Shown: piece by piece, positions 1 to 64,000 of the stretch | How the letters are laid out: each line of letters begins with the position of its first letter | Numbering within the stretch: the stretch's first letter is position 1 | NCBI GenBank assembly: GCA_963760615.1 | Contig: CAVXDX010000003.1 | Coordinates: 104,718 to 168,717, forward strand | DNA from: an uncultured Candidatus Micrarchaeota archaeon | GTDB lineage: Archaea; Micrarchaeota; Micrarchaeia; Burarchaeales; Fermentimicrarchaeaceae | Length of the DNA stretch: 64,000 bases | Direction: 5' to 3' | The notes under the pieces: model-generated | Told to the model about the DNA's origin: nothing | What the model saw: only the letters and a program-made list of their open reading frames with translations | The model's database searches: none | Program-made: the position numbers and the translations under genes

Positions 1-924
1 CCTGCCGCCCTTGCCTTTCTTGACGAAACCCAAATCCTCATAGGCAATTATCTCAGCAATGGTGAAGCAGTCATGCACTTCGCAGACGTCAATGTCATTG
101 GGCTTCATGCCGGCCATGTTGTATGCTTTCCTTGCGGCCTCCACAGTTGCATTCAAAGTTGTAAGAGATTTTCTGTGGTGGAGCGCAAGCGTGTCGCTTG
201 CCTGGCTGCTTGCAATTATCTCAACGGGCGTATCAGTATACTTTCTGGCTCTCTCAAGCGGGGTCAGTATTACCGCAGCCGCGCCATCGGTTATTGGGCT
301 GCAGTCATAGAGCTTCAAAGGCGATGCAACTTTCTTGGATTTCATGACATCCCTCACGCTTATCTCATTCTGGAAGTGCGCATAGGGGTTCTTCGAAGCA
401 TTGGAGTGGTTCTTCACAGCAACCATAGCCATCTGCTCCTCTGTTGTGCCGAACTCGTGCATGTGCCTCCTGGCCATGAAAGCATATAACGCAGGGAATG
501 TTGCTCCCATGAAGAGCTCCCATTCCTGGTCCCCAGCTCCTCCAAGGGCGACTGTTGCATCTCCTACGGGCACATCCGTCATCTTCTCAACTCCCCCGAC
601 AACTACAATGTCGTGCAGCCCGCTTCCTACAGCCAGATACCCTGTTCTCAGGGCAACTCCACCTGATGCGCATGCAGCCTCCACTCTTGTTGCGGGAATT
701 GGGTTTAACCCCATGTAGTCAGCAATGAGCGCAGTTATGTGCTCCTGCCCTATGAGTCTGCCGGCAGCCATCGTTCCCCCGTATATGGCATCTATCTCCT
801 TGCCGGACATGTTGGCATCTTCTATTGCCTTCACTCCTGCCTCGGCTATGAGGTCCCTGAAGCCTCTCTCCCAATCCTCTCCAAACTTGGTCATTGCCGC
901 TCCAACTATTGCAACCCTTCTCAT
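1..924 (-). CDS. acetyl-CoA C-acetyltransferase (archaeal thiolase), N-terminal part; C-terminus runs off the window
   Basis: Reverse-strand translation from ATG (complement of 922-924) gives [22 protein letters not shown]...AACASGG...[14 protein letters not shown], typical thiolase; sits directly downstream of HMG-CoA synthase as in the archaeal mevalonate cluster. Confidence 0.85.
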
Positions 925-933
925 GTCATCTAC

Positions 934-1980
934 CTACAATGTTTTTAGCTTCCTCCTCTGCTTGACGTAAAGGCCATAATCAAGATACTCCTTCTCTCCT
1001 ATGTACTGGAAGACCGTCCTGTTCTTCCCCCTCATCTCAAGAATCTTGTCAGTTACGACTATGCTGAATGAGTCACTACCGGCGCCGCTGCCAAAAGAAG
1101 TTAGAAGTATTCTGCTCCCAGGCTTAGCCACATCAAGAACAGATGCGAACCCTATGAGCGATGCAGCGGAGTAGGTGTTGCCTATCAATGGGGTCAGCAG
1201 CCCCTGCTTCACCTTGCTTGGGTCTATTCCAAGCATCTTGGCAACCTGAAGCGGGAATTTACCGTTTGGCTGGTGGAATACCGCATAATCAAAGTCCTCA
1301 GCCTTCAAACTCAGCTTCTCCATCAGCTCCTTTGATGCGCTGACAGTATGCTTGAAATATGCCGGCTCTCCTGTGAACCTCCCTCCATGGCTCGGGAAAT
1401 CCATCCCCGGCCTCCTCCAGAAGTCTGGCGTATCAGTAGTATAAGAGCACGTCCCTTCTATCTCTGCTATTATCTTATCCCTGCCAATGACGAATGCAGC
1501 GGCTCCTGCTCCTGCGCTGTACTCCAGAGCATCGCCAGGTCTTCCCTGGGAGATATCTGTTCCCACACCAAGCCCGTACTCAATCATGCCCGAGCTGCAC
1601 ATTCCCATGCAGCACTGAATTGCCGTTGTACCCGCCTTGCAGGCGAACTGCATGTCAACCGCAGTGAGGTGTGGTGTCGAGCCAACTGCCTCTGCAACAA
1701 TTGTCGCCGTTGGCTTGACTGCATAGGGATGTGACTCAGAGCCGATGAATATTGCCTTTATCCTCTTTGGGTCGATGCCACAACGTCGTATGGCATTCCT
1801 GCTTGCCTCAACAGCCAGTGTGGCGGCATCCTCATCCATCCCCGGGACACTCTTCTCTATTATTCCCAGTCCATCCGCCCCTCCCTCCTCCCCCCATACC
1901 CTTGCTATCTCCGTAGCCTTAATTCTGTAGCGCGGTATGTGAACTCCGTAGCCTACTATACCAATCATATTCTCCCTCAA
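934..1980 (-). CDS. archaeal-type hydroxymethylglutaryl-CoA synthase
   Basis: 348 aa, N-terminus [16 protein letters not shown] characteristic of archaeal HMGCS (UPF0219 group); adjacent to thiolase. Confidence 0.8.
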
Positions 1981-2657
1981 AGCTTCTTCAGCCTATCAAG
2001 CAGGTCGTTTATTCCGAGCTTTGTGGTAACTATAGGAACCCTCTCCTTCTGCGCTATCTTGAGCGCAAGCTTGTCCACGCTGTCAATCCTGTGAAGCACC
2101 ACAAGGCTTGGCTTCATCTGACTGACTCTTACTACCACCATGGGGGACCTGCCTGTGCTGACCTTGGTGAAAATGAACGCCCTCTCGGGGCTTGCCCCGA
2201 AAAGCTTTGGAAACTCGCTGTAGGGCATCTCAACTATGACCTTTATGCTGTCAAGCAAAGTAAAGCCGTACAGCTTCTTCTCAGGCAGCACGTCCTCATT
2301 TACAACTGCCTTTCCTTCTATTATCTTTGTGAAGCTGTCAGCCGTTATGCTTGTTGCAAACTCATGCGTCTCGTAGAAAATCCCGCCTTCCGTATCCTCC
2401 CTGAACCGCTGGGAGATTTGTCCACCCCTTACAGAATCAATGTCAATGAGCGCATCAACTAACCTCTTTATCACCTTTATGCCTGGTGAATCCCTTCTGT
2501 CCCCCTCATAATCGCTTATTGTTGAAGCTGATATCTTGAGGTGCTTGCCAAGCTCGGCCTGCGTTATCTCGAATATCTCTCTCCACTTCTTCATTGTCTT
2601 TCCAGGAGTATCCGAGAGTGTTATCTCCCCGGCCATCTTCACTGCGAACTTTTCCAT
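1977..2657 (-). CDS. HTH XRE-family transcriptional regulator with C-terminal domain of unknown function
   Basis: [21 protein letters not shown] helix-turn-helix near the N-terminus; 226 aa. Confidence 0.6.
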
Positions 2658-2759
2658 ACCTAAGAATTAGGGGAAATAAGTTATTTAAGCTTATCGAACA
2701 TATGTTCGTTAGATAACGTTATAATCAGGTTTTTATACTGAGATTTGCATAAATAAAGC

Positions 2760-3674
2760 ATGCTGAAAGAGTCCGCCAAAAATGATGCCGCGCAGAGCAA
2801 ACCCGAGATTCGGGAAGAGGAGTGGAACTTTACTAGAAAGGGAGACGCAATAGCACTCATAGAGAAACGCCTGAAAGCAGACAACAAAGAACCCTACTCC
2901 TTGTCCATCTACCTGCCGAACGAAAAAATTCAGATGTTTGGCTATAAAAAGGTTGCAACTATTTGGTCAATGCCTGGTTTTATAGTCCACGTATGCAATG
3001 ACAAAAGCGAGTCTAGCGTTGAATATACCTTTGGAATAGACATATGCAAAAAACTTGGCGGGTCAGGTTTCAGTGAATCTCTCATAGAAGATATGCTTAC
3101 AAAGAATGCTGAAAAGCTTCATGGTGATTCTAAATTTGATGCAATTGCAGTTGTAGCCACAGTCATGAACAAGCTAGAAATCCACCTAAATGCGCCGCTC
3201 TCGAAGATGATGGATACAACTTTAGTGTTTGGGTCAGCAAGAGAGTTCAAGGAGCAGCTTCATGCAATACTGGAGCTTGAAAAATTTGAGGGGAAAGGAA
3301 TTTTACCTAAAAACGCAGTCCGTGAAGTTCTTGCAAATATACGCACAGATCAACTTGTGCTGGCATGCAGAGAGTATGAATTTGAGAAGCAGCGTATTAT
3401 CGCCTCTGACTGGTTAAGGAGGGAGAGGAATATAAAAGATCAATTACGCTCTTTTCTGGATAAATGGGAGAATATCCGTAACCCTCAGCTCAAGTCTGAT
3501 GAACTCAAGAAGGAGGTTGAGTATTTAGGTGCAGATATCTGCGAGCTCGGCTTACGGAGGAGGATACTCGGCTACAGCGGAGATGAATACATGCAAATGC
3601 GGCGCTCCAACCTAGAAGAAACTCTCAGGTGTGTTAAAAAAATTGGTGAAGCTGATGAATCTAGTAAACCTTGA
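2760..3674 (+). CDS. hypothetical protein
   Basis: 304-aa ORF with no recognisable motif, divergent from the HTH regulator; AT-rich promoter region at 2658-2759. Confidence 0.45.
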   Translation: MLKESAKNDAAQSKPEIREEEWNFTRKGDAIALIEKRLKADNKEPYSLSIYLPNEKIQMFGYKKVATIWSMPGFIVHVCNDKSESSVEYTFGIDICKKLGGSGFSESLIEDMLTKNAEKLHGDSKFDAIAVVATVMNKLEIHLNAPLSKMMDTTLVFGSAREFKEQLHAILELEKFEGKGILPKNAVREVLANIRTDQLVLACREYEFEKQRIIASDWLRRERNIKDQLRSFLDKWENIRNPQLKSDELKKEVEYLGADICELGLRRRILGYSGDEYMQMRRSNLEETLRCVKKIGEADESSKP

Positions 3675-4281
3675 CAGCTGGGGCAGCTACAGCAGGGCAT
3701 TTGATGAATCTTTCAAAGCAATAACTTTGGGCGGCATGATAATCTACCCAACTGATACGCTGTACGGAATCGGAGCGAATGCCACAGACGCCAATGCCGT
3801 GAGAGCAGTTAATGAAGCAAAGAAGAGGGAGAACAAGCCTATCTCTGTGGTTGTCTCAGACTTCAGCATGATGAAAAAGTACTGCAAAGTTGAATCTGTC
3901 TCATTTGCATTGCTGCAGCAGCTTTTTCCAGGCCCGGTCACAGGTATATTCCACAAGAGATATGACTTTCCAAGCGAGATAACCAAAACGGATACAATAG
4001 CAGTACGAATACCCTGCCACCAGTTTGCCGTTTCTCTCGTCAGAAAGCTCGACTTCCCAATAACCTCGACAAGCGCAAACTTCTCAGGAGGAAAACCCCC
4101 GAGCGCGGTTGATGAAATACCAGAGAAACTTAAGGAGGTAGCCGCTGTGGTTGTTGACGGTGGGAAATGCCACCATTGCCTGGAGTCAACCATAGTTGAT
4201 TTCACCTCCGAAGTCCCAAAGATAACCAGGAAAGGAGCGAGCTTTGGGGATGTAGACGAGAGACTCAAAGAAGCAGTATAA
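3655..4281 (+). CDS. tsaC: L-threonylcarbamoyladenylate synthase (Sua5/YrdC/TsaC family)
   Basis: YPTDTLYGIGANA motif and overall YrdC-like sequence; alternative start at 3631. Confidence 0.75.
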   Translation: MNLVNLDSWGSYSRAFDESFKAITLGGMIIYPTDTLYGIGANATDANAVRAVNEAKKRENKPISVVVSDFSMMKKYCKVESVSFALLQQLFPGPVTGIFHKRYDFPSEITKTDTIAVRIPCHQFAVSLVRKLDFPITSTSANFSGGKPPSAVDEIPEKLKEVAAVVVDGGKCHHCLESTIVDFTSEVPKITRKGASFGDVDERLKEAV

Positions 4282-4342
4282 CAAATATAAGCTCTTATTA
4301 CAACATCTTATACAAGCAATAGCTGAAGCATTGCAGTCCTAA

Positions 4343-5188
4343 GTGGTTGCCATGTCATCTCAAACAGAGGAAGTTGAAGGCGGATACAGATTCCTTTCAG
4401 CCGTGCTGTTCCTTCTTGTAGCACTGCCTTTGGCAGGCTATGCAATTTTCCCAGATAACTACTATGCCGCATATCTCTCCTATCCCGCCCGCATACTTCT
4501 AGTGCCAATCCACGAGTTGGGCCATACCCTACTACTAATTTTTACAGAGTTTTTCAGGCTGCCCTACAGCTACATGGATATACCCATCAGAATGGCAGGA
4601 TCCGCCTTTGAAGTTTTCGTGCCGTTCGCTTTTGTGTTCCTCTTCATCTTCGGGAGCCGAAGGTATGCACTTGCGTGCCTCATCCTTGTTGTGGCAGGAA
4701 CTGCTCTAATCGATGCCGGGGCGTATGTCAAAAGCGCTCAAAACCCATCTGGAAGCGGCTTTAATCAACTTATGGAAACTACCGCGGTGAACCCTGCGAA
4801 CCACGACTGGTACAGAGTGCTGAGCAACTACAATGCTCTGGATAAGGCTGATTTACTGGGTGAGATAATAATGGGCCTTGGGTTCGTGATCACCCTCATG
4901 GGATTCTTCTCTTCAGTCTTTGAGGTGAACCTCATCCTGAACTACCGCCAGAGCTCGGATTTTATTCTGCTCCTGCTCTACGGCTCCATCCCTGCAACAA
5001 TACTGTCCATTGCCTATTTCAAAATTTTCAGAGTCGTTTTTGCTATTCTGATCTTCATACCCATAATAATCCACTTCTACACAAGAATCCTTCCTAAGTT
5101 GAAGGAGGAGATGAAGGAAGTTGATGAGGAGATTGAGAAAGATGAAGAGGATGCTGCAGAATCCATTCAGAATCCCAAGGCGCAGTAA
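4343..5188 (+). CDS. polytopic membrane protein with HExxH motif (putative membrane zinc metallopeptidase)
   Basis: HELGH motif next to a predicted TM helix; several hydrophobic segments; acidic C-terminal tail. Confidence 0.45.
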   Translation: MVAMSSQTEEVEGGYRFLSAVLFLLVALPLAGYAIFPDNYYAAYLSYPARILLVPIHELGHTLLLIFTEFFRLPYSYMDIPIRMAGSAFEVFVPFAFVFLFIFGSRRYALACLILVVAGTALIDAGAYVKSAQNPSGSGFNQLMETTAVNPANHDWYRVLSNYNALDKADLLGEIIMGLGFVITLMGFFSSVFEVNLILNYRQSSDFILLLLYGSIPATILSIAYFKIFRVVFAILIFIPIIIHFYTRILPKLKEEMKEVDEEIEKDEEDAAESIQNPKAQ

Positions 5189-5914
5189 ATGAAGAGCAGA
5201 AAAAAACCACGGATAGCAGTCAGGATTGTGCTCGTAGAGCCCGAGTACGAGATAAACCTAGGGCATGCCGCCCGCGTTATGGCAAACTTCGGTTTTGATG
5301 AACTCTACATTGTAAACCCAAAGGTTGAGATTGGGTTCAACGCAAGGATGTTCGCAAAGCACGCCTTGCCCATTCTTCAAAAAGCAAGAGTTGTTGCAAG
5401 GCTGGAGGAGGCATTGACAGGCTGTGACTTCGTTGTTGGAACAACTGGTATAGTGGGCAGGAGCAGAAATGTAATACGCAACCCCGTAACACCTGCGAAA
5501 TTTGCAAATGATGCGAGCAAGCTTAGCGGAAAGTTCGCCCTGCTCTTCGGCAGGGAGGGCACTGGCCTGAGCAGGGATGAAATCAAGAGATGTGATTTCC
5601 TTGTAACCATACCAGCAAACGAGAATTACCCAGTTCTCAACCTCTCCCACGCGCTTGCAATTGTGCTCTACGAGCTTGCCTCAAACAAGGAGCAGGTGAT
5701 GATAGCAACTGCAAGCGGGGAGGAGAAGGAGATGCTCATACGCTGCTTCAACAGCATTGTGGACAACTTCTCAAAACAGCTCAGGAGTCCCGACAAGATA
5801 AAGCAGTCCTTCAAAAGAGTGATTGGCAGGTCCCTCATATCAGATGTTGAGGCTGCCGCCATACTATGCGTGCTCCAGAGAATAAGAAAGAAGTTAAAAA
5901 TAAAAAGACTCTAA
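5189..5914 (+). CDS. SpoU/TrmH-family RNA 2'-O-methyltransferase (TrmJ-like)
   Basis: IVLVEPEYEINLGHAARVMANFGF and FGREGTGLS...IPANENYPVLNLSHALAIVLYEL SPOUT motifs. Confidence 0.75.
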   Translation: MKSRKKPRIAVRIVLVEPEYEINLGHAARVMANFGFDELYIVNPKVEIGFNARMFAKHALPILQKARVVARLEEALTGCDFVVGTTGIVGRSRNVIRNPVTPAKFANDASKLSGKFALLFGREGTGLSRDEIKRCDFLVTIPANENYPVLNLSHALAIVLYELASNKEQVMIATASGEEKEMLIRCFNSIVDNFSKQLRSPDKIKQSFKRVIGRSLISDVEAAAILCVLQRIRKKLKIKRL

Positions 5915-6279
5915 GCTTTCTTCCTTGACTTGACAATCTTCACTTTTGCCGGAGTCAGAAGAATCTTGTCGTTATCTATTCTCGCTATGTCGCCGTCAAT
6001 CTTCATCACGAAGCCCTTCATGCTTGAGACAATCGTCTTCAGCTTCGCTGTGTTTCTCGACATTGGAGCCACATTCAGCAATATTATGTTCCTCTGCCTC
6101 AGCTCATTCTCAATGACCTTCACGTCCTCCTCGCTCTCAAGGGCCACTGGCTTCACGTAGAAATCGGCAGCCTCGTGCAGCACATCCACATTCTCGAGTT
6201 CCACGGTGTCCATGTATTCCTCAATATCCATGTCCTTGCTTATTCCCAGCGCCTTTGACAACTTCTGAAGTATCCCCAT
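5911..6279 (-). CDS. sepF: cell division protein SepF-like (DUF552)
   Basis: 122 aa, MGILQKL...KPVALESEEDVKVIENELRQRNIILLNV typical of archaeal SepF; divergent from orc1. Confidence 0.65.
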   Translation of the reverse strand: MGILQKLSKALGISKDMDIEEYMDTVELENVDVLHEAADFYVKPVALESEEDVKVIENELRQRNIILLNVAPMSRNTAKLKTIVSSMKGFVMKIDGDIARIDNDKILLTPAKVKIVKSRKKA

Positions 6280-6519
6280 GTTTTCACCCCTTTCGAATGC
6301 AACAGTTTAACTTTTCATAAGGGGGTTTAAATACTTTTCTTCTCCACCTCACTCGTTAGCCTTTTAAGTAAAGGAATATCCAAATTAAACACGCAGATTA
6401 CCTAGCTAGAAAAAGCGAAGAGAATTTATCAGATAAACCTGCAAAGAAAAAAATTAAAATAAGCTGAGACGTAGTTCGTAAGCCTTAATAACCTTTTCAC
6501 CTAAAACTACTATTCCTTC
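6280..6519. promoter_or_regulatory. candidate replication origin region (divergent sepF/orc1 intergenic region with AT-rich DUE and ORB-like repeats)
   Basis: TTTTCACC at 6281 and 6493 (GGTGAAAA on the other strand) and CGTGGTGAAC at 6508 in inverted orientation around AAAGAAAAAAATTAAAATAAG; directly upstream of orc1/cdc6. Confidence 0.4.
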
Positions 6520-7734
6520 GTGGTGAACTTAATCGGTGGTTATTTGTTAAGCTCTTTCCAGGACATACTCTCGCGGAGCAGCATCTTCAGAGACAGGAAT
6601 ACGCTCTCTCCGCACTACATACCATCAACACTTCCGCACAGGGAGAAGGAGATAGGCATAGTGATGTCTGCAATCTCTCCAGCGCTGAAAGGAGAGAAGC
6701 CCAGGAGTATGTTCATATACGGCAAAACAGGAACTGGGAAGACCTCCTGCGTGAAATACGTGATGGAGAGATTTGAGGAGATGAAGAGCGGCACGGCAAG
6801 AATGTGCTATGTGAACTGCAGGATATACAACACGCGCTACAGGGTCTTCCACAAGCTTATGAAGGACAGCCTTCCGGAGTTTGCCAAGACGGGATACGGC
6901 CTTTCCTTCTTCTATGAGAAGATGATTGATTTGTTAGATGCGAATGGGACCAACATGGTGATAGTGCTTGATGAGGTTGACATGGTGAGGGATTTGGACG
7001 ATTTGATATACACCCTCACAAGGGCGAATGACGATTTGAAGAAAGGCGGAATGTCAATAATCGGGATTTCAAACAAGCTTTCGTTCAAGGAGAGGCTTGA
7101 CCCAAGGAGCAGGAGCACTCTCTACGAAACTGAGATAGTGTTTCCTCCCTATACTTCAAACCAGCTTAAATCCATTCTTGAGCAGAGAGTGAAGCTAGGC
7201 TTCTCCGAGGGAGCTGTTGATGATTCGGCAATAAACCTGGCATCAGCCATGGCGGCACAGGACAATGGGGATGCGCGCTATGCCCTCAAGCTCATACTGA
7301 GGGCTGCCGAGATAGTTGATGAGGAAGGCGCAGGAGTTGTATCCGAGAGGTATGTAACCGCAGCCAGAAAATCGGTTGACGAGGACGTCTCCATTGAGGC
7401 GATAAGCACACTGCCGCAGCACCAGCAGATAGTGCTTTACTCCATAGCATCTCTCTCCATGGACGGAGGGCGCTACTCCAAGCTAAACGGGAATACCGAG
7501 AACTACCTCCTATCAGGGGAAGTCTATGAAACCTACCTCAGGGATTCGAGAAATTTCAAAAAAGAAGCAAGGAGCGCCCGCTGGTACCGCGAATATCTCA
7601 ATGAGCTTGAGATGCTGGGGCTGATAACCACCGTTGAATCCGGTAAGGGCATGAGAGGGCACACGAGACTTGTTAAGCTCGCCTACTCCCCAGCCAAGGT
7701 CAAGAGCATCATTGAGAAAAATATCCTGGAGTGA
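6520..7734 (+). CDS. orc1: Orc1/Cdc6 replication initiator
   Basis: LSPHYIPSTLPHREKEI N-terminus, Walker A GKTGTGKT, winged-helix C-terminus. Confidence 0.9.
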   Translation: MVNLIGGYLLSSFQDILSRSSIFRDRNTLSPHYIPSTLPHREKEIGIVMSAISPALKGEKPRSMFIYGKTGTGKTSCVKYVMERFEEMKSGTARMCYVNCRIYNTRYRVFHKLMKDSLPEFAKTGYGLSFFYEKMIDLLDANGTNMVIVLDEVDMVRDLDDLIYTLTRANDDLKKGGMSIIGISNKLSFKERLDPRSRSTLYETEIVFPPYTSNQLKSILEQRVKLGFSEGAVDDSAINLASAMAAQDNGDARYALKLILRAAEIVDEEGAGVVSERYVTAARKSVDEDVSIEAISTLPQHQQIVLYSIASLSMDGGRYSKLNGNTENYLLSGEVYETYLRDSRNFKKEARSARWYREYLNELEMLGLITTVESGKGMRGHTRLVKLAYSPAKVKSIIEKNILE

Positions 7735-8325
7735 CTACCAGCCAACCAGCTCTTTCCTGCTTCCAAATACAGCAACCAGCACAAGCAACGGTCCTATAAC
7801 CATAATCCCGTAGAATAAGCTCACATTACTCGTTGGGTTGTCCCTAAAAAACTCTATACCCCCTGGGAGGTTCATCGCTCTCATCAGCTCAACAATGAAA
7901 GTGATGACAGATATGATAATGCCCGCTCTGTATGACCACTTATTTGTTGTCGCAAGCCCCGCCCCAAGGGCGAGGGAGGCAAGCCCAATGGCAAGGGAAG
8001 GTGCTTCAGAAAGCAGCGAATTGTTAAACGTTTCATGCAAACCAATAGAATTGTTGTAGACGAATACGGGTAGGTACCCCAGCAGCTGGTACGAATCGTG
8101 CAAACTGACAATTGCTATAAGAAGCGCAAGCAGGCTGGCCGCAAGAATCTTTAAAGTCAACGATTTTACAGTCTCCTCACGGACTTCTTTTACTATCTCC
8201 TTAAGGCAATCATAGCAGTAAGCCTTGTCGTCTATAAGCTCAACGCATGCTAGGCAGAAATGCTTCTTGCATCTCGCGCACTTGTAGATGCCCTCCTTTC
8301 CTGGGTGGTTGATGCATTCAGCCAA
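7735..8325 (-). CDS. membrane protein with N-terminal zinc-finger (Cys cluster) domain
   Basis: CxxC...CxxC...CxxC N-terminal region followed by hydrophobic helices. Confidence 0.45.
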   Translation of the reverse strand: MAECINHPGKEGIYKCARCKKHFCLACVELIDDKAYCYDCLKEIVKEVREETVKSLTLKILAASLLALLIAIVSLHDSYQLLGYLPVFVYNNSIGLHETFNNSLLSEAPSLAIGLASLALGAGLATTNKWSYRAGIIISVITFIVELMRAMNLPGGIEFFRDNPTSNVSLFYGIMVIGPLLVLVAVFGSRKELVGW

Positions 8326-8331
8326 CTTATC

Positions 8332-8562
8332 TCACCTATTGTACTTGGCCATTGCTCTTTTCCTCTTCTTCTCATATATCCCTAGGCTCTTTCCGCAGCT
8401 TGGGCAGTAGTAAAACTTCCTTCTCTCCATGAGCTTCACATCATCCGCAGTTTTCAAATCAGTGCTGAAAACCATGGACCTCTCATAGGTGACCGCTTTT
8501 CCTCTCGGGAGCCTCCTGCCGCATGCCCCGCAGATAACCATATGGTCTCTTCCCCTCATCAA
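8332..8562 (-). CDS. small zinc-ribbon protein, ribosomal protein S26e-like
   Basis: 76 aa; CGACGRRLPRGKAV ... YYCPSCG resembles the S26e Cys pattern; GAGGTGA RBS 4 nt upstream of ATG. Confidence 0.35.
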   Translation of the reverse strand: MMRGRDHMVICGACGRRLPRGKAVTYERSMVFSTDLKTADDVKLMERRKFYYCPSCGKSLGIYEKKRKRAMAKYNR

Positions 8563-8563
8563 C

Positions 8564-9313
8564 TCACCTCTGCTTTATATCTCCTATCTTACCAAGGCCT
8601 ATTCCATTCAATAGAAATGTTTCTGCACCACCCAATTTAAACATTTCATTTCTAAAGAACGGTCCGAGCAGATCCCTCTCCTTTACAGCGTTGAACACCA
8701 TCCCCCCAACCAGCTCGCTGAAAGCCGGCATAATCACCACTTTCATCCTCATGTTAAAGTTTGAATATTTTTTCTCCACCTTCTTCGCCTCAAGCCTGCC
8801 AACAACCCATACCCTCTTGATGCTCCTGTAGCCCATCCTATCCACAAGCTCCACGCAGGGGTGGTTGTGGGCGAGCACAAGCCAGTCCGCTTCCATCATT
8901 TTTTCAGAGGGCCAAGCATGCCCGTGGTTTAGAGAAATGCTTTCTCTCCGCACTCCGGCTGCATCGTGGACCTCAATTCCCTCAGCGATTTCTCTTATGC
9001 CTCCGTCATGGTTTCCCATGACTACTGACACCCTGACTCTCTCGTTTATCTCCCTCAGAAACCTGCTGAGCCTATCCCTTTCAGGGAATTGCATATTCGG
9101 TATGTCATGCTTAACATCGCCAAGCAGCACAAGCTCATTGCAATGCGTCTCTTCAATAAGGTTCAGAAGCCTGTCCCCTGTCTTGTCAAAAAGATTCATC
9201 TCTATACTGCTGCCGAATATGCTTCTCTCTATGCCAAGGTGCAAATCCGCAACAACCAGCATCCTATTATAAAGCAGCGCCGGCTCATTGCAGATGAACT
9301 TTAACTCATCCAT
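8564..9313 (-). CDS. calcineurin-like metallophosphoesterase
   Basis: LVVADLHLG, LLGDVKHD, GNHDGG motifs; start placed at MDELKF (track ORF extends to 9427 with an implausible N-terminus). Confidence 0.65.
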   Translation of the reverse strand: MDELKFICNEPALLYNRMLVVADLHLGIERSIFGSSIEMNLFDKTGDRLLNLIEETHCNELVLLGDVKHDIPNMQFPERDRLSRFLREINERVRVSVVMGNHDGGIREIAEGIEVHDAAGVRRESISLNHGHAWPSEKMMEADWLVLAHNHPCVELVDRMGYRSIKRVWVVGRLEAKKVEKKYSNFNMRMKVVIMPAFSELVGGMVFNAVKERDLLGPFFRNEMFKLGGAETFLLNGIGLGKIGDIKQR

Positions 9314-9411
9314 GACAATACTATACAACCATGAAAATAAATCAATAGCGGTTGGATGAAAAGCTGGAGCGAGCTGCAAATTTTTATTAACTACCATCCA
9401 AAAACACCACC

Positions 9412-10473
9412 ATGGCATTTTCACCAAGTTTCAAGGTCATGGGCATAGAAATAGAGCTGCACTGGAGCCTCCTGCTCTTGCTCCTGCTCATATTTGCTTC
9501 CGAAGGAATTGACGCCGCCCTGTCCATCCTGCTCATCTTCACATTTGTCGTTCTGCATGAGCTCTCCCACTCCTATGTTTCAATTAAAAACGGGATTGAA
9601 GTCAGAAAAATAACCCTCTTCCCAATAGGCGGCATGGCTACCATTGAGGATGTTTTCATACCCCCGGATGTTGAGTTCAAGCTCGCCATAGCAGGACCGC
9701 TCTTCAACTTTGCAGTCATCGCCATTGCGCTGCCCCTCACCCTTCTGGTAACCAGCGAGCCAATAAGCTCATTCCTCTGGATTATTATTGAGATAAATCT
9801 TGTGCTCGGAATTTTCAACCTTCTGCCTGCCATCCCTCTAGACGGGGGGCGAGTCTGGAGGAGCTGGAGAGAGAAGAAGGTTGGTCACCTCAGGGCAACA
9901 GTTGACGCTGTGAAACTCAGCAGATTTACTGCCATACTGCTCCTCTCGATTTCGCTAATAATCGGATTTGTGCAGGATGACTTCGCTCTCCTTGTATGGA
10001 ATTTCCTGATATCCGCTGTCATCTACCTCGGCTCTCAAGCCGAGCTTAGCGTCGCGCTGCTCAAGGATTCTGCGAAAGGTCTTTTTGTGAGGGATGCCAT
10101 GAATTTCTCAACTGTCTCACTGCACCCCAGTTCAACATTGAGGGAGGCATCCTCGCTGATGCATGCGACACGCTCGCCCGTAATTATTGTATCGAGCAAG
10201 CCTATAAAACTCCTCAGCTACAGGAATCTTCTGGAAATTGAAAAGAATAAGTGGGACAATGTAAAGGCACTGGACGTTGCCCAAACCTCACCAGTATGCA
10301 GCATGGACGAGCCTATCCTTGACGCATGGAAGAAGATGAAATCAGCAGATGTGCCTATACTGCCTGTTTTGTTTGATGGCGGACTTGTAGGGACAGTAAG
10401 TGAGATTGACATAGAAAAGCTCCTCGTGCTGAATAGATTGCGGGTTGATTTCCCTGAAAAGGTTGAAAACTGA
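9412..10473 (+). CDS. site-2 protease (peptidase M50) with C-terminal tandem CBS domains
   Basis: HELSH motif in a TM helix, LPAIPLDGG motif, C-terminal CBS-like repeats. Confidence 0.8.
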   Translation: MAFSPSFKVMGIEIELHWSLLLLLLLIFASEGIDAALSILLIFTFVVLHELSHSYVSIKNGIEVRKITLFPIGGMATIEDVFIPPDVEFKLAIAGPLFNFAVIAIALPLTLLVTSEPISSFLWIIIEINLVLGIFNLLPAIPLDGGRVWRSWREKKVGHLRATVDAVKLSRFTAILLLSISLIIGFVQDDFALLVWNFLISAVIYLGSQAELSVALLKDSAKGLFVRDAMNFSTVSLHPSSTLREASSLMHATRSPVIIVSSKPIKLLSYRNLLEIEKNKWDNVKALDVAQTSPVCSMDEPILDAWKKMKSADVPILPVLFDGGLVGTVSEIDIEKLLVLNRLRVDFPEKVEN

Positions 10474-10628
10474 AGTGATAGTGCATACATAAATGTGGTT
10501 AGCGAATTTATACAAAGTTATATTGGCGCGGAGGGTACCTGAAAGATGCACCTCCAGAGGTGGCAGAGGACTACGCATATATATTTATAAAGATTGGATT
10601 GCCAATATAAAGAATTCTAGGTGTTTAG

Positions 10629-11174
10629 ATGAATCTCTGGCATGATATAGAAGCAGGTTCGGATATCCCCAATCTAATCAACGTCATAGTCGAAATACCG
10701 AAAGGCTCGCAGAACAAGTACGAGTATGACAAGAAGCTCAATATAATAAAACTTGATAGGGTGCTATTCTCACCTTTCCACTATCCGGGGGATTACGGTA
10801 TAATACCAAAAACGCTTTCCAAGGATGGCGACCCACTTGATGCCATTGTGCTTGTCACAAATCCCACCTACCCCGGCATACTCCTAAATGTGAGACCAGT
10901 TGGATTGCTTAGAATGAATGATGCCGGCAAGATAGATGACAAAATACTGTGCGTTTCTAATGATGACCCAAGGTTCAAGCATCATGTGGACATAGCGGAC
11001 TTGGATGAGCACCTGCTCAAGGAAATAATGCACTTCTTCCAGGTATACAAAGACCTCGAGGGAAAATCCGTGAAGATGACAGGCTGGAAGGACTCTGCCG
11101 CTGCCAAGAAGATAATAGTAGAGTCAGTTGAAGCCTACAACAAGAAATATAGAAGCAGGGAAACCCGCAGATGA
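10629..11174 (+). CDS. ppa: inorganic pyrophosphatase
   Basis: EIPKGSQNKYEYDKK, DGDPLD motifs. Confidence 0.9.
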   Translation: MNLWHDIEAGSDIPNLINVIVEIPKGSQNKYEYDKKLNIIKLDRVLFSPFHYPGDYGIIPKTLSKDGDPLDAIVLVTNPTYPGILLNVRPVGLLRMNDAGKIDDKILCVSNDDPRFKHHVDIADLDEHLLKEIMHFFQVYKDLEGKSVKMTGWKDSAAAKKIIVESVEAYNKKYRSRETRR

Positions 11175-11178
11175 TGCC

Positions 11179-11370
11179 TTAAGCCTTTATCCTCAGAGCG
11201 TATTTTCCAGGCAGCTTGGCGTCTATCTTCTTTGCAAGCTCTGATTTTTCGGCATTGAATACTATCAGATAGCTGCTCCACTTGTCAGTTAGCTCTGTCC
11301 CACCGCAGTTCGGGCATTTGTTGCCCTCGGTGATAATGAATCTGCAGTTCTTGCATGCTTTCTCAGCCAT
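11179..11370 (-). CDS. spt4: transcription elongation factor Spt4 / RNAP subunit E''
   Basis: 63 aa, CKNCRFI...CPNCG zinc ribbon, located downstream of rpoE'. Confidence 0.8.
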   Translation of the reverse strand: MAEKACKNCRFIITEGNKCPNCGGTELTDKWSSYLIVFNAEKSELAKKIDAKLPGKYALRIKA

Positions 11371-11374
11371 ATGA

Positions 11375-11929
11375 TCACTTCTTCTTAGGAGCTGCCTCCT
11401 CCTTTATCCACTCAAGCTTTCCCAGCCCCTCTGGCCTCATTGTGAGGCCTATCTTGGTTTCTGGGATGCTGCCTTTCATGCTGACTGTGGATATCTTGGC
11501 CAGCACATCATCACCCTTCTTTATTATTTTCTTGCTCTCCTTACCGATGAAAGCCGGTATCTTCTTGTCATAGGAAAGGAAATCGTTAGTTATCTGGGAG
11601 AGGTGCGCTAGGCCGTCAATCGGCCCCATCCTAACAAACGCTCCGAACTCCACTATTTCAGTAACCTCCCCCTCAAATATCTCATTCAGCTCAGGCTTGT
11701 AGGTAAGCATGTCAAAAGTCATCTCGTGGTATGACGCACCGTCACCCGGTATAACCTTCCCCTCGCTTATATCATGGGGGTTCCATACGCACAGAACTAT
11801 GCCAAAGTCCTTGTCAACCTTCCTCTCATACTTCTCCCTCAGTATGCTGACTATCGCTTCCTTGAGGTTCTTTGAGAAGTATTTTGGCTCTACTCTTACA
11901 GTGCTCTTCACGGTTATTATGCTGTACAT
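11375..11929 (-). CDS. rpoE: DNA-directed RNA polymerase subunit E' (Rpo7)
   Basis: 184 aa with S1 domain; classic rpoE'-spt4 pair. Confidence 0.85.
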   Translation of the reverse strand: MYSIITVKSTVRVEPKYFSKNLKEAIVSILREKYERKVDKDFGIVLCVWNPHDISEGKVIPGDGASYHEMTFDMLTYKPELNEIFEGEVTEIVEFGAFVRMGPIDGLAHLSQITNDFLSYDKKIPAFIGKESKKIIKKGDDVLAKISTVSMKGSIPETKIGLTMRPEGLGKLEWIKEEAAPKKK

Positions 11930-11962
11930 TGTATCACCAATTTGTTGCGCAACATTAATATA

Positions 11963-12337
11963 TCATTCGAATTGTAAGCGTGACTTGCCCCTCAATATTA
12001 TGACTTTCACCCCTTCTTTCTTCAGCCTTTCTATGAGCCCTCTGTCATTTGTGCAGGCAACCGCGCCGTTTCTCGCGCAGTAGCTTACAACCCAGTCGTC
12101 AACGCTTCCATCGTTCTTTTTTATCTCCACCCTGCCAAGCTTTAGGAGCTTCAATGCGTACCTCGCGGCAGCCGAATCTCTTCCTTTTCCTGAGCCTACT
12201 CCCGTCAATTCAGCAACAACTCCCTCGCACGTGACTGCCCTGTGCTCTCCAAGCAGCTCGCTCAATCCACCGAATATATTCACCTTGAATTGATGAGCAA
12301 GCATCAGGAAGTTGGTGTCTAGCACTGCTTCAAGCAT
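11963..12337 (-). CDS. PIN-domain protein
   Basis: N-terminal LDTNFL motif, 124 aa; conserved position upstream of rpoE'. Confidence 0.6.
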   Translation of the reverse strand: MLEAVLDTNFLMLAHQFKVNIFGGLSELLGEHRAVTCEGVVAELTGVGSGKGRDSAAARYALKLLKLGRVEIKKNDGSVDDWVVSYCARNGAVACTNDRGLIERLKKEGVKVIILRGKSRLQFE

Positions 12338-12375
12338 CCAATTATTTTGTAGAATAACAAATTTAAATGCAACGC

Positions 12376-13452
12376 TTACCTGGTTATTTTTCCTTCCTTG
12401 AACGCATCCAGCAGCTCAGGGTGCTTCTCGAAATACTCCCTGCTCGGTTTTAGTATTCCCGTGAGTTCCCTCGTAACTGCACTCTTAAGATCTGTGGGGT
12501 GCAGCTCACCCTTCTTATACGCATCTCTCAGTTCATCGAATCTCATGTAATCAACATCCCCGCCGTACTTCTTGTTCCTCTCTATGTGCAGTGGCTTGTC
12601 CTTCATTATCACGTACTCGCAAAGCTCAATTATCGGGTTGTTTTCCGTTTGCTTCTCCGGGCAGTAGGCTGCGCTTATCTTATCCTTTATTTCCTTCTCC
12701 GAATCATGGATGTATACACTGCTTTTGGGAATGCTCTTGCTCATCTTTGAAGATACCTCCGTATCGAGCTTATCGTTGCTCTCAAAGCCCATCTTCTGCG
12801 GGCCCTGCAACCCCATCAGGAGATGCGTGTGCACTGCAACGGGTTTAGGCCATTTCATCTTTTCAGCAATCTCCCTGGTGAGCACGTGCACCTTCCTCTG
12901 GTCCATCCCTGCGTGCATGAGTTGTACCTTCAGGTGGAAGATGTCCGCAGCCTGCATTGCAGGATAGAGCAGGGCAGCAGATTCTGTCGCCTCAGTCTCC
13001 TTCCTTCCCATTATTGTCACGCACCTCAGCATCCTTTGTATGCTGGTGCTCTTCATTATCTCAACGACTTTAACCCAGTACCACTGGTCATAATGCTCGC
13101 TGGCAAGTGCGTATCTAACCTGCGATTCATCCAGACCAAGCGATACAAAACCTGCCTTGAAATACCCTCGGGCTATATCCCTTATTAAACTCAAGTCCCC
13201 CCCCAGCTTCTTGTTTATCCAGGAGTGGTAGTCAGCCAGCCATATGATAGGCCTTATACCTGCCTTTATGAAATCATTAATCTTCATTGCCGTAAGCAGC
13301 CCGGAGCCTATGTGCATCATCCCGCTTACCTCAAAACCGATGTAGTGCTGTGGGTGCTCCTCCCTCTCAAAAAGCTTGACCAGCTCCTCCTCAGTAAGCA
13401 GCTCTTCAGTCGGCTTCCTCTTCACAAGAAAAACCTTATCCTCTATGTTCAA
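12376..13452 (-). CDS. tyrS: tyrosyl-tRNA synthetase
   Basis: KMSKS motif, AYCP, NNPIIEL and ELHPTDLKSAV segments as in archaeal TyrRS. Confidence 0.8.
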   Translation of the reverse strand: MNIEDKVFLVKRKPTEELLTEEELVKLFEREEHPQHYIGFEVSGMMHIGSGLLTAMKINDFIKAGIRPIIWLADYHSWINKKLGGDLSLIRDIARGYFKAGFVSLGLDESQVRYALASEHYDQWYWVKVVEIMKSTSIQRMLRCVTIMGRKETEATESAALLYPAMQAADIFHLKVQLMHAGMDQRKVHVLTREIAEKMKWPKPVAVHTHLLMGLQGPQKMGFESNDKLDTEVSSKMSKSIPKSSVYIHDSEKEIKDKISAAYCPEKQTENNPIIELCEYVIMKDKPLHIERNKKYGGDVDYMRFDELRDAYKKGELHPTDLKSAVTRELTGILKPSREYFEKHPELLDAFKEGKITR

Positions 13453-13463
13453 CTAATCACCTT

Positions 13464-14210
13464 CTATGCAATCTCAGGCATCTCACATTTGAATTCCATC
13501 AATTTTATTCTTTCCCTAACCCTCCTTATAGTGCTTTCCTTCAAACCGAGCTCTCTTGCAATGGTCCTATCACTCTCCTTCCCAATTCTCATCAGAATAC
13601 TGTCAAGCTTGCTGTAGCTTATCCCAAGTTCTCCTTCAGCGGTCTGCCCTTCCCATAACCCCGGAGAGGGTTTCTTCCTTATTATCTCTCTTGGAACCCC
13701 AAGCTTCTCCGCAAGTTTTCTCACCTCAGTTTTATACAGCCCGCCGATTGGAAGAAAATCGACTCCCCCGTCCCCATAGCGTGTGAAATAACCCATCTTC
13801 AGCTCACTTCTGTTGCCTGTCCCTGCAACAAGTAGATTCCTGCTGTTGGAAAAGTAATACAGGGTGCACATCCTTATTCTGGCCCGCAGGTTCCCGTTCG
13901 GTATTCGCGCCCCCTCCCCGAATCTTGGCAGTATCATCTTGAACTCCTTATACACCGAGCTGAAATCGATTATGTAGTATCCCACACCCAGACGCTTTGC
14001 GAGTTTTACCGCATCTTCCATGTCCGTCTTGCCAGTGGTCTCGCTCTCAGGCATTATCAGAGCAGTTACTCTTTTCTTACCAAGAGCTCTTGTGCAGAGT
14101 GTTGCGACAACTGCAGAATCGATCCCTCCGCTGATGCCGACAACTACCCCCTTTGCGCCAGCTTCTCTGACCTTTCTCCTTATGAAGCTCTCAGTCCTCC
14201 TTACCTGCAT
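13464..14210 (-). CDS. nadE: NH3-dependent NAD+ synthetase
   Basis: GISGGIDSAV PP-loop motif, NadE-like. Confidence 0.85.
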   Translation of the reverse strand: MQVRRTESFIRRKVREAGAKGVVVGISGGIDSAVVATLCTRALGKKRVTALIMPESETTGKTDMEDAVKLAKRLGVGYYIIDFSSVYKEFKMILPRFGEGARIPNGNLRARIRMCTLYYFSNSRNLLVAGTGNRSELKMGYFTRYGDGGVDFLPIGGLYKTEVRKLAEKLGVPREIIRKKPSPGLWEGQTAEGELGISYSKLDSILMRIGKESDRTIARELGLKESTIRRVRERIKLMEFKCEMPEIA

Positions 14211-14351
14211 ACAAGATATTTCTCTTGCAACTCTTTTTATTATTTGCTTAGACCAACCGCAAACAATATAAAATGTTAATGGATTAATTACTGTATAGAT
14301 TGAGGTGAGTTGTTGGGTTCTATCCCCAGAAAATGGAAGAAAGCCGGAAGA

Positions 14352-14426
14352 ATGCGTTGGAAATGGCTTAAGAAAAGAAGGAAGAAGATGAAGAGAAAGC
14401 TCAAGAGAAGAGTGGGCGAGCTCTAG
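14352..14426 (+). CDS. ribosomal protein L41e-like tiny basic protein
   Basis: 24-aa ORF MRWKWLKKRRKKMKRKLKRRVGEL resembling L41e (MKRKWKKKRMRRLKRKRRKM); missed by the 60-aa ORF cutoff. Confidence 0.4.
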   Translation: MRWKWLKKRRKKMKRKLKRRVGEL

Positions 14427-15043
14427 GTGCCTGCCCAGCTCCTAACAACATATCTACCTCTCTTCTCTATTTCTGCGAGTTGTTTCACAACCTCTTCGTA
14501 CTTTTCATACTCCTCGTAGCCAGAGAGGAAGCTCCTGAATGTTCTCTCATCCCCAAGCGATTTCTTCATGAGCAGAACATCAATTGCCTTCTCCTCAGCA
14601 TCCTTTGAAAAGCTTCCAAGACCGAAATCTATGAAAAAAACCTTTCCGTTGCTGATCATCACGTTGGCAGTTGTGAAATCTCCATGCACCACTCCGTGCC
14701 TGTGCAGTTTCGCCAGCCCTCTTCCAACCTCTTCAACTACCTTGCCGATGCCTCTACCTTTTTTATTTTTGATGAAATCCCTGAGCAACACGCCGTTTAT
14801 GAAACCGAGCTTCAGCTCAAACTCATCTATTTCATATACGACTGGGCAAGCCACGCCAGCCCCCTTAGCTGAGTGCAAGAGATATGCTTCCCCTCTTGTC
14901 CTGCTTCCTCTCAGTGGAATGTCTATCTCCCTTATCCTATACCTCTTGGAAACTCTATTCTTGCTGGCGATTCTCCTATCAACAAGCCTCTCGATGTAAA
15001 GCTCTGCCTCTGCGCCCCTTGCGAGGAATTTTGCCATATGCAA
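14423..15043 (-). CDS. bud32: Bud32/PRPK KEOPS kinase (RIO-type)
   Basis: VVHGDFTTANVM, FIDFGLG kinase motifs, about 200 aa. Confidence 0.8.
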   Translation of the reverse strand: MHMAKFLARGAEAELYIERLVDRRIASKNRVSKRYRIREIDIPLRGSRTRGEAYLLHSAKGAGVACPVVYEIDEFELKLGFINGVLLRDFIKNKKGRGIGKVVEEVGRGLAKLHRHGVVHGDFTTANVMISNGKVFFIDFGLGSFSKDAEEKAIDVLLMKKSLGDERTFRSFLSGYEEYEKYEEVVKQLAEIEKRGRYVVRSWAGT

Positions 15044-15078
15044 ACCTACCTAGGATGCTTCATCAAAAGCGTGCTTGT

Positions 15079-15417
15079 CTAAAACTCTTTTATGGCAGCG
15101 TTTAGCACAAGCATTATCACAAACGTTATGAACGCCCAAAATGCTATATCAAGGATGCCACCAAGCCAGTTTATGCTCCCACTCTGCCATCCGTTGTAAG
15201 TATTGTAAATGAACCAGGCATACGGATAGCCGTTCGCTATGTTTTCACCTATGCAATTGCTTGTGCATCCCGAACTTTCGTGGTATGCTCCAGATATGAA
15301 GACCACGAACAGCGCTATGATAAGAGAGTAAAATATTCCATCGCTCAGACTTGGTCCTGCGACTCTTTTAGCTCCCGCAGTTTTTACAGCCCTAGGCGCC
15401 TTCTTCCTCCTCGGCAT
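15079..15417 (-). CDS. small membrane protein
   Basis: 112 aa with 2-3 hydrophobic helices. Confidence 0.35.
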   Translation of the reverse strand: MPRRKKAPRAVKTAGAKRVAGPSLSDGIFYSLIIALFVVFISGAYHESSGCTSNCIGENIANGYPYAWFIYNTYNGWQSGSINWLGGILDIAFWAFITFVIMLVLNAAIKEF

Positions 15418-15606
15418 ATGGCATCACCGAATATGATTATTTCGCGCCCATTAATAAATATAACTCTTTGAAGAAGATTCTCATCACTTAGAAAGGAGAT
15501 AAATGCAATACCAAATTTACAATACTCGCTATCCGGAAGTAACGCCCGTAATTCCGTAAAGGAGAGAGATGTTGCAAACAATATCTGTGAAGCAGGAAGC
15601 ACTCAT

Positions 15607-15665
15607 CCCTCAAAGGTGGGGGCATGTCACTAATTTATCATCAGTTTGGGGTGGAAGCATGTGAT
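15607..15665 (+). mobile_element. IS200/IS605-family right-end/omegaRNA-like relic (two adjacent GTGG-G-CATGTCA-type motifs)
   Basis: AGGTGGGGGCATGTCAC and GGGGTGGAAGCATGTGAT closely match the terminus GGTGGGAGCATGTCAC seen at 54.3 and 62.1 kb and at the tnpB element end. Confidence 0.45.
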
Positions 15666-15718
15666 AAGTGTGCAAACCACCCATTAACATTATATACCAA
15701 TCTTAGCAATAAGATTTC

Positions 15719-17161
15719 ATGAGATGCAAAAAGGCGCAAATCTCCGGTCTTGACCTTATACTCGCAATAATGCTCTTCTCTCTTGCCCTTATACTCTTTT
15801 CGATTTTATGGGATGTGGTGCAGTACAACGTAAAGACTCAAGCAGATGCTGATATAATTGCCATCCAGGTTGCGAATAGACTCCTAGGCAGCCCAGGCTA
15901 CCCATCTGACTGGAATGCAACGAATGTGCAGCTGATAGGTTTATCATCTGAAAGAGGTGTCATGGACCAGAGCAAATTCCAAAACCTACTTGATCTACTG
16001 GCCCAACCTGGTGGCTATGATCAGGTGAGGCAGATGTTGGGTTTGGGCCCCTATCAGTTTTATATTAGTATGACCAACCCAGACGGCTCTCCAATCCTCA
16101 TCAACGGCCAACCCGCCCAGGGGGGAGACCCCCCAACCAATGCAACCAGTGTGAGCAGCATAAAAAGGACTGCGCTCTACGGCACAATTATGGTGTTCAA
16201 CAACTCAATAACATTCGTCCAGGATTCATCCGGGAGCATGGACTGGTTTTCAACAGGCATAAATTATACGAATTCGAATCTAAGTGCAAGGAATGTATGG
16301 GTCAATATCTACAATGTGAGCTTCCCAAGCTCGCCAACTAGCAATTTTGACTTTATATTTGAGTTCAACGACACCAGCCTCACTGGAGGGAACCAGGTCA
16401 AGCTAAATGTTACAAGTCCTTCTGGTAAGAAATATGCAGTGCCGAACTGCGGCAGCTCGTCAGGCTGCAGCTGCGGGTCTGGGACAAATGGCTGCTTGGC
16501 ATTTTCATACTCTGGAGGAGCGCGCATGAACTTCACACAGGCACTTTGGAATTCCACAGGAGTCTGGCAGGTTTGGATAAGGAAATCAGTGAATAACCCT
16601 ATTACATACGATTCATTTGCTCAAACGCCGCCGAGGAGGATAGATGCTGCAAAAACTGCAATTGATGCCTTTGTTGACGTAATTTCAAACGAATCCAAGG
16701 GACTTGATGAAATGTCGCTGTTCGATTTCAACAGTTGCAACAGCAACATGATAAATGGTTTCACGACAAATTACCCGCAGATTAAATCCAATGTGAATTC
16801 CATAACTGCATCAGGTTCAACACCGCTCGCCCAAGCTATCAGGGATGCGGCCGACTACACAAATTCAAGCTCAACAAGAAAGCACAATATGATAATTGTT
16901 GTGTCAGACGGGCAGGAGACATGCGGTGGGGACATAGTTGCCGCGGCAACCTATGCCGCAGGCAAGGTTCAAAGGATCTGCACTGTAGGGCTGGAGCAAG
17001 GTGGAGATGGTGCAAACCAGCTCACGCAAGCTGCCAAAATAGGGCATTGCCAGTATTACGCTGCAAGAAACGAGCAGCAGCTTGAATTGTACCTGAGACA
17101 ACTCTACTTCGGGACTCTTGCGAAGGAGACAGTGGTGCTCAACATAGTGGTATGGAGATGA
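15719..17161 (+). CDS. pilin-like protein with class III signal peptide and vWA domain
   Basis: N-terminus MRCKKAQISGLDLILAIMLF (archaeal type IV prepilin-like); DSSGSM MIDAS motif and SGSTPL...VVSDGQET vWA elements. Confidence 0.65.
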   Translation: MRCKKAQISGLDLILAIMLFSLALILFSILWDVVQYNVKTQADADIIAIQVANRLLGSPGYPSDWNATNVQLIGLSSERGVMDQSKFQNLLDLLAQPGGYDQVRQMLGLGPYQFYISMTNPDGSPILINGQPAQGGDPPTNATSVSSIKRTALYGTIMVFNNSITFVQDSSGSMDWFSTGINYTNSNLSARNVWVNIYNVSFPSSPTSNFDFIFEFNDTSLTGGNQVKLNVTSPSGKKYAVPNCGSSSGCSCGSGTNGCLAFSYSGGARMNFTQALWNSTGVWQVWIRKSVNNPITYDSFAQTPPRRIDAAKTAIDAFVDVISNESKGLDEMSLFDFNSCNSNMINGFTTNYPQIKSNVNSITASGSTPLAQAIRDAADYTNSSSTRKHNMIIVVSDGQETCGGDIVAAATYAAGKVQRICTVGLEQGGDGANQLTQAAKIGHCQYYAARNEQQLELYLRQLYFGTLAKETVVLNIVVWR

Positions 17162-17592
17162 GAAAAGGAGTTATTTTCACCCTTGACGCGCTCGTTGCTG
17201 TCGTTATAGCAGTAATGGCACTCGCCATACTCATGCAAATGGTGAGCCTTAAGACTGGAGAGTGGTACAAGGAAATTGCACTCTACAACTCGGCTCAGGA
17301 CATTCTCACCTCAAAGGACAAGGATGGCACCCTGGGAAGTATATTCGGCACCTCTGATGCAGTTGCGGTATACAATCTCAACAATTCGATCGCATCCCAG
17401 CTACCCAGCAACATGGTGGCCAGGATGAACGTAAGCGTCTACAATTATCAATCCAATTCTTTTGTATGCGTCAGGAACCTGACTGCTGGGCAGAGCGGGA
17501 CAACGCCGATTAAAAGCGTTGTTAGGAGAGTTTTCACAGATCCGCCGAACAATAATTACAGTGTTGTGGTTATGGAAGTGTGGTACCGATGA
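17152..17592 (+). CDS. archaeal type IV pilin-like protein
   Basis: MEMRKGVIFTLDALVAVVIAV class III signal peptide; overlaps neighbours by about 10 nt (operon). Confidence 0.55.
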   Translation: MEMRKGVIFTLDALVAVVIAVMALAILMQMVSLKTGEWYKEIALYNSAQDILTSKDKDGTLGSIFGTSDAVAVYNLNNSIASQLPSNMVARMNVSVYNYQSNSFVCVRNLTAGQSGTTPIKSVVRRVFTDPPNNNYSVVVMEVWYR

Positions 17593-18482
17593 GAAGAGGT
17601 TTCATGCTCACTGCCATCACCGTAGTGCTCTTTATGGTGTTGATTGATACGGCATTCCAGTACTCGAAGAGTTCTTCAGCCTTCTCAAAGAGAATTTCAG
17701 AGATGATTGTCTCGGAGAAGGTGAGCTATACCTTTGATGATATAACAGAAGATATAACCAACATAGTCGGTCTCAGAGTAACACAGCAGGCGTCGGATTT
17801 GATAATAGAGGATTCAATGCCTGGAGCAAACATAACAAACAATCTTGCGCGCTATGAGAATTTTGTAAGGAGCTACTACCTAACCCCTGAGATTGAGGCA
17901 AAATTCATGAATGCAAATGACCAGCAGATAAGTCTAAACTCCCTCTCAACGAACATGTATCTAAGCCCCTTCAATCTGAGCTATGGCTACCAGGATTTTG
18001 GGAAAAATAATACTCTAATACAAGTTCCGCTGTCGCAATCAACTGGAGTGCAATACATGTGGTACAATATAAGCGTCACAAGCGGCAACTTCTCAAATGT
18101 CTCAGGTATAAGCTGGAACCCTCCACCCCTCCCATGCGTGCCGGGTACACCAGGCTGCATGAGGTTTTACCTGGCGATAAACGACAGTTTCAATAACCAG
18201 TACATCGGGGATACCTATACTTATTTTGATATGACGCAGCGTGCCGGGTACATGAACATAAGTTTCGTCAACCAGACCTGCTACATGGAGATTCAGGTTG
18301 CAAATCAGTACCTGCTCAACCTCACCAATCACGGATGCAACATAACAACTTACATTGGGTTCAACTTCAACAGCAGTAACTTGGGGGTTTACTTCCCGGA
18401 AAAACTGAGCATCAGGGATACAAATTATAACACTCTAAAGAAGGACAATATAAATGTCGTTGTAACGAGGCTGCTGAGGTAG
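17580..18482 (+). CDS. archaeal type IV pilin-like protein
   Basis: MRRGFMLTAITVVLFMVLI class III signal peptide; many N-glycosylation sequons. Confidence 0.55.
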   Translation: MVPMRRGFMLTAITVVLFMVLIDTAFQYSKSSSAFSKRISEMIVSEKVSYTFDDITEDITNIVGLRVTQQASDLIIEDSMPGANITNNLARYENFVRSYYLTPEIEAKFMNANDQQISLNSLSTNMYLSPFNLSYGYQDFGKNNTLIQVPLSQSTGVQYMWYNISVTSGNFSNVSGISWNPPPLPCVPGTPGCMRFYLAINDSFNNQYIGDTYTYFDMTQRAGYMNISFVNQTCYMEIQVANQYLLNLTNHGCNITTYIGFNFNSSNLGVYFPEKLSIRDTNYNTLKKDNINVVVTRLLR

Positions 18483-19451
18483 CTACCACTTTACCTCAAC
18501 TTCATCAACCCTCATCTTCTGAACAACTCTGCACTCTGCGAGTTTCATCCTCACTCCTGCTTCGTGCATAAGATTCCCTGTCAATGCTATCATTGCCCCG
18601 TTGTCCGCATTAAACTGTCCCTCGGTAACAAAAAGCCTGCAGCTATGAGGCTTGGCCATTTCTCTCAGCATCTCCTGCAGCCTGCCATTCTGGGCGACTC
18701 CACCACAGAGTATAAGCTCCTTGCTTCTTGTCAATGCCAAGGCCCTCTCCGTAGCCTCAACGAGCATTGAGAAAGCAGTTTCCTGCAAGGAGTAGCACAC
18801 GTCCTCCTTCCTATGTGTTCTCAAGCTATTCTGTGCCTCCGTGAGAAGCCCTGTAAAAACCAGGTCCATACCCTTCACTGAGTAGGGCAATGGAATGTAC
18901 CTACCATCCCGCGCCATCTTCTCAATGACGGAACCGTGGGCGTGCTTCAACCCCATGTTCCTGCCAACGGAGTCTATAAGGTTCCCGAGGCCAATGTCAA
19001 GAGTTTCTCCCATCACCCGGTACCTTCTATCCTCAAGGATTATTATCTGAGTGTTTCCTCCACTCACATACACCACAAGCGGGTTCTTGCATCCGCAGAG
19101 TGCCCTCACTATTTCAATGTGAGCCAAGGCGTGGTTAACCCCAATTATGGGTTTATTAAGCATTTGAGCCATCGTTTTTGCTCCGACAAGTCCAATTTTC
19201 AAGCATGCCCCCAAGCCTGGTCCCATGGTGAAAGCTACCAGCCCAATCTCTCTGAGTTCTACTCCGCTTGTATCGAGTGCTCTTTCCAGTACTGGCTCAA
19301 ACTCTTTTGAGAGGAAATCCGCAGCCTTTCTAGGGTGTATGCCAGCGTATTTTGGCTGGTAAGTGCTCCTCTCATTGGCAAGCACCTTCCTGTCATCCAC
19401 TATCCCAATGCCCATTGTATGCGCGCTGCTTTCCATACCGATGCATATCAT
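18483..19451 (-). CDS. kae1: tRNA N6-adenosine threonylcarbamoyltransferase Kae1
   Basis: MICIGMESSAHTMGIGIV..., GVNHALAHIE, GGVAQN motifs. Confidence 0.9.
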   Translation of the reverse strand: MICIGMESSAHTMGIGIVDDRKVLANERSTYQPKYAGIHPRKAADFLSKEFEPVLERALDTSGVELREIGLVAFTMGPGLGACLKIGLVGAKTMAQMLNKPIIGVNHALAHIEIVRALCGCKNPLVVYVSGGNTQIIILEDRRYRVMGETLDIGLGNLIDSVGRNMGLKHAHGSVIEKMARDGRYIPLPYSVKGMDLVFTGLLTEAQNSLRTHRKEDVCYSLQETAFSMLVEATERALALTRSKELILCGGVAQNGRLQEMLREMAKPHSCRLFVTEGQFNADNGAMIALTGNLMHEAGVRMKLAECRVVQKMRVDEVEVKW

Positions 19452-19455
19452 CTTA

Positions 19456-20250
19456 TCACTTGCCGTAGTAAAGCATCACAATTGCAACATTTATGAAATT
19501 AAACGTAGCATGGGCGAATATTGAGGGTATGACTGACTTCCTTGCTTTGCATAGGAGCGCGAATATTAAACCGGCTGTGAAGGCTGCGATGAATTCCATT
19601 TTAGAATCGTAAGAATAGTGCGCCAATGCAAAAAGCAGTGTTGAAATAATAATCCCAAAACCAGTGTGTACATATTCGAGACTGCTGAGCAGGAATCCCC
19701 TGAAGAAAATTTCCTCAGCAATTGGGCCGATGGTGAATGAAAAAATTAGTATATACAGTGGTAATCCACTCATTATCATTGACACCTTCCCCGCCTCCTC
19801 AAGGTGCAGCAAGAATATGACCACAATAGCCTCTGCAATTATCAGCGGGCCGACAAGAAACAAAGTTGTCGCAACCCCTAAAACTGCATTCATCAGAAGC
19901 CCATCCCTCTTTAGACCGAGGTATCCAAAAGTTTTTTCCAAACTCCGAAGTTGGAACTCAACATCCCATACGAATGGAAAGGAGAGGAAAGCTGTTGAAA
20001 GAACTATGGCTGAAGCATAGGGAACACGCATCAAAAACAGCAATAAAGCTGCATATAGCCAAACAAACCAAATTCCCGCAGCTCTTCCGTACCTCTTACC
20101 TACCTCAACAGTGCATACGACAAGCGCAAAACCTAGAACCGGAATAGCAATGAAAAGAGGCAATCCTTTTATGAGGGCTGTTAAGATGGCGAATATGGAA
20201 CTAAAAAATAGAAGCAGAGCGAGTATGCGAAAGGTTCTCTCATTCTGCAT
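19456..20250 (-). CDS. CPBP-family intramembrane metalloprotease (CAAX protease-like)
   Basis: EEIFFRGFLL and FALAHYS motifs in a polytopic membrane protein. Confidence 0.75.
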   Translation of the reverse strand: MQNERTFRILALLLFFSSIFAILTALIKGLPLFIAIPVLGFALVVCTVEVGKRYGRAAGIWFVWLYAALLLFLMRVPYASAIVLSTAFLSFPFVWDVEFQLRSLEKTFGYLGLKRDGLLMNAVLGVATTLFLVGPLIIAEAIVVIFLLHLEEAGKVSMIMSGLPLYILIFSFTIGPIAEEIFFRGFLLSSLEYVHTGFGIIISTLLFALAHYSYDSKMEFIAAFTAGLIFALLCKARKSVIPSIFAHATFNFINVAIVMLYYGK

Positions 20251-20384
20251 CCTACTACCTTTTCATCTCCAGATAGCCGCATTTCCCACAGGAGAACCTG
20301 TCCTTATGATCCGCCAGGTGCACCCCCCCACCGCATTTTGGGCACGAGCGCCTTGGCTTGTATGATTTTACAACTTTCTTTTTC

Positions 20385-20729
20385 TCAGCCACTCTTCTCA
20401 CCCTTCTCCTCCTTTGCAGGAGCTTTCTGCTCAACCTTCTTCTCTTTCTTCACCCCGGCGTCTCTCTCAAGCTTGTGCTTGCTCTCTATTCCCATTGCCT
20501 CCTTACTGGCATAGAATTTCGCATATCCCTTCAACTCCTGGCTGCCGAACCCCTGCTCAAGGATGTCTATAACGGCAAGCGAGCCATCAGCTCCAAGCTT
20601 TGAGCAGAGCGACTCCTTGACTTCCTTCCTGCTCGGAGTTGGGCCCAAGAAGCTTGCTATGAATCTAACCTCATTTCTTTTCAGAACCGGATTATCCCTC
20701 TGCTCGGTTATTTTAATATCCATATTCAA
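20385..20729 (-). CDS. rps24e: ribosomal protein S24e
   Basis: [19 protein letters not shown]...PSRKEV...KGYAKFY pattern of S24e. Confidence 0.8.
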
Positions 20730-21121
20730 CCCCTCACTCTAGTTATGATTTTCCTTCCCATACTGTCCATGTACTCAACTTCTTTACCCGCTACTACCTC
20801 ATTCTTAAGATCCTGCGGAATTGCCATATCAAATGTGCTGTAGTCCTCCAGGTCCATTATCTGGGCGCTCTCCCCAGTGATTGACACCACCTGGCCAGCC
20901 TTCCTTTCGATTACCGGTATTTTAACGTCAGCATCCGATGGCTTGAGCAGAGTTTTCTTCTGCCCGTCAAATATGCCAATTGCCGTAACCCTCATCTTTG
21001 CAGCCCCATGCTTACCTGGCGCTGAGCTTTCAATCTCCACAATTCTGCATGGAATGTCATCTATGATGACATATTTCCCGACTTTCAGGTCTTTCATTAC
21101 TCCAAATATCTCATCACTCAT
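20726..21121 (-). CDS. eif5a: translation initiation factor 5A (aIF5A)
   Basis: KVGKYVIIDDIPCRIVEI...PGKHGAAK hypusine-loop motif. Confidence 0.85.
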   Translation of the reverse strand: MSDEIFGVMKDLKVGKYVIIDDIPCRIVEIESSAPGKHGAAKMRVTAIGIFDGQKKTLLKPSDADVKIPVIERKAGQVVSITGESAQIMDLEDYSTFDMAIPQDLKNEVVAGKEVEYMDSMGRKIITRVRG

Positions 21122-21172
21122 TGCCAACACCTACCTATCACTTTTTTAACTTTCTAATTTTTAAACATTCTC

Positions 21173-21919
21173 ATGGAATTTATCGACTCCCACTGCCATC
21201 TTGACGCATTCAAGAATTATGATGAGGTAATCTCAAAAGCATTGAAAGCTGGAGTTAAAGCAATAGTAACATCCGGCTGCTCTGGCAAGGATAACATGAA
21301 GACGCTGGAGATAGCGCGGAAATACCCAAATTACGTCTTCCCAGTCATTGGGATAGCGCCTCAGGAAGCAATGTATATGGGTAGTTTTGATTCGGCTGTA
21401 TCATTTCTAAAAGAAAATAAAGCAGGGGTTGTGGGTGTGGGCGAGATAGGGCTTGACTTCCACTGGGGGAAGACTCCTGAACAGATATCAAAACAGCGCG
21501 AATGCTTCGAGCTTTTCCTTGATTATGCAATATTCGAGAAACTTCCTCTTGTTGTACACTCAAGGGAGGCTGAAAAAGAAGTGCTTGAGGTCATAATGAA
21601 GAAGGGTGCAGAAAAGGTGTTGCTGCACTGCTTCTCGGGAGATTCCTCCCTTGCGGAGACGGCGGCAGAGCACGGCTTCCTCATATCAGTCCCGCCTGTC
21701 CCATCCATTACAAGGGAAAAGGTAATTAAGCACATACCACTTGAAAACTTATTGCTGGAAACTGATGCTCCCTATCTGGGGAAGGAGCCTTCGGAGGTCA
21801 ATGGCGCAGCCCAGCTGGTTGCGAGCATTAAGGAGTTGGAGGTGGAAGAGGTTTCCAAAGCTACTACAAAGAGCTGCATGGCTCTGTTTAACTTGGGGGG
21901 TTTGGATGGCAGTGATTGA
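21173..21919 (+). CDS. tatD: TatD-family DNase
   Basis: FIDSHCHLD N-terminus, TatD fold motifs. Confidence 0.8.
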   Translation: MEFIDSHCHLDAFKNYDEVISKALKAGVKAIVTSGCSGKDNMKTLEIARKYPNYVFPVIGIAPQEAMYMGSFDSAVSFLKENKAGVVGVGEIGLDFHWGKTPEQISKQRECFELFLDYAIFEKLPLVVHSREAEKEVLEVIMKKGAEKVLLHCFSGDSSLAETAAEHGFLISVPPVPSITREKVIKHIPLENLLLETDAPYLGKEPSEVNGAAQLVASIKELEVEEVSKATTKSCMALFNLGGLDGSD

Positions 21920-22364
21920 TAAACTGAGGTCATTAGTAAAGCAGAAGGAGGAGAAGAATATCGCGCTGCTAGTTGACGGGCCGAATGTCATAAGGAAGGA
22001 TGTGAATATAGATTTGGAAGGAGTGAAGAAGAAGGTTGAGAAATACGGCAGAATAAAGATATGCAAAGTCTTCCTGGACCAATACGCTTCCGATAAGCTC
22101 ATAGAGGCAGTGACAAACCAGGGATATGAGCCTGTCATAACGACAGGCGATGTTGATGTGACCATGGCAGTATATGCAGTTGAGCAGGTTTTCAACCCCA
22201 GCATCCAGATACTGGCCCTTATGACGAGGGATATTGACTTCAGGCCTGTGATAGTTAAGGCAAAGGAAAAGGGGAAAGAGACCATAGTCATTGGCGCTGA
22301 CCCTGGCTTCAGCGTTGCCCTAAAGAAGACTGCAGACATTGTGATATTCGCGGATGCGCGCTGA
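21906..22364 (+). CDS. NYN-domain (LabA-like) protein
   Basis: IALLVDGPNV ... ITTGDVDV ... LMTRDIDF NYN motifs; start at ATG 21906 (track ORF begins earlier in an overlapping frame). Confidence 0.65.
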   Translation: MAVIDKLRSLVKQKEEKNIALLVDGPNVIRKDVNIDLEGVKKKVEKYGRIKICKVFLDQYASDKLIEAVTNQGYEPVITTGDVDVTMAVYAVEQVFNPSIQILALMTRDIDFRPVIVKAKEKGKETIVIGADPGFSVALKKTADIVIFADAR

Positions 22365-22420
22365 GAAAGGTTTATAAAGTGCGGAACGGATAGATATTCA
22401 TTGTTTTTTAGAGGTGAACC

Positions 22421-22645
22421 ATGACAGAGAAAAGACCTTTTGATGTTCTGAATGGAGCTCTTGGAGGCTCTGTGCTTCTGAAGCTCAAGGGCGGAGTTGA
22501 GGTGAGGGGCACAATGGCATCGTATGACGTGCACATGAACATTGTGCTTGAAAACGCCGAGCAGTTGGAGAATGGAGAGGTGAAGAGGAAGCTCGGCACA
22601 ATGCTTGTGAGAGGAGACAACATAGTCTTTATATCCCCTTCCTGA
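22421..22645 (+). CDS. Sm-like archaeal protein (SmAP)
   Basis: 74 aa, Sm1/Sm2 motifs (VRGTMASYDVHMNIVLENAE...MLVRGDNIVFI); TATA-like TTTATAAA at about 22369. Confidence 0.85.
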   Translation: MTEKRPFDVLNGALGGSVLLKLKGGVEVRGTMASYDVHMNIVLENAEQLENGEVKRKLGTMLVRGDNIVFISPS

Positions 22646-22687
22646 AAGACCACCAAATTAGAATCTCTACAAGTATTTTAAACTAGT

Positions 22688-23137
22688 TTAAATTCTGAAG
22701 TCATTCCCTATTGTTTCATATGCCCTCTTGCTGTCGTTCCAGTTCAGTATGAGGATTGCAGAGTCAAAGCTTGTGGATATGCTTACTATATTTATTTTCT
22801 TCTTGCTGAGCACGCCAGCCAGCTTCTCTATCACGCCCGCCTTGTTCATGAACTCTCTCCCAGTGACCGTCACCATGCCAAGATTTCTCATTATTGAAAG
22901 AGCGCCAAATGACGATGTTTTTGAAACAATCTCCTCGAGGGCATCCCTCGCCTTCTCCATATCTGCGTCATCAACGAAGAAGCTCATTGAGTATTCCCCC
23001 ATGGACATGCAGTAGATGTTTATCATCTTTGCAGAAAGAGCCGATGAGAACTTTGCCACTACGCCTGGGGTTACTCTTACTCTCTCACCTGTTAAGGATA
23101 AGGAACTCACCGGTCGCTTGTAGAGCTTCAAATCCAT
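22688..23137 (-). CDS. ACT-domain protein (aspartokinase regulatory-domain-like)
   Basis: Two ACT-like repeats (GMVTVTGREFMNKAGVIEKLAGVL...). Confidence 0.55.
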   Translation of the reverse strand: MDLKLYKRPVSSLSLTGERVRVTPGVVAKFSSALSAKMINIYCMSMGEYSMSFFVDDADMEKARDALEEIVSKTSSFGALSIMRNLGMVTVTGREFMNKAGVIEKLAGVLSKKKINIVSISTSFDSAILILNWNDSKRAYETIGNDFRI

Positions 23138-23195
23138 TCTTCCACAGATTAGTATTAAATAATAACTTATTTAAAAATCTACTGCAAGTTACGAA

Positions 23196-23281
23196 GGGCT
23201 CGTAGCTCAGTAGCAGAGCGTTCGCTTGGCGAATTATTTCCAAAATGCGAAAGGCCGCGGGTGCGACTCCCGCCGAGTCCA
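23196..23281 (+). tRNA. tRNA-Ala (anticodon GGC) with a 14-nt intron at canonical position 37/38
   Basis: Acceptor GGGCTCG/CGAGTCC gives the G3:U70 Ala identity pair; anticodon stem TTCGC/GCGAA separated by loop TTGGCG + AATTATTTCCAAAA + T; discriminator A73; TATA-like CTTATTTAAAAA about 20 nt upstream. Confidence 0.8.
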
Positions 23282-23298
23282 CTGAAAATTTAATTCCT

Positions 23299-24102
23299 TT
23301 AACCTATATTTGTGGGGATAGCTCTCTCGCACACGACTGATTTATAATCGGACAAGTTATATATGTAAGATACGCCTAACCCCACATCAATGTAAACGGT
23401 TTCAGTCTTATTGGGAGGTACTGGTGCTGAACTGCAGACAACTTCTTCTCCAGCAACGGAATTATCTTTATTAATCACTCGAACTAATCCGCAAGCACCA
23501 TCTGATTGATTTCCACTATTTCTAAAAACTCCTTGTCCAGTAACAACATAGTGATCTCCATTCCATATTTCGATTTTTATATTTTGGCATTCAAAGGATA
23601 TATTGGCAGTGGGTTGCAGTGGTTCTCCTTGCTGATTTATCAACCAATCAACAAGCCAGGGTGTGGATACGGAAAATACTATCGCAATTATCGCCCCAAT
23701 TATAAAGGACTTCGACCAGAATCTTATTTTCATTCTGGTTTTAGCACTAAAGACAAACCCAGCAAATTCCGTACTAACCGCGTACAGCAGCAATGAGAGT
23801 ATAGCGTATGCAGGAAAAACTACTGACCCTGCAAAATCAAAAATTTCCTCCAAGCCACATCGACACATTGGTATAGCGCATGGATATCCACTTGGGGGAT
23901 ATTTTAAACACTGCCTTATGCTCCAATACTCTTTTATAACATCCACAGGATTTGAATAATAACTTGTGTGAGCCGACACCTGCAAATAAGCAATGATTAA
24001 ACCGAATACAAAAAGCAGAAAGCCTGCAATTATAACCATAAAAATTTCTCGCTTATCCTTCTTCTGGGCTGCATCACTCCTCTTCGCCATACAACCACCC
24101 AT
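23299..24102 (-). CDS. polytopic membrane protein, unknown function
   Basis: 267-aa ORF, multiple TM segments, ends 18 nt from the tRNA-Ala 3' end. Confidence 0.45.
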   Translation of the reverse strand: MGGCMAKRSDAAQKKDKREIFMVIIAGFLLFVFGLIIAYLQVSAHTSYYSNPVDVIKEYWSIRQCLKYPPSGYPCAIPMCRCGLEEIFDFAGSVVFPAYAILSLLLYAVSTEFAGFVFSAKTRMKIRFWSKSFIIGAIIAIVFSVSTPWLVDWLINQQGEPLQPTANISFECQNIKIEIWNGDHYVVTGQGVFRNSGNQSDGACGLVRVINKDNSVAGEEVVCSSAPVPPNKTETVYIDVGLGVSYIYNLSDYKSVVCERAIPTNIG

Positions 24103-24239
24103 GAAAGTTGGTGTTCTTGAGTATTTAATGTTTCCTATCTAAACAAATGCGGAGGCGGTATGGGTGAGAATTGAAAGGAGGGTGCGAATACAGAACAATG
24201 TTACAGAGCAATTAAATACCTAAATCTACACTTTATATT

Positions 24240-25610
24240 TTGATGAAAAAAGGGCAGAGCTGGGCGGAGTACATAACAGTTCTTGCAGTTACCATCATAA
24301 TGGCGGGAATTGCCATGTACATGGCCGGCGCCTTCATGGGGAACAACAGTCAGATTTCTGAGAGGGACAGTGCATCATACTGGTTTTCAGCCGATGTAGG
24401 GATTACAAGATACTATGTAAACTCCTCAGCCGCGCAGCTCCTTATAAAGAATAATAAGAATTTCAAAATAAATGTGACAAATATAAGCTCTACAGGTGCT
24501 GGAATTCTGATTGCGCCAGGCGGAGCCAACAACGTAGTGCTAGATCCAGGCCAGAGCGTGCAGGTTACCGCGCCAGGCTTGACATGTCTAAGTGGAACAT
24601 ACTCAATTCCCTTGGTTATAACTTATGCGGATGTGAATTATGGCACGAAATATACTGTCTATGGTGAGAAACCACTTATTGGGCAATGCATGAGTTCAAT
24701 CGCACCTCCTCAATGCTCTCCGTTATGCAACTCCCCAAATGATCCAGCATGCAACGATGGGGTTGCATGCACTGCCGATGCATGTACTAACCCCGGCACT
24801 TGCAATGCAGTCTGCACCCATACGCCGATAACCGCTTGCATAAACAATGATGGCTGCTGCCCAACTGGATGCAGTTTATTGAATGACAACGACTGTCCCC
24901 CAGCCTGCGGCAATGGAATATGCGAGACGGGCGAGACATATTCAAACTGCCCAGGTGATTGCTGTCTAAGTGCCTGCACTGCAACGTATGATAATAAATG
25001 CCATTCAAATTGCATTAACTTCCCAATTTCCGCGCCATGCTCCAACTTCAAGCCTGCATGCGATACAATCACCAGGGGCACCTCCGTATGCTACAACTCC
25101 ACCCACAACGTTTCCTGCTGCGATGGGACACCAACAAGCTGTGCAACAAACAGTACCCCGTGCAATGCATACTGCAATGCAAACCAGAACTGCACCTTCC
25201 CTTCCAACCCAGTAACATGTCAGAGGACGTGTAATCCAACTAGTGGTCTCTGCCAAGATTGCACTCCTTCATGCGGAACTGCCACATGCACCGGCTGCGG
25301 AATAAACAGCATTCCATGCAATTCATACTGCAGTGTAAGGCGGAGGTGCGTCTATCCATCTAACCCCGCAACATGCACTAAAACATGCAGCGGAGGTTCC
25401 TGCCAGCTTTGCACTCCTTCATGCGGAACTGCCACATGCACAAACTGTGCAGCAGGATGCATAGGAGCAGGTGTCTGCGTGCCATTCTGCACAGGAGCTG
25501 GCGATACCTGTAATGTAAACTGTGCATGTCCAACCAGTGGAAAGACAAAATGTTGTACTTCAGACGGTAAGTGCTATACGCCTTCAACACCATGTCCGTC
25601 CCCGTTATAA
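24240..25610 (+). CDS. Cys-rich secreted pilin-like protein (class III signal peptide)
   Basis: MMKKGQSWAEYITVLAVTIIMAG prepilin-like N-terminus; over 60 Cys; tandem about 47-aa repeats containing CTPSCGTATCT. Confidence 0.6.
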   Translation: MMKKGQSWAEYITVLAVTIIMAGIAMYMAGAFMGNNSQISERDSASYWFSADVGITRYYVNSSAAQLLIKNNKNFKINVTNISSTGAGILIAPGGANNVVLDPGQSVQVTAPGLTCLSGTYSIPLVITYADVNYGTKYTVYGEKPLIGQCMSSIAPPQCSPLCNSPNDPACNDGVACTADACTNPGTCNAVCTHTPITACINNDGCCPTGCSLLNDNDCPPACGNGICETGETYSNCPGDCCLSACTATYDNKCHSNCINFPISAPCSNFKPACDTITRGTSVCYNSTHNVSCCDGTPTSCATNSTPCNAYCNANQNCTFPSNPVTCQRTCNPTSGLCQDCTPSCGTATCTGCGINSIPCNSYCSVRRRCVYPSNPATCTKTCSGGSCQLCTPSCGTATCTNCAAGCIGAGVCVPFCTGAGDTCNVNCACPTSGKTKCCTSDGKCYTPSTPCPSPL

Positions 25611-25689
25611 GTGGTTGGATAATGCATTGTGTTGGGTTCACACAGAAAAAACATAAGATATAATAATTCCAACTTCCATTAATCATCCG

Positions 25690-25956
25690 GTGATGCCGAT
25701 GCTAAACCTCTGGGGGAAGGGTTACAGAAGTGAATGGTGGAGCAAGAAGCTCAGGAAGAAATTCTTGATGTGGGCAAGCTACTTCATAGTTGGCATGTAC
25801 CTGCTTTTACTGGCAGTTTTCATAATCCTCTCCCTGTCGTTCCCAGCGGCATCAGACCCGATGCACATATCATTCCTCAAGGACTTCATATTCTACTTCA
25901 GCTCGCCAGTCATGCTCTTTGCCATCCTGCTCGTTCTGTGGAGCAGGGAGACATAA
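25690..25956 (+). CDS. small membrane protein
   Basis: 88 aa, two hydrophobic helices. Confidence 0.3.
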   Translation: MMPMLNLWGKGYRSEWWSKKLRKKFLMWASYFIVGMYLLLLAVFIILSLSFPAASDPMHISFLKDFIFYFSSPVMLFAILLVLWSRET

Positions 25957-26017
25957 TAACTAATACTCATTTTTGAGTAAACTTTAAAAAATGTAACTAC
26001 TATACTCCATATAGCAG

Positions 26018-26383
26018 GTGGTTTTTATGGTTATTGAGCCGCAGGAAAAATTGCAGACGATGGATTTCATGCTCGATGTGTTCGGCAAGAGATGGGCTAC
26101 TAGAATTTTTTTGAGGCTGCTCTACTCCGGAAAGAGGATGGGCTTCAATGAACTTCTGCGGGCAACTCCGGGAGTGAATCCAAAGATGCTGGCTGAAAGA
26201 TTGAAGAGCCTTGAGTCGCACGGGTTAGTCAAGAGGGAAGTCGAGCTCAGCCCCATAAGAACCTACTACTCACTCACAGAAGCCGGACTTGATTTGAAGG
26301 GTTCAATAGACTCCATGCTTGCATGGAATAGAAAGTGGAATTTCGCAAATCCCAAAAAACACTTCCCACCAAAACAATTTTAA
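26018..26383 (+). CDS. HxlR-type winged-helix transcriptional regulator
   Basis: FGKRWATRIFLRLLYSGKRMGFNELLRATPGVNPKMLAERLKSLESHGLV HxlR-like HTH. Confidence 0.65.
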   Translation: MVFMVIEPQEKLQTMDFMLDVFGKRWATRIFLRLLYSGKRMGFNELLRATPGVNPKMLAERLKSLESHGLVKREVELSPIRTYYSLTEAGLDLKGSIDSMLAWNRKWNFANPKKHFPPKQF

Positions 26384-26443
26384 TTCCCGCTGTGTAATAT
26401 TTCTAACTGGTTCTGATGTTCTGAGTGGAGGTGAGTGTATTAC

Positions 26444-27988
26444 ATGCCTGAGGTGAAGAGGGCCGTCATAAGCGTTTCTGACAAGACTGGCCTTGTGGAG
26501 TTTGCAATGGGACTCTCCAAGCTCGGGGTTGAGATAATATCCACGGGCGGAACTGCAAAAACCCTGCGTGATAATACGATTCCAGTAAGGGAAGTTTCTG
26601 ATGTAACCGGCTCGCCCGAGATGCTCGACGGGCGCATCAAGACGCTGCATCCTAAAATACATGCAGGCATACTCGCACTGAGAGGCAGGGAGGAGCATAT
26701 GCAGCAGCTGAAAGAACAGGGCATCAGGAGCATAGATCTTGTAATTGTCAACCTATACCCCTTCGAACAAACAATCTCCAAGAAGAATGTCAGGGATGAG
26801 GATGCAATTGAGAACATAGACATAGGTGGACCGACACTCATAAGAGCAGCTGCCAAGAACTATGAGAGCGTTGGCGTTGTTGTCGACCCCGCGGATTACC
26901 AGAATATCCTAAATGAGCTCAGGAAGGACAAATCCCTCTCGCTTAACACAAGGGAGAGGCTCGCAGCTAAGGCATTCCAGCATACCGCAAGGTATGATGC
27001 CCTCATATCAAACTACTTTGAGAAGAAGTTCGCTGGTGAGCTATTCCCCAAATTCTTGACATTGAGCTTTGAGAAAGCTATGGAGCTTCGCTACGGTGAA
27101 AACCCTCACCAGAAGGCTTCCTTCTACAGGGATATGGAAAGCGACGAGACATCCATTTCAAACGCTAGGAAGCTGCAGGGCAGGGAGCTCTCATACAATA
27201 ACATGCTTGATGCTGACTCCGCCCTTGAGCTTCTCAAGGAATTTGATGAGCCTGCCGTTGTGATAGTGAAGCACAACAACCCCTGCGGAGTTGCAATAAA
27301 TAGGAGTTTGAAGAATGCATACATGAAGGCAAAGGCAACCGATCCCGAGGCAGCATTCGGAGGTGTTGTGGCGCTTAACGGGACTGTAGAAGCCGAGACC
27401 GCAAGGGAGATAACCACCCTGCTGACAGATGTGGTCGTAGCTCCGGGCTACTCGAAAGAAGCGTTGGAAATTTTTGCGGGAAAGAAGAATATGAGAGTGC
27501 TGGAGTTGGGCAGATTCTCCACAAAGAAGAGGGAGAGGAGGGAGCTGAGGAGCGTAAACGGTGGTCTACTTGTTGAGGAGAGGAACACCAAGCTGCTCCT
27601 CGGGGAGCCGAAAGCTGTCACCACGAGAAAGCCAACTGAGGCAGAGATGAGAGCGCTGCTGTTTGCATGGAAGGTGTGCAAGCATGTCAAATCCAATGCC
27701 ATAGTATACGCATTTGAGGACAGGACGGTCGGCATAGGCGCTGGGCAGATGAAAAGATCTGATGCCTCGAAGCTTGGCGCCATGAAAGCGGTTGAATCTC
27801 TAAAAGGTGCGGTTCTTGCATCAGATGCGTTCTTCCCATTTAGGGATGCCGTTGATGTCGCTGCAGACGCAGGAGTTACTGCAATAATCCAGCCAGGTGG
27901 CTCAAAGAACGATCATGAGATAATATATGCCTGCAATGAGCGCAACATAGCAATGGTTTTCACTGGCATACGGCACTTCAAGCATTGA
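26444..27988 (+). CDS. purH: bifunctional AICAR transformylase / IMP cyclohydrolase
   Basis: MPEVKRAVISVSDKTGLVEFA MGS-like N-terminus, AICARFT domain; GGAGGTGA RBS 9 nt upstream of ATG 26444. Confidence 0.9.
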   Translation: MPEVKRAVISVSDKTGLVEFAMGLSKLGVEIISTGGTAKTLRDNTIPVREVSDVTGSPEMLDGRIKTLHPKIHAGILALRGREEHMQQLKEQGIRSIDLVIVNLYPFEQTISKKNVRDEDAIENIDIGGPTLIRAAAKNYESVGVVVDPADYQNILNELRKDKSLSLNTRERLAAKAFQHTARYDALISNYFEKKFAGELFPKFLTLSFEKAMELRYGENPHQKASFYRDMESDETSISNARKLQGRELSYNNMLDADSALELLKEFDEPAVVIVKHNNPCGVAINRSLKNAYMKAKATDPEAAFGGVVALNGTVEAETAREITTLLTDVVVAPGYSKEALEIFAGKKNMRVLELGRFSTKKRERRELRSVNGGLLVEERNTKLLLGEPKAVTTRKPTEAEMRALLFAWKVCKHVKSNAIVYAFEDRTVGIGAGQMKRSDASKLGAMKAVESLKGAVLASDAFFPFRDAVDVAADAGVTAIIQPGGSKNDHEIIYACNERNIAMVFTGIRHFKH

Positions 27989-28916
27989 CATGCGTTCTCT
28001 CGCTCCATACCGCAACCATGAGCATAGCCGCTAGTATGTAAAATGGTATGCATCCCTTGACAAGCGCTGAAATTATGTTTGTCACATTGCTCCCAGCACC
28101 AGCATTGGATGTCTGATTCTGAGTCTCATTCAAGGTTTCATTCTGTGGAACTTCCGTCGTATTATTCTCAGGGGGTGGCTGTGGAGGCTGTGAATTGTTC
28201 TGCACCGGCGGGGTTATCGCGCACGATGCCAGCTGGGCGTTTCCATCGGCCTGGTGTATCTGGTTAATCGCATCATTTGTCAAATTCAGGGCGTCTTTTA
28301 TATCGCATATGGACAGCTTATTGCTTGCGTCCAAGATTTCAGAGGAAGCATTCTGCAGTAGACTGAACCCAGTCATGTTATAGCAGTCGCCGGTATACTG
28401 CGCGCTGACCCTGGCGTACTCGCTGTTTGCAGTATCCAGTTTATTTAGGACGTTCTGCTCGAAGCCGCCGGTAGAATGATTCACTACCACGTTCAGCGTT
28501 GCATCATATTCCTTCGACCCGACGCAGTATTCACCATTGCCGCAAATCTCGCCCACCCAGCCGACTACCTTGAATGGCATTGCATCGGTGCCATTCTTGC
28601 CTCCGGTTATTGTTTTAATCGCAAATGTGCAGCTTCCCCTCAACCCAGCGCCAATATCGCATACTTTTCCGCCATCTTCCAACTGACCAGACGACAAGTT
28701 ATAATAAAGGTAGCTGACCCTCAGCGATTTATTGCTCGAAGGATTTATAATTGTGGCGATAACATTGCAGTGGTTGGGGCCACCCTGCGCTATGCAGTTA
28801 ACAACGCCGTTATGCAGAGGGCTGCTGCATTGGCTTGAGTCGGTAATTACTACACTCAAATCAGCCGCATATGCCATACCAATCAACAGCAGAACAGCCA
28901 GAACCGAATACCTCAT
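27978..28916 (-). CDS. secreted surface (glyco)protein with C-terminal membrane anchor
   Basis: Signal peptide MRYSVLAVLLLIGMAYA, many NxS/T sequons, Pro/Gln/Asn/Thr-rich linker, C-terminal TM helix. Confidence 0.5.
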   Translation of the reverse strand: MRYSVLAVLLLIGMAYAADLSVVITDSSQCSSPLHNGVVNCIAQGGPNHCNVIATIINPSSNKSLRVSYLYYNLSSGQLEDGGKVCDIGAGLRGSCTFAIKTITGGKNGTDAMPFKVVGWVGEICGNGEYCVGSKEYDATLNVVVNHSTGGFEQNVLNKLDTANSEYARVSAQYTGDCYNMTGFSLLQNASSEILDASNKLSICDIKDALNLTNDAINQIHQADGNAQLASCAITPPVQNNSQPPQPPPENNTTEVPQNETLNETQNQTSNAGAGSNVTNIISALVKGCIPFYILAAMLMVAVWSERTHVNA

Positions 28917-28928
28917 AACATCACCACC

Positions 28929-29213
28929 TTATCTTCTCCTTCTTAGTATATATCCCTTCCTTGTGTTGAACTCAATCTGAAGCAGGTATTGCATGAGGTT
29001 TAGGGTTGACAGCCCTATCACTGAAAACACCAGCATAACCCCAAACTTCATAGCCCACAAGATATCCGTTGCAGTTAGCGTGAGCACCACAAGGAGCAGG
29101 GTGAAAAGCGACAGAACGATATTGAAAAGCTCAATTATGAAAAGCCAGTTCTTGAGAGTCCCCTCGTCCTTCGGAAGAACCCAGCTCAGTGTGAACTCCT
29201 TGAAACCGCCCAT
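28929..29213 (-). CDS. small membrane protein
   Basis: 94 aa with two TM helices. Confidence 0.3.
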   Translation of the reverse strand: MGGFKEFTLSWVLPKDEGTLKNWLFIIELFNIVLSLFTLLLVVLTLTATDILWAMKFGVMLVFSVIGLSTLNLMQYLLQIEFNTRKGYILRRRR

Positions 29214-29534
29214 TGCAAGGTAGATATTGCATTGCTTGTTTTTATTCCTTATGGAGCCTCAAAGCCAGCCATTGAGCATCCGCCCTTCCACAGGGCATCC
29301 AAAAACTGCCGTGCGAAGCCTTTTTGGAATTCTTCTCGGCTGGCTGAGGTCCCCCTTTGGTGGTAGCTGTTGGCTTTCGAAATGCTCCCCCGCAGAGGAG
29401 GAGGGTCCGAACGTCAGTTCCTTCATAAGTCATTTTCCTCCCTCTGATTCTTTCTGGAGGGTCTGCTAACCATAACCCTTGCAACCATGAAGTTGTGCTC
29501 TTGGAACCTTCTCATCTCATTCTCTCTGAACATT

Positions 29535-29744
29535 CTACTCCCCCCTCAGCCATCTCTCTAGGCACTTGCTGCAGAATGTTTTCTTCTCGCCATTCCACTC
29601 CTCTATCTCAACTACAAATTCCTTTGGAGAGAGCATAGGCTTATCGCATCCGCTACACCTGACACCGCGCCCATTCCAATTCCGCCCTTCACTTCCATCC
29701 TGCATACTCTCACCTCGTGGTTTTGAACAGAGGAGCAGCAGCAC
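29535..29744 (-). CDS. small zinc-ribbon protein
   Basis: 69 aa, CSGC...CSKC. Confidence 0.3.
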   Translation of the reverse strand: MLLLLCSKPRGESMQDGSEGRNWNGRGVRCSGCDKPMLSPKEFVVEIEEWNGEKKTFCSKCLERWLRGE

Positions 29745-30036
29745 AACAAGAAGTCTTACTAGAATTCAAAACAGCTGCTGCCCTCAGCACCTTATAATCA
29801 GCTTAAGCTTATAGCCGAAGCTAGAACAAGGAGAACAGTTCATATGCATGACTTCGGCTCCTGACATAAACTTTCCCCATTGTTAATTCATATGTTGCTT
29901 ATAATATTATCGGAATTTCGAACTGAATAATCTTATGGTTGCGTTTTTCATTGGCTTGGCTTTGCACATAAATCCACCTTTCACTGGAAAGCTACCCCTC
30001 CCAGAGGTTTATAAAGGGCGTTAGAGAGACTAATTC

Positions 30037-30228
30037 ATGCTTGTTTCCAAAACTCTGAAATGCAAGGTTTTCAACCCAACAAAAAGGAAGCTTGGACTTT
30101 TAAGTAGAGAATATAATAATTTCAAATTTACCACGAATAAGCGAGAAACCCACACTCTTCAGAGGTGGGATGAAAGCGAATGTATTACATTGCAGAACAA
30201 AAAAAATTTGATGAGTGATGTTGTATGA
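30037..30228 (+). pseudogene. tnpB: truncated N-terminal fragment of a TnpB (IS605 OrfB) gene
   Basis: KTLKCKVFNPTKRKLGLLSREYNNF matches the conserved TnpB N-terminus; the ORF is interrupted after about 40 aa by the left end of the intact element (hairpin at 30149-30169). Confidence 0.5.
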
Positions 30229-31282
30229 TACTGACTTTCAAAATAAGACACAACAAGGATTTCAGCAATGAGTTAAGGAAGGCAAAACAGATAGCGGAGT
30301 GTGCAGTAAAAACAAGAACGCAGTCAAGTAAGGATGTCAAGCAATTTGGATTGAAGTCCATAATATCAAACCAAATCTTAAGAAAATATTCAAGAAACAA
30401 GAGGGTTAAGGATGTGAAGAATGTCAATCTGACCATCCCCAGTCAGGGAATAACGCTTGACAAGAAACACAGGGAAATCAGGATACCGTCATTGAAGTTG
30501 TCTCTTGGATACAACTTCCGAGATTTTGAAAAGATAAACCAGATTGAGATAGACAAAGAATATGCATTCATCTCTGTGACAGTCAGGGAGATGCCCCAGA
30601 TAAAACCTGATGTCTGGCTGGGTATAGACAGGAATACAACAGGACATGTTGCCGTCATGGCAAACCCCCAGACAGGCAAGGTATTGAAGCTGGGAAAGGA
30701 GGCTGGGCATATACATAGCAAATACAAAAGCATGAGGAGAGAATTGCAGAAAAGCGGCAAATACAGAAAGGTAAAGGAAATCAGGAACCGTGAAAGCAGG
30801 ATTATCAGGGATTTGAACCACAAGATGGCAAAGAAAATTGTAGAAGTTGCAGAGGAGAACCATGCAGGATTGAAACTTGAGGATTTGAAAGGCATAAGAA
30901 GCAACAGGAAGCATAAGAAGGGATTCAACTACAATTTGCATTCCTGGTCATTCTTCCAGCTTCAGAAGTTCATTGAATACAAGGCAAAACTTCATGGCGT
31001 TCCGATAACCTATGTAGAGCCTGAAAACACATCAAAGGAGTGCTCAAGGTGTGGAAGCATAGGAATTAGGGAAGGAAAGAACTTTAAGTGCCAATGCTGC
31101 GGACACGTTGACCATGCTGATGTGAATGCATCGTTCAATATTGCATTGCGTCAAGGCATAGGTCAGTTGCATGCAGACAGTGATGCATGCAAAGGGAGTA
31201 CTGATACCCCTAAAGATGCAACGTTGATGAACGACAACGACTTCAGAACCCCACATGCTTTAGCGGTGGGGGTATGTCAGAA
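30141..31282 (+). mobile_element. IS200/IS605-family (IS1341-like, tnpB-only) insertion element
   Basis: Left-end hairpin CCCACACTCTTCAGAGGTGGG (30149-30169), tnpB ORF, right-end hairpin CCCACATGCTTTAGCGGTGGG (31249-31270) followed by GGTATGTCAG; tnpB reads through the end into flanking DNA for 7 codons. Confidence 0.6.
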
Positions 31283-31301
31283 AAAGTATTTTATTAAGTA
31301 A
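30225..31301 (+). CDS. tnpB: TnpB (IS605 OrfB) RNA-guided endonuclease-type transposase accessory protein
   Basis: N-terminus TFKIRHNKDFSNEL, RuvC-I WLGIDRN, RuvC-II E in EDLKG, zinc finger CSRCG...CQCCGHVDHADVNASFNIA. Confidence 0.85.
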   Translation: MILTFKIRHNKDFSNELRKAKQIAECAVKTRTQSSKDVKQFGLKSIISNQILRKYSRNKRVKDVKNVNLTIPSQGITLDKKHREIRIPSLKLSLGYNFRDFEKINQIEIDKEYAFISVTVREMPQIKPDVWLGIDRNTTGHVAVMANPQTGKVLKLGKEAGHIHSKYKSMRRELQKSGKYRKVKEIRNRESRIIRDLNHKMAKKIVEVAEENHAGLKLEDLKGIRSNRKHKKGFNYNLHSWSFFQLQKFIEYKAKLHGVPITYVEPENTSKECSRCGSIGIREGKNFKCQCCGHVDHADVNASFNIALRQGIGQLHADSDACKGSTDTPKDATLMNDNDFRTPHALAVGVCQKKYFIK

Positions 31302-31757
31302 TGTACCTATAATATTTGAGCATCGGGGAATCAGGGGGCAGACGCCTGTCTAACAGGCTGGAGAATGATTCACCATCATAATTCCACTACCCCTGCCCCA
31401 AAGCAAGCTTAATATACTCTCAGTTCAAATTACTATGTGGTGATATGGTGAGTTGCTTTTCAAAACAAAGAAAAAGGAGGATGGAGAAACGAGCGAAAAG
31501 AGCGGAAAGCAGGAGGTTTGGTGGGAGACGTAGGTAACTATTTCCTATTTCTTGCTTCATCGTTTGGACTTATGATAAATTGAAGAAAAACGCCTTTACA
31601 ACTTCACCGACGAGACGATACTGGAAAGAGCCGACTGATTTTACTGTTTTTCACGATATAACTTATACTCGAACTGAAACTGCTGTTCCTTGAATTGACA
31701 GAAAGCTTTTTAAGGTTCAATCTCCTATATCCTCCACCGTTTTAAGGTATAGTATCG

Positions 31758-32273
31758 ATGACCAAACAAGAGGTGTTTGAGATGAAGAGTTACGTGAAAT
31801 TCGAGACTCCGAAAGAAGTTGCTGAGAAAGCCTACGAAGCAGTCCAGATAGCAAAAGACACAGGTAGAGTGAGGAAGGGAACCAACGAGGCAACGAAGAT
31901 AATTGAGAAGGGAGATGCCGCCCTGATTGTCATAGCGGAGGATGTGGACCCCGAGGAGGTTGTAATCCACCTCCCAATGCTGTGCGACGAGAAGAATATA
32001 CCCTATGTCTATGTTCCTTCAAAGAAGGATTTGGGCAAGTCCGCAGGCCTTGAAGTGGGCTGCGCTGCAGTCGGGATAGAGAAGGCCGGCAATGCTACCG
32101 AGATTATCAGCGACATAGTGGCAAAACTGAAGAGGCCGAAGCCAGAGGCAAAGCCTGAAGAGACAAAGGCTGCTGAGCCGGAGCAAGAGAAGCCAAAGAG
32201 GGCGAGGAAGCCAAGGAAGAAGGAGGAGCCGGCAGCTGAGAAGCCAGCAGAGAAAGCTGAGAAGAGTGAGTGA
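31758..32273 (+). CDS. rpl7ae: ribosomal protein L7Ae with unusual about 50-aa Lys/Glu/Pro/Ala-rich C-terminal extension
   Basis: [31 protein letters not shown] core; tail [47 protein letters not shown]. Confidence 0.85.
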
Positions 32274-32485
32274 GCAAGATGCCAGAGCCAGCAACTGCAG
32301 AAGTGGTTGAAGTCCTTGGGAAGACAGGCATATACGGAGAGGTCTACCAGGCAATGTGCAAGATACTGGACGGCAAGGACAAGGGGAGAGTCATAAGAAG
32401 GAACATAAAAGGCCCAATAAAGAGAGGGGATACCATAATACTGCTGGAAACTGAGAGGGAGGCCAAGCCCATAAAGGCGAAGTAG
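32270..32485 (+). CDS. rps28e: ribosomal protein S28e
   Basis: [26 protein letters not shown]...[14 protein letters not shown]. Confidence 0.85.
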
Positions 32486-32499
32486 AAGCAGGTAATCGT

Positions 32500-32667
32500 A
32501 TGAAATGCTCATTTTGTGGCGAGGAGATTGGAAGGGGGAAGGGAACCTTGTACGTGAAGAAGGATGGCAGCACGCTCAGCTTCTGCTCCTCAAAATGCAG
32601 GAGGAATATGCTGAAGCTGAAGAGGAACCCTAGAAAGCTTAAGTGGACTACCAGATACCAGGCATAG
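32500..32667 (+). CDS. rpl24e: ribosomal protein L24e
   Basis: 55-aa ORF MKCSFCGEEIGRGKGTLYVKKDGSTLSFCSSKCRRNMLKLKRNPRKLKW; classic L7Ae-S28e-L24e order. Confidence 0.8.
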   Translation: MKCSFCGEEIGRGKGTLYVKKDGSTLSFCSSKCRRNMLKLKRNPRKLKWTTRYQA

Positions 32668-32680
32668 ATTGGGTGGTTAG

Positions 32681-33064
32681 ATGGGGAGCGAGCATTACAA
32701 GAAAGGATTAAAGATATTTGAAAAGGTTTACAAAGAAAATGCAGCAAGCACGTTAAAAAAAATTAAAAGCTACGATGAAGAGCTTGCTGATGTGTTGATT
32801 GATACTGCCTATGGAAGAATCCTCTCCAGACCCGCTTTAGATTTAAAAACAAAGGAATTGTGCATAGTCTCAATGCTTATTCCTCTTGGGAGAACTCTTG
32901 CTTTGAAGAGGCACATCAATGGCGCCTTAAACGCAGGAGTCAAGCCCGAGCATCTCAAAGAAGTTCTTGTAGCCAGTCATCTCTATGTCGGCTGGCCCCT
33001 GTGTCTTGATGCATTTGACGTATTTCACGAAGTTTTGGAGGAAAGGAAAAAGAAGCTAAGGTGA
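32681..33064 (+). CDS. carboxymuconolactone decarboxylase-family (AhpD-like) protein
   Basis: 127 aa with CMD-family helical motif (LCIVSMLIPLGRTLALKRHINGALNAG). Confidence 0.55.
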   Translation: MGSEHYKKGLKIFEKVYKENAASTLKKIKSYDEELADVLIDTAYGRILSRPALDLKTKELCIVSMLIPLGRTLALKRHINGALNAGVKPEHLKEVLVASHLYVGWPLCLDAFDVFHEVLEERKKKLR

Positions 33065-33068
33065 TTAT

Positions 33069-33488
33069 TTGGAGAGAACTTTTGTAATGCTGAAGCCCGA
33101 CGCAATTAAAAAGGGCATTGCCGGAGAGGTCATCTCGCGTCTTGAGAGGGCTGGCTTGAAGATAATTGGGATGAAGATGATTCAGCTCACTGAGAAGATG
33201 TGCAGGGAGCATTATGCGCATCATGTTGGGAAGCCTTTCTTCCAAAGTCTTGTTAAGTTCATGTGCTCCTCACCGGTCATATGCATGGTTCTTGAGGGAG
33301 AGAATGCAGTTGAAAAAGTGAGGGAGCTTGCCGGCCCCACGGACTCAAAGAAGGCGCCAAAAGGTACAATACGCGGGGATTTCGGCACCGATGTGCAGGC
33401 CAATATAATTCACACCTCGGATTCGAAGGAGACTGCAGACGTCGAGGTGAAAAGGTTCTTCAAGAGTGATGAGATTTTTCGTTACTAA
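33069..33488 (+). CDS. ndk: nucleoside diphosphate kinase
   Basis: ERTFVMLKPDA, NIIHTSDS active-site motifs. Confidence 0.9.
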   Translation: MERTFVMLKPDAIKKGIAGEVISRLERAGLKIIGMKMIQLTEKMCREHYAHHVGKPFFQSLVKFMCSSPVICMVLEGENAVEKVRELAGPTDSKKAPKGTIRGDFGTDVQANIIHTSDSKETADVEVKRFFKSDEIFRY

Positions 33489-33504
33489 ATATCTGAGAAT
33501 CTCT

Positions 33505-34017
33505 ATGGGAGTGCTAAGCGACAGGGAGATAATCCAGCTGATTAGTGGAACTCCAAAGCTGCTTGAGAATCTTGTTGATAAAAAAATCCAGCTGCAGCCT
33601 GCGGGCGTTGACCTAACCCTGCGGGACATTTTTGAGTTCACCAGTGAAGGGACGATAGATTTCAGCAACAGGAAGAGAGTCATTTCAAAATGCAGGAGAA
33701 TTGGCTTCAAAGGAGGATTCGTAAATCTAAACTCCGGGGCTTACAAGGTGGTTTACAACGAGACGGTTCGCATACCAAGGGACTGCATAGCCTTGGCATT
33801 CCCGCGCTCATCGCTTCTCAGATGTGGGGCGTTCCTTCACTGTGCTGTTTGGGACCCCGGTTACGAGGGAAGGAGCGAGTCGCTTCTCATTGTATCCAAC
33901 CCGCATGGCATAAGGCTTGCCAGGAATGCAAGGCTGACCCAGCTCATATTCATCAAACTGTCCAAAAAATCAGAGAGGCAATACCGTGGAAAGTATCTTG
34001 CCGAGAATATCCTCTAG
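33505..34017 (+). CDS. dcd: dCTP deaminase / dUTPase family protein
   Basis: QPAGVDLTL, VWDPGYEGRSE motifs; start placed at ATG 33505 after the ndk stop. Confidence 0.75.
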   Translation: MGVLSDREIIQLISGTPKLLENLVDKKIQLQPAGVDLTLRDIFEFTSEGTIDFSNRKRVISKCRRIGFKGGFVNLNSGAYKVVYNETVRIPRDCIALAFPRSSLLRCGAFLHCAVWDPGYEGRSESLLIVSNPHGIRLARNARLTQLIFIKLSKKSERQYRGKYLAENIL

Positions 34018-34539
34018 CTAAGAATACCTGATAACCAGCGTTCCATTGACAAATTTAACCGCTCCTGTTTTTACTTCGGTATAAGTGACATACATGTTCC
34101 CGTAATAGATGTCGCCAACTGATGCATTGGGAACGCTCCAGCCATCCTGCCCCGTGCATATGACGATGTTCCCGCTGTTTCCGCCTGCTATGTAGTTCCT
34201 CTCCCCATTCGTTATAAGAACTGGGTTGCTAAGAAGCGGCATCACAGAAGGGTTGCCAATTCTGCTTGTGCACACGAAGGAAGTTATGTTTATCAATTTC
34301 CCGGTGTTCTGCACTAGCGAAATATCCAGTATGCCGTCTCTCCTGAGAGCTAGCGGTTGGTAGCACGAGAAGTTCCCATGAAACTCGCATACTCCATAAA
34401 ACGTTTGCACTGTAGGCACAGGCGTGTAGGGAGTGTTGAGGTAAAGGTATACCACAAGCAGAATTATAAGTGCCGAGGCAAGTCCGATTTCCCTGTTGGT
34501 CGCCTGTCCCCTTTTCATGCACTCAACTGCCGTAGCCAA
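34018..34539 (-). CDS. archaeal type IV pilin-like protein
   Basis: MKRGQATNREIGLASALIILLVV class III signal peptide. Confidence 0.55.
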   Translation of the reverse strand: MATAVECMKRGQATNREIGLASALIILLVVYLYLNTPYTPVPTVQTFYGVCEFHGNFSCYQPLALRRDGILDISLVQNTGKLINITSFVCTSRIGNPSVMPLLSNPVLITNGERNYIAGGNSGNIVICTGQDGWSVPNASVGDIYYGNMYVTYTEVKTGAVKFVNGTLVIRYS

Positions 34540-35305
34540 GTGTAACTTCGAACGGTCCGCTTGTCACCCCGGAAACGCTTGCGGTGACTACTGTATATCC
34601 AGTGGTCATCAAGAAAGCATGGGCAGTTCCGTTCACCGTTGGCGAATAATCATCTATAACTCCTATGGGAACATGGAAATGCACGAGCGTTCCGTCAGGT
34701 AATGGGTTTCCAAATGAATCAGTCACAGTAGCGGTTATATTCACGAACTCAGTCCCACCCGCAGTGTAGTTTCCTTTACTGCCTACTACTATATACTTCG
34801 GGTTTGGCGCGTAGGCAGGCGCCAGGCTTATGACAATCATCCCGTTTATATTCTGGGCGTACATCTGCCCGCCGGAGAAGCTGTAATTGCTCCCCTGCAG
34901 CACATACCCATAAGGTGTCCCATCAGGCAATGTGGCAACTATGCTGGGCACAACGACAACGTTGGTGGTTATGACAGGAAATGAGTGCGAGTAGTTCACA
35001 GTCCCAAGGCTGAATTGAATGTCAACGCTTTTTGAGATGTTATTCAGTATGATTGTATAGGGTGTAACGCCATCAAGCATAACTGGGTATATAATTTTTC
35101 TTGAGTAACCTGTGCCTGATCTAGCAGCAAGATTCAGCTCAGATGCAAACTGCTCGCCAACGCTATCAGCCAAGGCTTCTTTTGAACGTTCCATCTCTGC
35201 TGAACGCTGCTGGCTGAAGTTCGCCACAAAGATTGTGAAAATCAGCATTACGAACATGTATATGACCAGCAACTCGTTAGCGCTCTGACCCTTTGAGCTG
35301 ACCAT
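34523..35305 (-). CDS. archaeal type IV pilin-like protein
   Basis: MVSSKGQSANELLVIYMFVMLIF class III signal peptide. Confidence 0.55.
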   Translation of the reverse strand: MVSSKGQSANELLVIYMFVMLIFTIFVANFSQQRSAEMERSKEALADSVGEQFASELNLAARSGTGYSRKIIYPVMLDGVTPYTIILNNISKSVDIQFSLGTVNYSHSFPVITTNVVVVPSIVATLPDGTPYGYVLQGSNYSFSGGQMYAQNINGMIVISLAPAYAPNPKYIVVGSKGNYTAGGTEFVNITATVTDSFGNPLPDGTLVHFHVPIGVIDDYSPTVNGTAHAFLMTTGYTVVTASVSGVTSGPFEVTLGYGS

Positions 35306-35313
35306 GCTACCAC

Positions 35314-35775
35314 CTAACTCCTCTCAATGTAAACGCAGTTCTGCGTCGGATCAACCTGTGTGCAGTTGTCCTCAGCATATATCTTTATGAAATATGTTCC
35401 AGGCCTGGCTATTGTCGTAAGGTCCCCCGCGATATCCGTCACAGTCCATCCAACTATCTGCGTGGTGCCGGCACTTGTTCTCAGCGTGATCACCACTTCA
35501 TGCCCTATTCCTCCAGTAGCATTCCCAACTGATATACTGCCCACATTCTGCGGCATGAACACCTGTATGCTCATCTTTGCAGGGTATCCCTGCGCCCCAA
35601 CAACGTCGGCGTAGTTGGCTATCTTTGTTGCGGTCTGCTGGGCTTGCTGTATGGCAAGCTGGTCTGCCACATTAGCGCTTTGCAGGTATGCTATGAGAAG
35701 AAGAGGGAACATTATGGTCACTACAAACGCAACAGTTATCATTATCTCTGTGCTTGCCTGGGCCTTTACCCTCAT
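35314..35775 (-). CDS. archaeal type IV pilin-like protein
   Basis: MRVKAQASTEIMITVAFVVTIMF class III signal peptide. Confidence 0.55.
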   Translation of the reverse strand: MRVKAQASTEIMITVAFVVTIMFPLLLIAYLQSANVADQLAIQQAQQTATKIANYADVVGAQGYPAKMSIQVFMPQNVGSISVGNATGGIGHEVVITLRTSAGTTQIVGWTVTDIAGDLTTIARPGTYFIKIYAEDNCTQVDPTQNCVYIERS

Positions 35776-35803
35776 AGAATGAATAATATATGCGGATTAA
35801 ATA

Positions 35804-37165
35804 TTAAGCTTTTGGTAGAACGAGCCTCAGAGCAAGTCTCACAACCTCCCTTGCGCTGTTACCGAATATTATCAGAGAGGGTTCCTTGCCAACCTCCCCC
35901 CTGTGGTACACCACATCTGGGATGCCTTTTGCTCTTCTCACAGCGCTCCCTATGCCCCATGGAATAGTTGCACCTTCCTTTCTTTTAACGCTCCTCGGCT
36001 CCTCGCTCCTATCGTAAAAGGAGATTTTCAGCCTCATTTTCCTGCAGCTCTCCAAATTCCCTTCACTGAATCTTACATTCACCGCTGCTCTCCTAGAGCT
36101 GTCAAAATCCATCATCCTGAGCACAGCCCTGGCAAGGTGGGAGGAGGCCCCGAATCTCACCTTCCCGAGAGACCTTGGCTTTCCCATGGCATTCCTCACT
36201 CTGCCGACCACCCCGGCCACGTCTTCGATGCCTCTTGCGTCAGGAAGGGCGTAGACTATGTTCATGCCAACCTCAGGGATGAGGGAAGAGAGCTTCTCGT
36301 GCTTTTCAATATCATCCAGTGCAGCTTCCACATCGCTGATGACTGCGCATCTCACCCCCTCCTGCATAAGCTTTGCCATGGGCTCAACCGCTTCAATGCC
36401 TCTTCCAATCTTCACGCTGTTGCCTAAAGCATCATCAATGAACTTCTCGCTTATCTCAAAAGCATCCTCAATTCCAAGCCCTTTTGCAAGGGATGCCGCA
36501 AGTGCTGATGAGAAGCAGCAGCCTCCTCCGTGTGTTCCAGTTGCAATCCTATTCTTTCTGAAAATCCTGAATTTTTCGTGCAGTGTGACATCGCTTATCA
36601 TCCTGCCATCACTCACTCCTTTAATCACAACAGCTTCCGCCCCACTGGCTACAAGGATTTTAGCTGCCCTCCTCGCATCACCAATACCTCTCACCCTTAC
36701 CCCGCTAAGTTTCTCTGCCTCAAATGAATTCGGGGTAACTATCCTGCAGAGTTTCAGCAGTATTCCCATACTCCTGATGCTTTCACTCTTGATGAGCCAG
36801 CTTGAGTCGGACTGGGCGGTCATCACAGGGTCCAGCACAATATTTCTTGCTTTCCATTTCCTCAGCCCCTCCAAAACTGCCCTTGTTATCCCGCTGTCGC
36901 CAAGCATCCCTATCTTTACTGCCCTCACTTTCATATCAGAAAAAACAGAATCAATCTGTTGCGATATCGCATCAGGAGGCAGGTAAAAGATTTTCTGGAC
37001 TCCCTTTGTATTCTGTGATGCTATAGCAGTTATTACCGCTGCCGAATGCACACCGAGAGCTGCGAATGTCTTAACGTCAGCTTCCACGCCAGCAGCTCCT
37101 GTCGTCGAGGAGCCGCCTATAGTTAATGCAATAACCGGCTCCGGATGAGCAGTCACCCTATCCAC
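35804..37165 (-). CDS. thiDN: bifunctional ThiD (HMP/HMP-P kinase) - ThiN (thiamine-phosphate synthase) protein ThiDN
   Basis: N-terminal ThiD ALTIGGSSTTGAAGVEADVKTFAALGVH; about 450 aa, length typical of archaeal ThiDN. Confidence 0.75.
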   Translation of the reverse strand: MDRVTAHPEPVIALTIGGSSTTGAAGVEADVKTFAALGVHSAAVITAIASQNTKGVQKIFYLPPDAISQQIDSVFSDMKVRAVKIGMLGDSGITRAVLEGLRKWKARNIVLDPVMTAQSDSSWLIKSESIRSMGILLKLCRIVTPNSFEAEKLSGVRVRGIGDARRAAKILVASGAEAVVIKGVSDGRMISDVTLHEKFRIFRKNRIATGTHGGGCCFSSALAASLAKGLGIEDAFEISEKFIDDALGNSVKIGRGIEAVEPMAKLMQEGVRCAVISDVEAALDDIEKHEKLSSLIPEVGMNIVYALPDARGIEDVAGVVGRVRNAMGKPRSLGKVRFGASSHLARAVLRMMDFDSSRRAAVNVRFSEGNLESCRKMRLKISFYDRSEEPRSVKRKEGATIPWGIGSAVRRAKGIPDVVYHRGEVGKEPSLIIFGNSAREVVRLALRLVLPKA

Positions 37166-38253
37166 CTTTCAGTCTTCCTGCGGTTAGTCTTTGTCCTGTC
37201 AACCCTGCCCTCTTTCTCCTTGTGGAGTATTTTTTCCATCTCATCCAGAAATGCCTTCAGAGCCTTCTCCAAATTCCAGCCGAAGGAACTTGCAGTGAAT
37301 ACTATTCCCCTTCCCATCAATCTCCCGTGTACAGAGTATTTTTTCCCATGCTTCTTGAAGTGGAGCGATATATAATCGACATCAAAGCTCTTCTTGAGCT
37401 TGCTGAGCATCTTCCTAACTTCCTCGTTTATATCCTCAACAAGCATCTTATCATTCTCCTCCAGCCCCGAGATATAAATCCCGATTTCCTCTGGCTTGAC
37501 CAGTGATGAGAAGAGGTCTCTTGCGCTGATGATTCCAACCGGTTTTCCGCCGCTCTCAACTATTAGCGTAGCAACATCTCCCTCTATGAGCTTCTTGGCG
37601 CTCTCGCTCAGACTCTCCTCAGGCTTTATGGTGTATACATCCTCTCTCATTATTGAGGAAATCTCAATGTCGTCAATATTACTCTTGCTGCTTCTCAGCG
37701 GCAGCTTATCCTTGGGCTTGTCAAGCAGGTTCGCCAGATCATATGCGGTGAGGACACCGGCAAGCTTTCCCTCCTCAGTAACGGCAAGTTTTCCGTACTG
37801 GTTGCCGTACATCCTTGATTTCGCTTTCCCCAGTAAAGTTGTGCTCTCTACCCTTGGAACCTGCCTGTCCATTACATCTTCAACTTTCATCCTCTCAAGA
37901 AGTTTCCGCTCCATCAGAATGCGCAGCACATCATTCCTCGCAAGAACCCCCACAAGTTTGTCATCATCCATCACCGGCAGCGCCCTGTACGGTCCGCTGA
38001 AGAAAAGCCTGCATATGTTGATTATGCTTGTTTTCTTCGTTATCGTGGGAGCATGTATGGCGATGTGACCGACCTTGGCGCTGGGCTTTGCAGCTGAGCT
38101 GATAAGCGTCCAGTCGTCAACTATGCCAACGTATTTCTTATCCTTCACAACAACTATGCAAGTCTTATGCCTCGGAAGCTCGCTTATAGCCCTTGTTATA
38201 GACTCTTCGGAGTCAAGCGTAAAAGCATCCTTTATCATTTCAAAAGGCTCCAT
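37153..38253 (-). CDS. 4xCBS-domain protein with C-terminal RaiA/HPF (ribosomal S30AE)-like domain
   Basis: Four CBS repeats; C-terminal segment KKSFDVDYISLHFKKHGKKYSVHGRLMGRGIVFTASSFGWNLEKALKAFLDEMEKILHKEKE parallels the HPF/YfiA core (…[28 protein letters not shown]…). Confidence 0.5.
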   Translation of the reverse strand: MEPFEMIKDAFTLDSEESITRAISELPRHKTCIVVVKDKKYVGIVDDWTLISSAAKPSAKVGHIAIHAPTITKKTSIINICRLFFSGPYRALPVMDDDKLVGVLARNDVLRILMERKLLERMKVEDVMDRQVPRVESTTLLGKAKSRMYGNQYGKLAVTEEGKLAGVLTAYDLANLLDKPKDKLPLRSSKSNIDDIEISSIMREDVYTIKPEESLSESAKKLIEGDVATLIVESGGKPVGIISARDLFSSLVKPEEIGIYISGLEENDKMLVEDINEEVRKMLSKLKKSFDVDYISLHFKKHGKKYSVHGRLMGRGIVFTASSFGWNLEKALKAFLDEMEKILHKEKEGRVDRTKTNRRKTERWIG

Positions 38254-38304
38254 GTCTTCACCCCTCCATATTATTTAAAAGGGCAATAAATTAATACTGT
38301 TTGC

Positions 38305-39285
38305 ATGAAAGCATCCGAGCTTGGCGAGAGGAAGCTTATAGCACTCCTGATTAGAGGGCTCTACAGGAACCGGAGGGTGCTTGTTGGGGCAGGGGAGGAC
38401 GATGCAGCCCTCATAAGCTTTGGGGATAAAGAGCTTGTTGCGAAATCAGACATAATGTTCAGGTCAACGCACTTTCCAAGGGGGATGAAGCCCGAGGCTA
38501 TTGGGAGGAAGGTGGCGGTTGCAAACATAAGCGATTTGGCTGCCATGGGTGCATCTCCGCTTGCCACCCTTTTCTCATTCGGCCTGCCGCCCAGGTTTGA
38601 TGTTTCAGAATTCGCCAGAATAATCAAAGGAATAAATGCAGTCTGTATTGAATACGACGCCCCCTACGTTGGAGGTGATACCAAAAAGGCAAAGGAGCTG
38701 AGCATATGCGGCATTGCCCTCGGAGAAATTGGAAGAGGCGAGGCGATAAGAAGATGCAATGCGCGTGCCGGGGATGTTGTCGCGGTTACCGGTGAAATAG
38801 GAGATGCCGCGCTTGGCTTGGAGATACTTCTGAAAGGAATGAAAACCGGTAAATACGGCAAACTTGTCAATGCATTCCTCAACCCCTCGGCAAGGGTGAA
38901 GGAAGGCAGGGTAATAGCCCAGTGCAAAATAGGAGCTGCCGGTATGGATATAACAGATGGGTTGTTCTTCTCTGCAGGAGAGATAGCCCGCATGAGCGGA
39001 GTTTGTCTCTCGCTTGACAGGTGGAGCATACCCATTTCGAAGGAAGCTAGGAAGTTTGCAGAAGAGCATAATGTGAAGGAAAACTATCTTCTGAACAACG
39101 GAGAGGACTACGAACTTATCGTGACCATAAAAAGAGAGAGATTTGAAAAGGTCAGGAGCAAAGTTGAAGATGTTGGTGGCTCGCTAATGCAAATTGGAAA
39201 TGTCGTAAGGGGAAAAGGGGTTCTCATTGATGGAAGAAGGGTAAAAACTGCAGGTTATGACTCTCTGAACTATCCCGGAGCATAA
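38305..39285 (+). CDS. thiL: thiamine-monophosphate kinase
   Basis: AIR-synthase-related fold, GEDDAALI N-terminal motif, 326 aa. Confidence 0.8.
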   Translation: MKASELGERKLIALLIRGLYRNRRVLVGAGEDDAALISFGDKELVAKSDIMFRSTHFPRGMKPEAIGRKVAVANISDLAAMGASPLATLFSFGLPPRFDVSEFARIIKGINAVCIEYDAPYVGGDTKKAKELSICGIALGEIGRGEAIRRCNARAGDVVAVTGEIGDAALGLEILLKGMKTGKYGKLVNAFLNPSARVKEGRVIAQCKIGAAGMDITDGLFFSAGEIARMSGVCLSLDRWSIPISKEARKFAEEHNVKENYLLNNGEDYELIVTIKRERFEKVRSKVEDVGGSLMQIGNVVRGKGVLIDGRRVKTAGYDSLNYPGA

Positions 39286-39322
39286 GGGTTTTTAATATAT
39301 AAAAAGAAAACTTATTCTACAT

Positions 39323-39394
39323 GGGCTCGTAGTCGAATGGTAAGACGTCACCCTGACACGGTGAAAACTCCCGGTTCGATCCCGGGCGGGCCCA
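39323..39394 (+). tRNA. tRNA-Val (anticodon GAC)
   Basis: Cloverleaf: acceptor GGGCTCG/CGGGCCC, anticodon stem TCACC/GGTGA with loop CTGACAC, T-arm CCCGG-TTCGATC-CCGGG, A73; TATA-like TTTAATATATAAAAAG at 39287-39302. Confidence 0.85.
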
Positions 39395-40198
39395 CTAATA
39401 ACAAAATTTGCACCTTACATTATACTTTCTGCAGAGCTGCTCTGCCCTCTCCTTGAATTTGCCGTAGTAATCGCTTTTTGAGAAGAATATTTCCTTCCAA
39501 GCAGGCAGAAGCTCCGGATACGATTTCTCAAGTATCCTCCGCATGTTCTCCCACACGTCAGGCTTTAGGTTCAGCTTGTCAAACCAGAGGTAATCAGCCT
39601 TCAGCTCGGAGCCAGTTTTCACAATCTCATCAAGGCCTTTATCAGTCAAGTAGGGAAGAACAGGTCCGACAAAGATGTATATATTTATCCCGTTTTCATG
39701 CAGAAGCCTGAGGGCTTCCAGCCTATCACTTACAGGTGAGGAAAAAGGCTCAAAGTTTCTCCTCACAGAATCGTCAAGAGTTGTTATAGTGATTCCAACC
39801 TCCTCCTCATTGAATTTTTTCAGCAGGTCAATATCCCTTGTCACAAGGGAAGATTTTGTCTGGATGCACACGGGGAATTGTTTTTCAAGCAGCATCTCAA
39901 GAAGCTTTCTCGTAAGCCCATATTTCTTCTCAAGAGGCTGGTAGGCGTCTGTCAAGGATGATATGAAAACCTGCCCCCTCTTCTTTGAAGCAATTTCCTT
40001 CCTTAAAATTTCAGGAGCGTTGACTTTCACATCAATGAACTCCCCCCAAGGTTCAGTGTGCCTGCTGAACCTCCTTGTTATTGGGTTTGCGTAGCAGTAT
40101 GTGCAGCCATGCTGGCACCCAACATAAGGGTTGATGCAGTAGACAGCAAGCTTGCTAGGGTTGAGCAGGGACTTGCATTTTACTTCGTTTATTGACAT
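39395..40198 (-). CDS. radical SAM protein (SplB/DNA-photolyase-like, COG1533)
   Basis: CQHGCTYC (Cx3Cx2C) cluster near the N-terminus. Confidence 0.6.
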   Translation of the reverse strand: MSINEVKCKSLLNPSKLAVYCINPYVGCQHGCTYCYANPITRRFSRHTEPWGEFIDVKVNAPEILRKEIASKKRGQVFISSLTDAYQPLEKKYGLTRKLLEMLLEKQFPVCIQTKSSLVTRDIDLLKKFNEEEVGITITTLDDSVRRNFEPFSSPVSDRLEALRLLHENGINIYIFVGPVLPYLTDKGLDEIVKTGSELKADYLWFDKLNLKPDVWENMRRILEKSYPELLPAWKEIFFSKSDYYGKFKERAEQLCRKYNVRCKFCY

Positions 40199-40260
40199 AT
40201 GTTCACCGGAAAGTCACCCCTCCGTAAGATTAGTATACCCTCCCCTCCATAATTTTAGCA

Positions 40261-41583
40261 ATGCCAAATAATTTATGGGTTTCGCAGCTTTTTGACGAGC
40301 AGAATTCACCTCAGGAGCTTGAGAAGAAGGGAACCCTCCAATTTGGCACCAGCAGGGAAGTCAAGCTTGATACTCGATGCGCCATATGCAAGGGCTCAAA
40401 ATTCCTGTGCGGCAAGGACAGCTGCCCCATTCTTGTAAAATTCTACGCTCAGAATAGGACAAGGCCTCTTATCGACAAGCTTACACTGGAAGGCTCCTCC
40501 CCGCCAGACCTGTTCATCGGAAGGATGGGCTATCCCTATGTGAATATAGGTCCGCTCATACCACCAATAACAGGAAATACCGAAATCATGGGGACTCCTG
40601 AGATGTGGCAGGGAAAAACCATAGAGGAAATTGTGGATTTCCGCTTCCAACTTGTGAGGGGAAAATACAGGGTGAATGTGAAAGATGTTGAGGCGGGGAA
40701 GATTGTAGAACTCACAAGGGAGCTTGCCCTCTCAAAAGCGCCCACAGAAGTGGATGCAGAATTCAGGAAAAAGCCTGCTGGAAGACTCGTGCTTGATGAT
40801 GAGGTGCAGCCTTTCGGCCCCTCAGCACCATTAAAAGATATTGATATAACATACTCAACAATAGACCACAAGATTGACAAGGCTTTCAGCGACACAGATC
40901 TGAGGGCGTCAGAGGCAGTAATCAGTCTATACGAAAATGACGTGCTAGTCTCAAGGATACAGAAGGCTTTCTCCGCGGGCTTGTTCGGAATCGAAAAGAA
41001 CCGGAAGTTCGTCCCAACGAGATGGTCCATCACTGCGGTTGACAGCATACTCTCAAAGAACCTGCTGGAGGATGTGAAAACCTTCCCGCTGATTAATGAG
41101 TTTAGAGTATACGAGCACACTGCTCTTGACAACAGGTGGATTATCCTTATGATTCCCTCCCGCTGGAGCTATGAGCTGATTGAGGCGTGGTATCCCAAGA
41201 CAATATGGAACCCGGATGGCAGGGAGATTGCAATATTCTCAGATGCTGAGGGATATGAAGGCAGGACCGAATATCCAGACATAGGCGGATGCTACTTCTC
41301 TGCGAGGCTTGCAATTTCTGAAGAGTTGAGTAAAGAGAGAAGGCAGGCTGCAGCGATAGTAATGAGGGAGGCCCATCCTGGTTATATTATGCCTGTGGGA
41401 GTGTGGAATGTCCGAGAAGCTGTGAGGAATGCAATGAAGAATCCGCACATGAACTTTGCAAGCCTCAAGGACTCCTTTGCCTACATCTTCTCAAAATTCG
41501 ACATAACCATGGACGTATGGATAAAAACCAGCAAGCTTCTGCGGGATATGATTTTCCAGAAAAGAATTAAGGATTACCTCTGA
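40261..41583 (+). CDS. Nre-family (NreA-like) DNA-repair-associated protein
   Basis: 440 aa, N-terminal Cys cluster CAICKGSKFLCGKDSCP, size and layout like archaeal Nre_N/Nre_C proteins. Confidence 0.45.
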   Translation: MPNNLWVSQLFDEQNSPQELEKKGTLQFGTSREVKLDTRCAICKGSKFLCGKDSCPILVKFYAQNRTRPLIDKLTLEGSSPPDLFIGRMGYPYVNIGPLIPPITGNTEIMGTPEMWQGKTIEEIVDFRFQLVRGKYRVNVKDVEAGKIVELTRELALSKAPTEVDAEFRKKPAGRLVLDDEVQPFGPSAPLKDIDITYSTIDHKIDKAFSDTDLRASEAVISLYENDVLVSRIQKAFSAGLFGIEKNRKFVPTRWSITAVDSILSKNLLEDVKTFPLINEFRVYEHTALDNRWIILMIPSRWSYELIEAWYPKTIWNPDGREIAIFSDAEGYEGRTEYPDIGGCYFSARLAISEELSKERRQAAAIVMREAHPGYIMPVGVWNVREAVRNAMKNPHMNFASLKDSFAYIFSKFDITMDVWIKTSKLLRDMIFQKRIKDYL

Positions 41584-41595
41584 CTTCAGAAAATA

Positions 41596-42078
41596 CTAGA
41601 GCTTGTAACCCAGCTTCCTCAGGAACTCCTTCCTCTTCTTCACATCTTCAGAAGTTTCAATTCCTTTGCTCTTCAGCCCGTCTATCACTCCTAGAATTCC
41701 CCTGCCCTGCTCGCTCTCGGCAACCACCACTTCCACATCGTTTGCAGTTGCGCAGTATACAGAGCAGACCTCGGGGATATTCTTTATCGCATTCAGCACG
41801 TTGAGCGGGTAAGCATCTTTCATGACGATTATGAATGAGTGCCCAGCAGCAATGTTGGATGCATTCCTTGATGCAATCTTCTGCAGCTCCTCGTCATTGC
41901 CGCTAACTCTCACAAGGCAAGGCCCAGAGCTCTCGCAGAAAGCAGCACCAAATTTAACAGATGAGCATGAACTCACCATTGTTTCATAAATATCTTCGAT
42001 GCTCTTTATGAAGTGCGATTGCCCAAGAATAACATTGCAGTCGGCCGGCTTCTCAACCTTAACCAGTTTCAGCTCCAT
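41596..42078 (-). CDS. adenosine-specific kinase-like protein (COG1839)
   Basis: 160 aa, MELKLVKVEKPADCNVILGQSHFIKS...VYCATAN pattern. Confidence 0.5.
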   Translation of the reverse strand: MELKLVKVEKPADCNVILGQSHFIKSIEDIYETMVSSCSSVKFGAAFCESSGPCLVRVSGNDEELQKIASRNASNIAAGHSFIIVMKDAYPLNVLNAIKNIPEVCSVYCATANDVEVVVAESEQGRGILGVIDGLKSKGIETSEDVKKRKEFLRKLGYKL

Positions 42079-42086
42079 CCTATCAC

Positions 42087-42584
42087 CTACTCGAATACTA
42101 TCATGACATCGGATTCCAGCAGGGATTTGAGAGCCTTCTCAAGGGTGTTTATGTCAACGGGAAGTTGTTTTATCTCTCTTTTTGAGAACCTCACCTTGTA
42201 GAGGTTCCCCTCCTTCCTGTAGATTTTGTTTATCCCCAGTATCTTGGCAGGCGCGACAACATCTGCTATAGTTTTTTTAATGTCTCCGCTCATCTCAGCT
42301 ATCCTCACCTTCTTGCCCACAGCCTGGGATATCTCGGCGACAACCTTCCCCTCTCTGCCAATGAGCAGGCCCACATCCTTGTTTGTGAGCACAAGCACCA
42401 CCCTGCCTAAATCTATAGCCTTTGTAAAATCGGCGTTCTCCAAGTTGTATTTATCCTTCAGCTTGTAGAGCAGCCTGCTTATTTTCACATCTAGCTCGGA
42501 GATTTTTCCCCTCTTGAGTTTCTCATCGCACCCCGAGCAGAGCACATTGCTTTTCATGCACAGCTCGCATATCTGCACGTTCAT
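42087..42584 (-). CDS. KH-domain RNA-binding protein with N-terminal zinc ribbon
   Basis: CELC...CSGC then KH-like GxxG (LIGREGKVVAEI). Confidence 0.5.
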   Translation of the reverse strand: MNVQICELCMKSNVLCSGCDEKLKRGKISELDVKISRLLYKLKDKYNLENADFTKAIDLGRVVLVLTNKDVGLLIGREGKVVAEISQAVGKKVRIAEMSGDIKKTIADVVAPAKILGINKIYRKEGNLYKVRFSKREIKQLPVDINTLEKALKSLLESDVMIVFE

Positions 42585-42632
42585 CTAACCACGCTACTAC
42601 TGAAAAAGAAAAATAATAAAAAACCAAAAAAG

Positions 42633-42926
42633 CTACTTCATCAGGGTTATTTCCATTGAGGATACTTTTGCCATGCTTCCGTCTTCAGAGGTAAGCTCCT
42701 CGGTCTTTATGTCTATACTCTTTATTTTTGCGTCTGGCATGAACCTGTTTCTCACTATCTCCGCAACGTCCACCGCTCTAGAAATCACTTTCCCCCTGGC
42801 CTTTATTGCAACCTCAGGCGCTCCGTTGTTGAACTGGGTTATCACCGCGAGAACGTAGCTCATCACGCTTTTCTTGCCGATGTAGACCACATTCTCATCC
42901 TTTCGTATTGCTGTTTCCTCTGCCAT
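42633..42926 (-). CDS. albA: chromatin protein Alba
   Basis: [20 protein letters not shown] ... [21 protein letters not shown]. Confidence 0.85.
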
Positions 42927-42982
42927 CTTATGCACCTCCATTGTTGTTTATTGAAATGCTTGAGTAGTATTTCTCGAGCCAA

Positions 42983-43804
42983 TTATAAATGTTTATGCTT
43001 CTTCCTGTACTCCTCTATCATTCCCTCCAGATCCACCCCTGATTCTTTTGTAGCCGGTTCTTTTAAATCTACCCTGCCTTTTGCATTATGCGCTGCTTGC
43101 CTCAACCTCATTATCTCTATATCCTTTCTCCTCATCTCCCTGTCACCTGCAAGCCTTTCAAAAACTCCCTTTTCCATAAACCTAATTTTTGCCTTCAGTG
43201 CGGCATTCTCATTCTCCAGTCTCTCCACAGCTTTCTTAAGCTCAATGCTGGAATCAAGTAGCTCCTTTATCTGCCTGTTCTTGCTTTCCAAATCAATCCT
43301 TGTCTCCTCCCTGCTCCTCACCTTGGGCATCTCAATCTCCCTCTCCACATCCACCATGAGCAGGGCGTTGCTCAGAGAGGTGTTGTTCAGCACAAGGTGC
43401 TTTATCTCTCCTGCCTTCCCAGAAAGCCCCTTTTCCTTGAGAATCCTGTCTATCTGTCTGAGCTTGTTCTCGTAGAACCTGAAAGCCTTCATTGCAGAAG
43501 CTGCAGCATCCATCTCATGCTCATTGGAGAACTCCATGCCTTTCACAAGCTCGCTCTTCTCCCTGTCGCCCATATCCTTCTCGGGAATGAAAATCCTTGT
43601 GTTGAAGTATGAAGCCAGCTTGAGAAGCAGGTCAGGTGCTGGGTTGACATCGCATGCGAGAAGGGAGGGCTTACCTTTCTTCCTTATTATACCCGCCAGC
43701 TCCTCCTTGCTCATCTCTCTCTTGCTTCCTATCAATACGGGATTCATCTCCAAATCGAATATTGCATACCCTATGGTGGTGCCCGGGTCAATGCCGACTA
43801 TCAA
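42983..43804 (-). CDS. DUF460-like protein (RNase H-fold N-terminal domain plus coiled coil)
   Basis: MIVGIDPGTTIGYAIFDL YqgF/RuvC-like start; long charged coiled-coil C-terminus. Confidence 0.5.
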   Translation of the reverse strand: MIVGIDPGTTIGYAIFDLEMNPVLIGSKREMSKEELAGIIRKKGKPSLLACDVNPAPDLLLKLASYFNTRIFIPEKDMGDREKSELVKGMEFSNEHEMDAAASAMKAFRFYENKLRQIDRILKEKGLSGKAGEIKHLVLNNTSLSNALLMVDVEREIEMPKVRSREETRIDLESKNRQIKELLDSSIELKKAVERLENENAALKAKIRFMEKGVFERLAGDREMRRKDIEIMRLRQAAHNAKGRVDLKEPATKESGVDLEGMIEEYRKKHKHL

Positions 43805-43824
43805 CCAGTTCAGCTCATCACCGT

Positions 43825-45069
43825 CTATCTGCCCTCTATGACAAGCTGCTGCTTCAGGAAGACCCTAGTTGCACGCGGTATGTTCCTGTCCACCTGCACA
43901 TTGGCGCCAATCCAGCAGCCGTCACCTATAGTCCTGCCAGGCATAACCGAGGCGAGCACCCCCGTCTTCGTATTGTCCCCTATGATAACACCGAGCTTGC
44001 TTCTTTTTGTGTCTATCTTCTTTTCCATAATCTCCATTTTTATGGTTCCTGCGTCAAACCTCCAGTTCGCTATCTGAGTGCCAGCCCCGAAATTGCAGTT
44101 CTCGCCAACAATGCTGTCCCCTATGTAGCTGAGGTGCTTTGCATTCACTCCGTTCATTATTATGCTGTTCTTTACAGTGGTGGAATCTCCTATTCCGCAA
44201 TTCTCCCCTATACTGCTGTTGCTCCTTATGAAGGAATAGGGACCAACCTCGCTGTTTCTGCCTATGAACACAGGCCCCTCAAGAAAACTGTTGAAAACAT
44301 GAGCTCCTTTCTCTATGATGACCTTCCCCCTCACCTTGCAGTCCTCCAGCTCGCCTTCCTTCTTTTCAGGCATTCTGTTGAGCAGGAACTCATTTGCGTC
44401 GAAGAGCTGCCAGGGCACCCCCAAATCCTGCCAGAATTCCTTGAGCTCAATCCCTCCAACCTCGCCTTTCTTGGCGAGCGTTCTTATCAGGTCCGTCACC
44501 TCATACTCACCTCTTTTTGACATCTCAAGAGACTTGAGCTTCGGGAACACGCTGCTCTCCATCACATACATGCTGCAGTTCGCAAGGCCGCTCCTGTGGT
44601 TTTTCGGCTTCTCCTCAAATTTTTTAATCCTGCCCCTCGCAATCTCCGCAACACCATAGTTGCTCACATCCTCCACCCTTTTCAGACCGACTGTCATCTC
44701 AGACTCATGGGACGATATAAGCTTCTTTATGGCGCTGCTTTCAGTAATCACATCACCCGCAATTCCAACAAATGTATCGTCAACAATGCCTTCTGCAGCC
44801 AGAAATGCATCCGCGGTACCCCTCATCTCCTTCTGCACCGCATACCTGATTTTCATTCCCACCTTTTTTCCATCGCCAAACTCATCAATTATCCTATCCT
44901 TTAGGTAGTTCACAACAATCACAACTTCCCTTATCCCGGCCCCTCTCAAACCTTCCAGCACATGGCTCAGGATGGGTCTGCCGGCAACCGGTATCATGCA
45001 CTTCGGCCTTGTGTGCGTCAGAGGCTTCAGCCTCTTGCCCTCGCCAGCGGCTATGACAACTCCCTTCAT
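43825..45069 (-). CDS. glmU: bifunctional sugar-1-phosphate nucleotidyltransferase / acetyltransferase (archaeal GlmU-like)
   Basis: GVVIAAGEGKRLKPLT nucleotidyltransferase motif plus C-terminal hexapeptide-repeat (left-handed beta-helix) region. Confidence 0.7.
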   Translation of the reverse strand: MKGVVIAAGEGKRLKPLTHTRPKCMIPVAGRPILSHVLEGLRGAGIREVVIVVNYLKDRIIDEFGDGKKVGMKIRYAVQKEMRGTADAFLAAEGIVDDTFVGIAGDVITESSAIKKLISSHESEMTVGLKRVEDVSNYGVAEIARGRIKKFEEKPKNHRSGLANCSMYVMESSVFPKLKSLEMSKRGEYEVTDLIRTLAKKGEVGGIELKEFWQDLGVPWQLFDANEFLLNRMPEKKEGELEDCKVRGKVIIEKGAHVFNSFLEGPVFIGRNSEVGPYSFIRSNSSIGENCGIGDSTTVKNSIIMNGVNAKHLSYIGDSIVGENCNFGAGTQIANWRFDAGTIKMEIMEKKIDTKRSKLGVIIGDNTKTGVLASVMPGRTIGDGCWIGANVQVDRNIPRATRVFLKQQLVIEGR

Positions 45070-46403
45070 TGCAACCCCTCCTTCACAATTCTCTCAGCTT
45101 TGCCGAAAACCTTTTCAAGCTCGTTCCTGTTTCTGTGCTCGCAGGTAATCCTTACTATCGGCTCTGTGCCGGATGCCCTGACAAGCAGCCATCCTCCGCT
45201 GAAATCCACTCTCACCCCGTCTCCTTCTTTCACCTCCCCCCTGAATTCTCTTGCGACCATCCCCTTTATCCTCTCCATGGCCGCCCTCTTGTCAGCGCAG
45301 CTGAACTTCGCCCTCCTCATGGGATACTTTTTCACTCCCTTTCTGAGCTTTCCAAGCTTTCCCTCCCTGCATACCAACTCAACAAATTTCAGCGTGGTCA
45401 GCATTCCATCAGGCGACATCACCTCCTCGGGGAATATATACTCCCCGCAAGGCTCGCCGCCAAAAACAGCTCCATTCGCCCTTATTGCCTCAGCCACATT
45501 CCTGCTTCCCACATCAGTGATTACCAGTTTCCCGCCCTCTCTCTCAACCGCTTCTCTCAGAGCAAGCGAAGCCTCAACAGTTGATACAACGGTGCAGCTG
45601 CCTTTCACAATATGGCTTGATATAAGGGAGAGCTGCTCATCGAGTCCCAGCACCTCTCCGTTCTCGTCTATTATAACTGCCCTATCGCCATCCCCGTCAT
45701 AACCCACCCCCATGTCCGCCCCGCTGCTCCTCACAATAGAGCATGCATCCTCTAGGCTCTCGCTGTTCGGCTCAAGGCTTCTTGAAAAAATCCCGCTCGG
45801 TTCTGCATTCACTGAGATGACTCTGCATCCGGCCTCTTTCAGCAGGAAAGGTGCTATGGAGCATGCCGCCCCGTTCCCGCAGTCGACGACAACCTTTGGC
45901 TTTTTCTTTTCAATAGCCTTTACGTCACTGAGCCCCAGTGCAATTTCAATGTGCCTCTCCGTTGCATCCTTCACCTCATATGACTCGCACGTCCCGTCGG
46001 GTTCAGGTGGGTTGAACTTATTCATTGCCAGGGCATTCTCTATGACCTTCTCCTCCTCCCTGCTTATCTCCTCACCAAATCTGTTGTAAAGCTTGAAGCC
46101 GTTGTACTGAGGCGGGTTGTGTGATGCAGTTATCATAACCCCTCTCTCCGCCCTCTCTCTAGTTGCTATTGCGAGGGTTGGTGTTGAAACAACCCCCAGC
46201 TTGAGAGTGCATCCTCCCAGGGAGTTGATTCCTGCAGCGAGGGCTTCCTCAAGAAACGCTCCAGATGTTCTTGTGTCCATCCCAACAGCTATTCTTGTCC
46301 CTCTCCTTTTCACAATAACCCTTCCCAGAATGAGCCCTAGCTCTGGGGTGATGTCCTCGTTTACAACCCCCCTTATCCCCGAGGTGCCAAAAGAAACGTT
46401 CAT
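45066..46403 (-). CDS. glmM: phosphoglucosamine/phosphohexose mutase
   Basis: FGTSGIRG, active-site Ser in ITASHNPP, GDGDR metal motif; start at MNVSFGTSGIRG. Confidence 0.8.
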   Translation of the reverse strand: MNVSFGTSGIRGVVNEDITPELGLILGRVIVKRRGTRIAVGMDTRTSGAFLEEALAAGINSLGGCTLKLGVVSTPTLAIATRERAERGVMITASHNPPQYNGFKLYNRFGEEISREEEKVIENALAMNKFNPPEPDGTCESYEVKDATERHIEIALGLSDVKAIEKKKPKVVVDCGNGAACSIAPFLLKEAGCRVISVNAEPSGIFSRSLEPNSESLEDACSIVRSSGADMGVGYDGDGDRAVIIDENGEVLGLDEQLSLISSHIVKGSCTVVSTVEASLALREAVEREGGKLVITDVGSRNVAEAIRANGAVFGGEPCGEYIFPEEVMSPDGMLTTLKFVELVCREGKLGKLRKGVKKYPMRRAKFSCADKRAAMERIKGMVAREFRGEVKEGDGVRVDFSGGWLLVRASGTEPIVRITCEHRNRNELEKVFGKAERIVKEGLQ

Positions 46404-46446
46404 TATACCACAAATATTAAAAATCGCGAAGGTTAAATACATTACC

Positions 46447-46599
46447 ATGGCAGATAGAGTGAGCGCGCCGCAGAGCTCAACTGGTTTGCTGCGGTTCTAC
46501 GATGTAAATGCAGGTGGTCCTCAGCTTGACCCGCGGGCAGTGATCATCTTCACAGTCGTGTTCATACTCGTTATAAAGCTGCTGGGCTACTTCCTGTGA
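46447..46599 (+). CDS. secG: preprotein translocase subunit Sec61beta
   Basis: 51 aa MADRVSAPQSSTGLLRFYDVNAGGPQLDPRAVIIFTVVFILVIKLLGYFL, typical archaeal Sec61beta. Confidence 0.7.
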   Translation: MADRVSAPQSSTGLLRFYDVNAGGPQLDPRAVIIFTVVFILVIKLLGYFL

Positions 46600-47775
46600 T
46601 TACTTCTTGATGAACTTCTTGAAGAAACTCTCACAGGCTGAGGCGACCCTCTTCCTATACTCTCTGGGGCAAGCAACTATGGCTTTTCTCCTCATCTCCT
46701 CAGTCCTCTTTATAGCCCCTACGATGTCGGAAAGGCTCTCGAGCGGGCGCTCGACCGAATCCTTCACTATGGTGACGCGGCTCTCGCCGAATCTCTCGTC
46801 ATATGCTTGCCTGCACTCCAGAATAACATCCTCCACCCCGCTCTTCTTTTCGATGTCTTCCTCAGCCTCCCTCACTTCCCGGTAGTTCTTAAAGAGCTCT
46901 TTCCCCCTCTCATTAAGCCTATAAAACTCAAGCTCGTATGCCCTCTTGTAAAGCTCCCTATTCCTAATCCTCCTCATAAGCTCCCCGCTTCTCTCACCTC
47001 TCTCAAGGGCAGCCCCTAGCTCAGCATCATTGCAGCTGAGCAGCTCACTCATGGAAATTGTTTCATCCTCAAGAGCAGACTCAACAGCCCTGCATAGCAT
47101 TGCGCTGGCAATTCTGACTGCATGATGGTAGTAGACTGATGAGAACATGAGAAACCTAGCTATAAGGAGCGATTCCGCAGCCTCAATCCCGCCCCACTCT
47201 ACGACCGCCCTTCCCCCCTTAAGCCTTATGGTGTGAGCCAATCTTCCGCAGTCTATCACTCCGTATGCAACACCGGTGTAGTGTGAATCCCTCAACAGGT
47301 AATCCATCCTGTCAGAGCCAAGTGCGAAATTTATTATTCCGCCGCTTCCCTTCCCAGCCATAATCGAGCAGATCTCTTTCACATCATAACCATTCTCCTC
47401 AAGCACCTCACCGCTCCTCCCGTGCATGACTCTCTCAACTCCTCTCTTTTCATGGCCGCCCTTCTTTTTCCTTATTAAAATTTCCTCGCTGTCATGGGAG
47501 AAGGCAGTATGCCCCACGTCATGAAGCAGCGCAGCTGCCCTCATTGCTCCCTTCTCCTCTTCCGGGAGTGAGAGGTTCTCGCATATCTGCCCGGTTATAT
47601 GCATCGTGCCAAGGGAGTGCTCAAACCTTGTGTGGTTCGCACCTGGATAAACAAGATAGGCAACCGCCATCTGCCTTATCTCCCTCAGCTTCTGCATCTC
47701 GGGAGTGTCAATGAGCTTCAGCTCAGCATCGCTGACCGATACATCTCCGTGAACGGCATCCTTTATCACGTGCAT
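46600..47775 (-). CDS. HD-domain phosphohydrolase (dGTPase-like)
   Basis: HTRFEHSLGT ... LLHDVGHTAFSH motifs. Confidence 0.75.
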   Translation of the reverse strand: MHVIKDAVHGDVSVSDAELKLIDTPEMQKLREIRQMAVAYLVYPGANHTRFEHSLGTMHITGQICENLSLPEEEKGAMRAAALLHDVGHTAFSHDSEEILIRKKKGGHEKRGVERVMHGRSGEVLEENGYDVKEICSIMAGKGSGGIINFALGSDRMDYLLRDSHYTGVAYGVIDCGRLAHTIRLKGGRAVVEWGGIEAAESLLIARFLMFSSVYYHHAVRIASAMLCRAVESALEDETISMSELLSCNDAELGAALERGERSGELMRRIRNRELYKRAYELEFYRLNERGKELFKNYREVREAEEDIEKKSGVEDVILECRQAYDERFGESRVTIVKDSVERPLESLSDIVGAIKRTEEMRRKAIVACPREYRKRVASACESFFKKFIKK

Positions 47776-48617
47776 TATACCAACCCGTAGCAGCCTCTCC
47801 TCTTCTCTATGGCATCTCCCCGGTCCTTCATTATCTCAAGAACAACTGCGCAGGCTGGCTCGCCTGTCTTCAGCTCCCTGCTTATGTCGGCAAGGTTGTT
47901 TGCGCCCTTCTTCATACTCTGCCTGACCTTCTCAATCATGCCGGAAAACCAGCTCCTCTTCGCGACATAGAACCTCTTGTCAAAACCCCTCGTGCCTATT
48001 ATATTTCCGCTCCTTATCTCCTTCTCAAACTTATTGCAAAGCGCCTCTGCATCCCTTGCATCCTCTACAATCGCATAGCCGTTCTTCTCAAGCTGCTCCT
48101 CGGGAGTGCCTTCACCTGCTTCTGACTTTTGGCTCTTGAGGAGAGCATAAACATTATTTGAGATTTCGTATACCCCAGTCTTTGAGTACTTGCCTCCCTT
48201 GTAGAGCATCACGGCACCTTTGCCAATGAGCTTTGAAAGAACCTCCTTCTCCCTCTCACTGAGCTTCTTGTTGACATTGTAGGGTATCCTCTCTGAGAAT
48301 TTTATGCCGTTGAGCTTCCTGAGCAGCTCCATCTCCTCCATTCCCAGCCCTTTCTGCTCATAGGGGAGTGCGACCTCACCAATTTCATCCTTCAGCATTC
48401 TCTCCACTGTCTCCTTTTTCACAAGCGTGAACACACCTGGCTTTATCTCGTAGAAATCGACTTCCTCCCCTCCCTGGAGCTTAAGCTTCTCAACCATTCC
48501 CTTTGGGAGTATGCACGCCAGGTTATCCGCAACTCTATAAACTCGAACTATTAAATCACCCATTATAATAGCTTCCACACATAATTTAAAGTTTATCACA
48601 CTTTGTGAACCGACCAT
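47775..48617 (-). CDS. hypothetical protein
   Basis: 280-aa ORF, 1-nt overlap with the HD gene suggesting co-transcription. Confidence 0.4.
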   Translation of the reverse strand: MVGSQSVINFKLCVEAIIMGDLIVRVYRVADNLACILPKGMVEKLKLQGGEEVDFYEIKPGVFTLVKKETVERMLKDEIGEVALPYEQKGLGMEEMELLRKLNGIKFSERIPYNVNKKLSEREKEVLSKLIGKGAVMLYKGGKYSKTGVYEISNNVYALLKSQKSEAGEGTPEEQLEKNGYAIVEDARDAEALCNKFEKEIRSGNIIGTRGFDKRFYVAKRSWFSGMIEKVRQSMKKGANNLADISRELKTGEPACAVVLEIMKDRGDAIEKRRGCYGLV

Positions 48618-48747
48618 TTCTCTGAAAGCAGTAAAATGCAGCTCATTCTAATATCACTGGCGGCAAACCCTGCTTTTCACCAGAAAGCTCCACCAAAAGA
48701 TAGATATATATCCAAAGGCAGCTATAAACAACTCAACCCAGGGTGGT

Positions 48748-51700
48748 ATGATGAAAAAATTGGTTTTTTTAACGGTCTTCCTACTTCTCATGACTCCTTC
48801 ATCTTATGCTTCTTTAACCTACCCAACCTCACCAAAAGGCACACCAAGAATTTCAAAGCAGTATATGATGCCTGCCCCAACAATCTACACGGTAAATGGC
48901 CTTTACCAAATAAACATGACAGGCCTGAGCGACTTTGACCGTCCCGGTAAACCCATTCTTCCTTTTAAGACCGTCAGCCTGCTTCTGCCTCTTGACCAAT
49001 CATTTAACAGCGTCGAGGTGATTCCTAGCCAAAGAACAGAGATAGGAAACTATAAAATCAACTATGGCAGAGTAGAACTGCCTTTGAACTGGGGTTCCGA
49101 TGCTTATGTAACGAAAAAATTCTCGAATGTAACAACAGTAATAAATCAAACTGTCTATTCTCAAAACAGTGAGTATCCCGGAGTGCTTTACTCTGTAGGA
49201 TCAATCTCAATCTTCAGAGGCTATAAGATAATTATTGTAAATCTTTATCCTGTTCAGTATATACCCAGCACAGGAGAAGTCTACTATTTCAAATCAATTA
49301 CTGTCAATGTTTATACAGATAATGTTACGTCAATCCCATCTACCTTCAGAGGCCTTGACACAGACAAGGCAGATGTTTCATCTATGGTAAGTAATCCTGA
49401 GGATATTGTTACATACAATTCTTCATATAAGTATGTTCCATCTAAAAACGAGTTTGGAACCGCCTCTCTAACTCCGGCCCAATGGGACTACGTTATCATA
49501 ACCTCAAGCAGTCTTGCAAGTGCTTTCCAACCACTACTTGATTACAAGAACTCTCAGGGTATCAAGACAACCATAGAGACTGTTGAAAACATTTACTCCA
49601 AATATTCTGGCAAGGATCAGCAAGAGCAGATTAGGAATTTCATCAAGGATGCTTACACAAACTGGGGCATCAAGTATGTTCTTTTAGGCGGTGACGGTTC
49701 TGGAGTAAATGTCGGAGGAGAGAGCGGGGTCAACATAATTCCAACAAGATATTTGTATCCTAGATTTAGTCAGGCAGACGATGCAATCCCATCTGACATT
49801 TACTATAGCGATCTAGAAGGCTCATTCGATAGCAATGGCAACGGCTATTACGGCGAGCCAGGAGATGGATGCGATATCAATCCATCCACTTGCGAGGTTG
49901 ATTTGTATGCTGACGTCTATGTCGGCAGAGCAACAGTTGCTAATGTTCAGGATGTTAATAATTTTGTTTCAAAGACTATTGCTTATGATTCTGAAAGCAT
50001 AAGCGACCCTCACAAGGGCGAGGCATTGATGGTTGGTGAGTATCTTGGCTTTGGAGGCGTTGCAAACTATGCAACTAATAGCAAGGAAGAGGTGAGGCTA
50101 GGCTCGAACCAGAACGGCTATACAACAGCAGGTTTCTATCCGGGCTACTCTGTAGATCTGATGTATGACTCCCCTGCTCACACCTGGTCAAAGGATGACT
50201 TGATTTCAAAGATCAATAACAATTCCGCCAACATCATCAATCATCTCGGTCATGGCAGCACTTTATGGGTTATGAAGCTCTGCAACGCTCCTTACTCACA
50301 ATCAGGTCCTTACTGCGGAGACAGCGGTGTCACGGATCTCAGCAGTCTTAGCAACACGAAATATTTCTTTGCCTACAGCCAAGCATGCTATTCAGGAGCA
50401 TTTGACAACTGGAATTATCAAGGTATGTACACAATGTCCGATTCAATAGCAGAGCATCTTGTCAAGGATGCTCACGGCGCTTTCGCTGTGGTAATGAATA
50501 GCAGATATGGGTGGGGTCAATTATTTTCTACTGACGGTGCGTCAGAGAGATATGACAGGCAGTTCTTCGATGCAATCTTTGGGCAGAACATCACAGAGTT
50601 GGGTAAGGCAAATACATACTCGAAGGAAAAGAACATCGGCTATCTATCTTCATCCGATCCAGCTGAAGCAGGCGTGATGAGATACGTCTACTACGAGACA
50701 AACCTTTTAGGAGATCCGACTACCCAGCTGCAGACAGACTATACAAAGCCTCAAGCTCTTATCACATCTCCGCAAATGGATGACATTTCTTACGGCTCAA
50801 TAAATGTCAGTGGGTATGCAAAAGCGGGTAAAGCAGCAGGTTCGACATTTAGGAACTATAAAATCTTTTACGGCACTGGAATGTTTCCTACTGTTTGGAA
50901 TTCTACTGGCGTGACTTTGGTTAACTATGGGTTGAGACCTGTGGACAATAATAGTCTGGGAACGATTGATACAACTCTTTTTTATGATGCGGACACTGAT
51001 TTTACAGGATGGGATTATTACGCCTATTATTGGGGAAGTGGTGCCGGTGCTTATTCAATCAAGCTGGTAGTTTACGATAACCTCGGAGCATCAACTGAAA
51101 GTATAACTCGTGGTGTTGGAGTTCATAATATAGTGCTGAACCAGCCAATGCCAAGAGATGTCTTAGGACCGATAACTGAAATAAAAGGGACTGTTTCAAG
51201 CGGGTATGCCAATCCTCTTACATCTTATAGTATTGTATATCAGCCACAAAATACTACGGGATGGTCTGCGAGTGGAATAACACTAACTAACAGTGGAACA
51301 CAGCCTGTTTATAACGGTGTCTTGGGAGTTTTGAACGCCGGTGGATTAAATACTGGATGGTATACCTTTAGATTAATAGCTGTTTATACGTATAATACTA
51401 AAATGCAGACCATAGAAAATGTTTATATTGATACAACCTTAAGACCTGGTTGGCCGCAAAGAGTTTATTTTCAAGGTATAGATAATCCTTACTTTTGGAC
51501 TTCCCATATTGTTTCAAGTGGAATTAATATCAGCAATCTTAAAAACTTGAGTATTAATTTAAGCTCATATGGTAAAATTGCCCCAGGAGGTAATATAGTA
51601 AGTAGTGTAAATTACCCTCTTTATAATATATCTAGTTTATCATCTGGATTTGTCAGTCCTTATCAGCCAGGAAACTTTGAGCCAGTTGTTAGCGATATCA

Positions 51701-54270
51701 ACGGTGACGGCAAGGATGAAATAATAGTTTTTCAACCAGGAGAGAATACTGCTAGTTTTGGACAAGAAGTCCCAGGAATAATATCTGTTTTCAGTCAAGA
51801 TGGAACACTTTTATATAATTGGTCTATACCAAGTCCTACTATTCCGCCTGGTGGTCTTGGTACCCCTTTAGGTGGAATGGGTTCAGTGTGGCTTCCACCA
51901 TTTGCAGTTGCGCCTCCTTCTGTTGCAAATATAGACGGTGATAATGATGAAGAAATTGTAATCCCAGTTGCTCCTGCCCCTACAGAAGTTGCTACTTTAA
52001 ATGTTTATGAATATAACGGCACATTATTAAAAACTCTAGATTCTTCAAGAGATAATTATGATTTTAGGAATGAGCCTCTAATAGCAAATTTGTTCAATAA
52101 TGGAACTATGTATGTTGTAAAAAAAGTTGATTATTGCGAAATAGAGCAGCCTCAACCGAACGTACATGAATGGGATGCTTGCTTGAAAGTTTATGACCCT
52201 CAAGGGAATATGCTAAACGGTTGGCCTGTTTCAACCAAGCCTTCCGCCGGAGCGCTAATAATGTTTGGAAAAGTTAATCCAAATCAAGTTGTTGGTCATT
52301 TTGAAAACAATAAGAACTCGGACATTGTCGACTTTTCTACTGTTCATTGGAATCCTCGGGGTAATCGTGATGGCCTTAAACTCACTGTTTATACGCCAAA
52401 CGGAACCATTCTCCCAGGATTTCCTGTTGTATGGGATGACGGTCTTATCCACACAGCCTCAGACCCTGTTGTAGGAGACATTAACAGGGATGGAAAAGAT
52501 GAAATAATTTTTGTTCATAATGGCGGTACTCTAACTGCCGTAGATAGTAATGGCAATACACTGTGGACTCAGAATTTTCAAGTGCAAGGAGCAGGAGGTA
52601 ATACTTATCAGTATTCAAAATCTCCTGCTTTGATTGATATTAATCATGACGGTTATCTAGAGATTGTATTAGTAACAGGTAGTCACGAATACATCGTAGA
52701 TCATACAGGAAATATTATTAAAGATTTTATAATAGCATATGGTGTTAGTAATATGGCAACTGCCCAATTTGATGATAATGCTGCTCCTATAACCGAAAAG
52801 TCACCTGTAGTCGTTGATTTGAATAATGATGGCGTTTCTGACATTTTGACAACATCACAGAATTGGGAAGCTTATAATGGTGGAGACTTTGTCGGATTTG
52901 ACGACATTCAAGAGATTCATGCCTTCAATCCTTTGGACATTAATAACAGCTCATGTTTTGACAGTAATAATGTATACCTGTGCGAAAAGAAATACTTTCC
53001 AGGTTTTCCAAAAATTATGGAATCTTCAATTTTCTTTTATGCATCTCCAGTGATTATTAATAAGGATGGAAAGGTTGAAATAGTAGCAACTTCAAGTATG
53101 GATGACCTTTTTAAAGGAAGAGCAAGCATCTATGTTTGGGATACTAACATAACTTATGGACCAGAAGCAGCATCGTGGCCTATGTTCCAGCACGATGAGA
53201 TGCATACTGGCAGGTTTGTATTCCCACTAACTCTAGTCCAATCCGTCAATCCCGCATCCGGAACTGCAGTTGCACCGGTCACACCAACATTCATCTGCGG
53301 TTATTATGACACAAATAATGCTCCAATACTTGGAGCCAGTGTTAATGTCACCATTGACTCAAATATTCACACTGCAACCTACAACTCAACTACTGGTGAT
53401 TACCGCTATTCAGGCCTGACGCTCACTACGGCAACCCATAAATGGTACTGCAGTGCGTCAGCATCAGGATACAACACCAAGATAGGTGCTAACCAGACGT
53501 ATCTTTTTGTAACCCCCATGCCGGTAGCAGCCCTCAAAGGAGGCCCAAACGGACAGCTATATGTCCCCAACATAACAGGCATCAATTACCTGAAAGTGGA
53601 TTTGTGGTGCAACATGAGCAACACAGACTGCCAGTTTATTGGCGGCAGGCAATACTGCGGTTGCACACGCATGCAGTGCGACCAGACAGGAGCCACTGCG
53701 GCAAACCGACCATACCCAACAATAACAAACTGGCCGGACGGCAGGATTAACCTGCAGGACACAATGTTTGAGAACCTCAATTTCGGTCAGAACGAAGGCA
53801 TGCCTGCCTGGAACTACACGGCAGACTGTATTCCAGACAGGAGGACTAACCTGCAGGATACTGCTGGTGCAAGCTACAGATTTGGAGCAATAGGCGGAAC
53901 CTATTCCAACAACACTGCAAATATAAAAGTCCTTTTCAACAATGACCCAAGCTTCAAGATGCCCGATGTATACGGATACATACAGATTCCTTCAGGTGCT
54001 GTGAACTTCACTGTATATAACGGAACAAAGCCAGTGATGGCGCTGGTGACATTCTACAACAGCTCAATCTTATACCAACTCGCACCTGCAACCAAACCAA
54101 GCACTCAAGTCCAGACAACAGCTCTTATGGCACCAACCGTTGAGATGCCGGTAGGAAACACATGGACGATGGCAGTGGTTCTCATAGCAATAATAGGCTT
54201 GGTGATTGGCTACTTCATCCTAAAGGAAATTCTGTACATAAGCGTCCCAAGAAAAAAGAAGAGAAAGTAG
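48748..54270 (+). CDS. giant secreted surface protein: peptidase C25 (gingipain-like) domain + FG-GAP/beta-propeller-like repeats + C-terminal TM anchor
   Basis: Signal peptide MMKKLVFLTVFLLLMTPSSYA; C25-like segments YVIITSSSLASAFQPLLDYKNSQGIKTT, YVLLGGDGS, INHLGHGS (His) and YSQACYSGAF (Cys); repeated DINGDGKDEII/DINRDGKDEII/DLNNDGVSDI; C-terminal TM + KKKRK. Confidence 0.7.
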   Translation: MMKKLVFLTVFLLLMTPSSYASLTYPTSPKGTPRISKQYMMPAPTIYTVNGLYQINMTGLSDFDRPGKPILPFKTVSLLLPLDQSFNSVEVIPSQRTEIGNYKINYGRVELPLNWGSDAYVTKKFSNVTTVINQTVYSQNSEYPGVLYSVGSISIFRGYKIIIVNLYPVQYIPSTGEVYYFKSITVNVYTDNVTSIPSTFRGLDTDKADVSSMVSNPEDIVTYNSSYKYVPSKNEFGTASLTPAQWDYVIITSSSLASAFQPLLDYKNSQGIKTTIETVENIYSKYSGKDQQEQIRNFIKDAYTNWGIKYVLLGGDGSGVNVGGESGVNIIPTRYLYPRFSQADDAIPSDIYYSDLEGSFDSNGNGYYGEPGDGCDINPSTCEVDLYADVYVGRATVANVQDVNNFVSKTIAYDSESISDPHKGEALMVGEYLGFGGVANYATNSKEEVRLGSNQNGYTTAGFYPGYSVDLMYDSPAHTWSKDDLISKINNNSANIINHLGHGSTLWVMKLCNAPYSQSGPYCGDSGVTDLSSLSNTKYFFAYSQACYSGAFDNWNYQGMYTMSDSIAEHLVKDAHGAFAVVMNSRYGWGQLFSTDGASERYDRQFFDAIFGQNITELGKANTYSKEKNIGYLSSSDPAEAGVMRYVYYETNLLGDPTTQLQTDYTKPQALITSPQMDDISYGSINVSGYAKAGKAAGSTFRNYKIFYGTGMFPTVWNSTGVTLVNYGLRPVDNNSLGTIDTTLFYDADTDFTGWDYYAYYWGSGAGAYSIKLVVYDNLGASTESITRGVGVHNIVLNQPMPRDVLGPITEIKGTVSSGYANPLTSYSIVYQPQNTTGWSASGITLTNSGTQPVYNGVLGVLNAGGLNTGWYTFRLIAVYTYNTKMQTIENVYIDTTLRPGWPQRVYFQGIDNPYFWTSHIVSSGINISNLKNLSINLSSYGKIAPGGNIVSSVNYPLYNISSLSSGFVSPYQPGNFEPVVSDINGDGKDEIIVFQPGENTASFGQEVPGIISVFSQDGTLLYNWSIPSPTIPPGGLGTPLGGMGSVWLPPFAVAPPSVANIDGDNDEEIVIPVAPAPTEVATLNVYEYNGTLLKTLDSSRDNYDFRNEPLIANLFNNGTMYVVKKVDYCEIEQPQPNVHEWDACLKVYDPQGNMLNGWPVSTKPSAGALIMFGKVNPNQVVGHFENNKNSDIVDFSTVHWNPRGNRDGLKLTVYTPNGTILPGFPVVWDDGLIHTASDPVVGDINRDGKDEIIFVHNGGTLTAVDSNGNTLWTQNFQVQGAGGNTYQYSKSPALIDINHDGYLEIVLVTGSHEYIVDHTGNIIKDFIIAYGVSNMATAQFDDNAAPITEKSPVVVDLNNDGVSDILTTSQNWEAYNGGDFVGFDDIQEIHAFNPLDINNSSCFDSNNVYLCEKKYFPGFPKIMESSIFFYASPVIINKDGKVEIVATSSMDDLFKGRASIYVWDTNITYGPEAASWPMFQHDEMHTGRFVFPLTLVQSVNPASGTAVAPVTPTFICGYYDTNNAPILGASVNVTIDSNIHTATYNSTTGDYRYSGLTLTTATHKWYCSASASGYNTKIGANQTYLFVTPMPVAALKGGPNGQLYVPNITGINYLKVDLWCNMSNTDCQFIGGRQYCGCTRMQCDQTGATAANRPYPTITNWPDGRINLQDTMFENLNFGQNEGMPAWNYTADCIPDRRTNLQDTAGASYRFGAIGGTYSNNTANIKVLFNNDPSFKMPDVYGYIQIPSGAVNFTVYNGTKPVMALVTFYNSSILYQLAPATKPSTQVQTTALMAPTVEMPVGNTWTMAVVLIAIIGLVIGYFILKEILYISVPRKKKRK

Positions 54271-54294
54271 TGCTTAACAAGGTGAGTGGGAAAT

Positions 54295-54325
54295 CCCACA
54301 TGCTTTAGCGGTGGGAGCATGTCAC
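54295..54325 (+). mobile_element. solo IS200/IS605 right-end (omegaRNA 3' scaffold-like) relic
   Basis: CCCACATGCTTTAGCGGTGGGAGCATGTCAC: 21-nt hairpin identical to the tnpB element right end, plus the AGCATGTCAC terminus. Confidence 0.5.
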
Positions 54326-54371
54326 GCAGCGTTCATAACAGAAGATATTGGGCATTTCAAGCTTTCTGACC

Positions 54372-54746
54372 TCACTCAAAGTATGCAAGCGGGGTGCACC
54401 TCTTCTCAAACAAAGCGAATGCAATCACCTTCGCATCCTCCTTGTCCTTGCTTATCTTCGCAGCATCCTCCAAGCACTCCTTCAGCAGCTTGATTTGGTA
54501 CTGCCTGTACCTGTCATACTTGTCCTTTGCAACCTCTGCCTCGCTTATCACAGCTATGGAGCCTATCTCCCTCGTCGCATCGTCATATTCAACAGTCACC
54601 TGACTGCCCCTCCGCAGCTTCCTCACTTCGGCAGGGAAATCCTTGGGATATGTAAAAAAAATTCTCTCCTCATCAACATCAACTGCAACCCAGTTCCTGT
54701 TGTTCTTCCTCCCAGCACCGAAAAACTTGCCTGTGACATCACCCAT
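54372..54746 (-). CDS. hypothetical protein
   Basis: 124-aa ORF divergent from the triple-AbrB gene. Confidence 0.4.
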   Translation of the reverse strand: MGDVTGKFFGAGRKNNRNWVAVDVDEERIFFTYPKDFPAEVRKLRRGSQVTVEYDDATREIGSIAVISEAEVAKDKYDRYRQYQIKLLKECLEDAAKISKDKEDAKVIAFALFEKRCTPLAYFE

Positions 54747-54891
54747 ATGCTCGCCTCCGTATGTATTTTCGCAGATGATATAATAAACATTAACTTTGCA
54801 GAATCAATAAATTGTTGGTTAATGAAATTAAGTACACTGAGCCTTGCAAAATAACAAAAAGTATTAAACCTACAATTACGTAAAAACTAAT

Positions 54892-55977
54892 ATGCATGTT
54901 GAGAGGAAACTGCCGGAAAGAACGCACTTCGGAGATAAACCCGTATCCTGCACTCAGTATCTCACGAAAGACAAGCAGATTACAACGTTCTGGGAGTACG
55001 CTGATCGACTCGGAGTTAAGAGCACTATCCTTATCCATCTTGTAATTACTCCCAACAAGGAACTAATAGAAGCAAGAATAACCGACAGAACATTGGGCTT
55101 TACTAATAACACTATCATATACGACAAATCGGCTGAACCAGTACAACGTTCTTATCCTCCTGGGCGTCAGAGAATAGCAGAAGATTACCAGGCAAAGTTA
55201 AAACTTTTCCTCGAGAGCGTGGATATAACTATCACACCCGCGCTTCCCTCTGCTGAAAAAACCTTCAAAAATCTTGCAGCAAGTGGAGAAGGGGTAGCCG
55301 CTAAGAAGGAGCCAGAATTTTCAAAGGTTATGAAAATTCAAAGAAGAGGTAGTGCGATGCATGTAGTCATCCCGACTGAAATAGTAAGACAATGGGGACT
55401 GCAGGATGGTCAAATAGCATACTGGAAGATTCTAGGTGACCGTTTCACCCTAAAAACAGTAAAAGGTGTGCACGAGAATGTCGTACAAGTGTATGGACCG
55501 GGGTACGGGAGATTAGGTCTCAGCATCCCAAGAAAAATTCAAAAGGATTCTGGTTTCGAGGCAGACATGACTTTCAAGCTGGAAGAGGTCTCAATTGGAG
55601 ATGACAAATTCATCAAGCTGATACCAACGAAGGGAGAGTGGGATGCTAGAATTTACGGTAAGCCAGGAGACTTAAGGATGGGGTTCTCCAAATCAGTTTC
55701 GGGGACTCTTATACAACCGTATATGCTGCTCGATTGGAAGATTAAAGAAAAGGAGAGCTTTCTGGAAATACTTGGCACCCATCCCTATAATATAACCATC
55801 TGGGAGGTGGAGAAAGAAGGTTCTCTGTGTGCAGCTATCCCAAAGAGACTGATAAAAGATATGGAACGCATGAAGCGCATGAACTTTGAGAACTGCGAGA
55901 ATGTAGTGTGGACGATGGAGGAAGGCGAAGCATTTCTAAGACCCATCTTGCCAGAGGACATAACTCGTAAAAGTTAA
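54892..55977 (+). CDS. protein with three tandem AbrB/MazE/SpoVT-like swapped-hairpin domains
   Basis: Repeats VMKIQRRGSAMHVVIPTEIVRQWGLQDGQIAYWKI, GRLGLSIPRKIQKDSGFEADMTFKLEEV, SLCAAIPKRLIKDMERMKRMNFENCENVVW. Confidence 0.5.
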   Translation: MHVERKLPERTHFGDKPVSCTQYLTKDKQITTFWEYADRLGVKSTILIHLVITPNKELIEARITDRTLGFTNNTIIYDKSAEPVQRSYPPGRQRIAEDYQAKLKLFLESVDITITPALPSAEKTFKNLAASGEGVAAKKEPEFSKVMKIQRRGSAMHVVIPTEIVRQWGLQDGQIAYWKILGDRFTLKTVKGVHENVVQVYGPGYGRLGLSIPRKIQKDSGFEADMTFKLEEVSIGDDKFIKLIPTKGEWDARIYGKPGDLRMGFSKSVSGTLIQPYMLLDWKIKEKESFLEILGTHPYNITIWEVEKEGSLCAAIPKRLIKDMERMKRMNFENCENVVWTMEEGEAFLRPILPEDITRKS

Positions 55978-56007
55978 TGATGGGTTAGGACAGCTCATTG
56001 AATGAAA

Positions 56008-56439
56008 CTATATCCTCTTCCTGAAAACCAGCCACCCCATCTTCGTCTTAATCATGGCATACATTCCATTCAGCTTCTTCCCCCCAAGCTCGAACTCAAT
56101 CTTGTTGTCTTCCCACAGTTTCACTTTCGCTTTTCCCTTATCATAAATTTTTACGGTTCCAGCACCGTACATACCCTTTGGAATTACCCCTTCAAAATTT
56201 GCGTATTCAAGAGGGTGGTCCTCAGTTGGCACCGCAAGCCTTTTTTCATCGCCTTCTGGAAACCCCTTCGGCACAGCCCAGCTTTTCAGCACACCCTCCT
56301 TCTCAAGCCTGAAATCGTGGTGCCAGTGGGAAGCCTGGTGCTCCTGGATAACGAAAATCCCACCTGCGCTTTTTAGCTCTCCCCTTGGCTCAGGGCTTTT
56401 TGAGAGATCCCTCTTCTTCTTGTATTCCTCAAGCATCAA
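56008..56439 (-). CDS. stand-alone LigD-type 3'-phosphoesterase (PE) domain protein
   Basis: IFVIQEHQASHWHHDFRLE ... GVLKSWAVPKG motifs of the LigD PE domain. Confidence 0.75.
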   Translation of the reverse strand: MMLEEYKKKRDLSKSPEPRGELKSAGGIFVIQEHQASHWHHDFRLEKEGVLKSWAVPKGFPEGDEKRLAVPTEDHPLEYANFEGVIPKGMYGAGTVKIYDKGKAKVKLWEDNKIEFELGGKKLNGMYAMIKTKMGWLVFRKRI

Positions 56440-56822
56440 AGAAGCCTCTTCTCACCAGTTATTTTCTGTATATCTGTGATATCCTGAGTGACCTCTATGC
56501 ACCCCTTATACTCCCCTTTTCTGCTCCTCACTGCGAAATATCTTATGTAGATTTTCTTGCCGTTCAAATCAATCCAGAACTCTGCAGAATCCCTCTTCCC
56601 ACTCCTGAATTCAAAGAGTATTCTGTTCACTGCAGCCAAGCTTTTTTCTGGGTGGCACTTCTGCACGCTCCTCCCTATAACCGAAGCAGGCCTCTGGAAA
56701 ATCTCCCTGCGGCCTTCCTTGTTGAAATACCTTACGGTTTCATCTGCATCTATAAAAGAGAATTCAAAAGGCAGCGCATCCAGTATGTCATCCAGATACT
56801 CCTTCGGCACGTCCTCAATCAT
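56436..56822 (-). CDS. PAS-domain protein
   Basis: 128 aa, PAS-like fold (LDALPFEFSFIDADETVRYFN...). Confidence 0.5.
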   Translation of the reverse strand: MIEDVPKEYLDDILDALPFEFSFIDADETVRYFNKEGRREIFQRPASVIGRSVQKCHPEKSLAAVNRILFEFRSGKRDSAEFWIDLNGKKIYIRYFAVRSRKGEYKGCIEVTQDITDIQKITGEKRLL

Positions 56823-57430
56823 TTTTCCACCTCAAGCTCAACTTCAACAACTTTGCCAGCGGGCTTCTCCTCCTTAAAAACCTGGCTCTGGAACTTGTAG
56901 ATTTTAACCTTGGGGCTCAGCCACACGTCAACGGGCACGCCAGCCTTGTAGCATGTCTGCGAGAGAAACTCCTCTTCATCCCATCCCTGCTCAACAGGCA
57001 CTATGGGGAGAAGCAGCCCAGAGTAATACCCATACTCCACAATCAACCCGTCCTTCCCCACCCTTACCCTCTTGGGGTATTCTTTCGGGTCACTGACTTT
57101 TATAACTTCTGGAACCGTAAGCACACTTATCTCAATGGTGCATTTGTCCAGCTCTCTTCTGCTCATCTCCGGAAACCTGGGGTCACATGTTGCAGAGCTT
57201 ATCGCGCAGTCCACAACAGACTGTGCAAGCTCCTTGACTGGATAGGGATACCCTATGCAGCCCCTCAGCCCCTTCTCTGGGCATGTCTCAATGGTTACGA
57301 AAACTCCCCTCTTTTCAAGAAGCGATGCAGGAGGGTTGTCAGGTTCTATGGTAATTCTTTTTTCTAGGTATACCTCAATGGCCTTCCTAGCAAGCCTTAT
57401 CAGATATTCTCCCTCATCCAAAGAGAGCAT
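56819..57430 (-). CDS. AMMECR1-domain protein
   Basis: GLRGCIGYPYP and CDPRFP motifs of AMMECR1. Confidence 0.8.
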   Translation of the reverse strand: MLSLDEGEYLIRLARKAIEVYLEKRITIEPDNPPASLLEKRGVFVTIETCPEKGLRGCIGYPYPVKELAQSVVDCAISSATCDPRFPEMSRRELDKCTIEISVLTVPEVIKVSDPKEYPKRVRVGKDGLIVEYGYYSGLLLPIVPVEQGWDEEEFLSQTCYKAGVPVDVWLSPKVKIYKFQSQVFKEEKPAGKVVEVELEVEK

Positions 57431-57438
57431 ACAATCAC

Positions 57439-58302
57439 CTAACCCCAGGGGGATATACCCACCAGCCTCATCATTATCAGGTATTTCACAAGCGGGAAGA
57501 GCAGAAGGTAAAATGGGGCCACCAGGGGTATTGCTATTCTGAAGCCGGCGAGTATGGAGCCCTGCGAGAGCAGCAGGACCAACAAGCCTGGCACTATGCC
57601 AGTGAGGAATATGAGAAATATGGAATATTTCACTGATTCATTCGTGTATACTGATATGGAGCTCCTTCTTGAAGTCTCAATTTCTCTTATGAAGCTCTCA
57701 AGGACATTCACTATGTTGACACCACTCCCCATCGCATAGCTCAGTGTTGCGACAAACCTCTGGAAAGTAACCGAGGGGGTCCTCATGGAAATCTCCACGA
57801 ATGCATCGCTTATTTCCTCCCCTTCCTTGATTCTCACCAGGCTCTGCCTGAACAGCTCGGAGACGACACCATAATTCTCTCTTGCGATGGACTCTATTGC
57901 ATCATGCAGCGGTATGCCCGAACGCAGTTCTGAAAGCAGATGTCTCAGCGAGTCAAGCAGGTTCAGGTCGACATCCCTCTTCCTGCTGTTCACTATGAAA
58001 TCAAAATAGCTGACTGCCATAAATGTTGAAACAAAAAGCATTATAAGAGAGAGAAAGAGAGCGAGGTAAATGGTGAATTGAAAGTAGGCTGCGATAAAAG
58101 AAAAATAAATCGCTGAGAGCACGAATGAAGTTACTCCCACACCAACTACAAATGAGGAATAACCCCCGGGCGTTATATCTATGCCAGACTGCAGTATCCT
58201 TAGCTTGGTTGCCCTTGAAGTGGGTATCACCCTCTGCGGGTTTATACCGAGTTTTGAGAAAATCTTTGACCAGAACGCTGAGAAATCCACTACAAAATCC
58301 AT
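57439..58302 (-). CDS. TadC/FlaJ-like (T2SS F-domain) membrane platform protein
   Basis: 287 aa, T2SSF-like cytoplasmic domain (LRHLLSELRSGIPLHDAIESIA) flanked by TM helices. Confidence 0.65.
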   Translation of the reverse strand: MDFVVDFSAFWSKIFSKLGINPQRVIPTSRATKLRILQSGIDITPGGYSSFVVGVGVTSFVLSAIYFSFIAAYFQFTIYLALFLSLIMLFVSTFMAVSYFDFIVNSRKRDVDLNLLDSLRHLLSELRSGIPLHDAIESIARENYGVVSELFRQSLVRIKEGEEISDAFVEISMRTPSVTFQRFVATLSYAMGSGVNIVNVLESFIREIETSRRSSISVYTNESVKYSIFLIFLTGIVPGLLVLLLSQGSILAGFRIAIPLVAPFYLLLFPLVKYLIMMRLVGISPWG

Positions 58303-58306
58303 AGGC

Positions 58307-58543
58307 TCACTTCAGGATACTCTTTATCCTTGGCATGAATTCCTCCCTCTTGTTCCTTGGGGTGTTGTAGTATGCGTGAATCACCTTTCCGACATCAAAG
58401 AAATTCGTTATGCCGTTATTCGCAAGGTAGTTCAACACCTGCGCCCTCCTTTTGAATTCATCGCGGAGTTCCCCCTCTGTAAGATTGAAGCTCTGGGCGT
58501 ACTTATTCAGCGTTTTTGAGGGGTATCGGCCGAACACTCTCAA
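58307..58543 (-). CDS. small hypothetical protein in the secretion-ATPase operon
   Basis: 78-aa ORF filling the 200-nt gap between the ATPase and tadC; overlaps the ATPase 3' end by 41 nt. Confidence 0.3.
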   Translation of the reverse strand: MRVFGRYPSKTLNKYAQSFNLTEGELRDEFKRRAQVLNYLANNGITNFFDVGKVIHAYYNTPRNKREEFMPRIKSILK

Positions 58544-60527
58544 GCTCGCTCTTCTTCTCGTTGAACTCGTAAAGCTTGTTGAGGAAGCCCACTTCCTCCC
58601 CCTCCCTCCAAACCTGATCCCTCATTTTTGTCGGAATGGTGTCCTTTCCAAGCATGCCTTCAATCTCATCTGGAATTTCACCTCTGGAGCGCCAGTTCAC
58701 CTCTGAGCACTGTATCACCCTTCTTTTCTTCTCGACATCTGTTGAGAGTGTTATTATTATGTCAAGCATCGATAGCATGTCGCTTGGAACCTTCATTGGC
58801 GGTCCGTGTATCCTTTTCACAACTGCAGTTCCAACCTCCTTTGAATGCAGTGTAGTCATGAAGGATATGCCCCAGTTGGCTCCTGAGAACAGCTCTCTGG
58901 CTTCACTCCCCCGGAGCTCCCCCAGCACAATTCTGTCCGGCCTCATCCTCAGGGAATTGGTTATCTGGTCCATGGAAGTTCTGAGCCTTGCAACCTCCTC
59001 GCCCTTCCTCATTGCCTCATCCTTCCTCTCCTGGTAAACCCCGATAAGCGGAATCCAGTTTATGAACTTATCATAGAATCTGAGCTCGTTTATCTCCTCC
59101 TCAACCGATATGACCCTCTCGCCTGCAGGGATGAAGACAAGCAGAGAGGAAAGAAGGGACGTCTTTCCTGTTGCAGGTGCGCCCGTGATTATCATCTGGG
59201 ATTTCTTGAGCTCTATGGCCATCCAGAGGAACGCGCCAAGCTCCGCATCAACGGTTCCGGCATTCATTATCTTCGTATACGTCCAGGGGTCGCTCCCGAA
59301 GAGCCTTATGCTGGCGGTTGCGCCTGTGAGGGAAGCTGGAGCAATCTGGGCATGAAGCCTTGAACCGTCAGGAAGCTGGGCATCAACCACAGGGTGTATC
59401 ATGTCAAGCGATTTGCCAAGAGGCCTCAGAATTGCATTCATAACTTTCTTGAATGACCTGTCGCTCGTGAACCTCAGATTTGTTATGCACCTTCCATGCT
59501 TCCTGTGGTAGACAAGAATTTCCCTCAGCGGGTGGTCAATTTCTATCTCCTCAAGATTTTCCCTGTCCCTCATCCAGAAGTACTCTATGGCGCCAAAGCC
59601 TATAGTGTCAATTGCCACTATCTCCGCTATGGACTCCTTCTTCTCCGGGTCCAGGGTCGGCTCAAGCCTGTTTAGTATATCCCTTGCTATGAGCTTGACC
59701 TTGTTGATAGCCTTAGACCTCATCTCCAGATTGAAATACTCCGGAGGGGTGAGGAACGCCGACAGGTATTCATCGGCAACTTTCATTATTGTGAAATGCT
59801 TCACATACTCAGCAAGCTTCCAGTCATCTGAGAACAGCTTTGGGAAGCTTATGCAGTACGTCCTCCCCAAATCCTCCACATCGAATATCTTAACCCTCCC
59901 ATACTCGTCAACCAGTCTAGCATCCTTGCCCGGCGGCGGGAACTCAAGAACACCAAACGAGAAAGGAGCGGAGAACCTTTTATCTATGCTCTCCGGTGAA
60001 AGTGGCTCCCTGTATCTGATGGTGGGTATGTCCTTGCCCTCTCCTATGAAATGCGGCTCAAATCCTTTCTCATAGAACTCCTCAGATTCATGTTCTTTCT
60101 TGGCTTCTGAGATATCCTCCTCAACTTCATAGACTTCAAGAGCGCCGTGGGGGCAGAATGTAACACATATTGGGTTTGACAGCTTTAGAGAGGAGCATAG
60201 GTCGCATTTGACGGATACCTTCATGCCCTTCTTATTCTTCTTCAGCTTTATCCCGCTGGTCTTGCATTCCGAAACGCATGCGCCGCAGCCGTCGCATTTC
60301 TCAGGGATTACCTGTATTATGCCATTCTTGTCTATCCTGAGAGCGTTGTTCATGCACGCCTTGACGCAGACCGCATACTTCGGGTTGCATTGCGTGCAAT
60401 ACTGCAACTCCCCTCCCGCTATGGACAGGACTCCTTTTGGGCATACCCTTGTGCAGTAGTTGCATTGCGGTGCCTTGCACTTCTCCTCAATCCACCTAAG
60501 CTTCTTCATAAAACGACCGGGAAACAC
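58503..60527 (-). CDS. FlaI/VirB11/TadA-family secretion ATPase with N-terminal tandem 4Fe-4S ferredoxin-like domains
   Basis: Four Cys clusters (CKAPQCNYCTRVCP, CTQCNPKYAVCVKAC, CDGCGACVSEC, CDLCSS...CVTFCP); Walker A GAPATGKTS, Asp box DRIVLGELRGSEA, His box TLHS. Confidence 0.75.
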   Translation of the reverse strand: MFPGRFMKKLRWIEEKCKAPQCNYCTRVCPKGVLSIAGGELQYCTQCNPKYAVCVKACMNNALRIDKNGIIQVIPEKCDGCGACVSECKTSGIKLKKNKKGMKVSVKCDLCSSLKLSNPICVTFCPHGALEVYEVEEDISEAKKEHESEEFYEKGFEPHFIGEGKDIPTIRYREPLSPESIDKRFSAPFSFGVLEFPPPGKDARLVDEYGRVKIFDVEDLGRTYCISFPKLFSDDWKLAEYVKHFTIMKVADEYLSAFLTPPEYFNLEMRSKAINKVKLIARDILNRLEPTLDPEKKESIAEIVAIDTIGFGAIEYFWMRDRENLEEIEIDHPLREILVYHRKHGRCITNLRFTSDRSFKKVMNAILRPLGKSLDMIHPVVDAQLPDGSRLHAQIAPASLTGATASIRLFGSDPWTYTKIMNAGTVDAELGAFLWMAIELKKSQMIITGAPATGKTSLLSSLLVFIPAGERVISVEEEINELRFYDKFINWIPLIGVYQERKDEAMRKGEEVARLRTSMDQITNSLRMRPDRIVLGELRGSEARELFSGANWGISFMTTLHSKEVGTAVVKRIHGPPMKVPSDMLSMLDIIITLSTDVEKKRRVIQCSEVNWRSRGEIPDEIEGMLGKDTIPTKMRDQVWREGEEVGFLNKLYEFNEKKSELESVRPIPLKNAE

Positions 60528-60719
60528 TCCTCGATATACTTTAGCTGTATAGATTTAAAATGTTGCAGGTTTAACTCAGGAAAGCTTAATATATCTCAGC
60601 GCATCAATACGCACAGGTGATTTTTGTGGAGGAACACCCTGAATGCGAATCTTGCCCTTTCTGCTGCTACGAGAGACCAGAGAAAGAGGAGAAGAAGCCA
60701 AAAAAGAAGAAGGCGGCTC

Positions 60720-61193
60720 CTAAACGACGCTGAGCTGAACTGTCTTATTTATATCAAGAGAGATGGGCAGGTTGAGTGTTGCACTTACATACCACCTCAC
60801 CTGAGAGGGCGCAGCCCCTAAGCCCTCCGCTATTCCAACTATGTCTGCTGCCAGTCCTTCCAGCTTTGGTGGCTCTGGCATTTTAGGCACTGTTATCTCA
60901 AACTGGTACTCCCCACTGGTATACTCCTTCTCCCCTCCGAGAGTAAGCTTGAACTCATAAACTATGTCTTTACGACTCGTTGGTCTTTCCACAGATTTAT
61001 GGCTTGCAGAATCAAATGTTTGACTTTTCGTTCTCACACTCCTCTCGCCCCAAAACCTCACCCCGAGTTCCCTGGCCTTCTTGGGAGAATTAAGCTGAAG
61101 TTTTACAGTCCCCTTTATTTTGTCACCTGGCGAGTAGTTTACCTTATCCAGGGTTACATCCATTCTGCCCTCACCAATACCAAAAACCACCAA
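60720..61193 (-). CDS. Spo0M/arrestin-N-like protein
   Basis: VTLDKVNYSPGDKIKGTVKLQL arrestin-like N-terminal strand pattern. Confidence 0.4.
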   Translation of the reverse strand: MVVFGIGEGRMDVTLDKVNYSPGDKIKGTVKLQLNSPKKARELGVRFWGERSVRTKSQTFDSASHKSVERPTSRKDIVYEFKLTLGGEKEYTSGEYQFEITVPKMPEPPKLEGLAADIVGIAEGLGAAPSQVRWYVSATLNLPISLDINKTVQLSVV

Positions 61194-61260
61194 ATCACCA
61201 AATAGAATTTAACGTATTATTTTTAAATATAACGCTTCAAATGATAATGGGGGTGGAATT

Positions 61261-61581
61261 ATGAAAGCGAAGGTACTTCTGCTGTTGTTAGTGCTAGGCA
61301 TTGTCTCAGCACAGGTGGCTAGCACAGATGTTAGAACCACGCTATGTCCTCTTGTAACGCTCGTGAGGCAGATTGGGGTTTTCATTGCCATAGTGATGCT
61401 CTCCTATGCCGGCATAAGCTTCATGACATCCGGCAGCGATCCAATGAGGCACAAGGAAGCAGAGAAGAGGCTCGAATATGTCATAATAGGCATATTGATT
61501 CTCATAATGGCTTTCTACATAGTTGCAAGAATGTTCGCCGGGGTGAATGTGCTCAGCGGCGGGGACTGCCCTTGGGTCTAG
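61261..61581 (+). CDS. small signal-peptide + two-TM membrane protein, VirB2/TrbC-pilin-like topology
   Basis: Signal peptide MKAKVLLLLLVLGIVSAQVA, two TM helices separated by a charged loop (TSGSDPMRHKEAEKRLEY). Confidence 0.35.
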   Translation: MKAKVLLLLLVLGIVSAQVASTDVRTTLCPLVTLVRQIGVFIAIVMLSYAGISFMTSGSDPMRHKEAEKRLEYVIIGILILIMAFYIVARMFAGVNVLSGGDCPWV

Positions 61582-61592
61582 ATTTACACGAG

Positions 61593-62075
61593 TCAGTCTA
61601 GCCGTTTTCCCATAGGTGCTTCCGCGAACTTATCCCCTATTTTCTCCTTTTCTTCGTATTCATACCCACCATGCTTTTTCAAAAAATCCTTGGACTCGCG
61701 TGTTAGAGGACTTGTAGTCATATACGTCACTCCCAGCGCCTTCAGCGTAGCCTCAGAATGTTTAAGCAGAAGCATTCCAATCCCCTCTCCCTGCCTATGA
61801 GTTGCAACGGCGAGCTTAAGCCCATCGGCAGTTTTGGATTCCATATCTACAAAGCATTCCCTTGCGCCAACCACTTCCTTGCTTTCCCTATCAACAGCAA
61901 CAAAAACTATATTCCCTTTTTTCTTTCCATAGAGCTCAAACAGGCTCCCTCCCCTAACGCCATCTTTGAAGCCGTTTTCTCTCAGTATTCTGTCTACGTT
62001 CACTCTATCCTCTTCATGAAACTCCCTTATCTCAACATAGGCGCTAGCACCCTCTATCTTCCTGGTAGCTTCCAT
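61593..62075 (-). CDS. GNAT-family N-acetyltransferase
   Basis: QGEGIGMLLL acetyl-CoA-binding motif. Confidence 0.7.
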   Translation of the reverse strand: MEATRKIEGASAYVEIREFHEEDRVNVDRILRENGFKDGVRGGSLFELYGKKKGNIVFVAVDRESKEVVGARECFVDMESKTADGLKLAVATHRQGEGIGMLLLKHSEATLKALGVTYMTTSPLTRESKDFLKKHGGYEYEEKEKIGDKFAEAPMGKRLD

Positions 62076-62122
62076 GCATTAAATTGTGTCTTCTGGACTA
62101 TTTAACATTTGCGAGCAGGAAA

Positions 62123-62154
62123 CCCCACGCTCTTCAGAGGTGGGAGCATGTCAC
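62123..62154 (+). mobile_element. miniature IS200/IS605-derived element or solo end (left-end-type hairpin fused to right-end terminus)
   Basis: CCCCACGCTCTTCAGAGGTGGGAGCATGTCAC: hairpin of the 30149 type directly joined to the AGCATGTCAC terminus; lies between the GNAT gene and the purM stop. Confidence 0.45.
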
Positions 62155-62155
62155 A

Positions 62156-63172
62156 CTATAGTGAAAAATAGGCTCCATCCTTTACAACTTCCACTTTTCT
62201 CTCTTTGATGACGTTTCCTATTAAATAAGCTTTTTGCCCGTGCTTCTCAAAAATACCAATCGTCTTCTTTACATCCCCCCTGCCCACAACCATGCATAAT
62301 CCTATCCCCATGTTAAATGTGGAGTACATCTCAGTGTAGCTCAAACCAGCCTTCCTCCTCAGCTCCTCAAAAATCGGCTTAGGTTTAGGCATGCTGTCAA
62401 GCAGGAAACCCCTCTTTGCCAGCTCTCCAATCCTGCTGAGCTTCGAGAATGCCCCGCCAGTTATATGCGCCAGGCCGTGCACTCTAAACTTTTTCAAGCA
62501 TTCCATAACAGGCTTGACATATATCCTTGTTGGAGTGAGCAGCTCCCTAGCCCATTCGTTCATGTCAAGAACCTTTCTTGCAAGCGTATAACCATTGGAA
62601 TGCAAGCCAGAACTCTCAACTCCAACAACCGCATCGTTTGTTTTCATCTTCTCCCCAGTCACCAGACCCCCTCTCCCAACAACTCCTATACATGTTGCCG
62701 CAAGGTCAAAACCATTTGTGCGGAACCCGCTGAAATCCAGACCAGGCTTTATCATGTCTGGCAGCACTGCAGTTTCTCCTCCAACTATTGCAACCTCAGC
62801 TTCCTTTGCACCCTCAACAAGCCCCTGCACGAGCCTGGAGACAAGCTCCTCATCCTCATGCTCAAGGGCGATGTAGTCAACAAGTGCAACTGGTCTTGCA
62901 CCAACGCATATTATGTCATTCACATTCATTGCAACGCAGTCTATCCCAACTGTGTCATACTTTCTTAGAAACTGCGCAACAAGCACCTTGCTTCCCACGC
63001 CGTCTGTATGCATTGCAATTGTCTCTTTCCCAATTTTCACAATGCCGGCATAATGGCCATGTACTGGCAGCACATCCTTCCCATGGGTTGTGGAGATGAG
63101 TTCGTGGATTGAGGCATGGATGCCCCTGACTCTCTTCACATCAACTCCTGCCTTAGCATAGTCCATGCTCAT
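62156..63172 (-). CDS. purM: phosphoribosylformylglycinamidine cyclo-ligase (AIR synthetase)
   Basis: MSMDYAKAGVDV, GIDCVAMNVND motifs. Confidence 0.9.
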   Translation of the reverse strand: MSMDYAKAGVDVKRVRGIHASIHELISTTHGKDVLPVHGHYAGIVKIGKETIAMHTDGVGSKVLVAQFLRKYDTVGIDCVAMNVNDIICVGARPVALVDYIALEHEDEELVSRLVQGLVEGAKEAEVAIVGGETAVLPDMIKPGLDFSGFRTNGFDLAATCIGVVGRGGLVTGEKMKTNDAVVGVESSGLHSNGYTLARKVLDMNEWARELLTPTRIYVKPVMECLKKFRVHGLAHITGGAFSKLSRIGELAKRGFLLDSMPKPKPIFEELRRKAGLSYTEMYSTFNMGIGLCMVVGRGDVKKTIGIFEKHGQKAYLIGNVIKERKVEVVKDGAYFSL

Positions 63173-63201
63173 ACAAACACCTGAAATAACCTCGACGCTG
63201 T

Positions 63202-64000
63202 TTAAACTCTCTTCAGCTCCTTCAGCGCCTTTTCAACTATCGTTGTGGCCTCCCCAATATACGTATTCGGGTCGAATGCATTCTCAAGCTCTTTCTCACT
63301 GAGATAGCGCATGACTTCCCTGTTCTCGCTGAGCGCCTCCCTTAGGTGCTTTCTCTCTTTGAATGCCTTTATGCTGGCATTTCTGAGAAGCTCATGCGCC
63401 TCCTGCCTACTCATCCCTTTCTGCGCTAGCAGTATCATAAGCCTCTCAGCCATTATCTGCCCCTTGCTGAGCTCTATGTTCTTTCTTATGTTCTCTGGGA
63501 AGAACTCCAGCCCCACAAGTATGTCTATCATCTCATTCAGCATGAAATTTGCAACTATGAAAGACTCCGGAATTATGAAGCGCTCATTTGCCGAGTTTGT
63601 CAAGTCTCTCTCATGCTCAAGGGGAATGTTCTCCAGCGCCACAGAAACATCTGACCTGAGCAGCCTCACAAGGCTGCATATCCTCTCGCACCTGTGGGGG
63701 TTCCTCTTGTGCGGCATTGTTGAGCTCCCAACCTGCTTCCTGCCGAATGGCTCTGCAACTTCCATTATTTCGGTTCTCTGCAGATTCCTTATCTCCTTGG
63801 CTATCTTCTCAAGCGTGCAGCCGACGAGCGCCAGCACGAATAATACTTCAGCATGCCTGTCTCTTTGCACAACTTGGTTTGTGACAAGGTCGGGCTCTAC
63901 GCCTAATTCCCTCATGACATACTCCTGAATTCTGAAGCCCTCCTTCCCGAATGTTGACATTGTCCCAACAGCACCGCTCATCTTGCCAACCATCATCCTC
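63202..64000 (-). CDS. purB: adenylosuccinate lyase, C-terminal part (N-terminus beyond window)
   Basis: GSSTMPHKRNP fumarate-lyase signature. Confidence 0.85.
   Translation of the reverse strand, partial: RMMVGKMSGAVGTMSTFGKEGFRIQEYVMRELGVEPDLVTNQVVQRDRHAEVLFVLALVGCTLEKIAKEIRNLQRTEIMEVAEPFGRKQVGSSTMPHKRNPHRCERICSLVRLLRSDVSVALENIPLEHERDLTNSANERFIIPESFIVANFMLNEMIDILVGLEFFPENIRKNIELSKGQIMAERLMILLAQKGMSRQEAHELLRNASIKAFKERKHLREALSENREVMRYLSEKELENAFDPNTYIGEATTIVEKALKELKRV

Follow-up and report, generated by a model that had tools for sequence, protein, structure and literature searches.

A single open reading frame (ORF) in the 64,000-nucleotide stretch of DNA analyzed here (the window) encodes a predicted protein of 1840 amino acids, and it raises the question of whether so long a sequence is one gene and what kind of protein it specifies. 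The runner-up ORF has 674 amino acids; thus, an earlier description made from the letters alone, termed here the sequence-only reading, was right to call the longer one the largest gene in the window. Immediately 5' of its ATG is the Shine-Dalgarno-like sequence GGGTGG (48741-48746), and two TATA-like A/T-rich boxes farther upstream, ATAGATATATAT at 48700-48711 and TATAAA at 48723-48728, may be part of its expression signals (Table 1).

Archaeal markers in the window include Cdc6/Orc1, Nre and ThiN. The PurH protein encoded there is 87% identical to PurH of a Micrarchaeota metagenome-assembled genome (MAG), and 3.4 kb are collinear with the same MAG at 76.6% nucleotide identity. The genome is therefore archaeal, and this one marker gene, coupled with nucleotide collinearity with one labeled MAG, suggests that it is Micrarchaeota-like (DPANN). 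No viral contigs were matched, and a provirus-borne gene was considered and rejected.

Table 1. Predicted features of the 1840-amino-acid (aa) ORF and its upstream region, in coordinates of the window
Feature	Position in window	Strand	Basis
Putative expression signals: TATA-like A/T-rich boxes and SD-like GGGTGG	48700..48747	+	Read from sequence
ORF, 1840 aa	48748..54270	+	ATG start, no in-frame start further upstream
Sec-type signal peptide, aa 1-22, MMKKLVFLTVFLLLMTPSSYA then S	48748..48813	+	Hydrophobicity heuristic; low pLDDT at 1-27
Gingipain-type N-terminal prodomain, aa ~28-200	48829..49347	+	Pfam, profile search, Foldseek, pLDDT >90
C25 (clan CD) cysteine peptidase catalytic domain, aa 248-661	49489..50730	+	Pfam PF01364, homologue alignment, Foldseek
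Candidate third catalytic residue Glu431	50038-50040	+	>=90% conserved, n=52 homologues
Candidate catalytic His502, in INHLGHGS	codon 50251-50253	+	Invariant, n=52 homologues
Candidate catalytic Cys547, in YSQACYSGAF	codon 50386-50388	+	Invariant, n=52 homologues
Middle region, aa 667-960, probably beta-rich spacer domains	50746..51627	+	pLDDT about 30 in both models
FG-GAP repeat region, aa ~961-1490, presumed integrin-alpha-like beta-propeller	51628..53217	+	Pfam, repeat HMM
Domain A, Ig-like/CarboxypepD_reg-like beta-sandwich, aa 1491-1589	53218..53514	+	All-beta model, pLDDT 80-95
Domain X, X-dockerin-like, aa 1590-1776	53515..54075	+	Profile match, pLDDT 85-97
Linker aa 1777-1795 and conserved 45-aa tail aa 1796-1840	54076..54267	+	Tail HMM, TM helix modeled
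Transmembrane (TM) helix, aa ~1806-1826, with GLxIGYFILKE	54163-54225	+	Hydrophobicity, model

The protein begins with a hydrophobic stretch within MMKKLVFLTVFLLLMTPSSYA that reaches a KD value of 1.78 across residues 5-23. By this heuristic, the N-terminal signal peptide claimed in the sequence-only reading is a reasonable prediction. That reading also noted numerous N-glycosylation sequons. There are 32 N-x-S/T sites, compared with 22.4 +/- 4.2 in composition-preserving shuffles, an enrichment that is modest (z about 2.3).

A gingipain-like C25 peptidase domain had likewise been proposed, and both Pfam and structure prediction bear this out. The Peptidase_C25 model matches over its complete length (profile positions 1-374 of 374; E=4.9e-63, 214 bits against a cutoff of 23), and Propeptide_C25 (PF08126) matches residues 54-195 (E=3.4e-15, 56 bits against a cutoff of 22). 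A profile of the family finds the Kgp prodomain 5mun (E=7.4e-10) as well as the RgpB prodomain. Residues 28-666 of the AlphaFold2 (AF2) model have a pLDDT of about 90, whereas residues 1-27 are low. Searched with Foldseek, this modeled head matches RgpB 1cvr (E=1.3e-14, TM score on the target 0.61), Kgp 4rbm and 6i9a (E~1e-12) and the RgpB and Kgp prodomains, the prodomain itself aligning to 4ief_A/C with a TM score of 0.64. The model thus has the caspase-like alpha/beta fold of gingipain catalytic domains. The module spanning residues ~50-665 has homologues among 668 of 8000 scored candidates, which are annotated as "C25 family cysteine peptidase" in Asgard archaea, Methanothrix, Altiarchaeales and some bacteria.

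The His and Cys residues that had been singled out as catalytic candidates align with those of gingipain. In a profile-to-RgpB sequence alignment, NHLGH pairs through its GH with H211 and QACY through its Cys with C244, which places H502 and C547 at the positions of the RgpB dyad. As to an S1 pocket specific for Arg or Lys, RgpB Asp163 pairs with a Gly in the family profile, and the nearly invariant acidic residues E431 and E448 are nearby. Because the His502/Cys547 dyad is invariant, we rejected the reading of this protein as an inactive pseudo-protease. The C25 domain is otherwise ordinary and adds nothing new to knowledge of C25 enzymes.

Gingipains RgpB and Kgp of Porphyromonas gingivalis (MEROPS C25; 1cvr, 4ief, 4rbm, 5mun) share with the head a prodomain of inhibitory type ahead of the clan-CD catalytic domain, the same order of His and then Cys, and the fold; they are also secreted and surface-retained, as is predicted here. 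However, identity to the solved structures is only 14-18%, and the organism here is an archaeon lacking an outer membrane. The archaeal protein lacks the haemagglutinin/adhesin domains and the type IX secretion C-terminal domain of gingipains: no model of the latter matches the C-terminus, which is a TM tail. Gingipains are anchored through A-LPS rather than through such a tail, and here the catalytic domain precedes about 1100 residues of unrelated domains that would form a stalk.

Closer relatives of the head are the C25 family proteins of uncultured archaea (Promethearchaeota/Asgard, Methanothrix, Altiarchaeales and Thermoprofundales), whose propeptide and C25 module is 38-47% identical and which have been described from genomes as extracellular peptidases (PMC6461988, PMC6752024). 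They too are large, multidomain and secreted, and a C-terminal TM signal is present in many of them. The accessory domains that they carry are CARDB, PKD, NosD and dockerin, and several have a curated Loki-CTERM domain. None, however, combines the middle region, propeller, X-dockerin-like domain and tail of the 1840-aa protein, which is a new architecture within a known protease family.

The long segment between head and tail is built of several modules. The middle region matches no Pfam or NCBIfam model and has distant similarity only to S8-peptidase/FG-GAP proteins (P0123-P0125). It is followed by repeats that Pfam assigns to FG-GAP (69.3 bits, cutoff 22.1, E=2.2e-19) and FG-GAP_3 (56.7 bits, cutoff 26.9, E=3.6e-15), each in four stretches; VCBS, also looked for, has no match in the protein. 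The sequence-only reading had described many DxNxDGxDE repeats. FG-GAP-type repeats are indeed present, but "many" overstates them: four strict motifs occur, at 983, 1244, 1297 and 1357, and a repeat HMM adds two weaker repeats at 1057 and 1433, which gives six that start near residues 975, 1057, 1236, 1289, 1349 and 1433, compared with the seven blades of an integrin-alpha-type propeller. The AF2 model of this region, made from a shallow alignment, has a pLDDT of ~30; a closed Ca-binding beta-propeller is presumed from the repeats.

Domains A and X and the TM helix are modeled with confidence by AF2. Domain A gives a weak Pfam match to CarboxypepD_reg and Foldseek matches to BIg and Ig domains, and it recurs, often in tandem, among proteins that bear the same tail. 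Domain X comprises an X-dockerin-like segment, which contains the loops PDGRINLQD and PDRRTNLQD, and a beta-sandwich C-terminal to it. A search with the last 360 residues found 207 proteins at E<=1e-3 among 1.84 billion representatives, and among the matches listed the aligned stretch lies mostly in domain X. Many proteins with domain X lack the tail and end at ...FW.

A profile of domain X matches type-II X-dockerin chains at E=2e-6 to 2e-5, among them 2b59_B (E=2e-6), 5g5d_B and 3kcp_A. The similarity to these X-dockerins of cellulosomal scaffoldins, which include 4u3s_B, covers about 105 positions corresponding to the end of the X-module and both dockerin repeats, and Foldseek finds such chains from domain X as well. 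X-dockerins are, like domain X, placed near the C-terminus of a surface-assembled enzyme. However, the Ca-binding loops of domain X are degenerate (PDG.[IV][DN]..D), with non-canonical residues at ligand positions 1 and 3 as read from the sequence; an extra beta-sandwich of about 55 residues follows; and the protein is itself membrane-anchored. Among 71 related proteins, Pfam detects Dockerin_1 in eight and Cohesin in two; it detects no Dockerin_1 in the 1840-aa protein, and no cohesin partner of domain X was found.

Codon composition is uneven along the ORF. The GC content at third positions (GC3) is 0.43, then 0.25, then 0.52, with shifts at about codons 740 and 1475 (log-likelihood gain 48). 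The value of 0.25 in the FG-GAP block compares with 0.50-0.63 in most Pfam-supported neighbor genes. The gene seems to have been put together from modules that differ in origin: its codon composition makes the propeller block look foreign, whereas the anchor module has a native look.

Given this mosaic composition, we retained as an alternative that the ORF is an artifact of assembly, in which three sequences from different metagenome populations were joined: a C25 gene, a propeller gene rich in AT and the 3' end of a native tail gene. The sharpness of the GC3 shifts would fit such joins, as would the finding that no other protein among 5.8 billion has the same architecture. Moreover, a 62-residue block is identical to a paralogue apparently on the same contig, which could mislead an assembler. 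However, the last 17 residues differ from that paralogue, whose ending matches its own orthologue (P0130). Two independent in-frame joins that yield an unbroken 5.5-kb ORF are improbable, and the joins lie close to domain boundaries. The middle and propeller block also occurs fused to other proteases, such as P0123, as is expected for natural domain shuffling. Ordinary archaeal genes flank the ORF on both sides, collinear with related contigs, and the window contains no Ns. We conclude that the ORF is a genuine gene and that a chimeric misassembly is very unlikely.

The C-terminus matches what had been described from the letters in that a TM helix and a KKKRK end are present, arranged as a PVGNTW motif, the helix, a spacer of 8-9 residues and then KKKRK. 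In an HMM built for this tail, the 1840-aa ORF scores 86 bits and is the sole match in the window. The tail is found on about 30 proteins with unrelated heads: C25, papain C1, subtilisin S8, alpha/beta hydrolase and NosD (beta-helix) proteins, a Cys-rich protein and an 88-aa mini-protein. The papain-like carrier P0134 appears to lie on the same contig as the 1840-aa ORF, judging from a longest contig of 173,914 bp given for both, and two carriers share one 4.8-kb contig (L081). Genes for tail proteins occur at differing positions in contigs that are 82-86% identical to the window in nucleotide sequence. A hydrophobic N-terminus is present in 19 of 31 carriers; among the rest, many begin with a residue other than Met or show other signs of truncation.

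Alignment of 30 distinct tails gives the consensus PxG[ND]TW, about 20 hydrophobic residues that include GLxIGYFI[KR]E, and a Lys/Arg cluster. Every one of the 30 lies at the protein end or <=8 residues from it. Around the invariant W (30/30), the preceding T is kept in 24, the following T in 23, the [ND] in 24 and the G in 20. The strongest invariants (G, G, Y and F) are inside the helix; W, G and Y are invariant across all 30 tails.

Curated NCBIfam models do not match the last 80 or the last 360 residues even at E<=10, and with the last 45 residues no curated CTERM model exceeds its cutoff. The sole, weak match of this segment is to NF052597 ("FILTED domain-containing surface protein"), with 12.8 bits for this tail and 15.6 for that of a relative against a cutoff of 40, limited to profile positions 75-105 of 110; a literature search for the FILTED domain returned misspellings only. 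A hand-made degenerate DNA pattern of the tail recovered five true carriers and no false ones. A search for related loci with five tails matched 218 stretches, of which tblastn confirmed none, and a tail-profile search of the 5.8-billion-protein set returned three short proteins and missed known carriers, probably because this search performed poorly with a TM-rich 50-aa profile.

The sequence-only reading likened the C-terminus to an archaeosortase/PGF-CTERM-type sorting signal without the PGF tripeptide. The comparison holds in that the tail is conserved on about 30 unrelated secreted proteins; the tripeptide is absent, and the PGF-CTERM model does not match. PGF-CTERM with ArtA, Loki-CTERM, and CGP-CTERM or MYXO-CTERM with CPBP-type myxosortases are tripartite C-terminal sorting signals (10.1101/2023.06.07.544157; PMC11980579). 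Judged by the published description of such signals (Haft, 10.1101/2023.06.07.544157, section 5), the tail appears to have most of their properties: it is at the extreme C-terminus, with a candidate motif, a TM helix and a terminal basic cluster; it occurs more than once per genome, as in the L081 pair; and its carriers, many with predicted signal peptides, are otherwise unrelated and have homologues elsewhere without the tail or with another signal. C25 homologues elsewhere have either no TM segment or, in Asgard archaea, a curated Loki-CTERM domain at the same position as the tail. Unlike the known signals, the tail has neither PGF nor an invariant Cys, its conservation peaks inside the helix, and the spacer separates that helix from a mostly Lys cluster.

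No archaeosortase was found among the polytopic ORFs of the 64-kb window, of which those examined are a CPBP protease, an M50 protease, a HELGH membrane protein and unknowns. A CPBP/Rce1-like protease is encoded between the two tail proteins of L081. We set this protease aside as the sorting enzyme, keeping it as a lead only, in view of its absence from all 12 other tail loci examined (L082-L093). The CPBP protein of the window is unrelated to it by BLASTP, and both score well below the myxosortase cutoffs. The tail is an undescribed lineage-specific anchor or sorting tail for which there is no curated model. We tentatively entertain the further possibility that it is a new sorting signal of a Micrarchaeota-like DPANN lineage, read by a dedicated membrane enzyme (with the CPBP/Rce1 type as sole lead), which together with the X-dockerin-like domain would organize C25, C1, S8 and alpha/beta hydrolases into a surface degradative assembly.

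The existence in one lineage of many proteins with a common C-terminal signal also bears on whether the C25 domain might itself act, by analogy with PorU, the C25-family sortase of bacterial type IX secretion, as a sorting transpeptidase that, instead of digesting food proteins, cleaves such signals on other surface proteins and attaches these to a surface polymer. PorU (NF033707) is the sole NCBIfam match of the protein and is among its structural matches. However, the score of 63.6-65.4 bits is far under the cutoff of 420 and reflects the generic C25 core only (profile positions 328-733 of 1095), and the structural match is weak (TM ~0.2, E~2e-6, against TM ~0.6 and E~1e-14 for RgpB/Kgp). 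In addition, an inhibitory prodomain of gingipain type is present, lineages without the tail widely possess C25 homologues, and the tail is on the protein itself. A PorU-type identity was rejected, and we regard a sorting role of the domain as extremely improbable.

These data support a gingipain-like C25 cysteine peptidase that is secreted and anchored by a C-terminal TM helix and that has FG-GAP repeats in addition to its prodomain and His/Cys dyad. The explanation that we favor, and consider probable, is that this gene of a Micrarchaeota-like DPANN archaeon specifies a cysteine endopeptidase of the gingipain family (MEROPS C25, clan CD), made as an extracellular zymogen and anchored in the membrane with type-I topology. 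The signal peptide would direct export by Sec, and the prodomain, judging from its homology to those of RgpB and Kgp, would hold the enzyme latent until its removal. His502 and Cys547, probably with help from Glu431, would then cleave peptide bonds, as dyad conservation and the RgpB alignment suggest. The domains past the catalytic domain would form a stalk that keeps the enzyme off the membrane, and their binding partners may include substrates, cohesin-type proteins or the surface of another cell; this role as stalk and adhesin is a conjecture. The tail is predicted to cross the membrane once, leaving the short Lys/Arg-rich end in the cytoplasm.

The C-terminal module is common to papain-like, subtilisin-like, alpha/beta-hydrolase and NosD proteins of related genomes. 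Therefore, the protein is one of a lineage-specific set of surface-tethered hydrolases. On ecological grounds, the most plausible use of this set is to scavenge peptides and amino acids for an archaeon with a small genome, and a host-directed role is equally compatible with the DPANN lifestyle.

A more specific form of the latter is that the protein is a weapon or adhesin that would attach to a host archaeon through its propeller and dockerin-like domains while C25 cuts the S-layer or other surface proteins of that host. This proposal overlaps with the zymogen explanation and differs only in the target. It draws on the DPANN-like genome and on analogy with the SPEARE proteins of Nanohaloarchaeota, giant DPANN surface proteins in which a protease and adhesion domains are likewise joined to a C-terminal TM anchor (PMC6642349). 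FG-GAP and dockerin-like modules belong to folds that bind proteins, genes for tail proteins vary among close relatives as interaction surfaces would, and 2.5-6 kb downstream is a gene pair for a type-IV-pilus-like ATPase and a membrane protein. However, the likeness to SPEARE proteins is analogy only, with no sequence similarity detected: the protease of these is a serine enzyme and not a cysteine enzyme, and they contain laminin-G domains as well as a large restriction-endonuclease domain in the cytoplasm, whereas the 1840-aa protein has no laminin-G domain or cytoplasmic nuclease and a cytoplasmic end of only about 14 residues. No host is known. Moreover, the same anchor occurs on generic digestive-type hydrolases (C1, S8 and alpha/beta hydrolases), and thus scavenging fits better than a host weapon, which we consider unlikely.

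DPANN archaea, with their small genomes, are thought to rely on other cells, and the way in which they acquire building blocks is poorly understood. The 1840-aa gene, together with the papain-, subtilisin- and lipase-like proteins that bear the same tail in its relatives, suggests that one such lineage displays a whole set of hydrolases on the cell surface, which could be used for digestion outside the cell or to attack the envelope of a host. The tail provides a compact signature that lacks a curated model and makes the question of a cognate sorting enzyme tractable. The mosaic codon composition points to how large surface proteins may arise from exchangeable modules. If both the sorting signal and the assembly are real, a genome-reduced archaeon would possess a digestive or host-attacking apparatus built by module shuffling.

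The gingipain-like ORF is uninterrupted over 1840 aa and begins at the first available start codon past the upstream stop. Putative TATA-like A/T-rich boxes and a Shine-Dalgarno-like GGGTGG lie upstream of its ATG. The next-largest ORF in the window encodes only 674 aa, which bears out the claim of the sequence-only reading that this is the largest gene of the window. The signal-peptide-like N-terminus, the strings INHLGHGS and YSQACYSGAF, and the C-terminal hydrophobic helix with its KKKRK end, all described in that reading, were found in the ORF, and these elements of topology are established. The N-glycosylation sequons, described as numerous, amount to 32, a modest excess over the 22.4 +/- 4.2 present in shuffles of this Asn/Ser/Thr-rich protein. 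An entry identical to it, P0001 (1839 aa), is present in a protein database, on a contig of 173,914 bp.

The Pfam Peptidase_C25 model is covered in its entirety (214 bits, E=4.9e-63) and is preceded by a match to Propeptide_C25. Hundreds of homologues with 38-47% identity, many of them named "C25 family cysteine peptidase," can be aligned over residues ~50-665 only; their sources are Altiarchaeales, Promethearchaeota, Methanothrix and some bacteria. Across 52 aligned homologues, H502 and C547 never vary, and G430 and E431 hardly do. The profile of this alignment matches gingipain R (1cvr, E=5e-11) and also the Kgp prodomain (5mun, E=7e-10), and it places the family GH and Cys on RgpB His211 and Cys244, respectively. 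Because H502 and C547 are invariant and align in this way, the His/Cys dyad, whose absence from a gingipain alignment had been named as grounds for abandoning the C25 assignment, is present, and the assignment stands. AlphaFold2 modeling of residues 1-900 gave high confidence over 28-666 (pLDDT about 90). In structural comparison, the model comes closest to RgpB (E=1.3e-14, TM 0.61), to Kgp and to the RgpB/Kgp prodomains (TM ~0.64); PorU is a far weaker match. The NCBIfam PorU model also matches the ORF (64 bits versus a cutoff of 420), a match that stems only from the common C25 core. The domains, dyad and fold of the head are established. C25 peptidases of archaea have been described from genomes before and are annotated routinely (PMC6461988, PMC6752024); as a new member of the family, the head is ordinary.

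Residues 667-960 gave neither a family match in Pfam or NCBIfam nor a confident AlphaFold2 model. The region that follows matches FG-GAP and FG-GAP_3 far above the Pfam cutoffs, with six detectable repeats. A closed seven-blade propeller is the expectation for a region of this family; the AlphaFold2 pLDDT here is about 30, and the alignment contains a handful of homologues. DxNxDGxDE repeats are indeed present, but "many" was an overstatement, as the count is four strict motifs plus two weaker repeats. The middle/FG-GAP block has only a few distant relatives, which are FG-GAP proteins; five of the seven are fused to S8 subtilisins, and one of these relatives (P0123) can be aligned over ORF residues 767-1307. 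Thus, the block acts as a cassette common to secreted proteases.

With the final 360 residues as query, an exhaustive search yielded 207 representatives at E<=1e-3, and mapping of these matches splits the C-terminal module into domain A, domain X and the tail. In many of the listed matches, domain X is the extreme C-terminus and ends "...GAMIIFW." A profile of domain X has matches among the type-II X-dockerin modules of cellulosomal scaffoldins (2b59_B, E=2e-6), and Foldseek with the confident part of a second model retrieved the same X-dockerin chains together with Ig domains. Pfam detects Dockerin_1 in 8 of 71 related proteins, and Cohesin in 2. However, positions 1 and 3 of the two loops in the ORF (PDGRINLQD and PDRRTNLQD) are without the canonical Ca ligands, and domain X is therefore termed no more than dockerin-like. 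With this proviso, the predicted folds of domains A and X are established.

After a linker comes the 45-residue tail. The 30 distinct tails gathered from protein matches and fetched loci follow the pattern EP..(Q/E)MPVG[ND]TWT.AVVLIAIIGL.IGYFIL[KR]EAL..[ST].T[RK]K[RK]K[RK]K, in which W, one G and Y occur in all 30, and a second G and F in 28. The proteins that carry it (see table) have mutually unrelated heads, and most of the complete ones have a hydrophobic N-terminus; one 4.8-kb contig (L081, Logan SRR29366204) holds two. Sharing of the C-terminal module is an established property of these proteins. Asgard C25 homologues have the curated Loki-CTERM where the ORF has its tail (24-32 bits versus a cutoff of 19.9). 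In contrast, no curated NCBIfam model matches the tail above its cutoff; the sole match is to NF052597, "FILTED domain" (12.8 bits versus 40), on which no literature was found. Ten C25 homologues (P0038, P0063, P0064, P0070, P0071, P0074, P0076, P0092, P0096 and P0118) share a C-terminal tail distinct from that of the ORF, AVAMSTVAVNTT.AEK.AIIGLLVLVSVALAVWA.RRRG.... One member scanned against NCBIfam had no curated match and merely a weak one to CoaP_CTERM; this tail may be a second uncatalogued sorting or anchor signal.

The tail shows attributes 1, 2 and 4-8 of published tripartite C-terminal sorting signals (10.1101/2023.06.07.544157, section 5), and attribute 3 is a borderline case, conservation being strongest within the helix. 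No archaeosortase was found among the polytopic ORFs scanned in the 64-kb window, which include an M50 protease and a HELGH membrane protein. Three membrane-embedded protease-like genes lie in a 16-kb part of the window (see table). The sole hint of a cognate enzyme is in L081, where the two tail proteins flank a 333-aa protein without assignment and a CPBP/Rce1-like intramembrane protease. This placement is suggestive because MYXO-CTERM and CGP-CTERM proteins are sorted by CPBP enzymes (PMC11980579). However, such a protease is absent from all 12 other tail loci that were examined (L082-L093), the CPBP protein of the window is unrelated to that of L081 by BLASTP, and both score far below the myxosortase cutoffs. 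The default reading is that the tail is a plain, unusually conserved TM anchor.

The JGI contigs L082 and L084 have 82-86% nucleotide identity to the two ends of the window, and L084 (82-84% over the end that it matches) contains a 977-aa tail-bearing gene (P0133) at a site that spans only about 25 bp in the window. Therefore, tail-protein genes are variable islands, gained and lost among close relatives. The papain-like tail carrier P0134 appears to reside on the same contig as the ORF, since the longest contig given for the two proteins has one and the same length. The two share a perfectly identical 62-residue block (KPVMALVTFYNSS...IGLVIGYF) within a region that is otherwise just about 50% identical, which suggests gene conversion between these paralogues.

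The ORF is a mosaic in composition. GC3 is 0.43 over codons 1-740, 0.25 over 740-1475 and 0.52 over 1475-1840, and a model with two breakpoints is better than one with none by 48 log-likelihood units, so that mosaicism is established. Most Pfam-supported neighbor genes have a GC3 of 0.50-0.63; against these, the anchor module has a native appearance and the propeller block a foreign one. An assembly chimera could also have made such a mosaic. However, both joins keep the reading frame, the later one (about codon 1475) lies near a domain limit, the same middle/propeller cassette is found on other proteases, and the flanks of the ORF are collinear with relatives. For these reasons, natural module shuffling is favored over chimerism.

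The window DNA is archaeal, as judged by Cdc6/Orc1, Nre and ThiN, and 3.4 kb of it is collinear with the MAG of "Candidatus Micrarchaeota archaeon Sv174" (76.6% nucleotide identity). PurH (AICARFT/IMPCHase) is 87% identical to its Sv174 counterpart and 60% to that of Iainarchaeum, and the further ~78 best matches are bacterial, mainly Nitrospirota (53-57%); purH looks like a bacterial-type gene acquired by this DPANN lineage. An 86-nt tRNA scoring 56 bits by Rfam, which ARAGORN did not report, is kept beside purH in the Sv174 MAG and may be an archaeal tRNA with an intron. The window also encodes an IS605-type TnpB (GC 41.7%), and similar genes occur in the related contigs L082, L083 and L086.

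Upstream of the ORF, on the opposite strand, are genes for an HD-domain protein, a phosphohexomutase and a GlmU-like nucleotidyltransferase; downstream are unannotated ORFs, then AMMECR1 and a type-IV-pilus-like T2SSF/T2SSE pair. None of our tests tied these flanking genes functionally to the ORF. Its immediate neighbors contain, as judged by eye, AbrB/SpoVT-like swapped-hairpin segments. The T2SSE ATPase (type II/IV secretion), whose gene adjoins those for T2SSF and AMMECR1, has N-terminal 4Fe-4S ferredoxin domains, an unusual fusion that is faintly visible in L084 as well.

Features of the ORF, the window and related loci, and proteins that carry the tail
Feature	Location or protein	Remarks
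Gingipain-like ORF	window 48748..54270 (+)	
Propeptide_C25	aa 54-195	Pfam
Peptidase_C25	aa 248-661	Pfam
FG-GAP region	aa ~961-1490	
Domain A	aa 1491-1589	Ig-like/CarboxypepD_reg-like sandwich, frequently tandem
Domain X	aa 1590-1776	X-dockerin-like
Block identical in P0134	aa ~1758-1823	window 53.9-54.2 kb
Low-GC3 segment	window 50965-53170	
7-TM protein, HELGH motif	window 4343-5188	no significant Pfam match, two weak sub-cutoff matches
M50 site-2 protease with CBS domain	window 9412-10473	
CPBP/Rce1-like protease	window 19456-20250	
86-nt tRNA	window 23196-23281	
PurH	window 26435-27988	
TnpB/Cas12f1-like_TNB gene	window 30225-31301	
Immediate neighbors of ORF	window 47775-48617 (-), 54892-55977 (+)	no Pfam match
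T2SSE ATPase	window 58503-60527	
T2SSE-ferredoxin fusion (faint)	L084 1746-3947	
Stretch matched by L084	window 56563-64000	
P0133 gene	L084 4927-7860	window counterpart 61189-61215
Locus with two tail proteins	L081 160-3683	
C1 papain-family peptidases with DUF333	P0130, P0134, P0146, carrier in L090	tail carriers
S8 subtilase with NosD repeats	P0155	tail carrier
Alpha/beta hydrolases	P0132, P0136	tail carriers
Beta-helix protein	P0137	tail carrier
Cys-rich protein, 392 aa	L081	tail carrier
88-residue protein	L081	tail carrier; consists almost wholly of signal peptide, Gly linker and tail

Beyond its head, the architecture of the ORF had no counterpart among 5.8 billion proteins. That architecture, the tail family, and the common use of the X-dockerin-like domain as a C-terminal module in archaeal hydrolases are uncatalogued. 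In the most probable reading, the product would be exported via Sec, with the prodomain holding latent what is presumably, in activity and specificity, a C25 cysteine endopeptidase. The long multidomain stalk would then keep the enzyme on the outside of the membrane, and the conserved tail, possibly processed, would tether it there. In its putative physiological role, the protease would be one member of a lineage-specific set of surface hydrolases.

Follow-up and report, generated by a model that had tools for sequence, protein, structure and literature searches.

A polyferredoxin-fused type IV filament ATPase heads a tight five-gene string with AMMECR1, PAS_10 and LigD-type phosphoesterase genes in a Micrarchaeota genome

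The minus-strand genes lying between positions 56008 and 60509 of the window, which is the whole 64-kb stretch of DNA analyzed here, probably form a five-gene co-directional string in a compact chromosome, where the core of a filament system is followed by unrelated rider genes as a result of genome compaction, and not a new DNA-transport machine. The source genome belongs to Micrarchaeota (DPANN), near Ca. Fermentimicrarchaeum limneticum, and the genes are arranged in the order of ferredoxin-fused ATPase (Fd-ATPase), T2SSF platform, AMMECR1, PAS_10, and LigD-type 3'-phosphoesterase (PE). The original prediction had listed six ORFs in an unusual combination. All six are present where they were placed, each of their domain assignments was confirmed by Pfam and NCBIfam profile matches, and the combination is indeed unusual, but the number of genes decreases to five because the "small ORF" belongs to the ATPase, which is split by a single-base insertion. 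Two features remain of lasting interest, namely a type IV filament ATPase that carries a 16-cysteine polyferredoxin as a fused domain, and the conserved VirB2-like pilin gene in its neighborhood.

The main part of the type IV filament assembly ATPase (58503..60509, minus strand) was identified through Pfam, NCBIfam, PDB and AF2/Foldseek matches, and its translation likely starts from the ATG at 60509, not from the GTG at 60527. An N-terminal four-cluster polyferredoxin with 16 cysteines (approximately aa 1-128) is followed by a disordered linker and by FlaI/GspE-like N- and C-terminal ATPase domains. Pfam detected T2SSE at 77 bits (cut-off 25) along with the Fer4 families Fer4_7, Fer4_6, Fer4_9 and Fer4_10, while NCBIfam gave partial matches to FlaI/TadA/VirB11 and DmsB/NrfC/HybA. 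The PDB sequence matches were afGspE (2OAP; 2.6e-48), CpaF (3e-29) and FlaI (3e-27), with Fe-S subunits matching aa 36-143, and the AF2 model and Foldseek agreed with them, returning 2OAP, CpaF and FlaI in the same order. The protein is a T2SSE ATPase with Walker A/B motifs, in which the Walker A sequence GAPATGKTS and DRIVLGELRG can be read, and all 16 cysteines are invariant in the alignment. Most likely the Fe-S domain lets filament assembly respond to the redox or Fe-S state of the cell, or else docks a partner; two surveys of archaeal pili contain no mention of a 16-Cys polyferredoxin on the ATPase.

The former small ORF (58307..58543, minus strand) encodes the last ~67 residues of this ATPase, a C-terminal helical domain recognized from a weak Pfam match to PilB3_C and from the ORFs of relatives. 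A 1-nt insertion at ~58531, accompanied by a mismatch at 58529, puts the domain out of frame. When the window was compared with the contig L001 by blastn, the two were 99.97% identical and differed over 7.6 kb by a single gap and a single mismatch, and both L001 and seven of seven close relatives possess a single uninterrupted ATPase ORF of 732-733 aa, whose residues 665-732 are predicted to fold with a pLDDT of ~90. Either the assembly is wrong at this position, or the strain has a frameshift of its own.

The second gene (57439..58302, minus strand) encodes a polytopic, TadC/FlaJ-like platform protein of 287 aa with a single T2SSF domain (Pfam, 59 bits), begins 4 nt past the ATPase stop codon, and comes right after the ATPase at every related locus. 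It is one half of a split platform: an HMM of its second-platform paralog, a protein of 310-323 aa, matches it with an E value of 1.7e-10, and no T2SSF gene other than this known one was matched by that HMM in the 64-kb window or the clade loci. Class-III-signal pilin genes are absent from the five-gene block, whereas pilin-like N-termini are encoded 20-40 kb away from it (34018-35775, 24240-25610 and 15719-18482), and no Peptidase_A24 prepilin peptidase was found among the ~60 window genes scanned. The hexameric FlaI/GspE/CpaF-type ATPase and this half of a TadB/TadC-type platform would constitute an archaeal type IV filament core. Like other systems of this kind, it would use ATP hydrolysis by the ATPase, relayed via the platform, to pull class-III-signal pilins from the membrane and polymerize them.

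The three riders would serve separate cellular roles. AMMECR1 (56819..57430, minus strand; Pfam 184 bits) is of the archaeal TIGR00296/arCOG01336 type, matching TIGR00296 (223 bits) and PRK00801 over its full length and TIGR04335 at 183 bits; it is a widespread archaeal gene, probably RNA-related (for context, PMC6393860 and PMC4075521). The next gene (56436..56822, minus strand) encodes a stand-alone PAS_10 protein of 128 aa (Pfam, 96 bits) from a large family, whose relatives have 127-129 aa and 63-69% identity. Its role is probably related to redox or O2; homologs elsewhere adjoin the desulfoferrodoxin, rubredoxin, rubrerythrin, ferritin and NifU genes of oxidative-stress clusters. The last gene (56008..56436, minus strand) encodes a stand-alone LigD-type PE of 142 aa, counted from the ATG at 56436, with scores of 118 bits for Pfam LigD_N and 163 bits for TIGR02777 (cut-off 144). 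Its best solved relatives, 3P43 (2.6e-40) and 3P4H (1e-37), align with it end to end over the H-x-D-x-R and EDHPL-Y motifs, including the catalytic His, Asp, Arg and Tyr. We take these two structures to be those of the characterized archaeal enzymes MbaPE and CkoPE. For MbaPE and CkoPE, healing of 3' ends has been demonstrated and depends on manganese, and PEs act on 3'-phosphate and 3'-ribonucleotide ends (PMC3082917); DNA 3'-end healing would also be the role of the rider PE. No Ku or DNA ligase that could act as an NHEJ partner was found among the ~60 scanned genes of the window, and no polymerase partner among the window genes scanned.

The tight junctions described in the original prediction are real. 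The C terminus of the ATPase and the platform gene are separated by 4 nt and the platform and AMMECR1 genes by 8 nt, while AMMECR1 and PAS_10 overlap by 4 nt and PAS_10 and PE by 1 nt, if the PE is counted from the ATG at 56436. However, when genes were called crudely across the window (74 genes, 91% coding), 23 of the 48 same-strand neighbor pairs (48%) had a gap of 10 nt or less, and the median gap was 11.5 nt. Close spacing is the norm for this genome and is not exceptional at the cluster. As for transcription, a TATA-box-like motif, ATTTTAAA (60554..60561, minus strand), lies ~45 nt before the ATG of the ATPase and is invariant in the window and seven relatives amid intergenic sequence that diverges, and it is likely the promoter of the cluster; no conserved TATA-like box was found inside the block in the window and its relatives. 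The 8-nt gap that precedes AMMECR1 contains a Shine-Dalgarno-like GGTGAT (57434..57439, minus strand), which overlaps the platform stop codon, and the site, GAGGTGAT, is kept in six of eight clade members. In three relatives (L003, L004 and L011) the start codon of AMMECR1 is ACG. Judging from these sequence features, the proposal of co-transcription seems to hold, and the five genes are probably transcribed together from the box upstream of the ATPase.

The phylogenetic range of the arrangement is narrow. The best ATPase loci are those of Micrarchaeota Sv174 (92-94% identity), Ca. Fermentimicrarchaeum limneticum Sv326 (84%) and MAGs from Lake Pavin and DRTY-6 (83%), and when the clade is defined by an ATPase identity of at least 83%, the order ATPase-T2SSF-AMMECR1-PAS-PE recurs with identical junction geometry in seven of seven clade loci, that is, in eight genomes including that of the window. 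Among the loci examined, the full order exists only in this clade. Most clade loci also retain purM, the VirB2-like gene, the arrestin-like gene and hyp124, and therefore the conservation is largely synteny of the whole region from purM to PE. Moreover, in L166 and L167 the same-strand array continues from ATPase-PE through DUF362, two hypothetical genes, MazE-like, HD, PGM, NTP-transferase and DUF460, a long string of unrelated functions that is broken in L166 only by a 50-aa Sec61-beta call on the opposite strand. Insertions and deletions within the clade are found at the flanks (between purB and purM, in the presence or absence of GNAT, between the arrestin-like gene and the ATPase in L003, and everywhere past PE), whereas the four internal junctions of the block have none, which is compatible with selection keeping the five genes on one transcript.

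Outside the clade the picture differs. At the at least nine distant loci, where the ATPase is 33-62% identical (L006, L009, L010, L012, L013, L082/L162, L164, L175 and L176), the ATPase-platform pair is followed by a second T2SSF-like platform gene of 310-323 aa; in L176 two genes come after the pair, one of 259 aa that has no Pfam match and a T2SSF gene of 310 aa. Class-III-signal pilins are encoded near the pair in L006, L009, L010, L012 and L164. Neither AMMECR1, PAS nor PE was detected by tblastn within ~10 kb of the pair at six loci, of which L009 and L013 were covered on the downstream side, nor did the gene calls of L175 and L176 include any of them. Conversely, two loci with PE homologs (64-65% identity; L168/L169 and L170) have no PAS_10, AMMECR1 or secretion ATPase nearby, and two with PAS_10 homologs (65-66% identity; L171 and L172-L174) have no PE, AMMECR1 or secretion ATPase nearby. 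Thus, the expectation of a conserved neighborhood was borne out in a narrow, mostly syntenic clade and failed at the distant ATPase-platform loci, and the five genes are not co-localized across divergent lineages beyond general synteny. This distribution probably reflects a rearrangement right after the first platform gene in the Fermentimicrarchaeum-like lineage, through which the riders presumably replaced the ancestral second platform and pilins, and subsequent compaction would have stripped the spacers.

Upstream of the block, a divergent gene encodes a VirB2/TrbC-like T4SS pilin (61261..61581, plus strand; Pfam T4SS_pilin 38 bits, TrbC 32 bits), and it is the only neighbor whose adjacency to the ATPase-platform pair recurs outside the clade. 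In L006 a homolog with 58-59% identity lies directly upstream of the Fd-ATPase. It is part of a VirB2/VirB6-like/VirB3-VirB4 cluster that stands back to back with the pilus operon of the Fd-ATPase, and this operon also contains a PriL-like gene. When the VirB3-VirB4 fusion and the polytopic 314-aa protein of L006 were used as tblastn queries, no VirB4/CedB or VirB6/CedA-like match was obtained in the 64-kb window, so the VirB2-like pilin is present there without the other genes that would mark a Ced/Ted or conjugative T4SS. Between the pilin gene and the ATPase promoter lies a gene for an Arrestin_N/Spo0M-like protein of 157 aa (60720..61193, minus strand; Pfam Arrestin_N 36 bits), which is fast-evolving (56-59% identity among relatives), is confined to the clade and was not detected in L005 or L006.

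One hypothesis of the original prediction was that the ATPase and platform work with AMMECR1, the PAS sensor and the PE as a single machine, which would take up or export DNA or couple secretion to damage. In this reading the PE would process the ends of DNA in transit through a filament system, which might use the VirB2-like pilin. The overlapping or 4-8 nt junctions kept in eight clade genomes, the pilin gene upstream, and the T4SS-like cluster of L006 beside a pilus operon holding a PriL-like gene might be read in this sense, and the damage-induced Ups pili and Ced DNA import of Sulfolobales, as outlined in PMC11868833, offer a conceptual precedent. Such a machine is nevertheless highly improbable, because PE, PAS and AMMECR1 are missing from the distant loci, even from L006 with its T4SS-like cluster, PE and PAS_10 homologs elsewhere are not near secretion genes, the 64-kb window has no VirB4/CedB-like gene, no Ku or DNA ligase is among its ~60 scanned genes, and adjacency at such spacing is the genomic background. 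With its genes co-localized only in a narrow syntenic clade and its small ORF an artifact, the proposal is unsupported.

Another idea is a co-regulated redox/oxidative-stress module, in which one promoter drives the Fe-S pilus ATPase, a PAS_10 sensor of redox or O2, and the 3'-end-healing PE, so that an anaerobic symbiont exposed to oxidants would alter its surface filaments and repair oxidatively blocked DNA ends together. The ferritin, desulfoferrodoxin, rubredoxin, rubrerythrin and NifU/flavin-reductase-rubredoxin clusters that contain PAS_10 homologs, the 16 invariant Fe-S cysteines, the healing of 3'-phosphate and 3'-ribonucleotide ends by PEs (PMC3082917), and the single conserved TATA-like box before a block unbroken within the clade all agree with this idea, but it seems unlikely given that the association is confined to one narrow clade, that AMMECR1 is off-theme, and that long co-directional arrays of unrelated genes are common in these genomes. 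It is also conceivable that there is no operon at all, and that the riders are transcribed from internal promoters in the upstream coding sequence, their adjacency having no regulatory meaning. Promoters located inside operons and coding sequences are reportedly prevalent in archaea (PMC2710873), and the window has a TATAT ~29 nt before the ATG of AMMECR1. This TATAT is not conserved among relatives, however, and a leaderless transcript fits poorly with the Shine-Dalgarno site 4 nt upstream of AMMECR1 and the ACG start in three relatives; because the AMMECR1/PAS and PAS/PE genes also overlap, we regard separate transcription as very unlikely. The filament core with unrelated riders thus remains our preferred interpretation.

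The reported conserved neighbors of archaeal AMMECR1, NFACT and Mut7-C PIN/Zn-ribbon (PMC4075521, PMC6393860), are not adjacent to it in the window, nor are Memo and the radical-SAM protein, its partners in the AmmeMemoRadiSam system, the sole radical-SAM gene seen being 17 kb off (39395-40198); its neighbors are T2SSF and PAS_10. The PE has the same size and single-domain architecture as CkoPE of Ca. Korarchaeum and MbaPE of Methanosarcina barkeri, and nothing distinctive of its own. The likeness to Ups and Ced of Sulfolobales is conceptual, consisting of type IV pilus genes close to a VirB2-like pilin gene, whereas the window lacks a CedA or CedB (VirB4) gene, its ATPase matches UpsE/UpsF-type models weakly, and PE, PAS and AMMECR1 are not Ups or Ced parts. 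As in the bacterial Tad pilus (CpaF/TadA-TadB-TadC) and the split, two-gene platform systems of methanogens and DPANN, namely TFF "system 1"/Epd-like and subsystem 4A (10.64898/2026.04.22.720090), a FlaI/GspE/CpaF-type ATPase is followed by a single-domain T2SSF protein. The distant Micrarchaeota loci show the full pattern of ATPase, platform 1 and platform 2, with pilins near several, which fits the split-platform description (10.64898/2026.04.22.720090), whereas the lineage of the window has AMMECR1-PAS-PE in place of an adjacent second platform or pilins, and its ATPase bears the N-terminal 16-Cys polyferredoxin domain. A precedent for an Fe-S protein at an archaeal type IV pilus locus is the accessory AapX of the Aap pilus of Sulfolobales; compared by its description, AapX stands alone as a protein and belongs to a different arCOG, whereas in the window the Fe-S module, a four-cluster ferredoxin resembling DmsB/NrfC/WOR5-beta, is fused to the ATPase itself.

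All six minus-strand ORFs of the original prediction were present, and each of the domains it had named was recovered in profile searches, as follows: T2SSE with several Fer4 families (58503-60527), the T2SSF platform (57439-58302), AMMECR1, which also matched TIGR00296 (56819-57430), PAS_10 (56436-56822), and LigD_N/TIGR02777, a 3'-phosphoesterase referred to here as PE (56008-56439). The tight junctions were also borne out, with 4 nt ahead of the T2SSF gene and 8 nt ahead of AMMECR1, and there are overlaps of 4 nt between AMMECR1 and PAS and of 1 nt between PAS and PE, given a PE start at ATG 56436. The count of six genes, on the other hand, had to be lowered to five; the 78-aa “small ORF,” which weakly matched PilB3_C in a profile search, is the C-terminal part of the ATPase. 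PilB3_C is the C-terminal domain of archaeal pilus ATPases. L001, a contig from another assembly, is 99.97% identical to the window across 7.6 kb; a single gap and a single mismatch, at ~58529-58531, are the only differences between the two. Relative to L001, in which the ATPase is a single 733-aa protein, a minus-strand 1-base insertion at ~58531 and a mismatch at 58529 give rise to ORFs of 674 and 78 aa in the window. Because the ATPase is also one ORF of 732-733 aa in seven of seven close relatives, and because AlphaFold confidently models its last ~67 residues as a helical domain (pLDDT ~90), we conclude that the cluster comprises five genes. The extra base at ~58531 is expected to be an assembly error, the alternative being a true frameshift specific to the strain. 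Programmed frameshifting was ruled out because the gene is in frame in all relatives.

For the promoter search, the upstream regions of eight genomes were aligned; a sigma-70 promoter/terminator scan was dropped because the organism is archaeal. The motif ATTTTAAA, located ~45 nt before the ATPase ATG (window 60554-60561), is invariant in 8/8 clade genomes within otherwise divergent intergenic sequence and is plausibly a TATA box. Upstream of AMMECR1, the alignment of the eight genomes contained no conserved TATA-like motif, while the Shine-Dalgarno motif GAGGTGAT is conserved there; a TATAT considered as an internal promoter at this position is not conserved. In three relatives, L003 (13078), L004 (13080), and L011 (13080), which include the complete Ca. 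F. limneticum genome, AMMECR1 starts with ACG instead of ATG, with no canonical in-frame start upstream and a strong Shine-Dalgarno sequence 4-5 nt ahead, and such a start would fit poorly with AMMECR1 having a separate, leaderless transcript. Indels in the clade affect several flanking junctions and none of the four internal ones. From the upstream motif, the Shine-Dalgarno sequence, the ACG start, and the indel-free internal junctions, we infer a common transcript, and thus the co-transcription put forward in the original prediction is considered likely for the five genes.

Co-transcription, however, does not imply common function in this genome. The ~60 window genes scanned are ordinary chromosomal genes, including those for Cdc6, Sua5, Kae1/Bud32, an aminoacyl-tRNA synthetase, NAD synthase, PurH, PurM, ThiD-ThiN, L7Ae, Nre, and PGM. 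A mobile-element origin of the block was set aside because the GC content is uniform and the neighbors are housekeeping genes. The coding density of the window is ~91%, and a crude gene call gave gaps of 10 nt or less for 23 of the 48 same-strand neighbor pairs (48%; median gap, 11.5 nt). The tight spacing of the cluster genes is, by itself, not informative; in DPANN genomes with ~91% coding density, near-zero intergenic distance is no sign of common function. In the clade loci L166/L167, the same-strand array from the ATPase extends beyond PE to genes for DUF362, two hypothetical proteins, a MazE-like protein, an HD hydrolase, phosphoglucomutase, a sugar nucleotidyltransferase, and DUF460, with a 50-aa Sec61-beta call on the opposite strand as the sole break in L166, which indicates that long strings of unrelated genes are normal in the lineage. 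In the window, the array that is almost wholly co-directional in L166 is broken by a 361-aa gene (54892-55977) and the gene for an 1840-aa surface protein (48748-54270, plus strand) that combines a C25 propeptide and peptidase domain with FG-GAP repeats and is anchored in the membrane at its C terminus. A TnpB/Cas12f1-like gene with a TNB domain (30225-31301, plus strand) points to an element of the IS200/IS605 type in this compact genome.

The closest genomic matches of the ATPase are all from Micrarchaeota, namely, isolate Sv174 (92-94% identity), Ca. Fermentimicrarchaeum limneticum Sv326 (84%), and the Lake Pavin and DRTY-6 MAGs (83%). At the clade loci, where the ATPase is at least 83% identical (L002, L003, L004, L005, L007, L011, and L166/L167), the five-gene order and junction geometry are kept, and so are most of the flanks, i.e., purM, the VirB2-like gene, the arrestin-like gene, and hyp124; the conservation of the five genes within the clade is largely the general synteny of close relatives. 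At all distant loci, with 33-62% ATPase identity (L006, L009, L010, L012, L013, L082/L162, L164, L175, and L176), the ATPase and T2SSF platform genes are kept and are directly followed by the gene of a 310-323 aa membrane protein, except at L176, where a 259-aa gene without a Pfam match is followed by a 310-aa T2SSF gene. The 310-323 aa protein matches T2SSF weakly, and an HMM constructed from it matches the T2SSF protein of the window (E 1.7e-10); therefore, it is regarded as a second platform paralogue. Pilin N-termini with class-III signals are found in genes near the pair at L006, L009, L010, L012, and L164. These loci match the type IV filament systems with split platforms that have been reported from DPANN archaea and methanogens (10.64898/2026.04.22.720090). 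The simplest history would be a rearrangement in the Fermentimicrarchaeum lineage immediately after the first platform gene. In this lineage, neither a second platform gene nor pilin genes adjoin the pair any longer. A profile HMM search of the 64-kb window for the second platform gene found nothing beyond the known matches, and tblastn against the window with genes downstream of the pair at distant loci (second platform, pilins, PriL-like, VirB4-like, and 314-aa polytopic protein) matched only the T2SSF and VirB2-like genes. Genes with class-III-signal-like pilin N-termini are scattered in the window 20-40 kb from the cluster (34018-35775, minus strand; 24240-25610 and 15719-18482, plus strand). 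One of them (15719-17161) has a VWA domain, another (34523-35305) an Ig-like domain, and a third (24240-25610) is very Cys-rich. The trio at 34-36 kb continues directly into the ThiD-ThiN gene and a CBS gene, no gap exceeding 28 nt. The lack of a local second platform gene in the Fermentimicrarchaeum clade raises the question of how the split-platform system is completed.

The original prediction raised, as one hypothesis, an integrated DNA-handling secretion machine composed of the ATPase, the platform, AMMECR1, PAS, and PE. The linkage is confined to the clade. AMMECR1, PAS, and PE were not found by tblastn within ~10 kb on each side at L006, L010, L012, L082, L162, and L164 or, in a downstream search, after the pair at L009 and L013, nor were they among the called genes of L175 and L176. 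PE belongs to a very large family of stand-alone enzymes and is a typical member, as its alignment to the solved PE structures 3P43 and 3P4H runs over the full length. In our reading, these structures are of the PEs from M. barkeri and Korarchaeum, archaeal enzymes whose end-healing activities are documented (PMC3082917). Near the PE homologues with 64-65% identity (L168/L169 and L170), there is no gene for PAS, AMMECR1, or a secretion ATPase, and neither Ku nor an ATP-dependent ligase was found among the ~60 window genes scanned. The window also holds a gene for an archaeal Nre protein (Nre_N and Nre_C; 40261-41583, plus strand), at a distance of 15 kb from PE. AMMECR1 is widely conserved in archaea, with NFACT and a PIN/Zn-ribbon RNase as reported conserved partners (PMC4075521, PMC6393860), but these partners are not at the window locus. 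A new DNA-processing secretion machine would matter greatly if true, but it finds no support in the comparison of loci, including under the neighborhood criterion that the original prediction had itself set, and we consider it highly improbable.

A co-regulated redox or damage response is also unlikely, if somewhat less so. It would accord with the PAS_10 protein, whose 128 residues are 63-69% identical to a very large, very conserved family of 127-129 aa; one homologue is labeled Desulfobacterales, and the protein has possibly spread horizontally. In the two contexts examined (L171; L172-L174), the PAS_10 genes neighbor those for ferritin, cytochrome b5, desulfoferrodoxin, rubredoxin, and rubrerythrin, or have NifU on one side and a flavin-reductase-rubredoxin gene on the other. 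Both are oxidative-stress contexts and not pilus or repair loci, and they suggest an O2- or redox-related role. A more specific form, modeled on the resemblance to Ups/Ced, supposes, for the Fermentimicrarchaeum lineage, that PE and the PAS_10 protein as a redox sensor are induced along with the pilus ATPase, its platform, and a VirB2-like pilin acting as a conduit, so that oxidative or DNA damage leads to cell-cell contact and DNA exchange or repair. The VirB2/TrbC-like pilin gene (61261-61581), divergent from the ATPase gene, is the only neighbor of the ATPase-platform pair conserved outside the clade. In L006, from a distant Micrarchaeota MAG, two opposed gene clusters (751-9758, minus strand; 10001-19537, plus strand) place a T4SS/Ced-like cluster back to back with the Fd-ATPase pilus operon. 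The former is headed by a VirB2-like homologue (58-59% identical) and encodes a 517-aa secreted protein, a 314-aa polytopic membrane protein, an 890-aa VirB3-VirB4 fusion, and a 1076-aa P-loop protein, and the latter includes a 535-aa PriL-like gene. This arrangement hints at linked contact and DNA-transfer functions. No VirB4 was detected in the 64-kb window by tblastn with the L006 VirB4-like query. Between the VirB2-like gene and the ATPase promoter lies a minus-strand gene (60720-61193) for an Arrestin_N/Spo0M-like 157-aa protein, which is limited to the clade and fast-evolving (56-59% identity versus 80-90% for neighboring genes). If true, the Ups/Ced-like reading would mean a polyferredoxin-gated pilus ATPase in a host-dependent DPANN archaeon, but we hold it to be quite improbable.

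The cluster is instead the core of a type IV filament system whose motor carries an unusual ferredoxin fusion; in a single compact DPANN lineage, three genes unrelated to this core directly adjoin it. The ATPase is nearest, in sequence and fold, to archaeal GspE (2OAP), CpaF/TadA, and FlaI. Its first ~128 residues contain 16 invariant cysteines in four CxxC-type groups, match the four-cluster Fe-S subunits FdnH, NrfC/PsrB, and those of WOR5/AOR, and are followed by a disordered linker in the AlphaFold model. The fusion is kept across Micrarchaeota loci at 33-88% identity, although it is missing in several shorter ATPase matches, including one labeled Ca. Burarchaeum australiense. Such conservation of a 16-cysteine polyferredoxin on a type IV filament ATPase suggests that these organisms, which depend on host contact, place pilus assembly under redox or Fe-S control. 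In a milder version of the stress-response reading, the family would constitute a so far undescribed class of type IV filament motors under redox control; literature searches of open-access papers, including archaeal pilus surveys, found no description of a ferredoxin-fused archaeal pilus ATPase. In the Aap pilus, the Fe-S accessory protein is separate from the ATPase, whereas here the Fe-S domain is fused to it.

Follow-up and report, generated by a model that had tools for sequence, protein, structure and literature searches.

A pilus-type ATPase with a tethered, predicted four-cluster iron–sulfur module in Micrarchaeota

Few prokaryotic nanomachines are as widespread as the motors of type IV filaments, which are known to be controlled by nucleotide second messengers, by partner proteins and through a structural zinc site. 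The MshEN domain of MshE-type ATPases, for example, binds c-di-GMP. Iron–sulfur (Fe–S) clusters are found on the mechanochemical ATPase ABCE1/Rli1, which carries an N-terminal ferredoxin-like 2×[4Fe–4S] domain for which no redox catalysis is known. The leading candidates for the attachment of DPANN archaea to their hosts are their pili. In PilB/MshE-type ATPases, a sensory module N-terminal to the motor controls the timing of pilus building, and the C-terminal tetracysteine zinc motif of GspE/PilB is a cysteine metal site that is essential for function (PMC11656802). The solved structures of FlaI, PilB, PilT, CpaF and VirB11 contain no Fe–S domain, and a limited literature search, including reviews, returned no description of one on a T2SSE-family ATPase, in agreement with a preliminary description of the present locus, which had claimed that such a domain is absent from characterised FlaI, PilB, PilT and VirB11.

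We analysed a 64-kb window (the whole stretch of DNA under study, 64,000 nucleotides of a Micrarchaeota contig) in which the sole T2SSE ATPase is fused to an N-terminal Fe–S module. The anatomy alone—a pilus-type ATPase with a tethered ferredoxin-type module of four predicted clusters—is very probably correct. The host is a tiny symbiotic Micrarchaeota archaeon, and the fusion hints that filament assembly responds to redox state. A conserved and selected polyferredoxin module on the motor would make redox or iron–sulfur status a direct input and, given its occurrence in DPANN archaea, would provide a purifiable handle on when an obligately anaerobic symbiont builds its attachment apparatus.

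Gene model and occurrence of the fusion

The gene was delimited by comparison with homologues and with contig L001, as follows.

58503–60527, minus strand: open reading frame as listed, 674 aa, confirmed present
58307–60509, minus strand: full Fe–S/ATPase fusion gene, 733 aa after removal of the extra G at 58530
58528–58531, minus strand: frameshift site, with the extra G at 58530 and a synonymous C/A difference at 58528 relative to contig L001
58307–58528, minus strand: C-terminal helical tail (aa 661–733) in the shifted frame, with a weak PilB3_C-like match

The reading frame originally reported at 58503–60527 exists, but the homologues and L001 move both its start (to ATG 60509) and its 3′ end (to 58307). 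Homologues begin with MKKLRW, which corresponds to the ATG at 60509 rather than the listed GTG at 60527, and the alignment therefore makes this ATG the most likely start. A tblastn search with the homologue P0001 placed aa 1–666 in one frame (60509–58512) and aa 654–733 in the next (58549–58310), and once repaired, the gene translates to exactly the P0001 sequence. The extra G at 58530 shifts the frame by +1 and so produces the premature stop at 58503; the missing 73-residue tail was found in the next frame, where RYPSKTL...KSILK followed by a stop codon agrees with the P0001 tail (Pfam PilB3_C, 23.4 bits, under the cut-off of 27). The window and L001 differ at two positions in 7,623 aligned nt, and because both of these fall at the frameshift site, the frameshift most likely arose through an error in sequencing or assembly. 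In L001 and six other genome loci the reading frame is uninterrupted (732–733 aa). A recent pseudogene in this genome, in which a true frameshift deletes the last 73 conserved residues, would account for the window sequence as given, with its extra G and the resulting stop at 58503, and the window copy of the fusion might then be impaired. We consider this decidedly unlikely, as two differences within 3 nt of each other in 7.6 kb are typical of a local consensus error and the reading frame is intact in all other genomes and under strong purifying selection.

The fusion is rare. It occurs as a single in-frame reading frame in approximately 16 independent Micrarchaeota loci (8 genome and 8 metagenome loci), as established by a search for orthologues with the same domain combination that the preliminary description had proposed. 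That description had also raised the possibility of an assembly fusion of two genes; the gene proved to be a genuine single reading frame, with neither a stop nor a frameshift between the Fe–S and ATPase domains in the window gene and the same arrangement in the approximately 16 assemblies. Ratios of dN/dS were low for both the Fe–S part (0.03–0.05) and the ATPase part (0.04–0.075), with dS saturated for some pairs. Given the single reading frame in 8 + 8 loci and these low ratios, sequence comparison indicates that the fusion is real and under selection. More distant fusions (P0048, P0057, P0115, P0120, P0125 and P0247) are encoded next to PAC2 and archaeal AdoMet synthase genes, from which we judged their hosts to be archaea. 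A scan of viral contigs returned no relatives of the fusion ATPase, and there is thus no sign of a mobile-element ATPase, except for the plasmid-like look of locus L009.

Burarchaeum-type orthologues have no Fe–S module. A split-gene hypothesis was rejected for them, as no separate Fe–S gene was found upstream of the orthologues P0008 and P0011, where the upstream gaps are only ~110–160 nt. These orthologues nest within the Fe–S-bearing clade in an NJ tree and have probably lost the module; the choice between loss and gain is tentative because the tree is without bootstrap support. They provide a ready-made natural comparison for the role of the module.

Iron–sulfur module, linker and motor

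The N-terminal part of the protein comprises the module, with its four cysteine groups, and a linker.

60117–60509, minus strand: CooF/HycB-type module, aa 1–131, 16 Cys, predicted 4×[4Fe–4S] (Pfam, AF2, Foldseek and PDB profile)
60441–60479, minus strand: Cys group I, CKAPQCNYCTRVC(P), C-x4-C-x2-C-x3-CP; C11, C16, C19 and C23 invariant (n = 13)
60354–60398, minus strand: Cys group II, CTQCNPKYAVCVKAC, C-x2-C-x6-C-x3-C; C38, C41, C48 and C52 invariant (n = 13)
60264–60296, minus strand: Cys group III, CDGCGACVSEC, classic C-x2-C-x2-C-x3-C; C72, C75, C78 and C82 invariant (n = 13)
60153–60206, minus strand: Cys group IV, CDLCSSLKLSNPICVTFC(P), C-x2-C-x9-C-x3-CP; C102, C105, C115 and C119 invariant (n = 13)
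59985–60116, minus strand: acidic disordered linker, aa 132–175 (AF2 and alignment), of variable length among homologues

Counted from ATG 60509, 16 of the 19 cysteines lie in the first 131 residues and 3 in the following 528. All four cysteine groups named in the preliminary description, including the classic CxxCxxCxxxC and two CP endings, are located in this region, and all 16 module cysteines are invariant in 13 sequences of 36–89% identity. The proposed Pfam check for Fer4 and T2SSE placed both above their cut-offs (Fer4_7 39.3 bits and T2SSE 77.2 bits); bit scores on the module were above the gathering cut-offs (in parentheses) for Fer4_7 (39.3 (27)), Fer4_6 (37.4 (25)) and Fer4_9 (35.1 (27)), while Fer4_11 was below threshold in the window sequence and recorded for the homologues P0009, P0012–14, P0027 and P0125. 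The AF2 model of the module (pLDDT 87) matched 9mqx_E/G, 6x6u_B, 7z0s_B and 7qv7 over the whole domain in Foldseek (TM 0.69–0.75), and the best of these matches are four-cluster electron-transfer subunits (TM 0.72–0.75 to 9mqx_E/G, 6x6u_B and 7z0s_B). A single-sequence query for relatives of the domain gave only 8 candidates and was uninformative, and a profile search was used instead; profile searches led to CooF/HycB-type proteins and polyferredoxins, with MvhB (8e-31) and the AOR small subunit (7e-18) among PDB entries. The four clusters of the preliminary description thus stand as a prediction, and its arrangement of two 2×[4Fe–4S] units can be made more precise: Foldseek and the profiles point to a nested four-cluster fold of the CooF/HycB/DmsB type rather than two tandem ferredoxins, with cluster binding predicted from the model.

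That the cysteine clusters instead form a zinc ribbon or another non-Fe–S fold, or that two genes have been joined artefactually into the reading frame, is scarcely credible. Nothing speaks for it except the generic ambiguity of cysteine-rich sequence; Fer4 families exceed their cut-offs, no zinc-ribbon family or fold appeared in the Pfam and NCBIfam scans or among the Foldseek matches listed for the module, AF2 and Foldseek confidently predict a four-cluster ferredoxin fold, and the same single reading frame recurs in approximately 16 independent assemblies. We therefore rejected both possibilities on the Fer4 scores, the invariant cysteines, the fold matches and the repeated in-frame occurrence, and the Fe–S reading withstood the zinc-ribbon check suggested at the outset.

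The module is followed by the linker, for which AF2 gave pLDDT <50 across residues 132–175. Linker length differs greatly among the aligned homologues (P0009 has a large extra insertion), and in the alignment the Fe–S-less orthologues start directly past it, at the YVGDGK motif. The remainder of the protein contains the motor.

58806–59486, minus strand: T2SSE (RecA-like) ATPase core, aa 342–568, Pfam T2SSE 77 bits
59157–59183, minus strand: Walker A, GAPATGKTS; G443, G448 and K449 invariant (n = 48)
59082–59120, minus strand: Asp box, ERVISVEEEINEL; E470 and E475 invariant (n = 48)
58911–58940, minus strand: Walker B with catalytic Glu, PDRIVLGELR; G530, E531 and R533 invariant (n = 48)
58842–58856, minus strand: His box, TTLHS; T553 and H555 invariant (n = 48)

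The secretion ATPase with Walker A, Asp box and His box described earlier is present in full, as is Walker B, and the T2SSE score (77.2 bits) is well clear of the cut-off of 24.9. The best PDB sequence matches were 2oap (4e-43), CpaF (3e-29) and FlaI (2e-26), and Foldseek with residues 176–733 returned 2oap (E 5e-37, TMt 0.79) and FlaI (4ii7/4ihq, TMt 0.70–0.78). On this sequence and model basis, the ATPase part is assigned to the archaeal GspE/FlaI fold, with an NTD, a RecA-like CTD and all catalytic boxes. All NCBIfam scores were under the equivalog cut-offs (FlaI NF058587, 157 versus 550; TadA, 116 versus 373; VirB11 TIGR02788, 100 versus 250), and orthology with FlaI/ArlI, VirB11 and CpaF was rejected on these scores. 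The ATPase half of the preliminary description is upheld as a FlaI/GspE-type secretion ATPase.

Filament type and role of the module

Three genes near the fusion were characterised by Pfam.

57439–58302, minus strand: T2SSF platform protein gene, Pfam T2SSF 59 bits, 4 nt downstream of the repaired ATPase gene
60720–61193, minus strand: Arrestin-N-like protein, 157 aa, immediately upstream, Pfam Arrestin_N 35.9 bits
61261–61581, plus strand: TrbC/VirB2-like small membrane protein, Pfam T4SS_pilin 37.9 bits and TrbC 32.3 bits, a divergent neighbour by association only

The T2SSF gene lies directly downstream of the ATPase at every related locus examined. The Arrestin-N-like gene is kept in six loci (L001, L005, L006, L010, L087 and L089), with split matches in L088, and a TrbC/VirB2-like gene lies upstream of the fusion in nine (L001, L005, L006, L008, L009, L010, L087, L088 and L089). 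A second T2SSF gene together with pilins bearing class-III signal peptides occurs in the sister loci L009 and L013 and in the Fe–S-less loci L003, L012 and L015. The window has no second platform gene, and its pilin-like genes (15719–17161, 24243–25610 and 34018–35775) are ~22–43 kb from the fusion. Pfam and NCBIfam found no archaellum families among the neighbouring genes, bar a far sub-threshold ArlJ/FlaJ match on the T2SSF gene, and no redox partner or oxidoreductase gene is conserved in the neighbourhood of the related loci examined.

Because the T2SSF gene is constant and is joined in the sister loci by a second platform gene and by class-III pilins, we assign the fusion, from gene content and sequence, as a putative assembly ATPase of a type IV pilus (type IV filament), and not of an archaellum or a T4SS. 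Window-like loci have neither a second platform gene nor adjacent pilins, and their filament is thus less certain than that of the sister loci. Alternatively, the window-type ATPase could play a VirB11-like part in a filament or a DNA-transfer apparatus of the VirB2/TrbC type (T4SS- or Ced/Ted-like): window-type loci have lost the adjacent pilins along with the second platform gene, the TrbC/VirB2-like divergent neighbour is found in nine loci, including L009 at ~48% ATPase identity, and in the L009 block this gene is accompanied by those for a polytopic membrane protein and a VirB4-like ATPase (TraG P-loop 94 bits, PrgI-like N-terminus). This is improbable, as the T2SSF partner—a hallmark of type IV filaments—is always retained, the ATPase is far closer in score to archaeal GspE, CpaF and FlaI than it is to VirB11, and the window has class-III pilin-like genes and yielded no VirB4 homologue. 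Identity as VirB11/TrbB was likewise discarded, T2SSF being always adjacent and the VirB4-like gene being present in L009 only.

For the pilus ATPase, an accessory redox or O2 input is the best-fitting role of the Fe–S module, because the module is dispensable and hangs on a disordered linker whose length varies. Redox or oxygen control of assembly, as put forward in the preliminary description, is plausible. The Fe–S sensors FNR, NreB, WhiB-like proteins and IscR use one cluster each, and a set of four with the CooF/HycB spacing typifies electron wires; given this wire-like anatomy, the module does not obviously read as a pure sensor. Group 4e [NiFe] hydrogenases couple to ferredoxin. Ca. Fermentimicrarchaeum, a relative, is reported to ferment and to have a group 4e [NiFe] hydrogenase, and an electron transport chain is reported to be generally absent from Micrarchaeota (PMC8561730). 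In the proposed mechanism, the ATPase would have as its working partner the T2SSF platform protein, the product of the next gene downstream, and the four-cluster module would hang on its N terminus through the acidic disordered linker of ~45 residues. The module could exchange electrons with a low-potential ferredoxin pool and/or shed clusters in O2, and would thus pass redox state to the hexameric motor, gating or tuning ATP-driven pilus assembly and hence surface or host attachment in an anaerobic fermenter. We put the whole statement, that this is a pilus ATPase of Micrarchaeota (DPANN) with a tethered four-cluster module acting as a redox input, forward tentatively, its chance of being correct falling slightly short of even.

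The module might alternatively be a structural or assembly checkpoint, in which the clusters stabilise an N-terminal docking domain and their loading (dependent on Fe–S supply and anoxia) is needed for the motor to fold or assemble, with parallels in the N-terminal di-cluster domain of ABCE1/Rli1 and the cluster domain of archaeal RNA polymerase subunit D. The N-terminal position on an ATPase, as in ABCE1, weak matches to the RNA polymerase subunit D model (NCBIfam E 2e-4) and to ABCE1 chains (Foldseek E ~0.07–0.1), dispensability in Burarchaeum-type orthologues and the absence of a nearby redox partner gene are all consistent with this. We nonetheless regard it as rather unlikely, given that genuine electron-transfer subunits, not ABCE1, lead the fold and profile matches, that four clusters and 16 cysteines under strong purifying selection would be costly for a mere scaffold and that a long disordered tether speaks against an ABCE1-like rigid mechanical role. 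The nearest relatives of the module (CooF, HycB, AorA, WOR5-S, PsrB, FdnH and MvhB) are all electron conduits, and HDCR HycB3/4 and AorA polymerise into wires; together with the conservation of the cysteines of all four clusters, these relatives argue for a working electron wire, with six copies and 24 clusters per hexamer leading from ferredoxin to a partner at the membrane-proximal face. In a variant, low-potential electron transfer would be coupled to ATP and the fusion would physically join electron flow and filament assembly. Overall, a wire is quite improbable: there is no evident acceptor (no recognised cofactor-binding family occurs in T2SSF, the pilins or the TrbC-like protein), no oxidoreductase is conserved in the neighbourhood, and the ATPase has apparently persisted after loss of the module, a pattern more in keeping with an add-on than with a coupled redox enzyme. 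It is very improbable that a ring of up to 24 [4Fe–4S] clusters forms a true relay from the ferredoxin pool to the filament base of a host-dependent anaerobe, or that it powers a hybrid VirB2/TrbC-like apparatus; if true, the relay could mean, for example, ATP-coupled electron transfer or redox exchange tied to cell–cell contact.

Comparison with known systems

The motor shares its fold, its catalytic boxes and a T2SSF-family partner with A. fulgidus GspE (2oap), FlaI/ArlI (4ii7/4ihq) and CpaF/TadA (8rkd). Unlike the fusion, these ATPases have no Fe–S domain, and the fusion ATPase further differs from them in its own N-terminal extension from the YVGDGK motif and in a locus without archaellum genes. 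The 16 cysteines in four groups, the characteristic spacings and the fold (TM 0.69–0.75) of the module are shared with CooF, HycB, AorA/WOR5-S, PsrB/NrfC and FdnH/DmsB, although the C-x4/5-C first spacing of group I is unusual relative to CooF/HycB-type subunits. Whereas CooF/HycB-type proteins are free-standing oxidoreductase subunits, the module described here is covalently attached to a motor ATPase whose neighbourhood encodes no oxidoreductase. The GspE/PilB zinc motif is a single Zn site in the C-terminal domain and is absent from the fusion, which has 3 cysteines outside the N-terminal module. With MshEN and PilZ–FimX inputs, the fusion would share the logic of an N-terminal input, with a different fold, ligand and signal and a putative Fe–S regulation. 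ABCE1, to which the fold match of the module is weak (Foldseek E ~0.07–0.1), has two clusters rigidly packed on an ABC-class ATPase, whereas the fusion combines four predicted clusters with a RecA-like secretion ATPase through a flexible tether.

Gene model and domain architecture

In the ORF listing of the window, the fusion gene occupies 58503..60527 on the minus strand (674 amino acids), opening at a mechanical GTG start. The N-terminus of all closest homologues (MKKLRW) matches an ATG at 60509, six codons inside this start, and the four closest homologues have lengths of 732–733 amino acids versus 674 for the window ORF; their C-terminal tail is encoded exactly by a 78-amino-acid ORF in a different frame (58307..58543). 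Alignment with the near-identical Logan contig L001 showed one surplus G in the window, at 58530, as well as a C/A difference at 58528 that is synonymous; deletion of the G yields a 733-amino-acid product identical to the intact homologue P0001. Given that these are the only two differences across all 7,623 nt common to the window and L001, and that the ORF is intact (732–733 amino acids) in six other Micrarchaeota genome loci, the early stop at 58503 is most likely a local consensus error and less likely a very recent lesion, and the real gene most likely spans 58307–60509. An artefactual join of two genes, which the preliminary description had named as a possible refutation, was not found: there is neither a stop nor a frame change between the Fe–S and ATPase parts, and the same ORF recurs across loci.

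Counted from the ATG at 60509, residues 1–131 contain 16 cysteines in four groups of four, compared with 3 in the next 528 residues.

Features of the fusion gene and its product

60441–60479, minus strand: cysteine group I, CKAPQCNYCTRVC-P
60354–60398, minus strand: cysteine group II, CTQCNPKYAVCVKAC
60264–60296, minus strand: cysteine group III, CDGCGACVSEC (classic CxxCxxCxxxC)
60153–60206, minus strand: cysteine group IV, CDLCSSLKLSNPICVTFC-P
Residues 1–131: Fe–S domain, confident in the AlphaFold2 model
Residues 132–175: disordered segment, pLDDT below 50
Residues 176–733: ATPase body, confident in the AlphaFold2 model
Walker A: GAPATGKTS
Asp box: ERVISVEEEINEL
Walker B with catalytic Glu: PDRIVLGELR
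His box: TTLHS

These features agree with the preliminary description of four cysteine clusters (including a CxxCxxCxxxC motif and two CP endings, here groups I and IV) followed by a FlaI/VirB11-type ATPase with Walker A, Asp and His boxes, and the domain scan that it proposed returned both Fer4 and T2SSE above the Pfam cut-offs. Fer4_7 (39.3 bits; gathering cut-off 27), Fer4_6 (37.4; 25) and Fer4_9 (35.1; 27) were detected, with Fer4_10 about at threshold, and T2SSE scored 77.2 bits in the C-terminal half (cut-off 24.9). Across 13 aligned N-domains with 36–89% identity, 16 of the 26 invariant columns are the cysteines.

An AlphaFold2 model of the N-domain built from this 13-sequence alignment was confident (mean pLDDT of 87 for the best model), and Foldseek searches against the PDB matched four-cluster electron-transfer subunits over its whole length: the small subunits of AOR (9mqx_E/G; E 4e-9, TM 0.72) and WOR5 (6x6u_B; TM 0.74), HycB of formate hydrogenlyase (7z0s_B; TM 0.75), HycB3/HycB4 of HDCR (7qv7; TM 0.69–0.74) and, at lower scores, PsrB, ArrB and FdnH. 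The N-domain profile retrieved polyferredoxin MvhB (8e-31) and, once more, those four-cluster subunits from the PDB. The nearest free-standing relatives in a set of 5.8 billion proteins are 130–220 amino acids long, all carry Fer4_11 and are labelled CooF or "Fe-S-cluster-containing hydrogenase component 2". Because of these fold and profile matches, we assign the module to the CooF/HycB type, a unit predicted to bind four [4Fe-4S] clusters. The two 2×[4Fe-4S] units originally proposed thus hold for the cluster count, whereas the matched fold is the nested one with four clusters and not a pair of tandem ferredoxins. A zinc ribbon, named in the other suggested refutation, was matched neither in the Pfam and NCBIfam searches nor among the listed Foldseek matches.

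The full 733-residue model has a mean pLDDT of 86.6. Its ATPase body most closely resembles archaeal GspE (2oap; E 5e-37, TMt 0.79) and FlaI (TMt up to 0.78) in Foldseek searches, which also matched CpaF and, more distantly, VirB11, PilB and PilT; sequence searches ranked the relatives in the same way. NCBIfam scores fell below the equivalog cut-offs for FlaI (157 versus 550), TadA (116 versus 373) and VirB11 (100 versus 250); the ATPase belongs to the superfamily, but none of the characterised enzymes is its orthologue. The linker of the homologue P0009 contains a large extra low-complexity insertion rich in Ala, Gly, Pro and Gln (alignment A2, columns about 150–230), underlining that tether length is unconstrained.

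Distribution and novelty of the fusion

The search for orthologues with the same fusion, also suggested beforehand, recovered it as a single ORF at eight genomic loci from Candidatus Micrarchaeota and in eight metagenome contigs. One of the genomic loci lies in Ca. Fermentimicrarchaeum limneticum Sv326, whose genome is complete, and a scan of viral contigs yielded no relatives. Comparison of the window with four relatives gave dN/dS values of 0.03–0.05 for the Fe–S part and 0.04–0.075 for the ATPase part, with dS high and saturated for some pairs. Judging from sequence searches, the fusion appears rare: only four representatives (P0001, P0019, P0115 and P0125) among 1.84 billion cluster representatives were co-linear from the N-terminus. 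A motif scan of fetched proteins added four shorter Fer4–T2SSE fusions (P0048, P0057, P0120 and P0247), two of them adjoined by a T2SSF gene in archaeal contigs. A gene for PAC2 (proteasome assembly chaperone) comes after the ATPase and its platform gene in the loci of P0057 (contig L085, 6328–8548) and P0048 (L086, 7368–9786), indicating a separate conserved neighbourhood in another archaeal lineage.

Burarchaeum-type Micrarchaeota orthologues, which share 57–62% identity over the ATPase, lack the module and begin exactly after the linker, at a conserved YVGDGK motif, with no Fe–S gene upstream in their loci. In a neighbour-joining tree (335 core columns, no bootstrap support), these proteins nest inside the Fe–S-bearing clade, tentatively suggesting secondary loss of the module in these lineages; several deeper branches also hold Fe–S-bearing forms. 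Two metagenome-assembled genomes each carry two Fe–S ATPase loci: L013 and L009, a pair of paralogues, in AlinenSediments_bin-3476 (both 46–48% identical to the query), and L005 and L008 in Sv174 (92% and 94%). For the latter pair, mixed strains in the bin may be the explanation instead of true paralogy.

As the preliminary description held for FlaI, PilB, PilT and VirB11, no Fe–S domain occurs in the solved structures of FlaI, GspE, PilB, PilT, CpaF, DotB or VirB11. None is mentioned on such ATPases in an archaeal type IV pilus census (PMC4858521) or in a 2024 review of PilB regulation, which mentions only a C-terminal zinc site (PMC11656802), and full-text searches of the literature library used here gave no report of the combination. 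Given that the homologue P0002 carries both COG names in JGI automatic annotation, the architecture has already been machine-labelled but, as far as we found, is apparently undescribed.

Genomic context

All loci examined have a T2SSF platform gene directly after the ATPase. In five loci (L013, L095, L098, L099 and L009), the Fe–S ATPase is followed by T2SSF and a second T2SSF-like gene, with class-III signal peptide genes next in L009 and L013, which is the canonical arrangement of an archaeal type IV pilus operon; loci of Fe–S-less orthologues (L003, L012 and L015) are arranged like these. The window-type clade (the window, L001, L005–L008, L010, L014 and L087–L091) has a single T2SSF gene and no pilin gene within 8 kb, the second T2SSF-like gene and adjacent pilins having been lost or relocated relative to the former five. 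Downstream of its T2SSF gene are genes for AMMECR1, a PAS_10 protein and a LigD 3′-phosphoesterase-domain protein with overlapping stop and start codons. The window encodes class-III pilin-like proteins about 22–43 kb from the ATPase.

Class-III pilin-like genes in the window

34018–35775, minus strand: three-gene cluster
24243–25610, plus strand: 455-amino-acid protein, weak UpsA-like N-terminus
15719–17161, plus strand: 480-amino-acid protein with VWA domain, possibly a tip adhesin

Given the adjoining T2SSF gene, the pilin operons in sister loci, the pilin-like genes of the window and the fact that the fusion is the only T2SSE ATPase in these 64 kb, we conclude that it is a pilus assembly ATPase, with somewhat lower certainty for the window-type clade.

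Other neighbours were also recorded. A 157-amino-acid Arrestin_N-like protein (60720–61193, minus strand; 35.9 bits, weak Spo0M match) lies between the ATPase and a divergent gene for a small TrbC/VirB2-like membrane protein, and is kept in L001, L005, L006, L010, L087 and L089, with split matches in L088. A secreted 1,840-amino-acid protein (48748–54270, plus strand) combines a gingipain-type propeptide with a Peptidase_C25 domain (214 bits) and FG-GAP repeats, and at its C-terminus has a transmembrane anchor bearing a basic tail; it is a candidate large surface protease or adhesin in a host-dependent archaeon.

Possible roles of the module

The catalytic residues of the secretion ATPase are intact, and the module sits on a flexible, acidic tether of variable length in a pilus-machine context; all 16 cysteines are under strong purifying selection, and the module is evolutionarily dispensable. 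We infer that it serves as an accessory input and stands outside the core mechanism. The relatives of the module are low-potential electron carriers, and ferredoxin is the coupling partner of group 4e enzymes. Ca. Fermentimicrarchaeum lives by fermentation and has a group 4e [NiFe] hydrogenase; type IV pili and the lack of an electron transport chain are general features of Micrarchaeota (PMC8561730). The clusters could equilibrate with the ferredoxin pool and/or be destroyed by O2, and their state might tune hexamer assembly, docking or ATP turnover. We consider such a redox or O2 input to the motor the best supported reading, if still a tentative one.

What speaks most against a pure sensor is the row of four clusters, which has the anatomy of a wire. 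A true electron relay nevertheless seems quite improbable, given that we found neither an acceptor nor a conserved oxidoreductase and that the module was apparently lost in sister lineages. A role in structure or as an assembly checkpoint, like that in ABCE1 or in subunit D of archaeal RNAP, is conceivable but rather unlikely. A further alternative concerns the filament and is compatible with the other readings: the ATPase may serve a VirB2-type apparatus. The TrbC/VirB2-like gene (61261–61581, plus strand) lies upstream of the Fe–S ATPase in nine Micrarchaeota loci. In L009 (2259–7758), it shares a block with genes for a VirB4-like ATPase (TraG P-loop, 94 bits; PrgI-like N-terminus), a 314-amino-acid polytopic membrane protein and a 517-amino-acid secreted protein; this block resembles a T4SS- or Ced/Ted-like set and immediately adjoins the type IV pilus operon. 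The window yielded no VirB4 homologue, and we give this alternative little probability.

For these uncultivated organisms, we infer functional meaning from domain fusion. The protein is purifiable and the Fe–S-less orthologues provide natural controls, so the finding is directly testable; we expect it to be of moderate surprise to a pilus or archaeal cell-surface specialist. We regard the fusion as a type IV filament ATPase whose accessory domain belongs to a new class. PilB/MshE-type ATPases likewise have N-terminal input domains; here, the signal is proposed to be redox.
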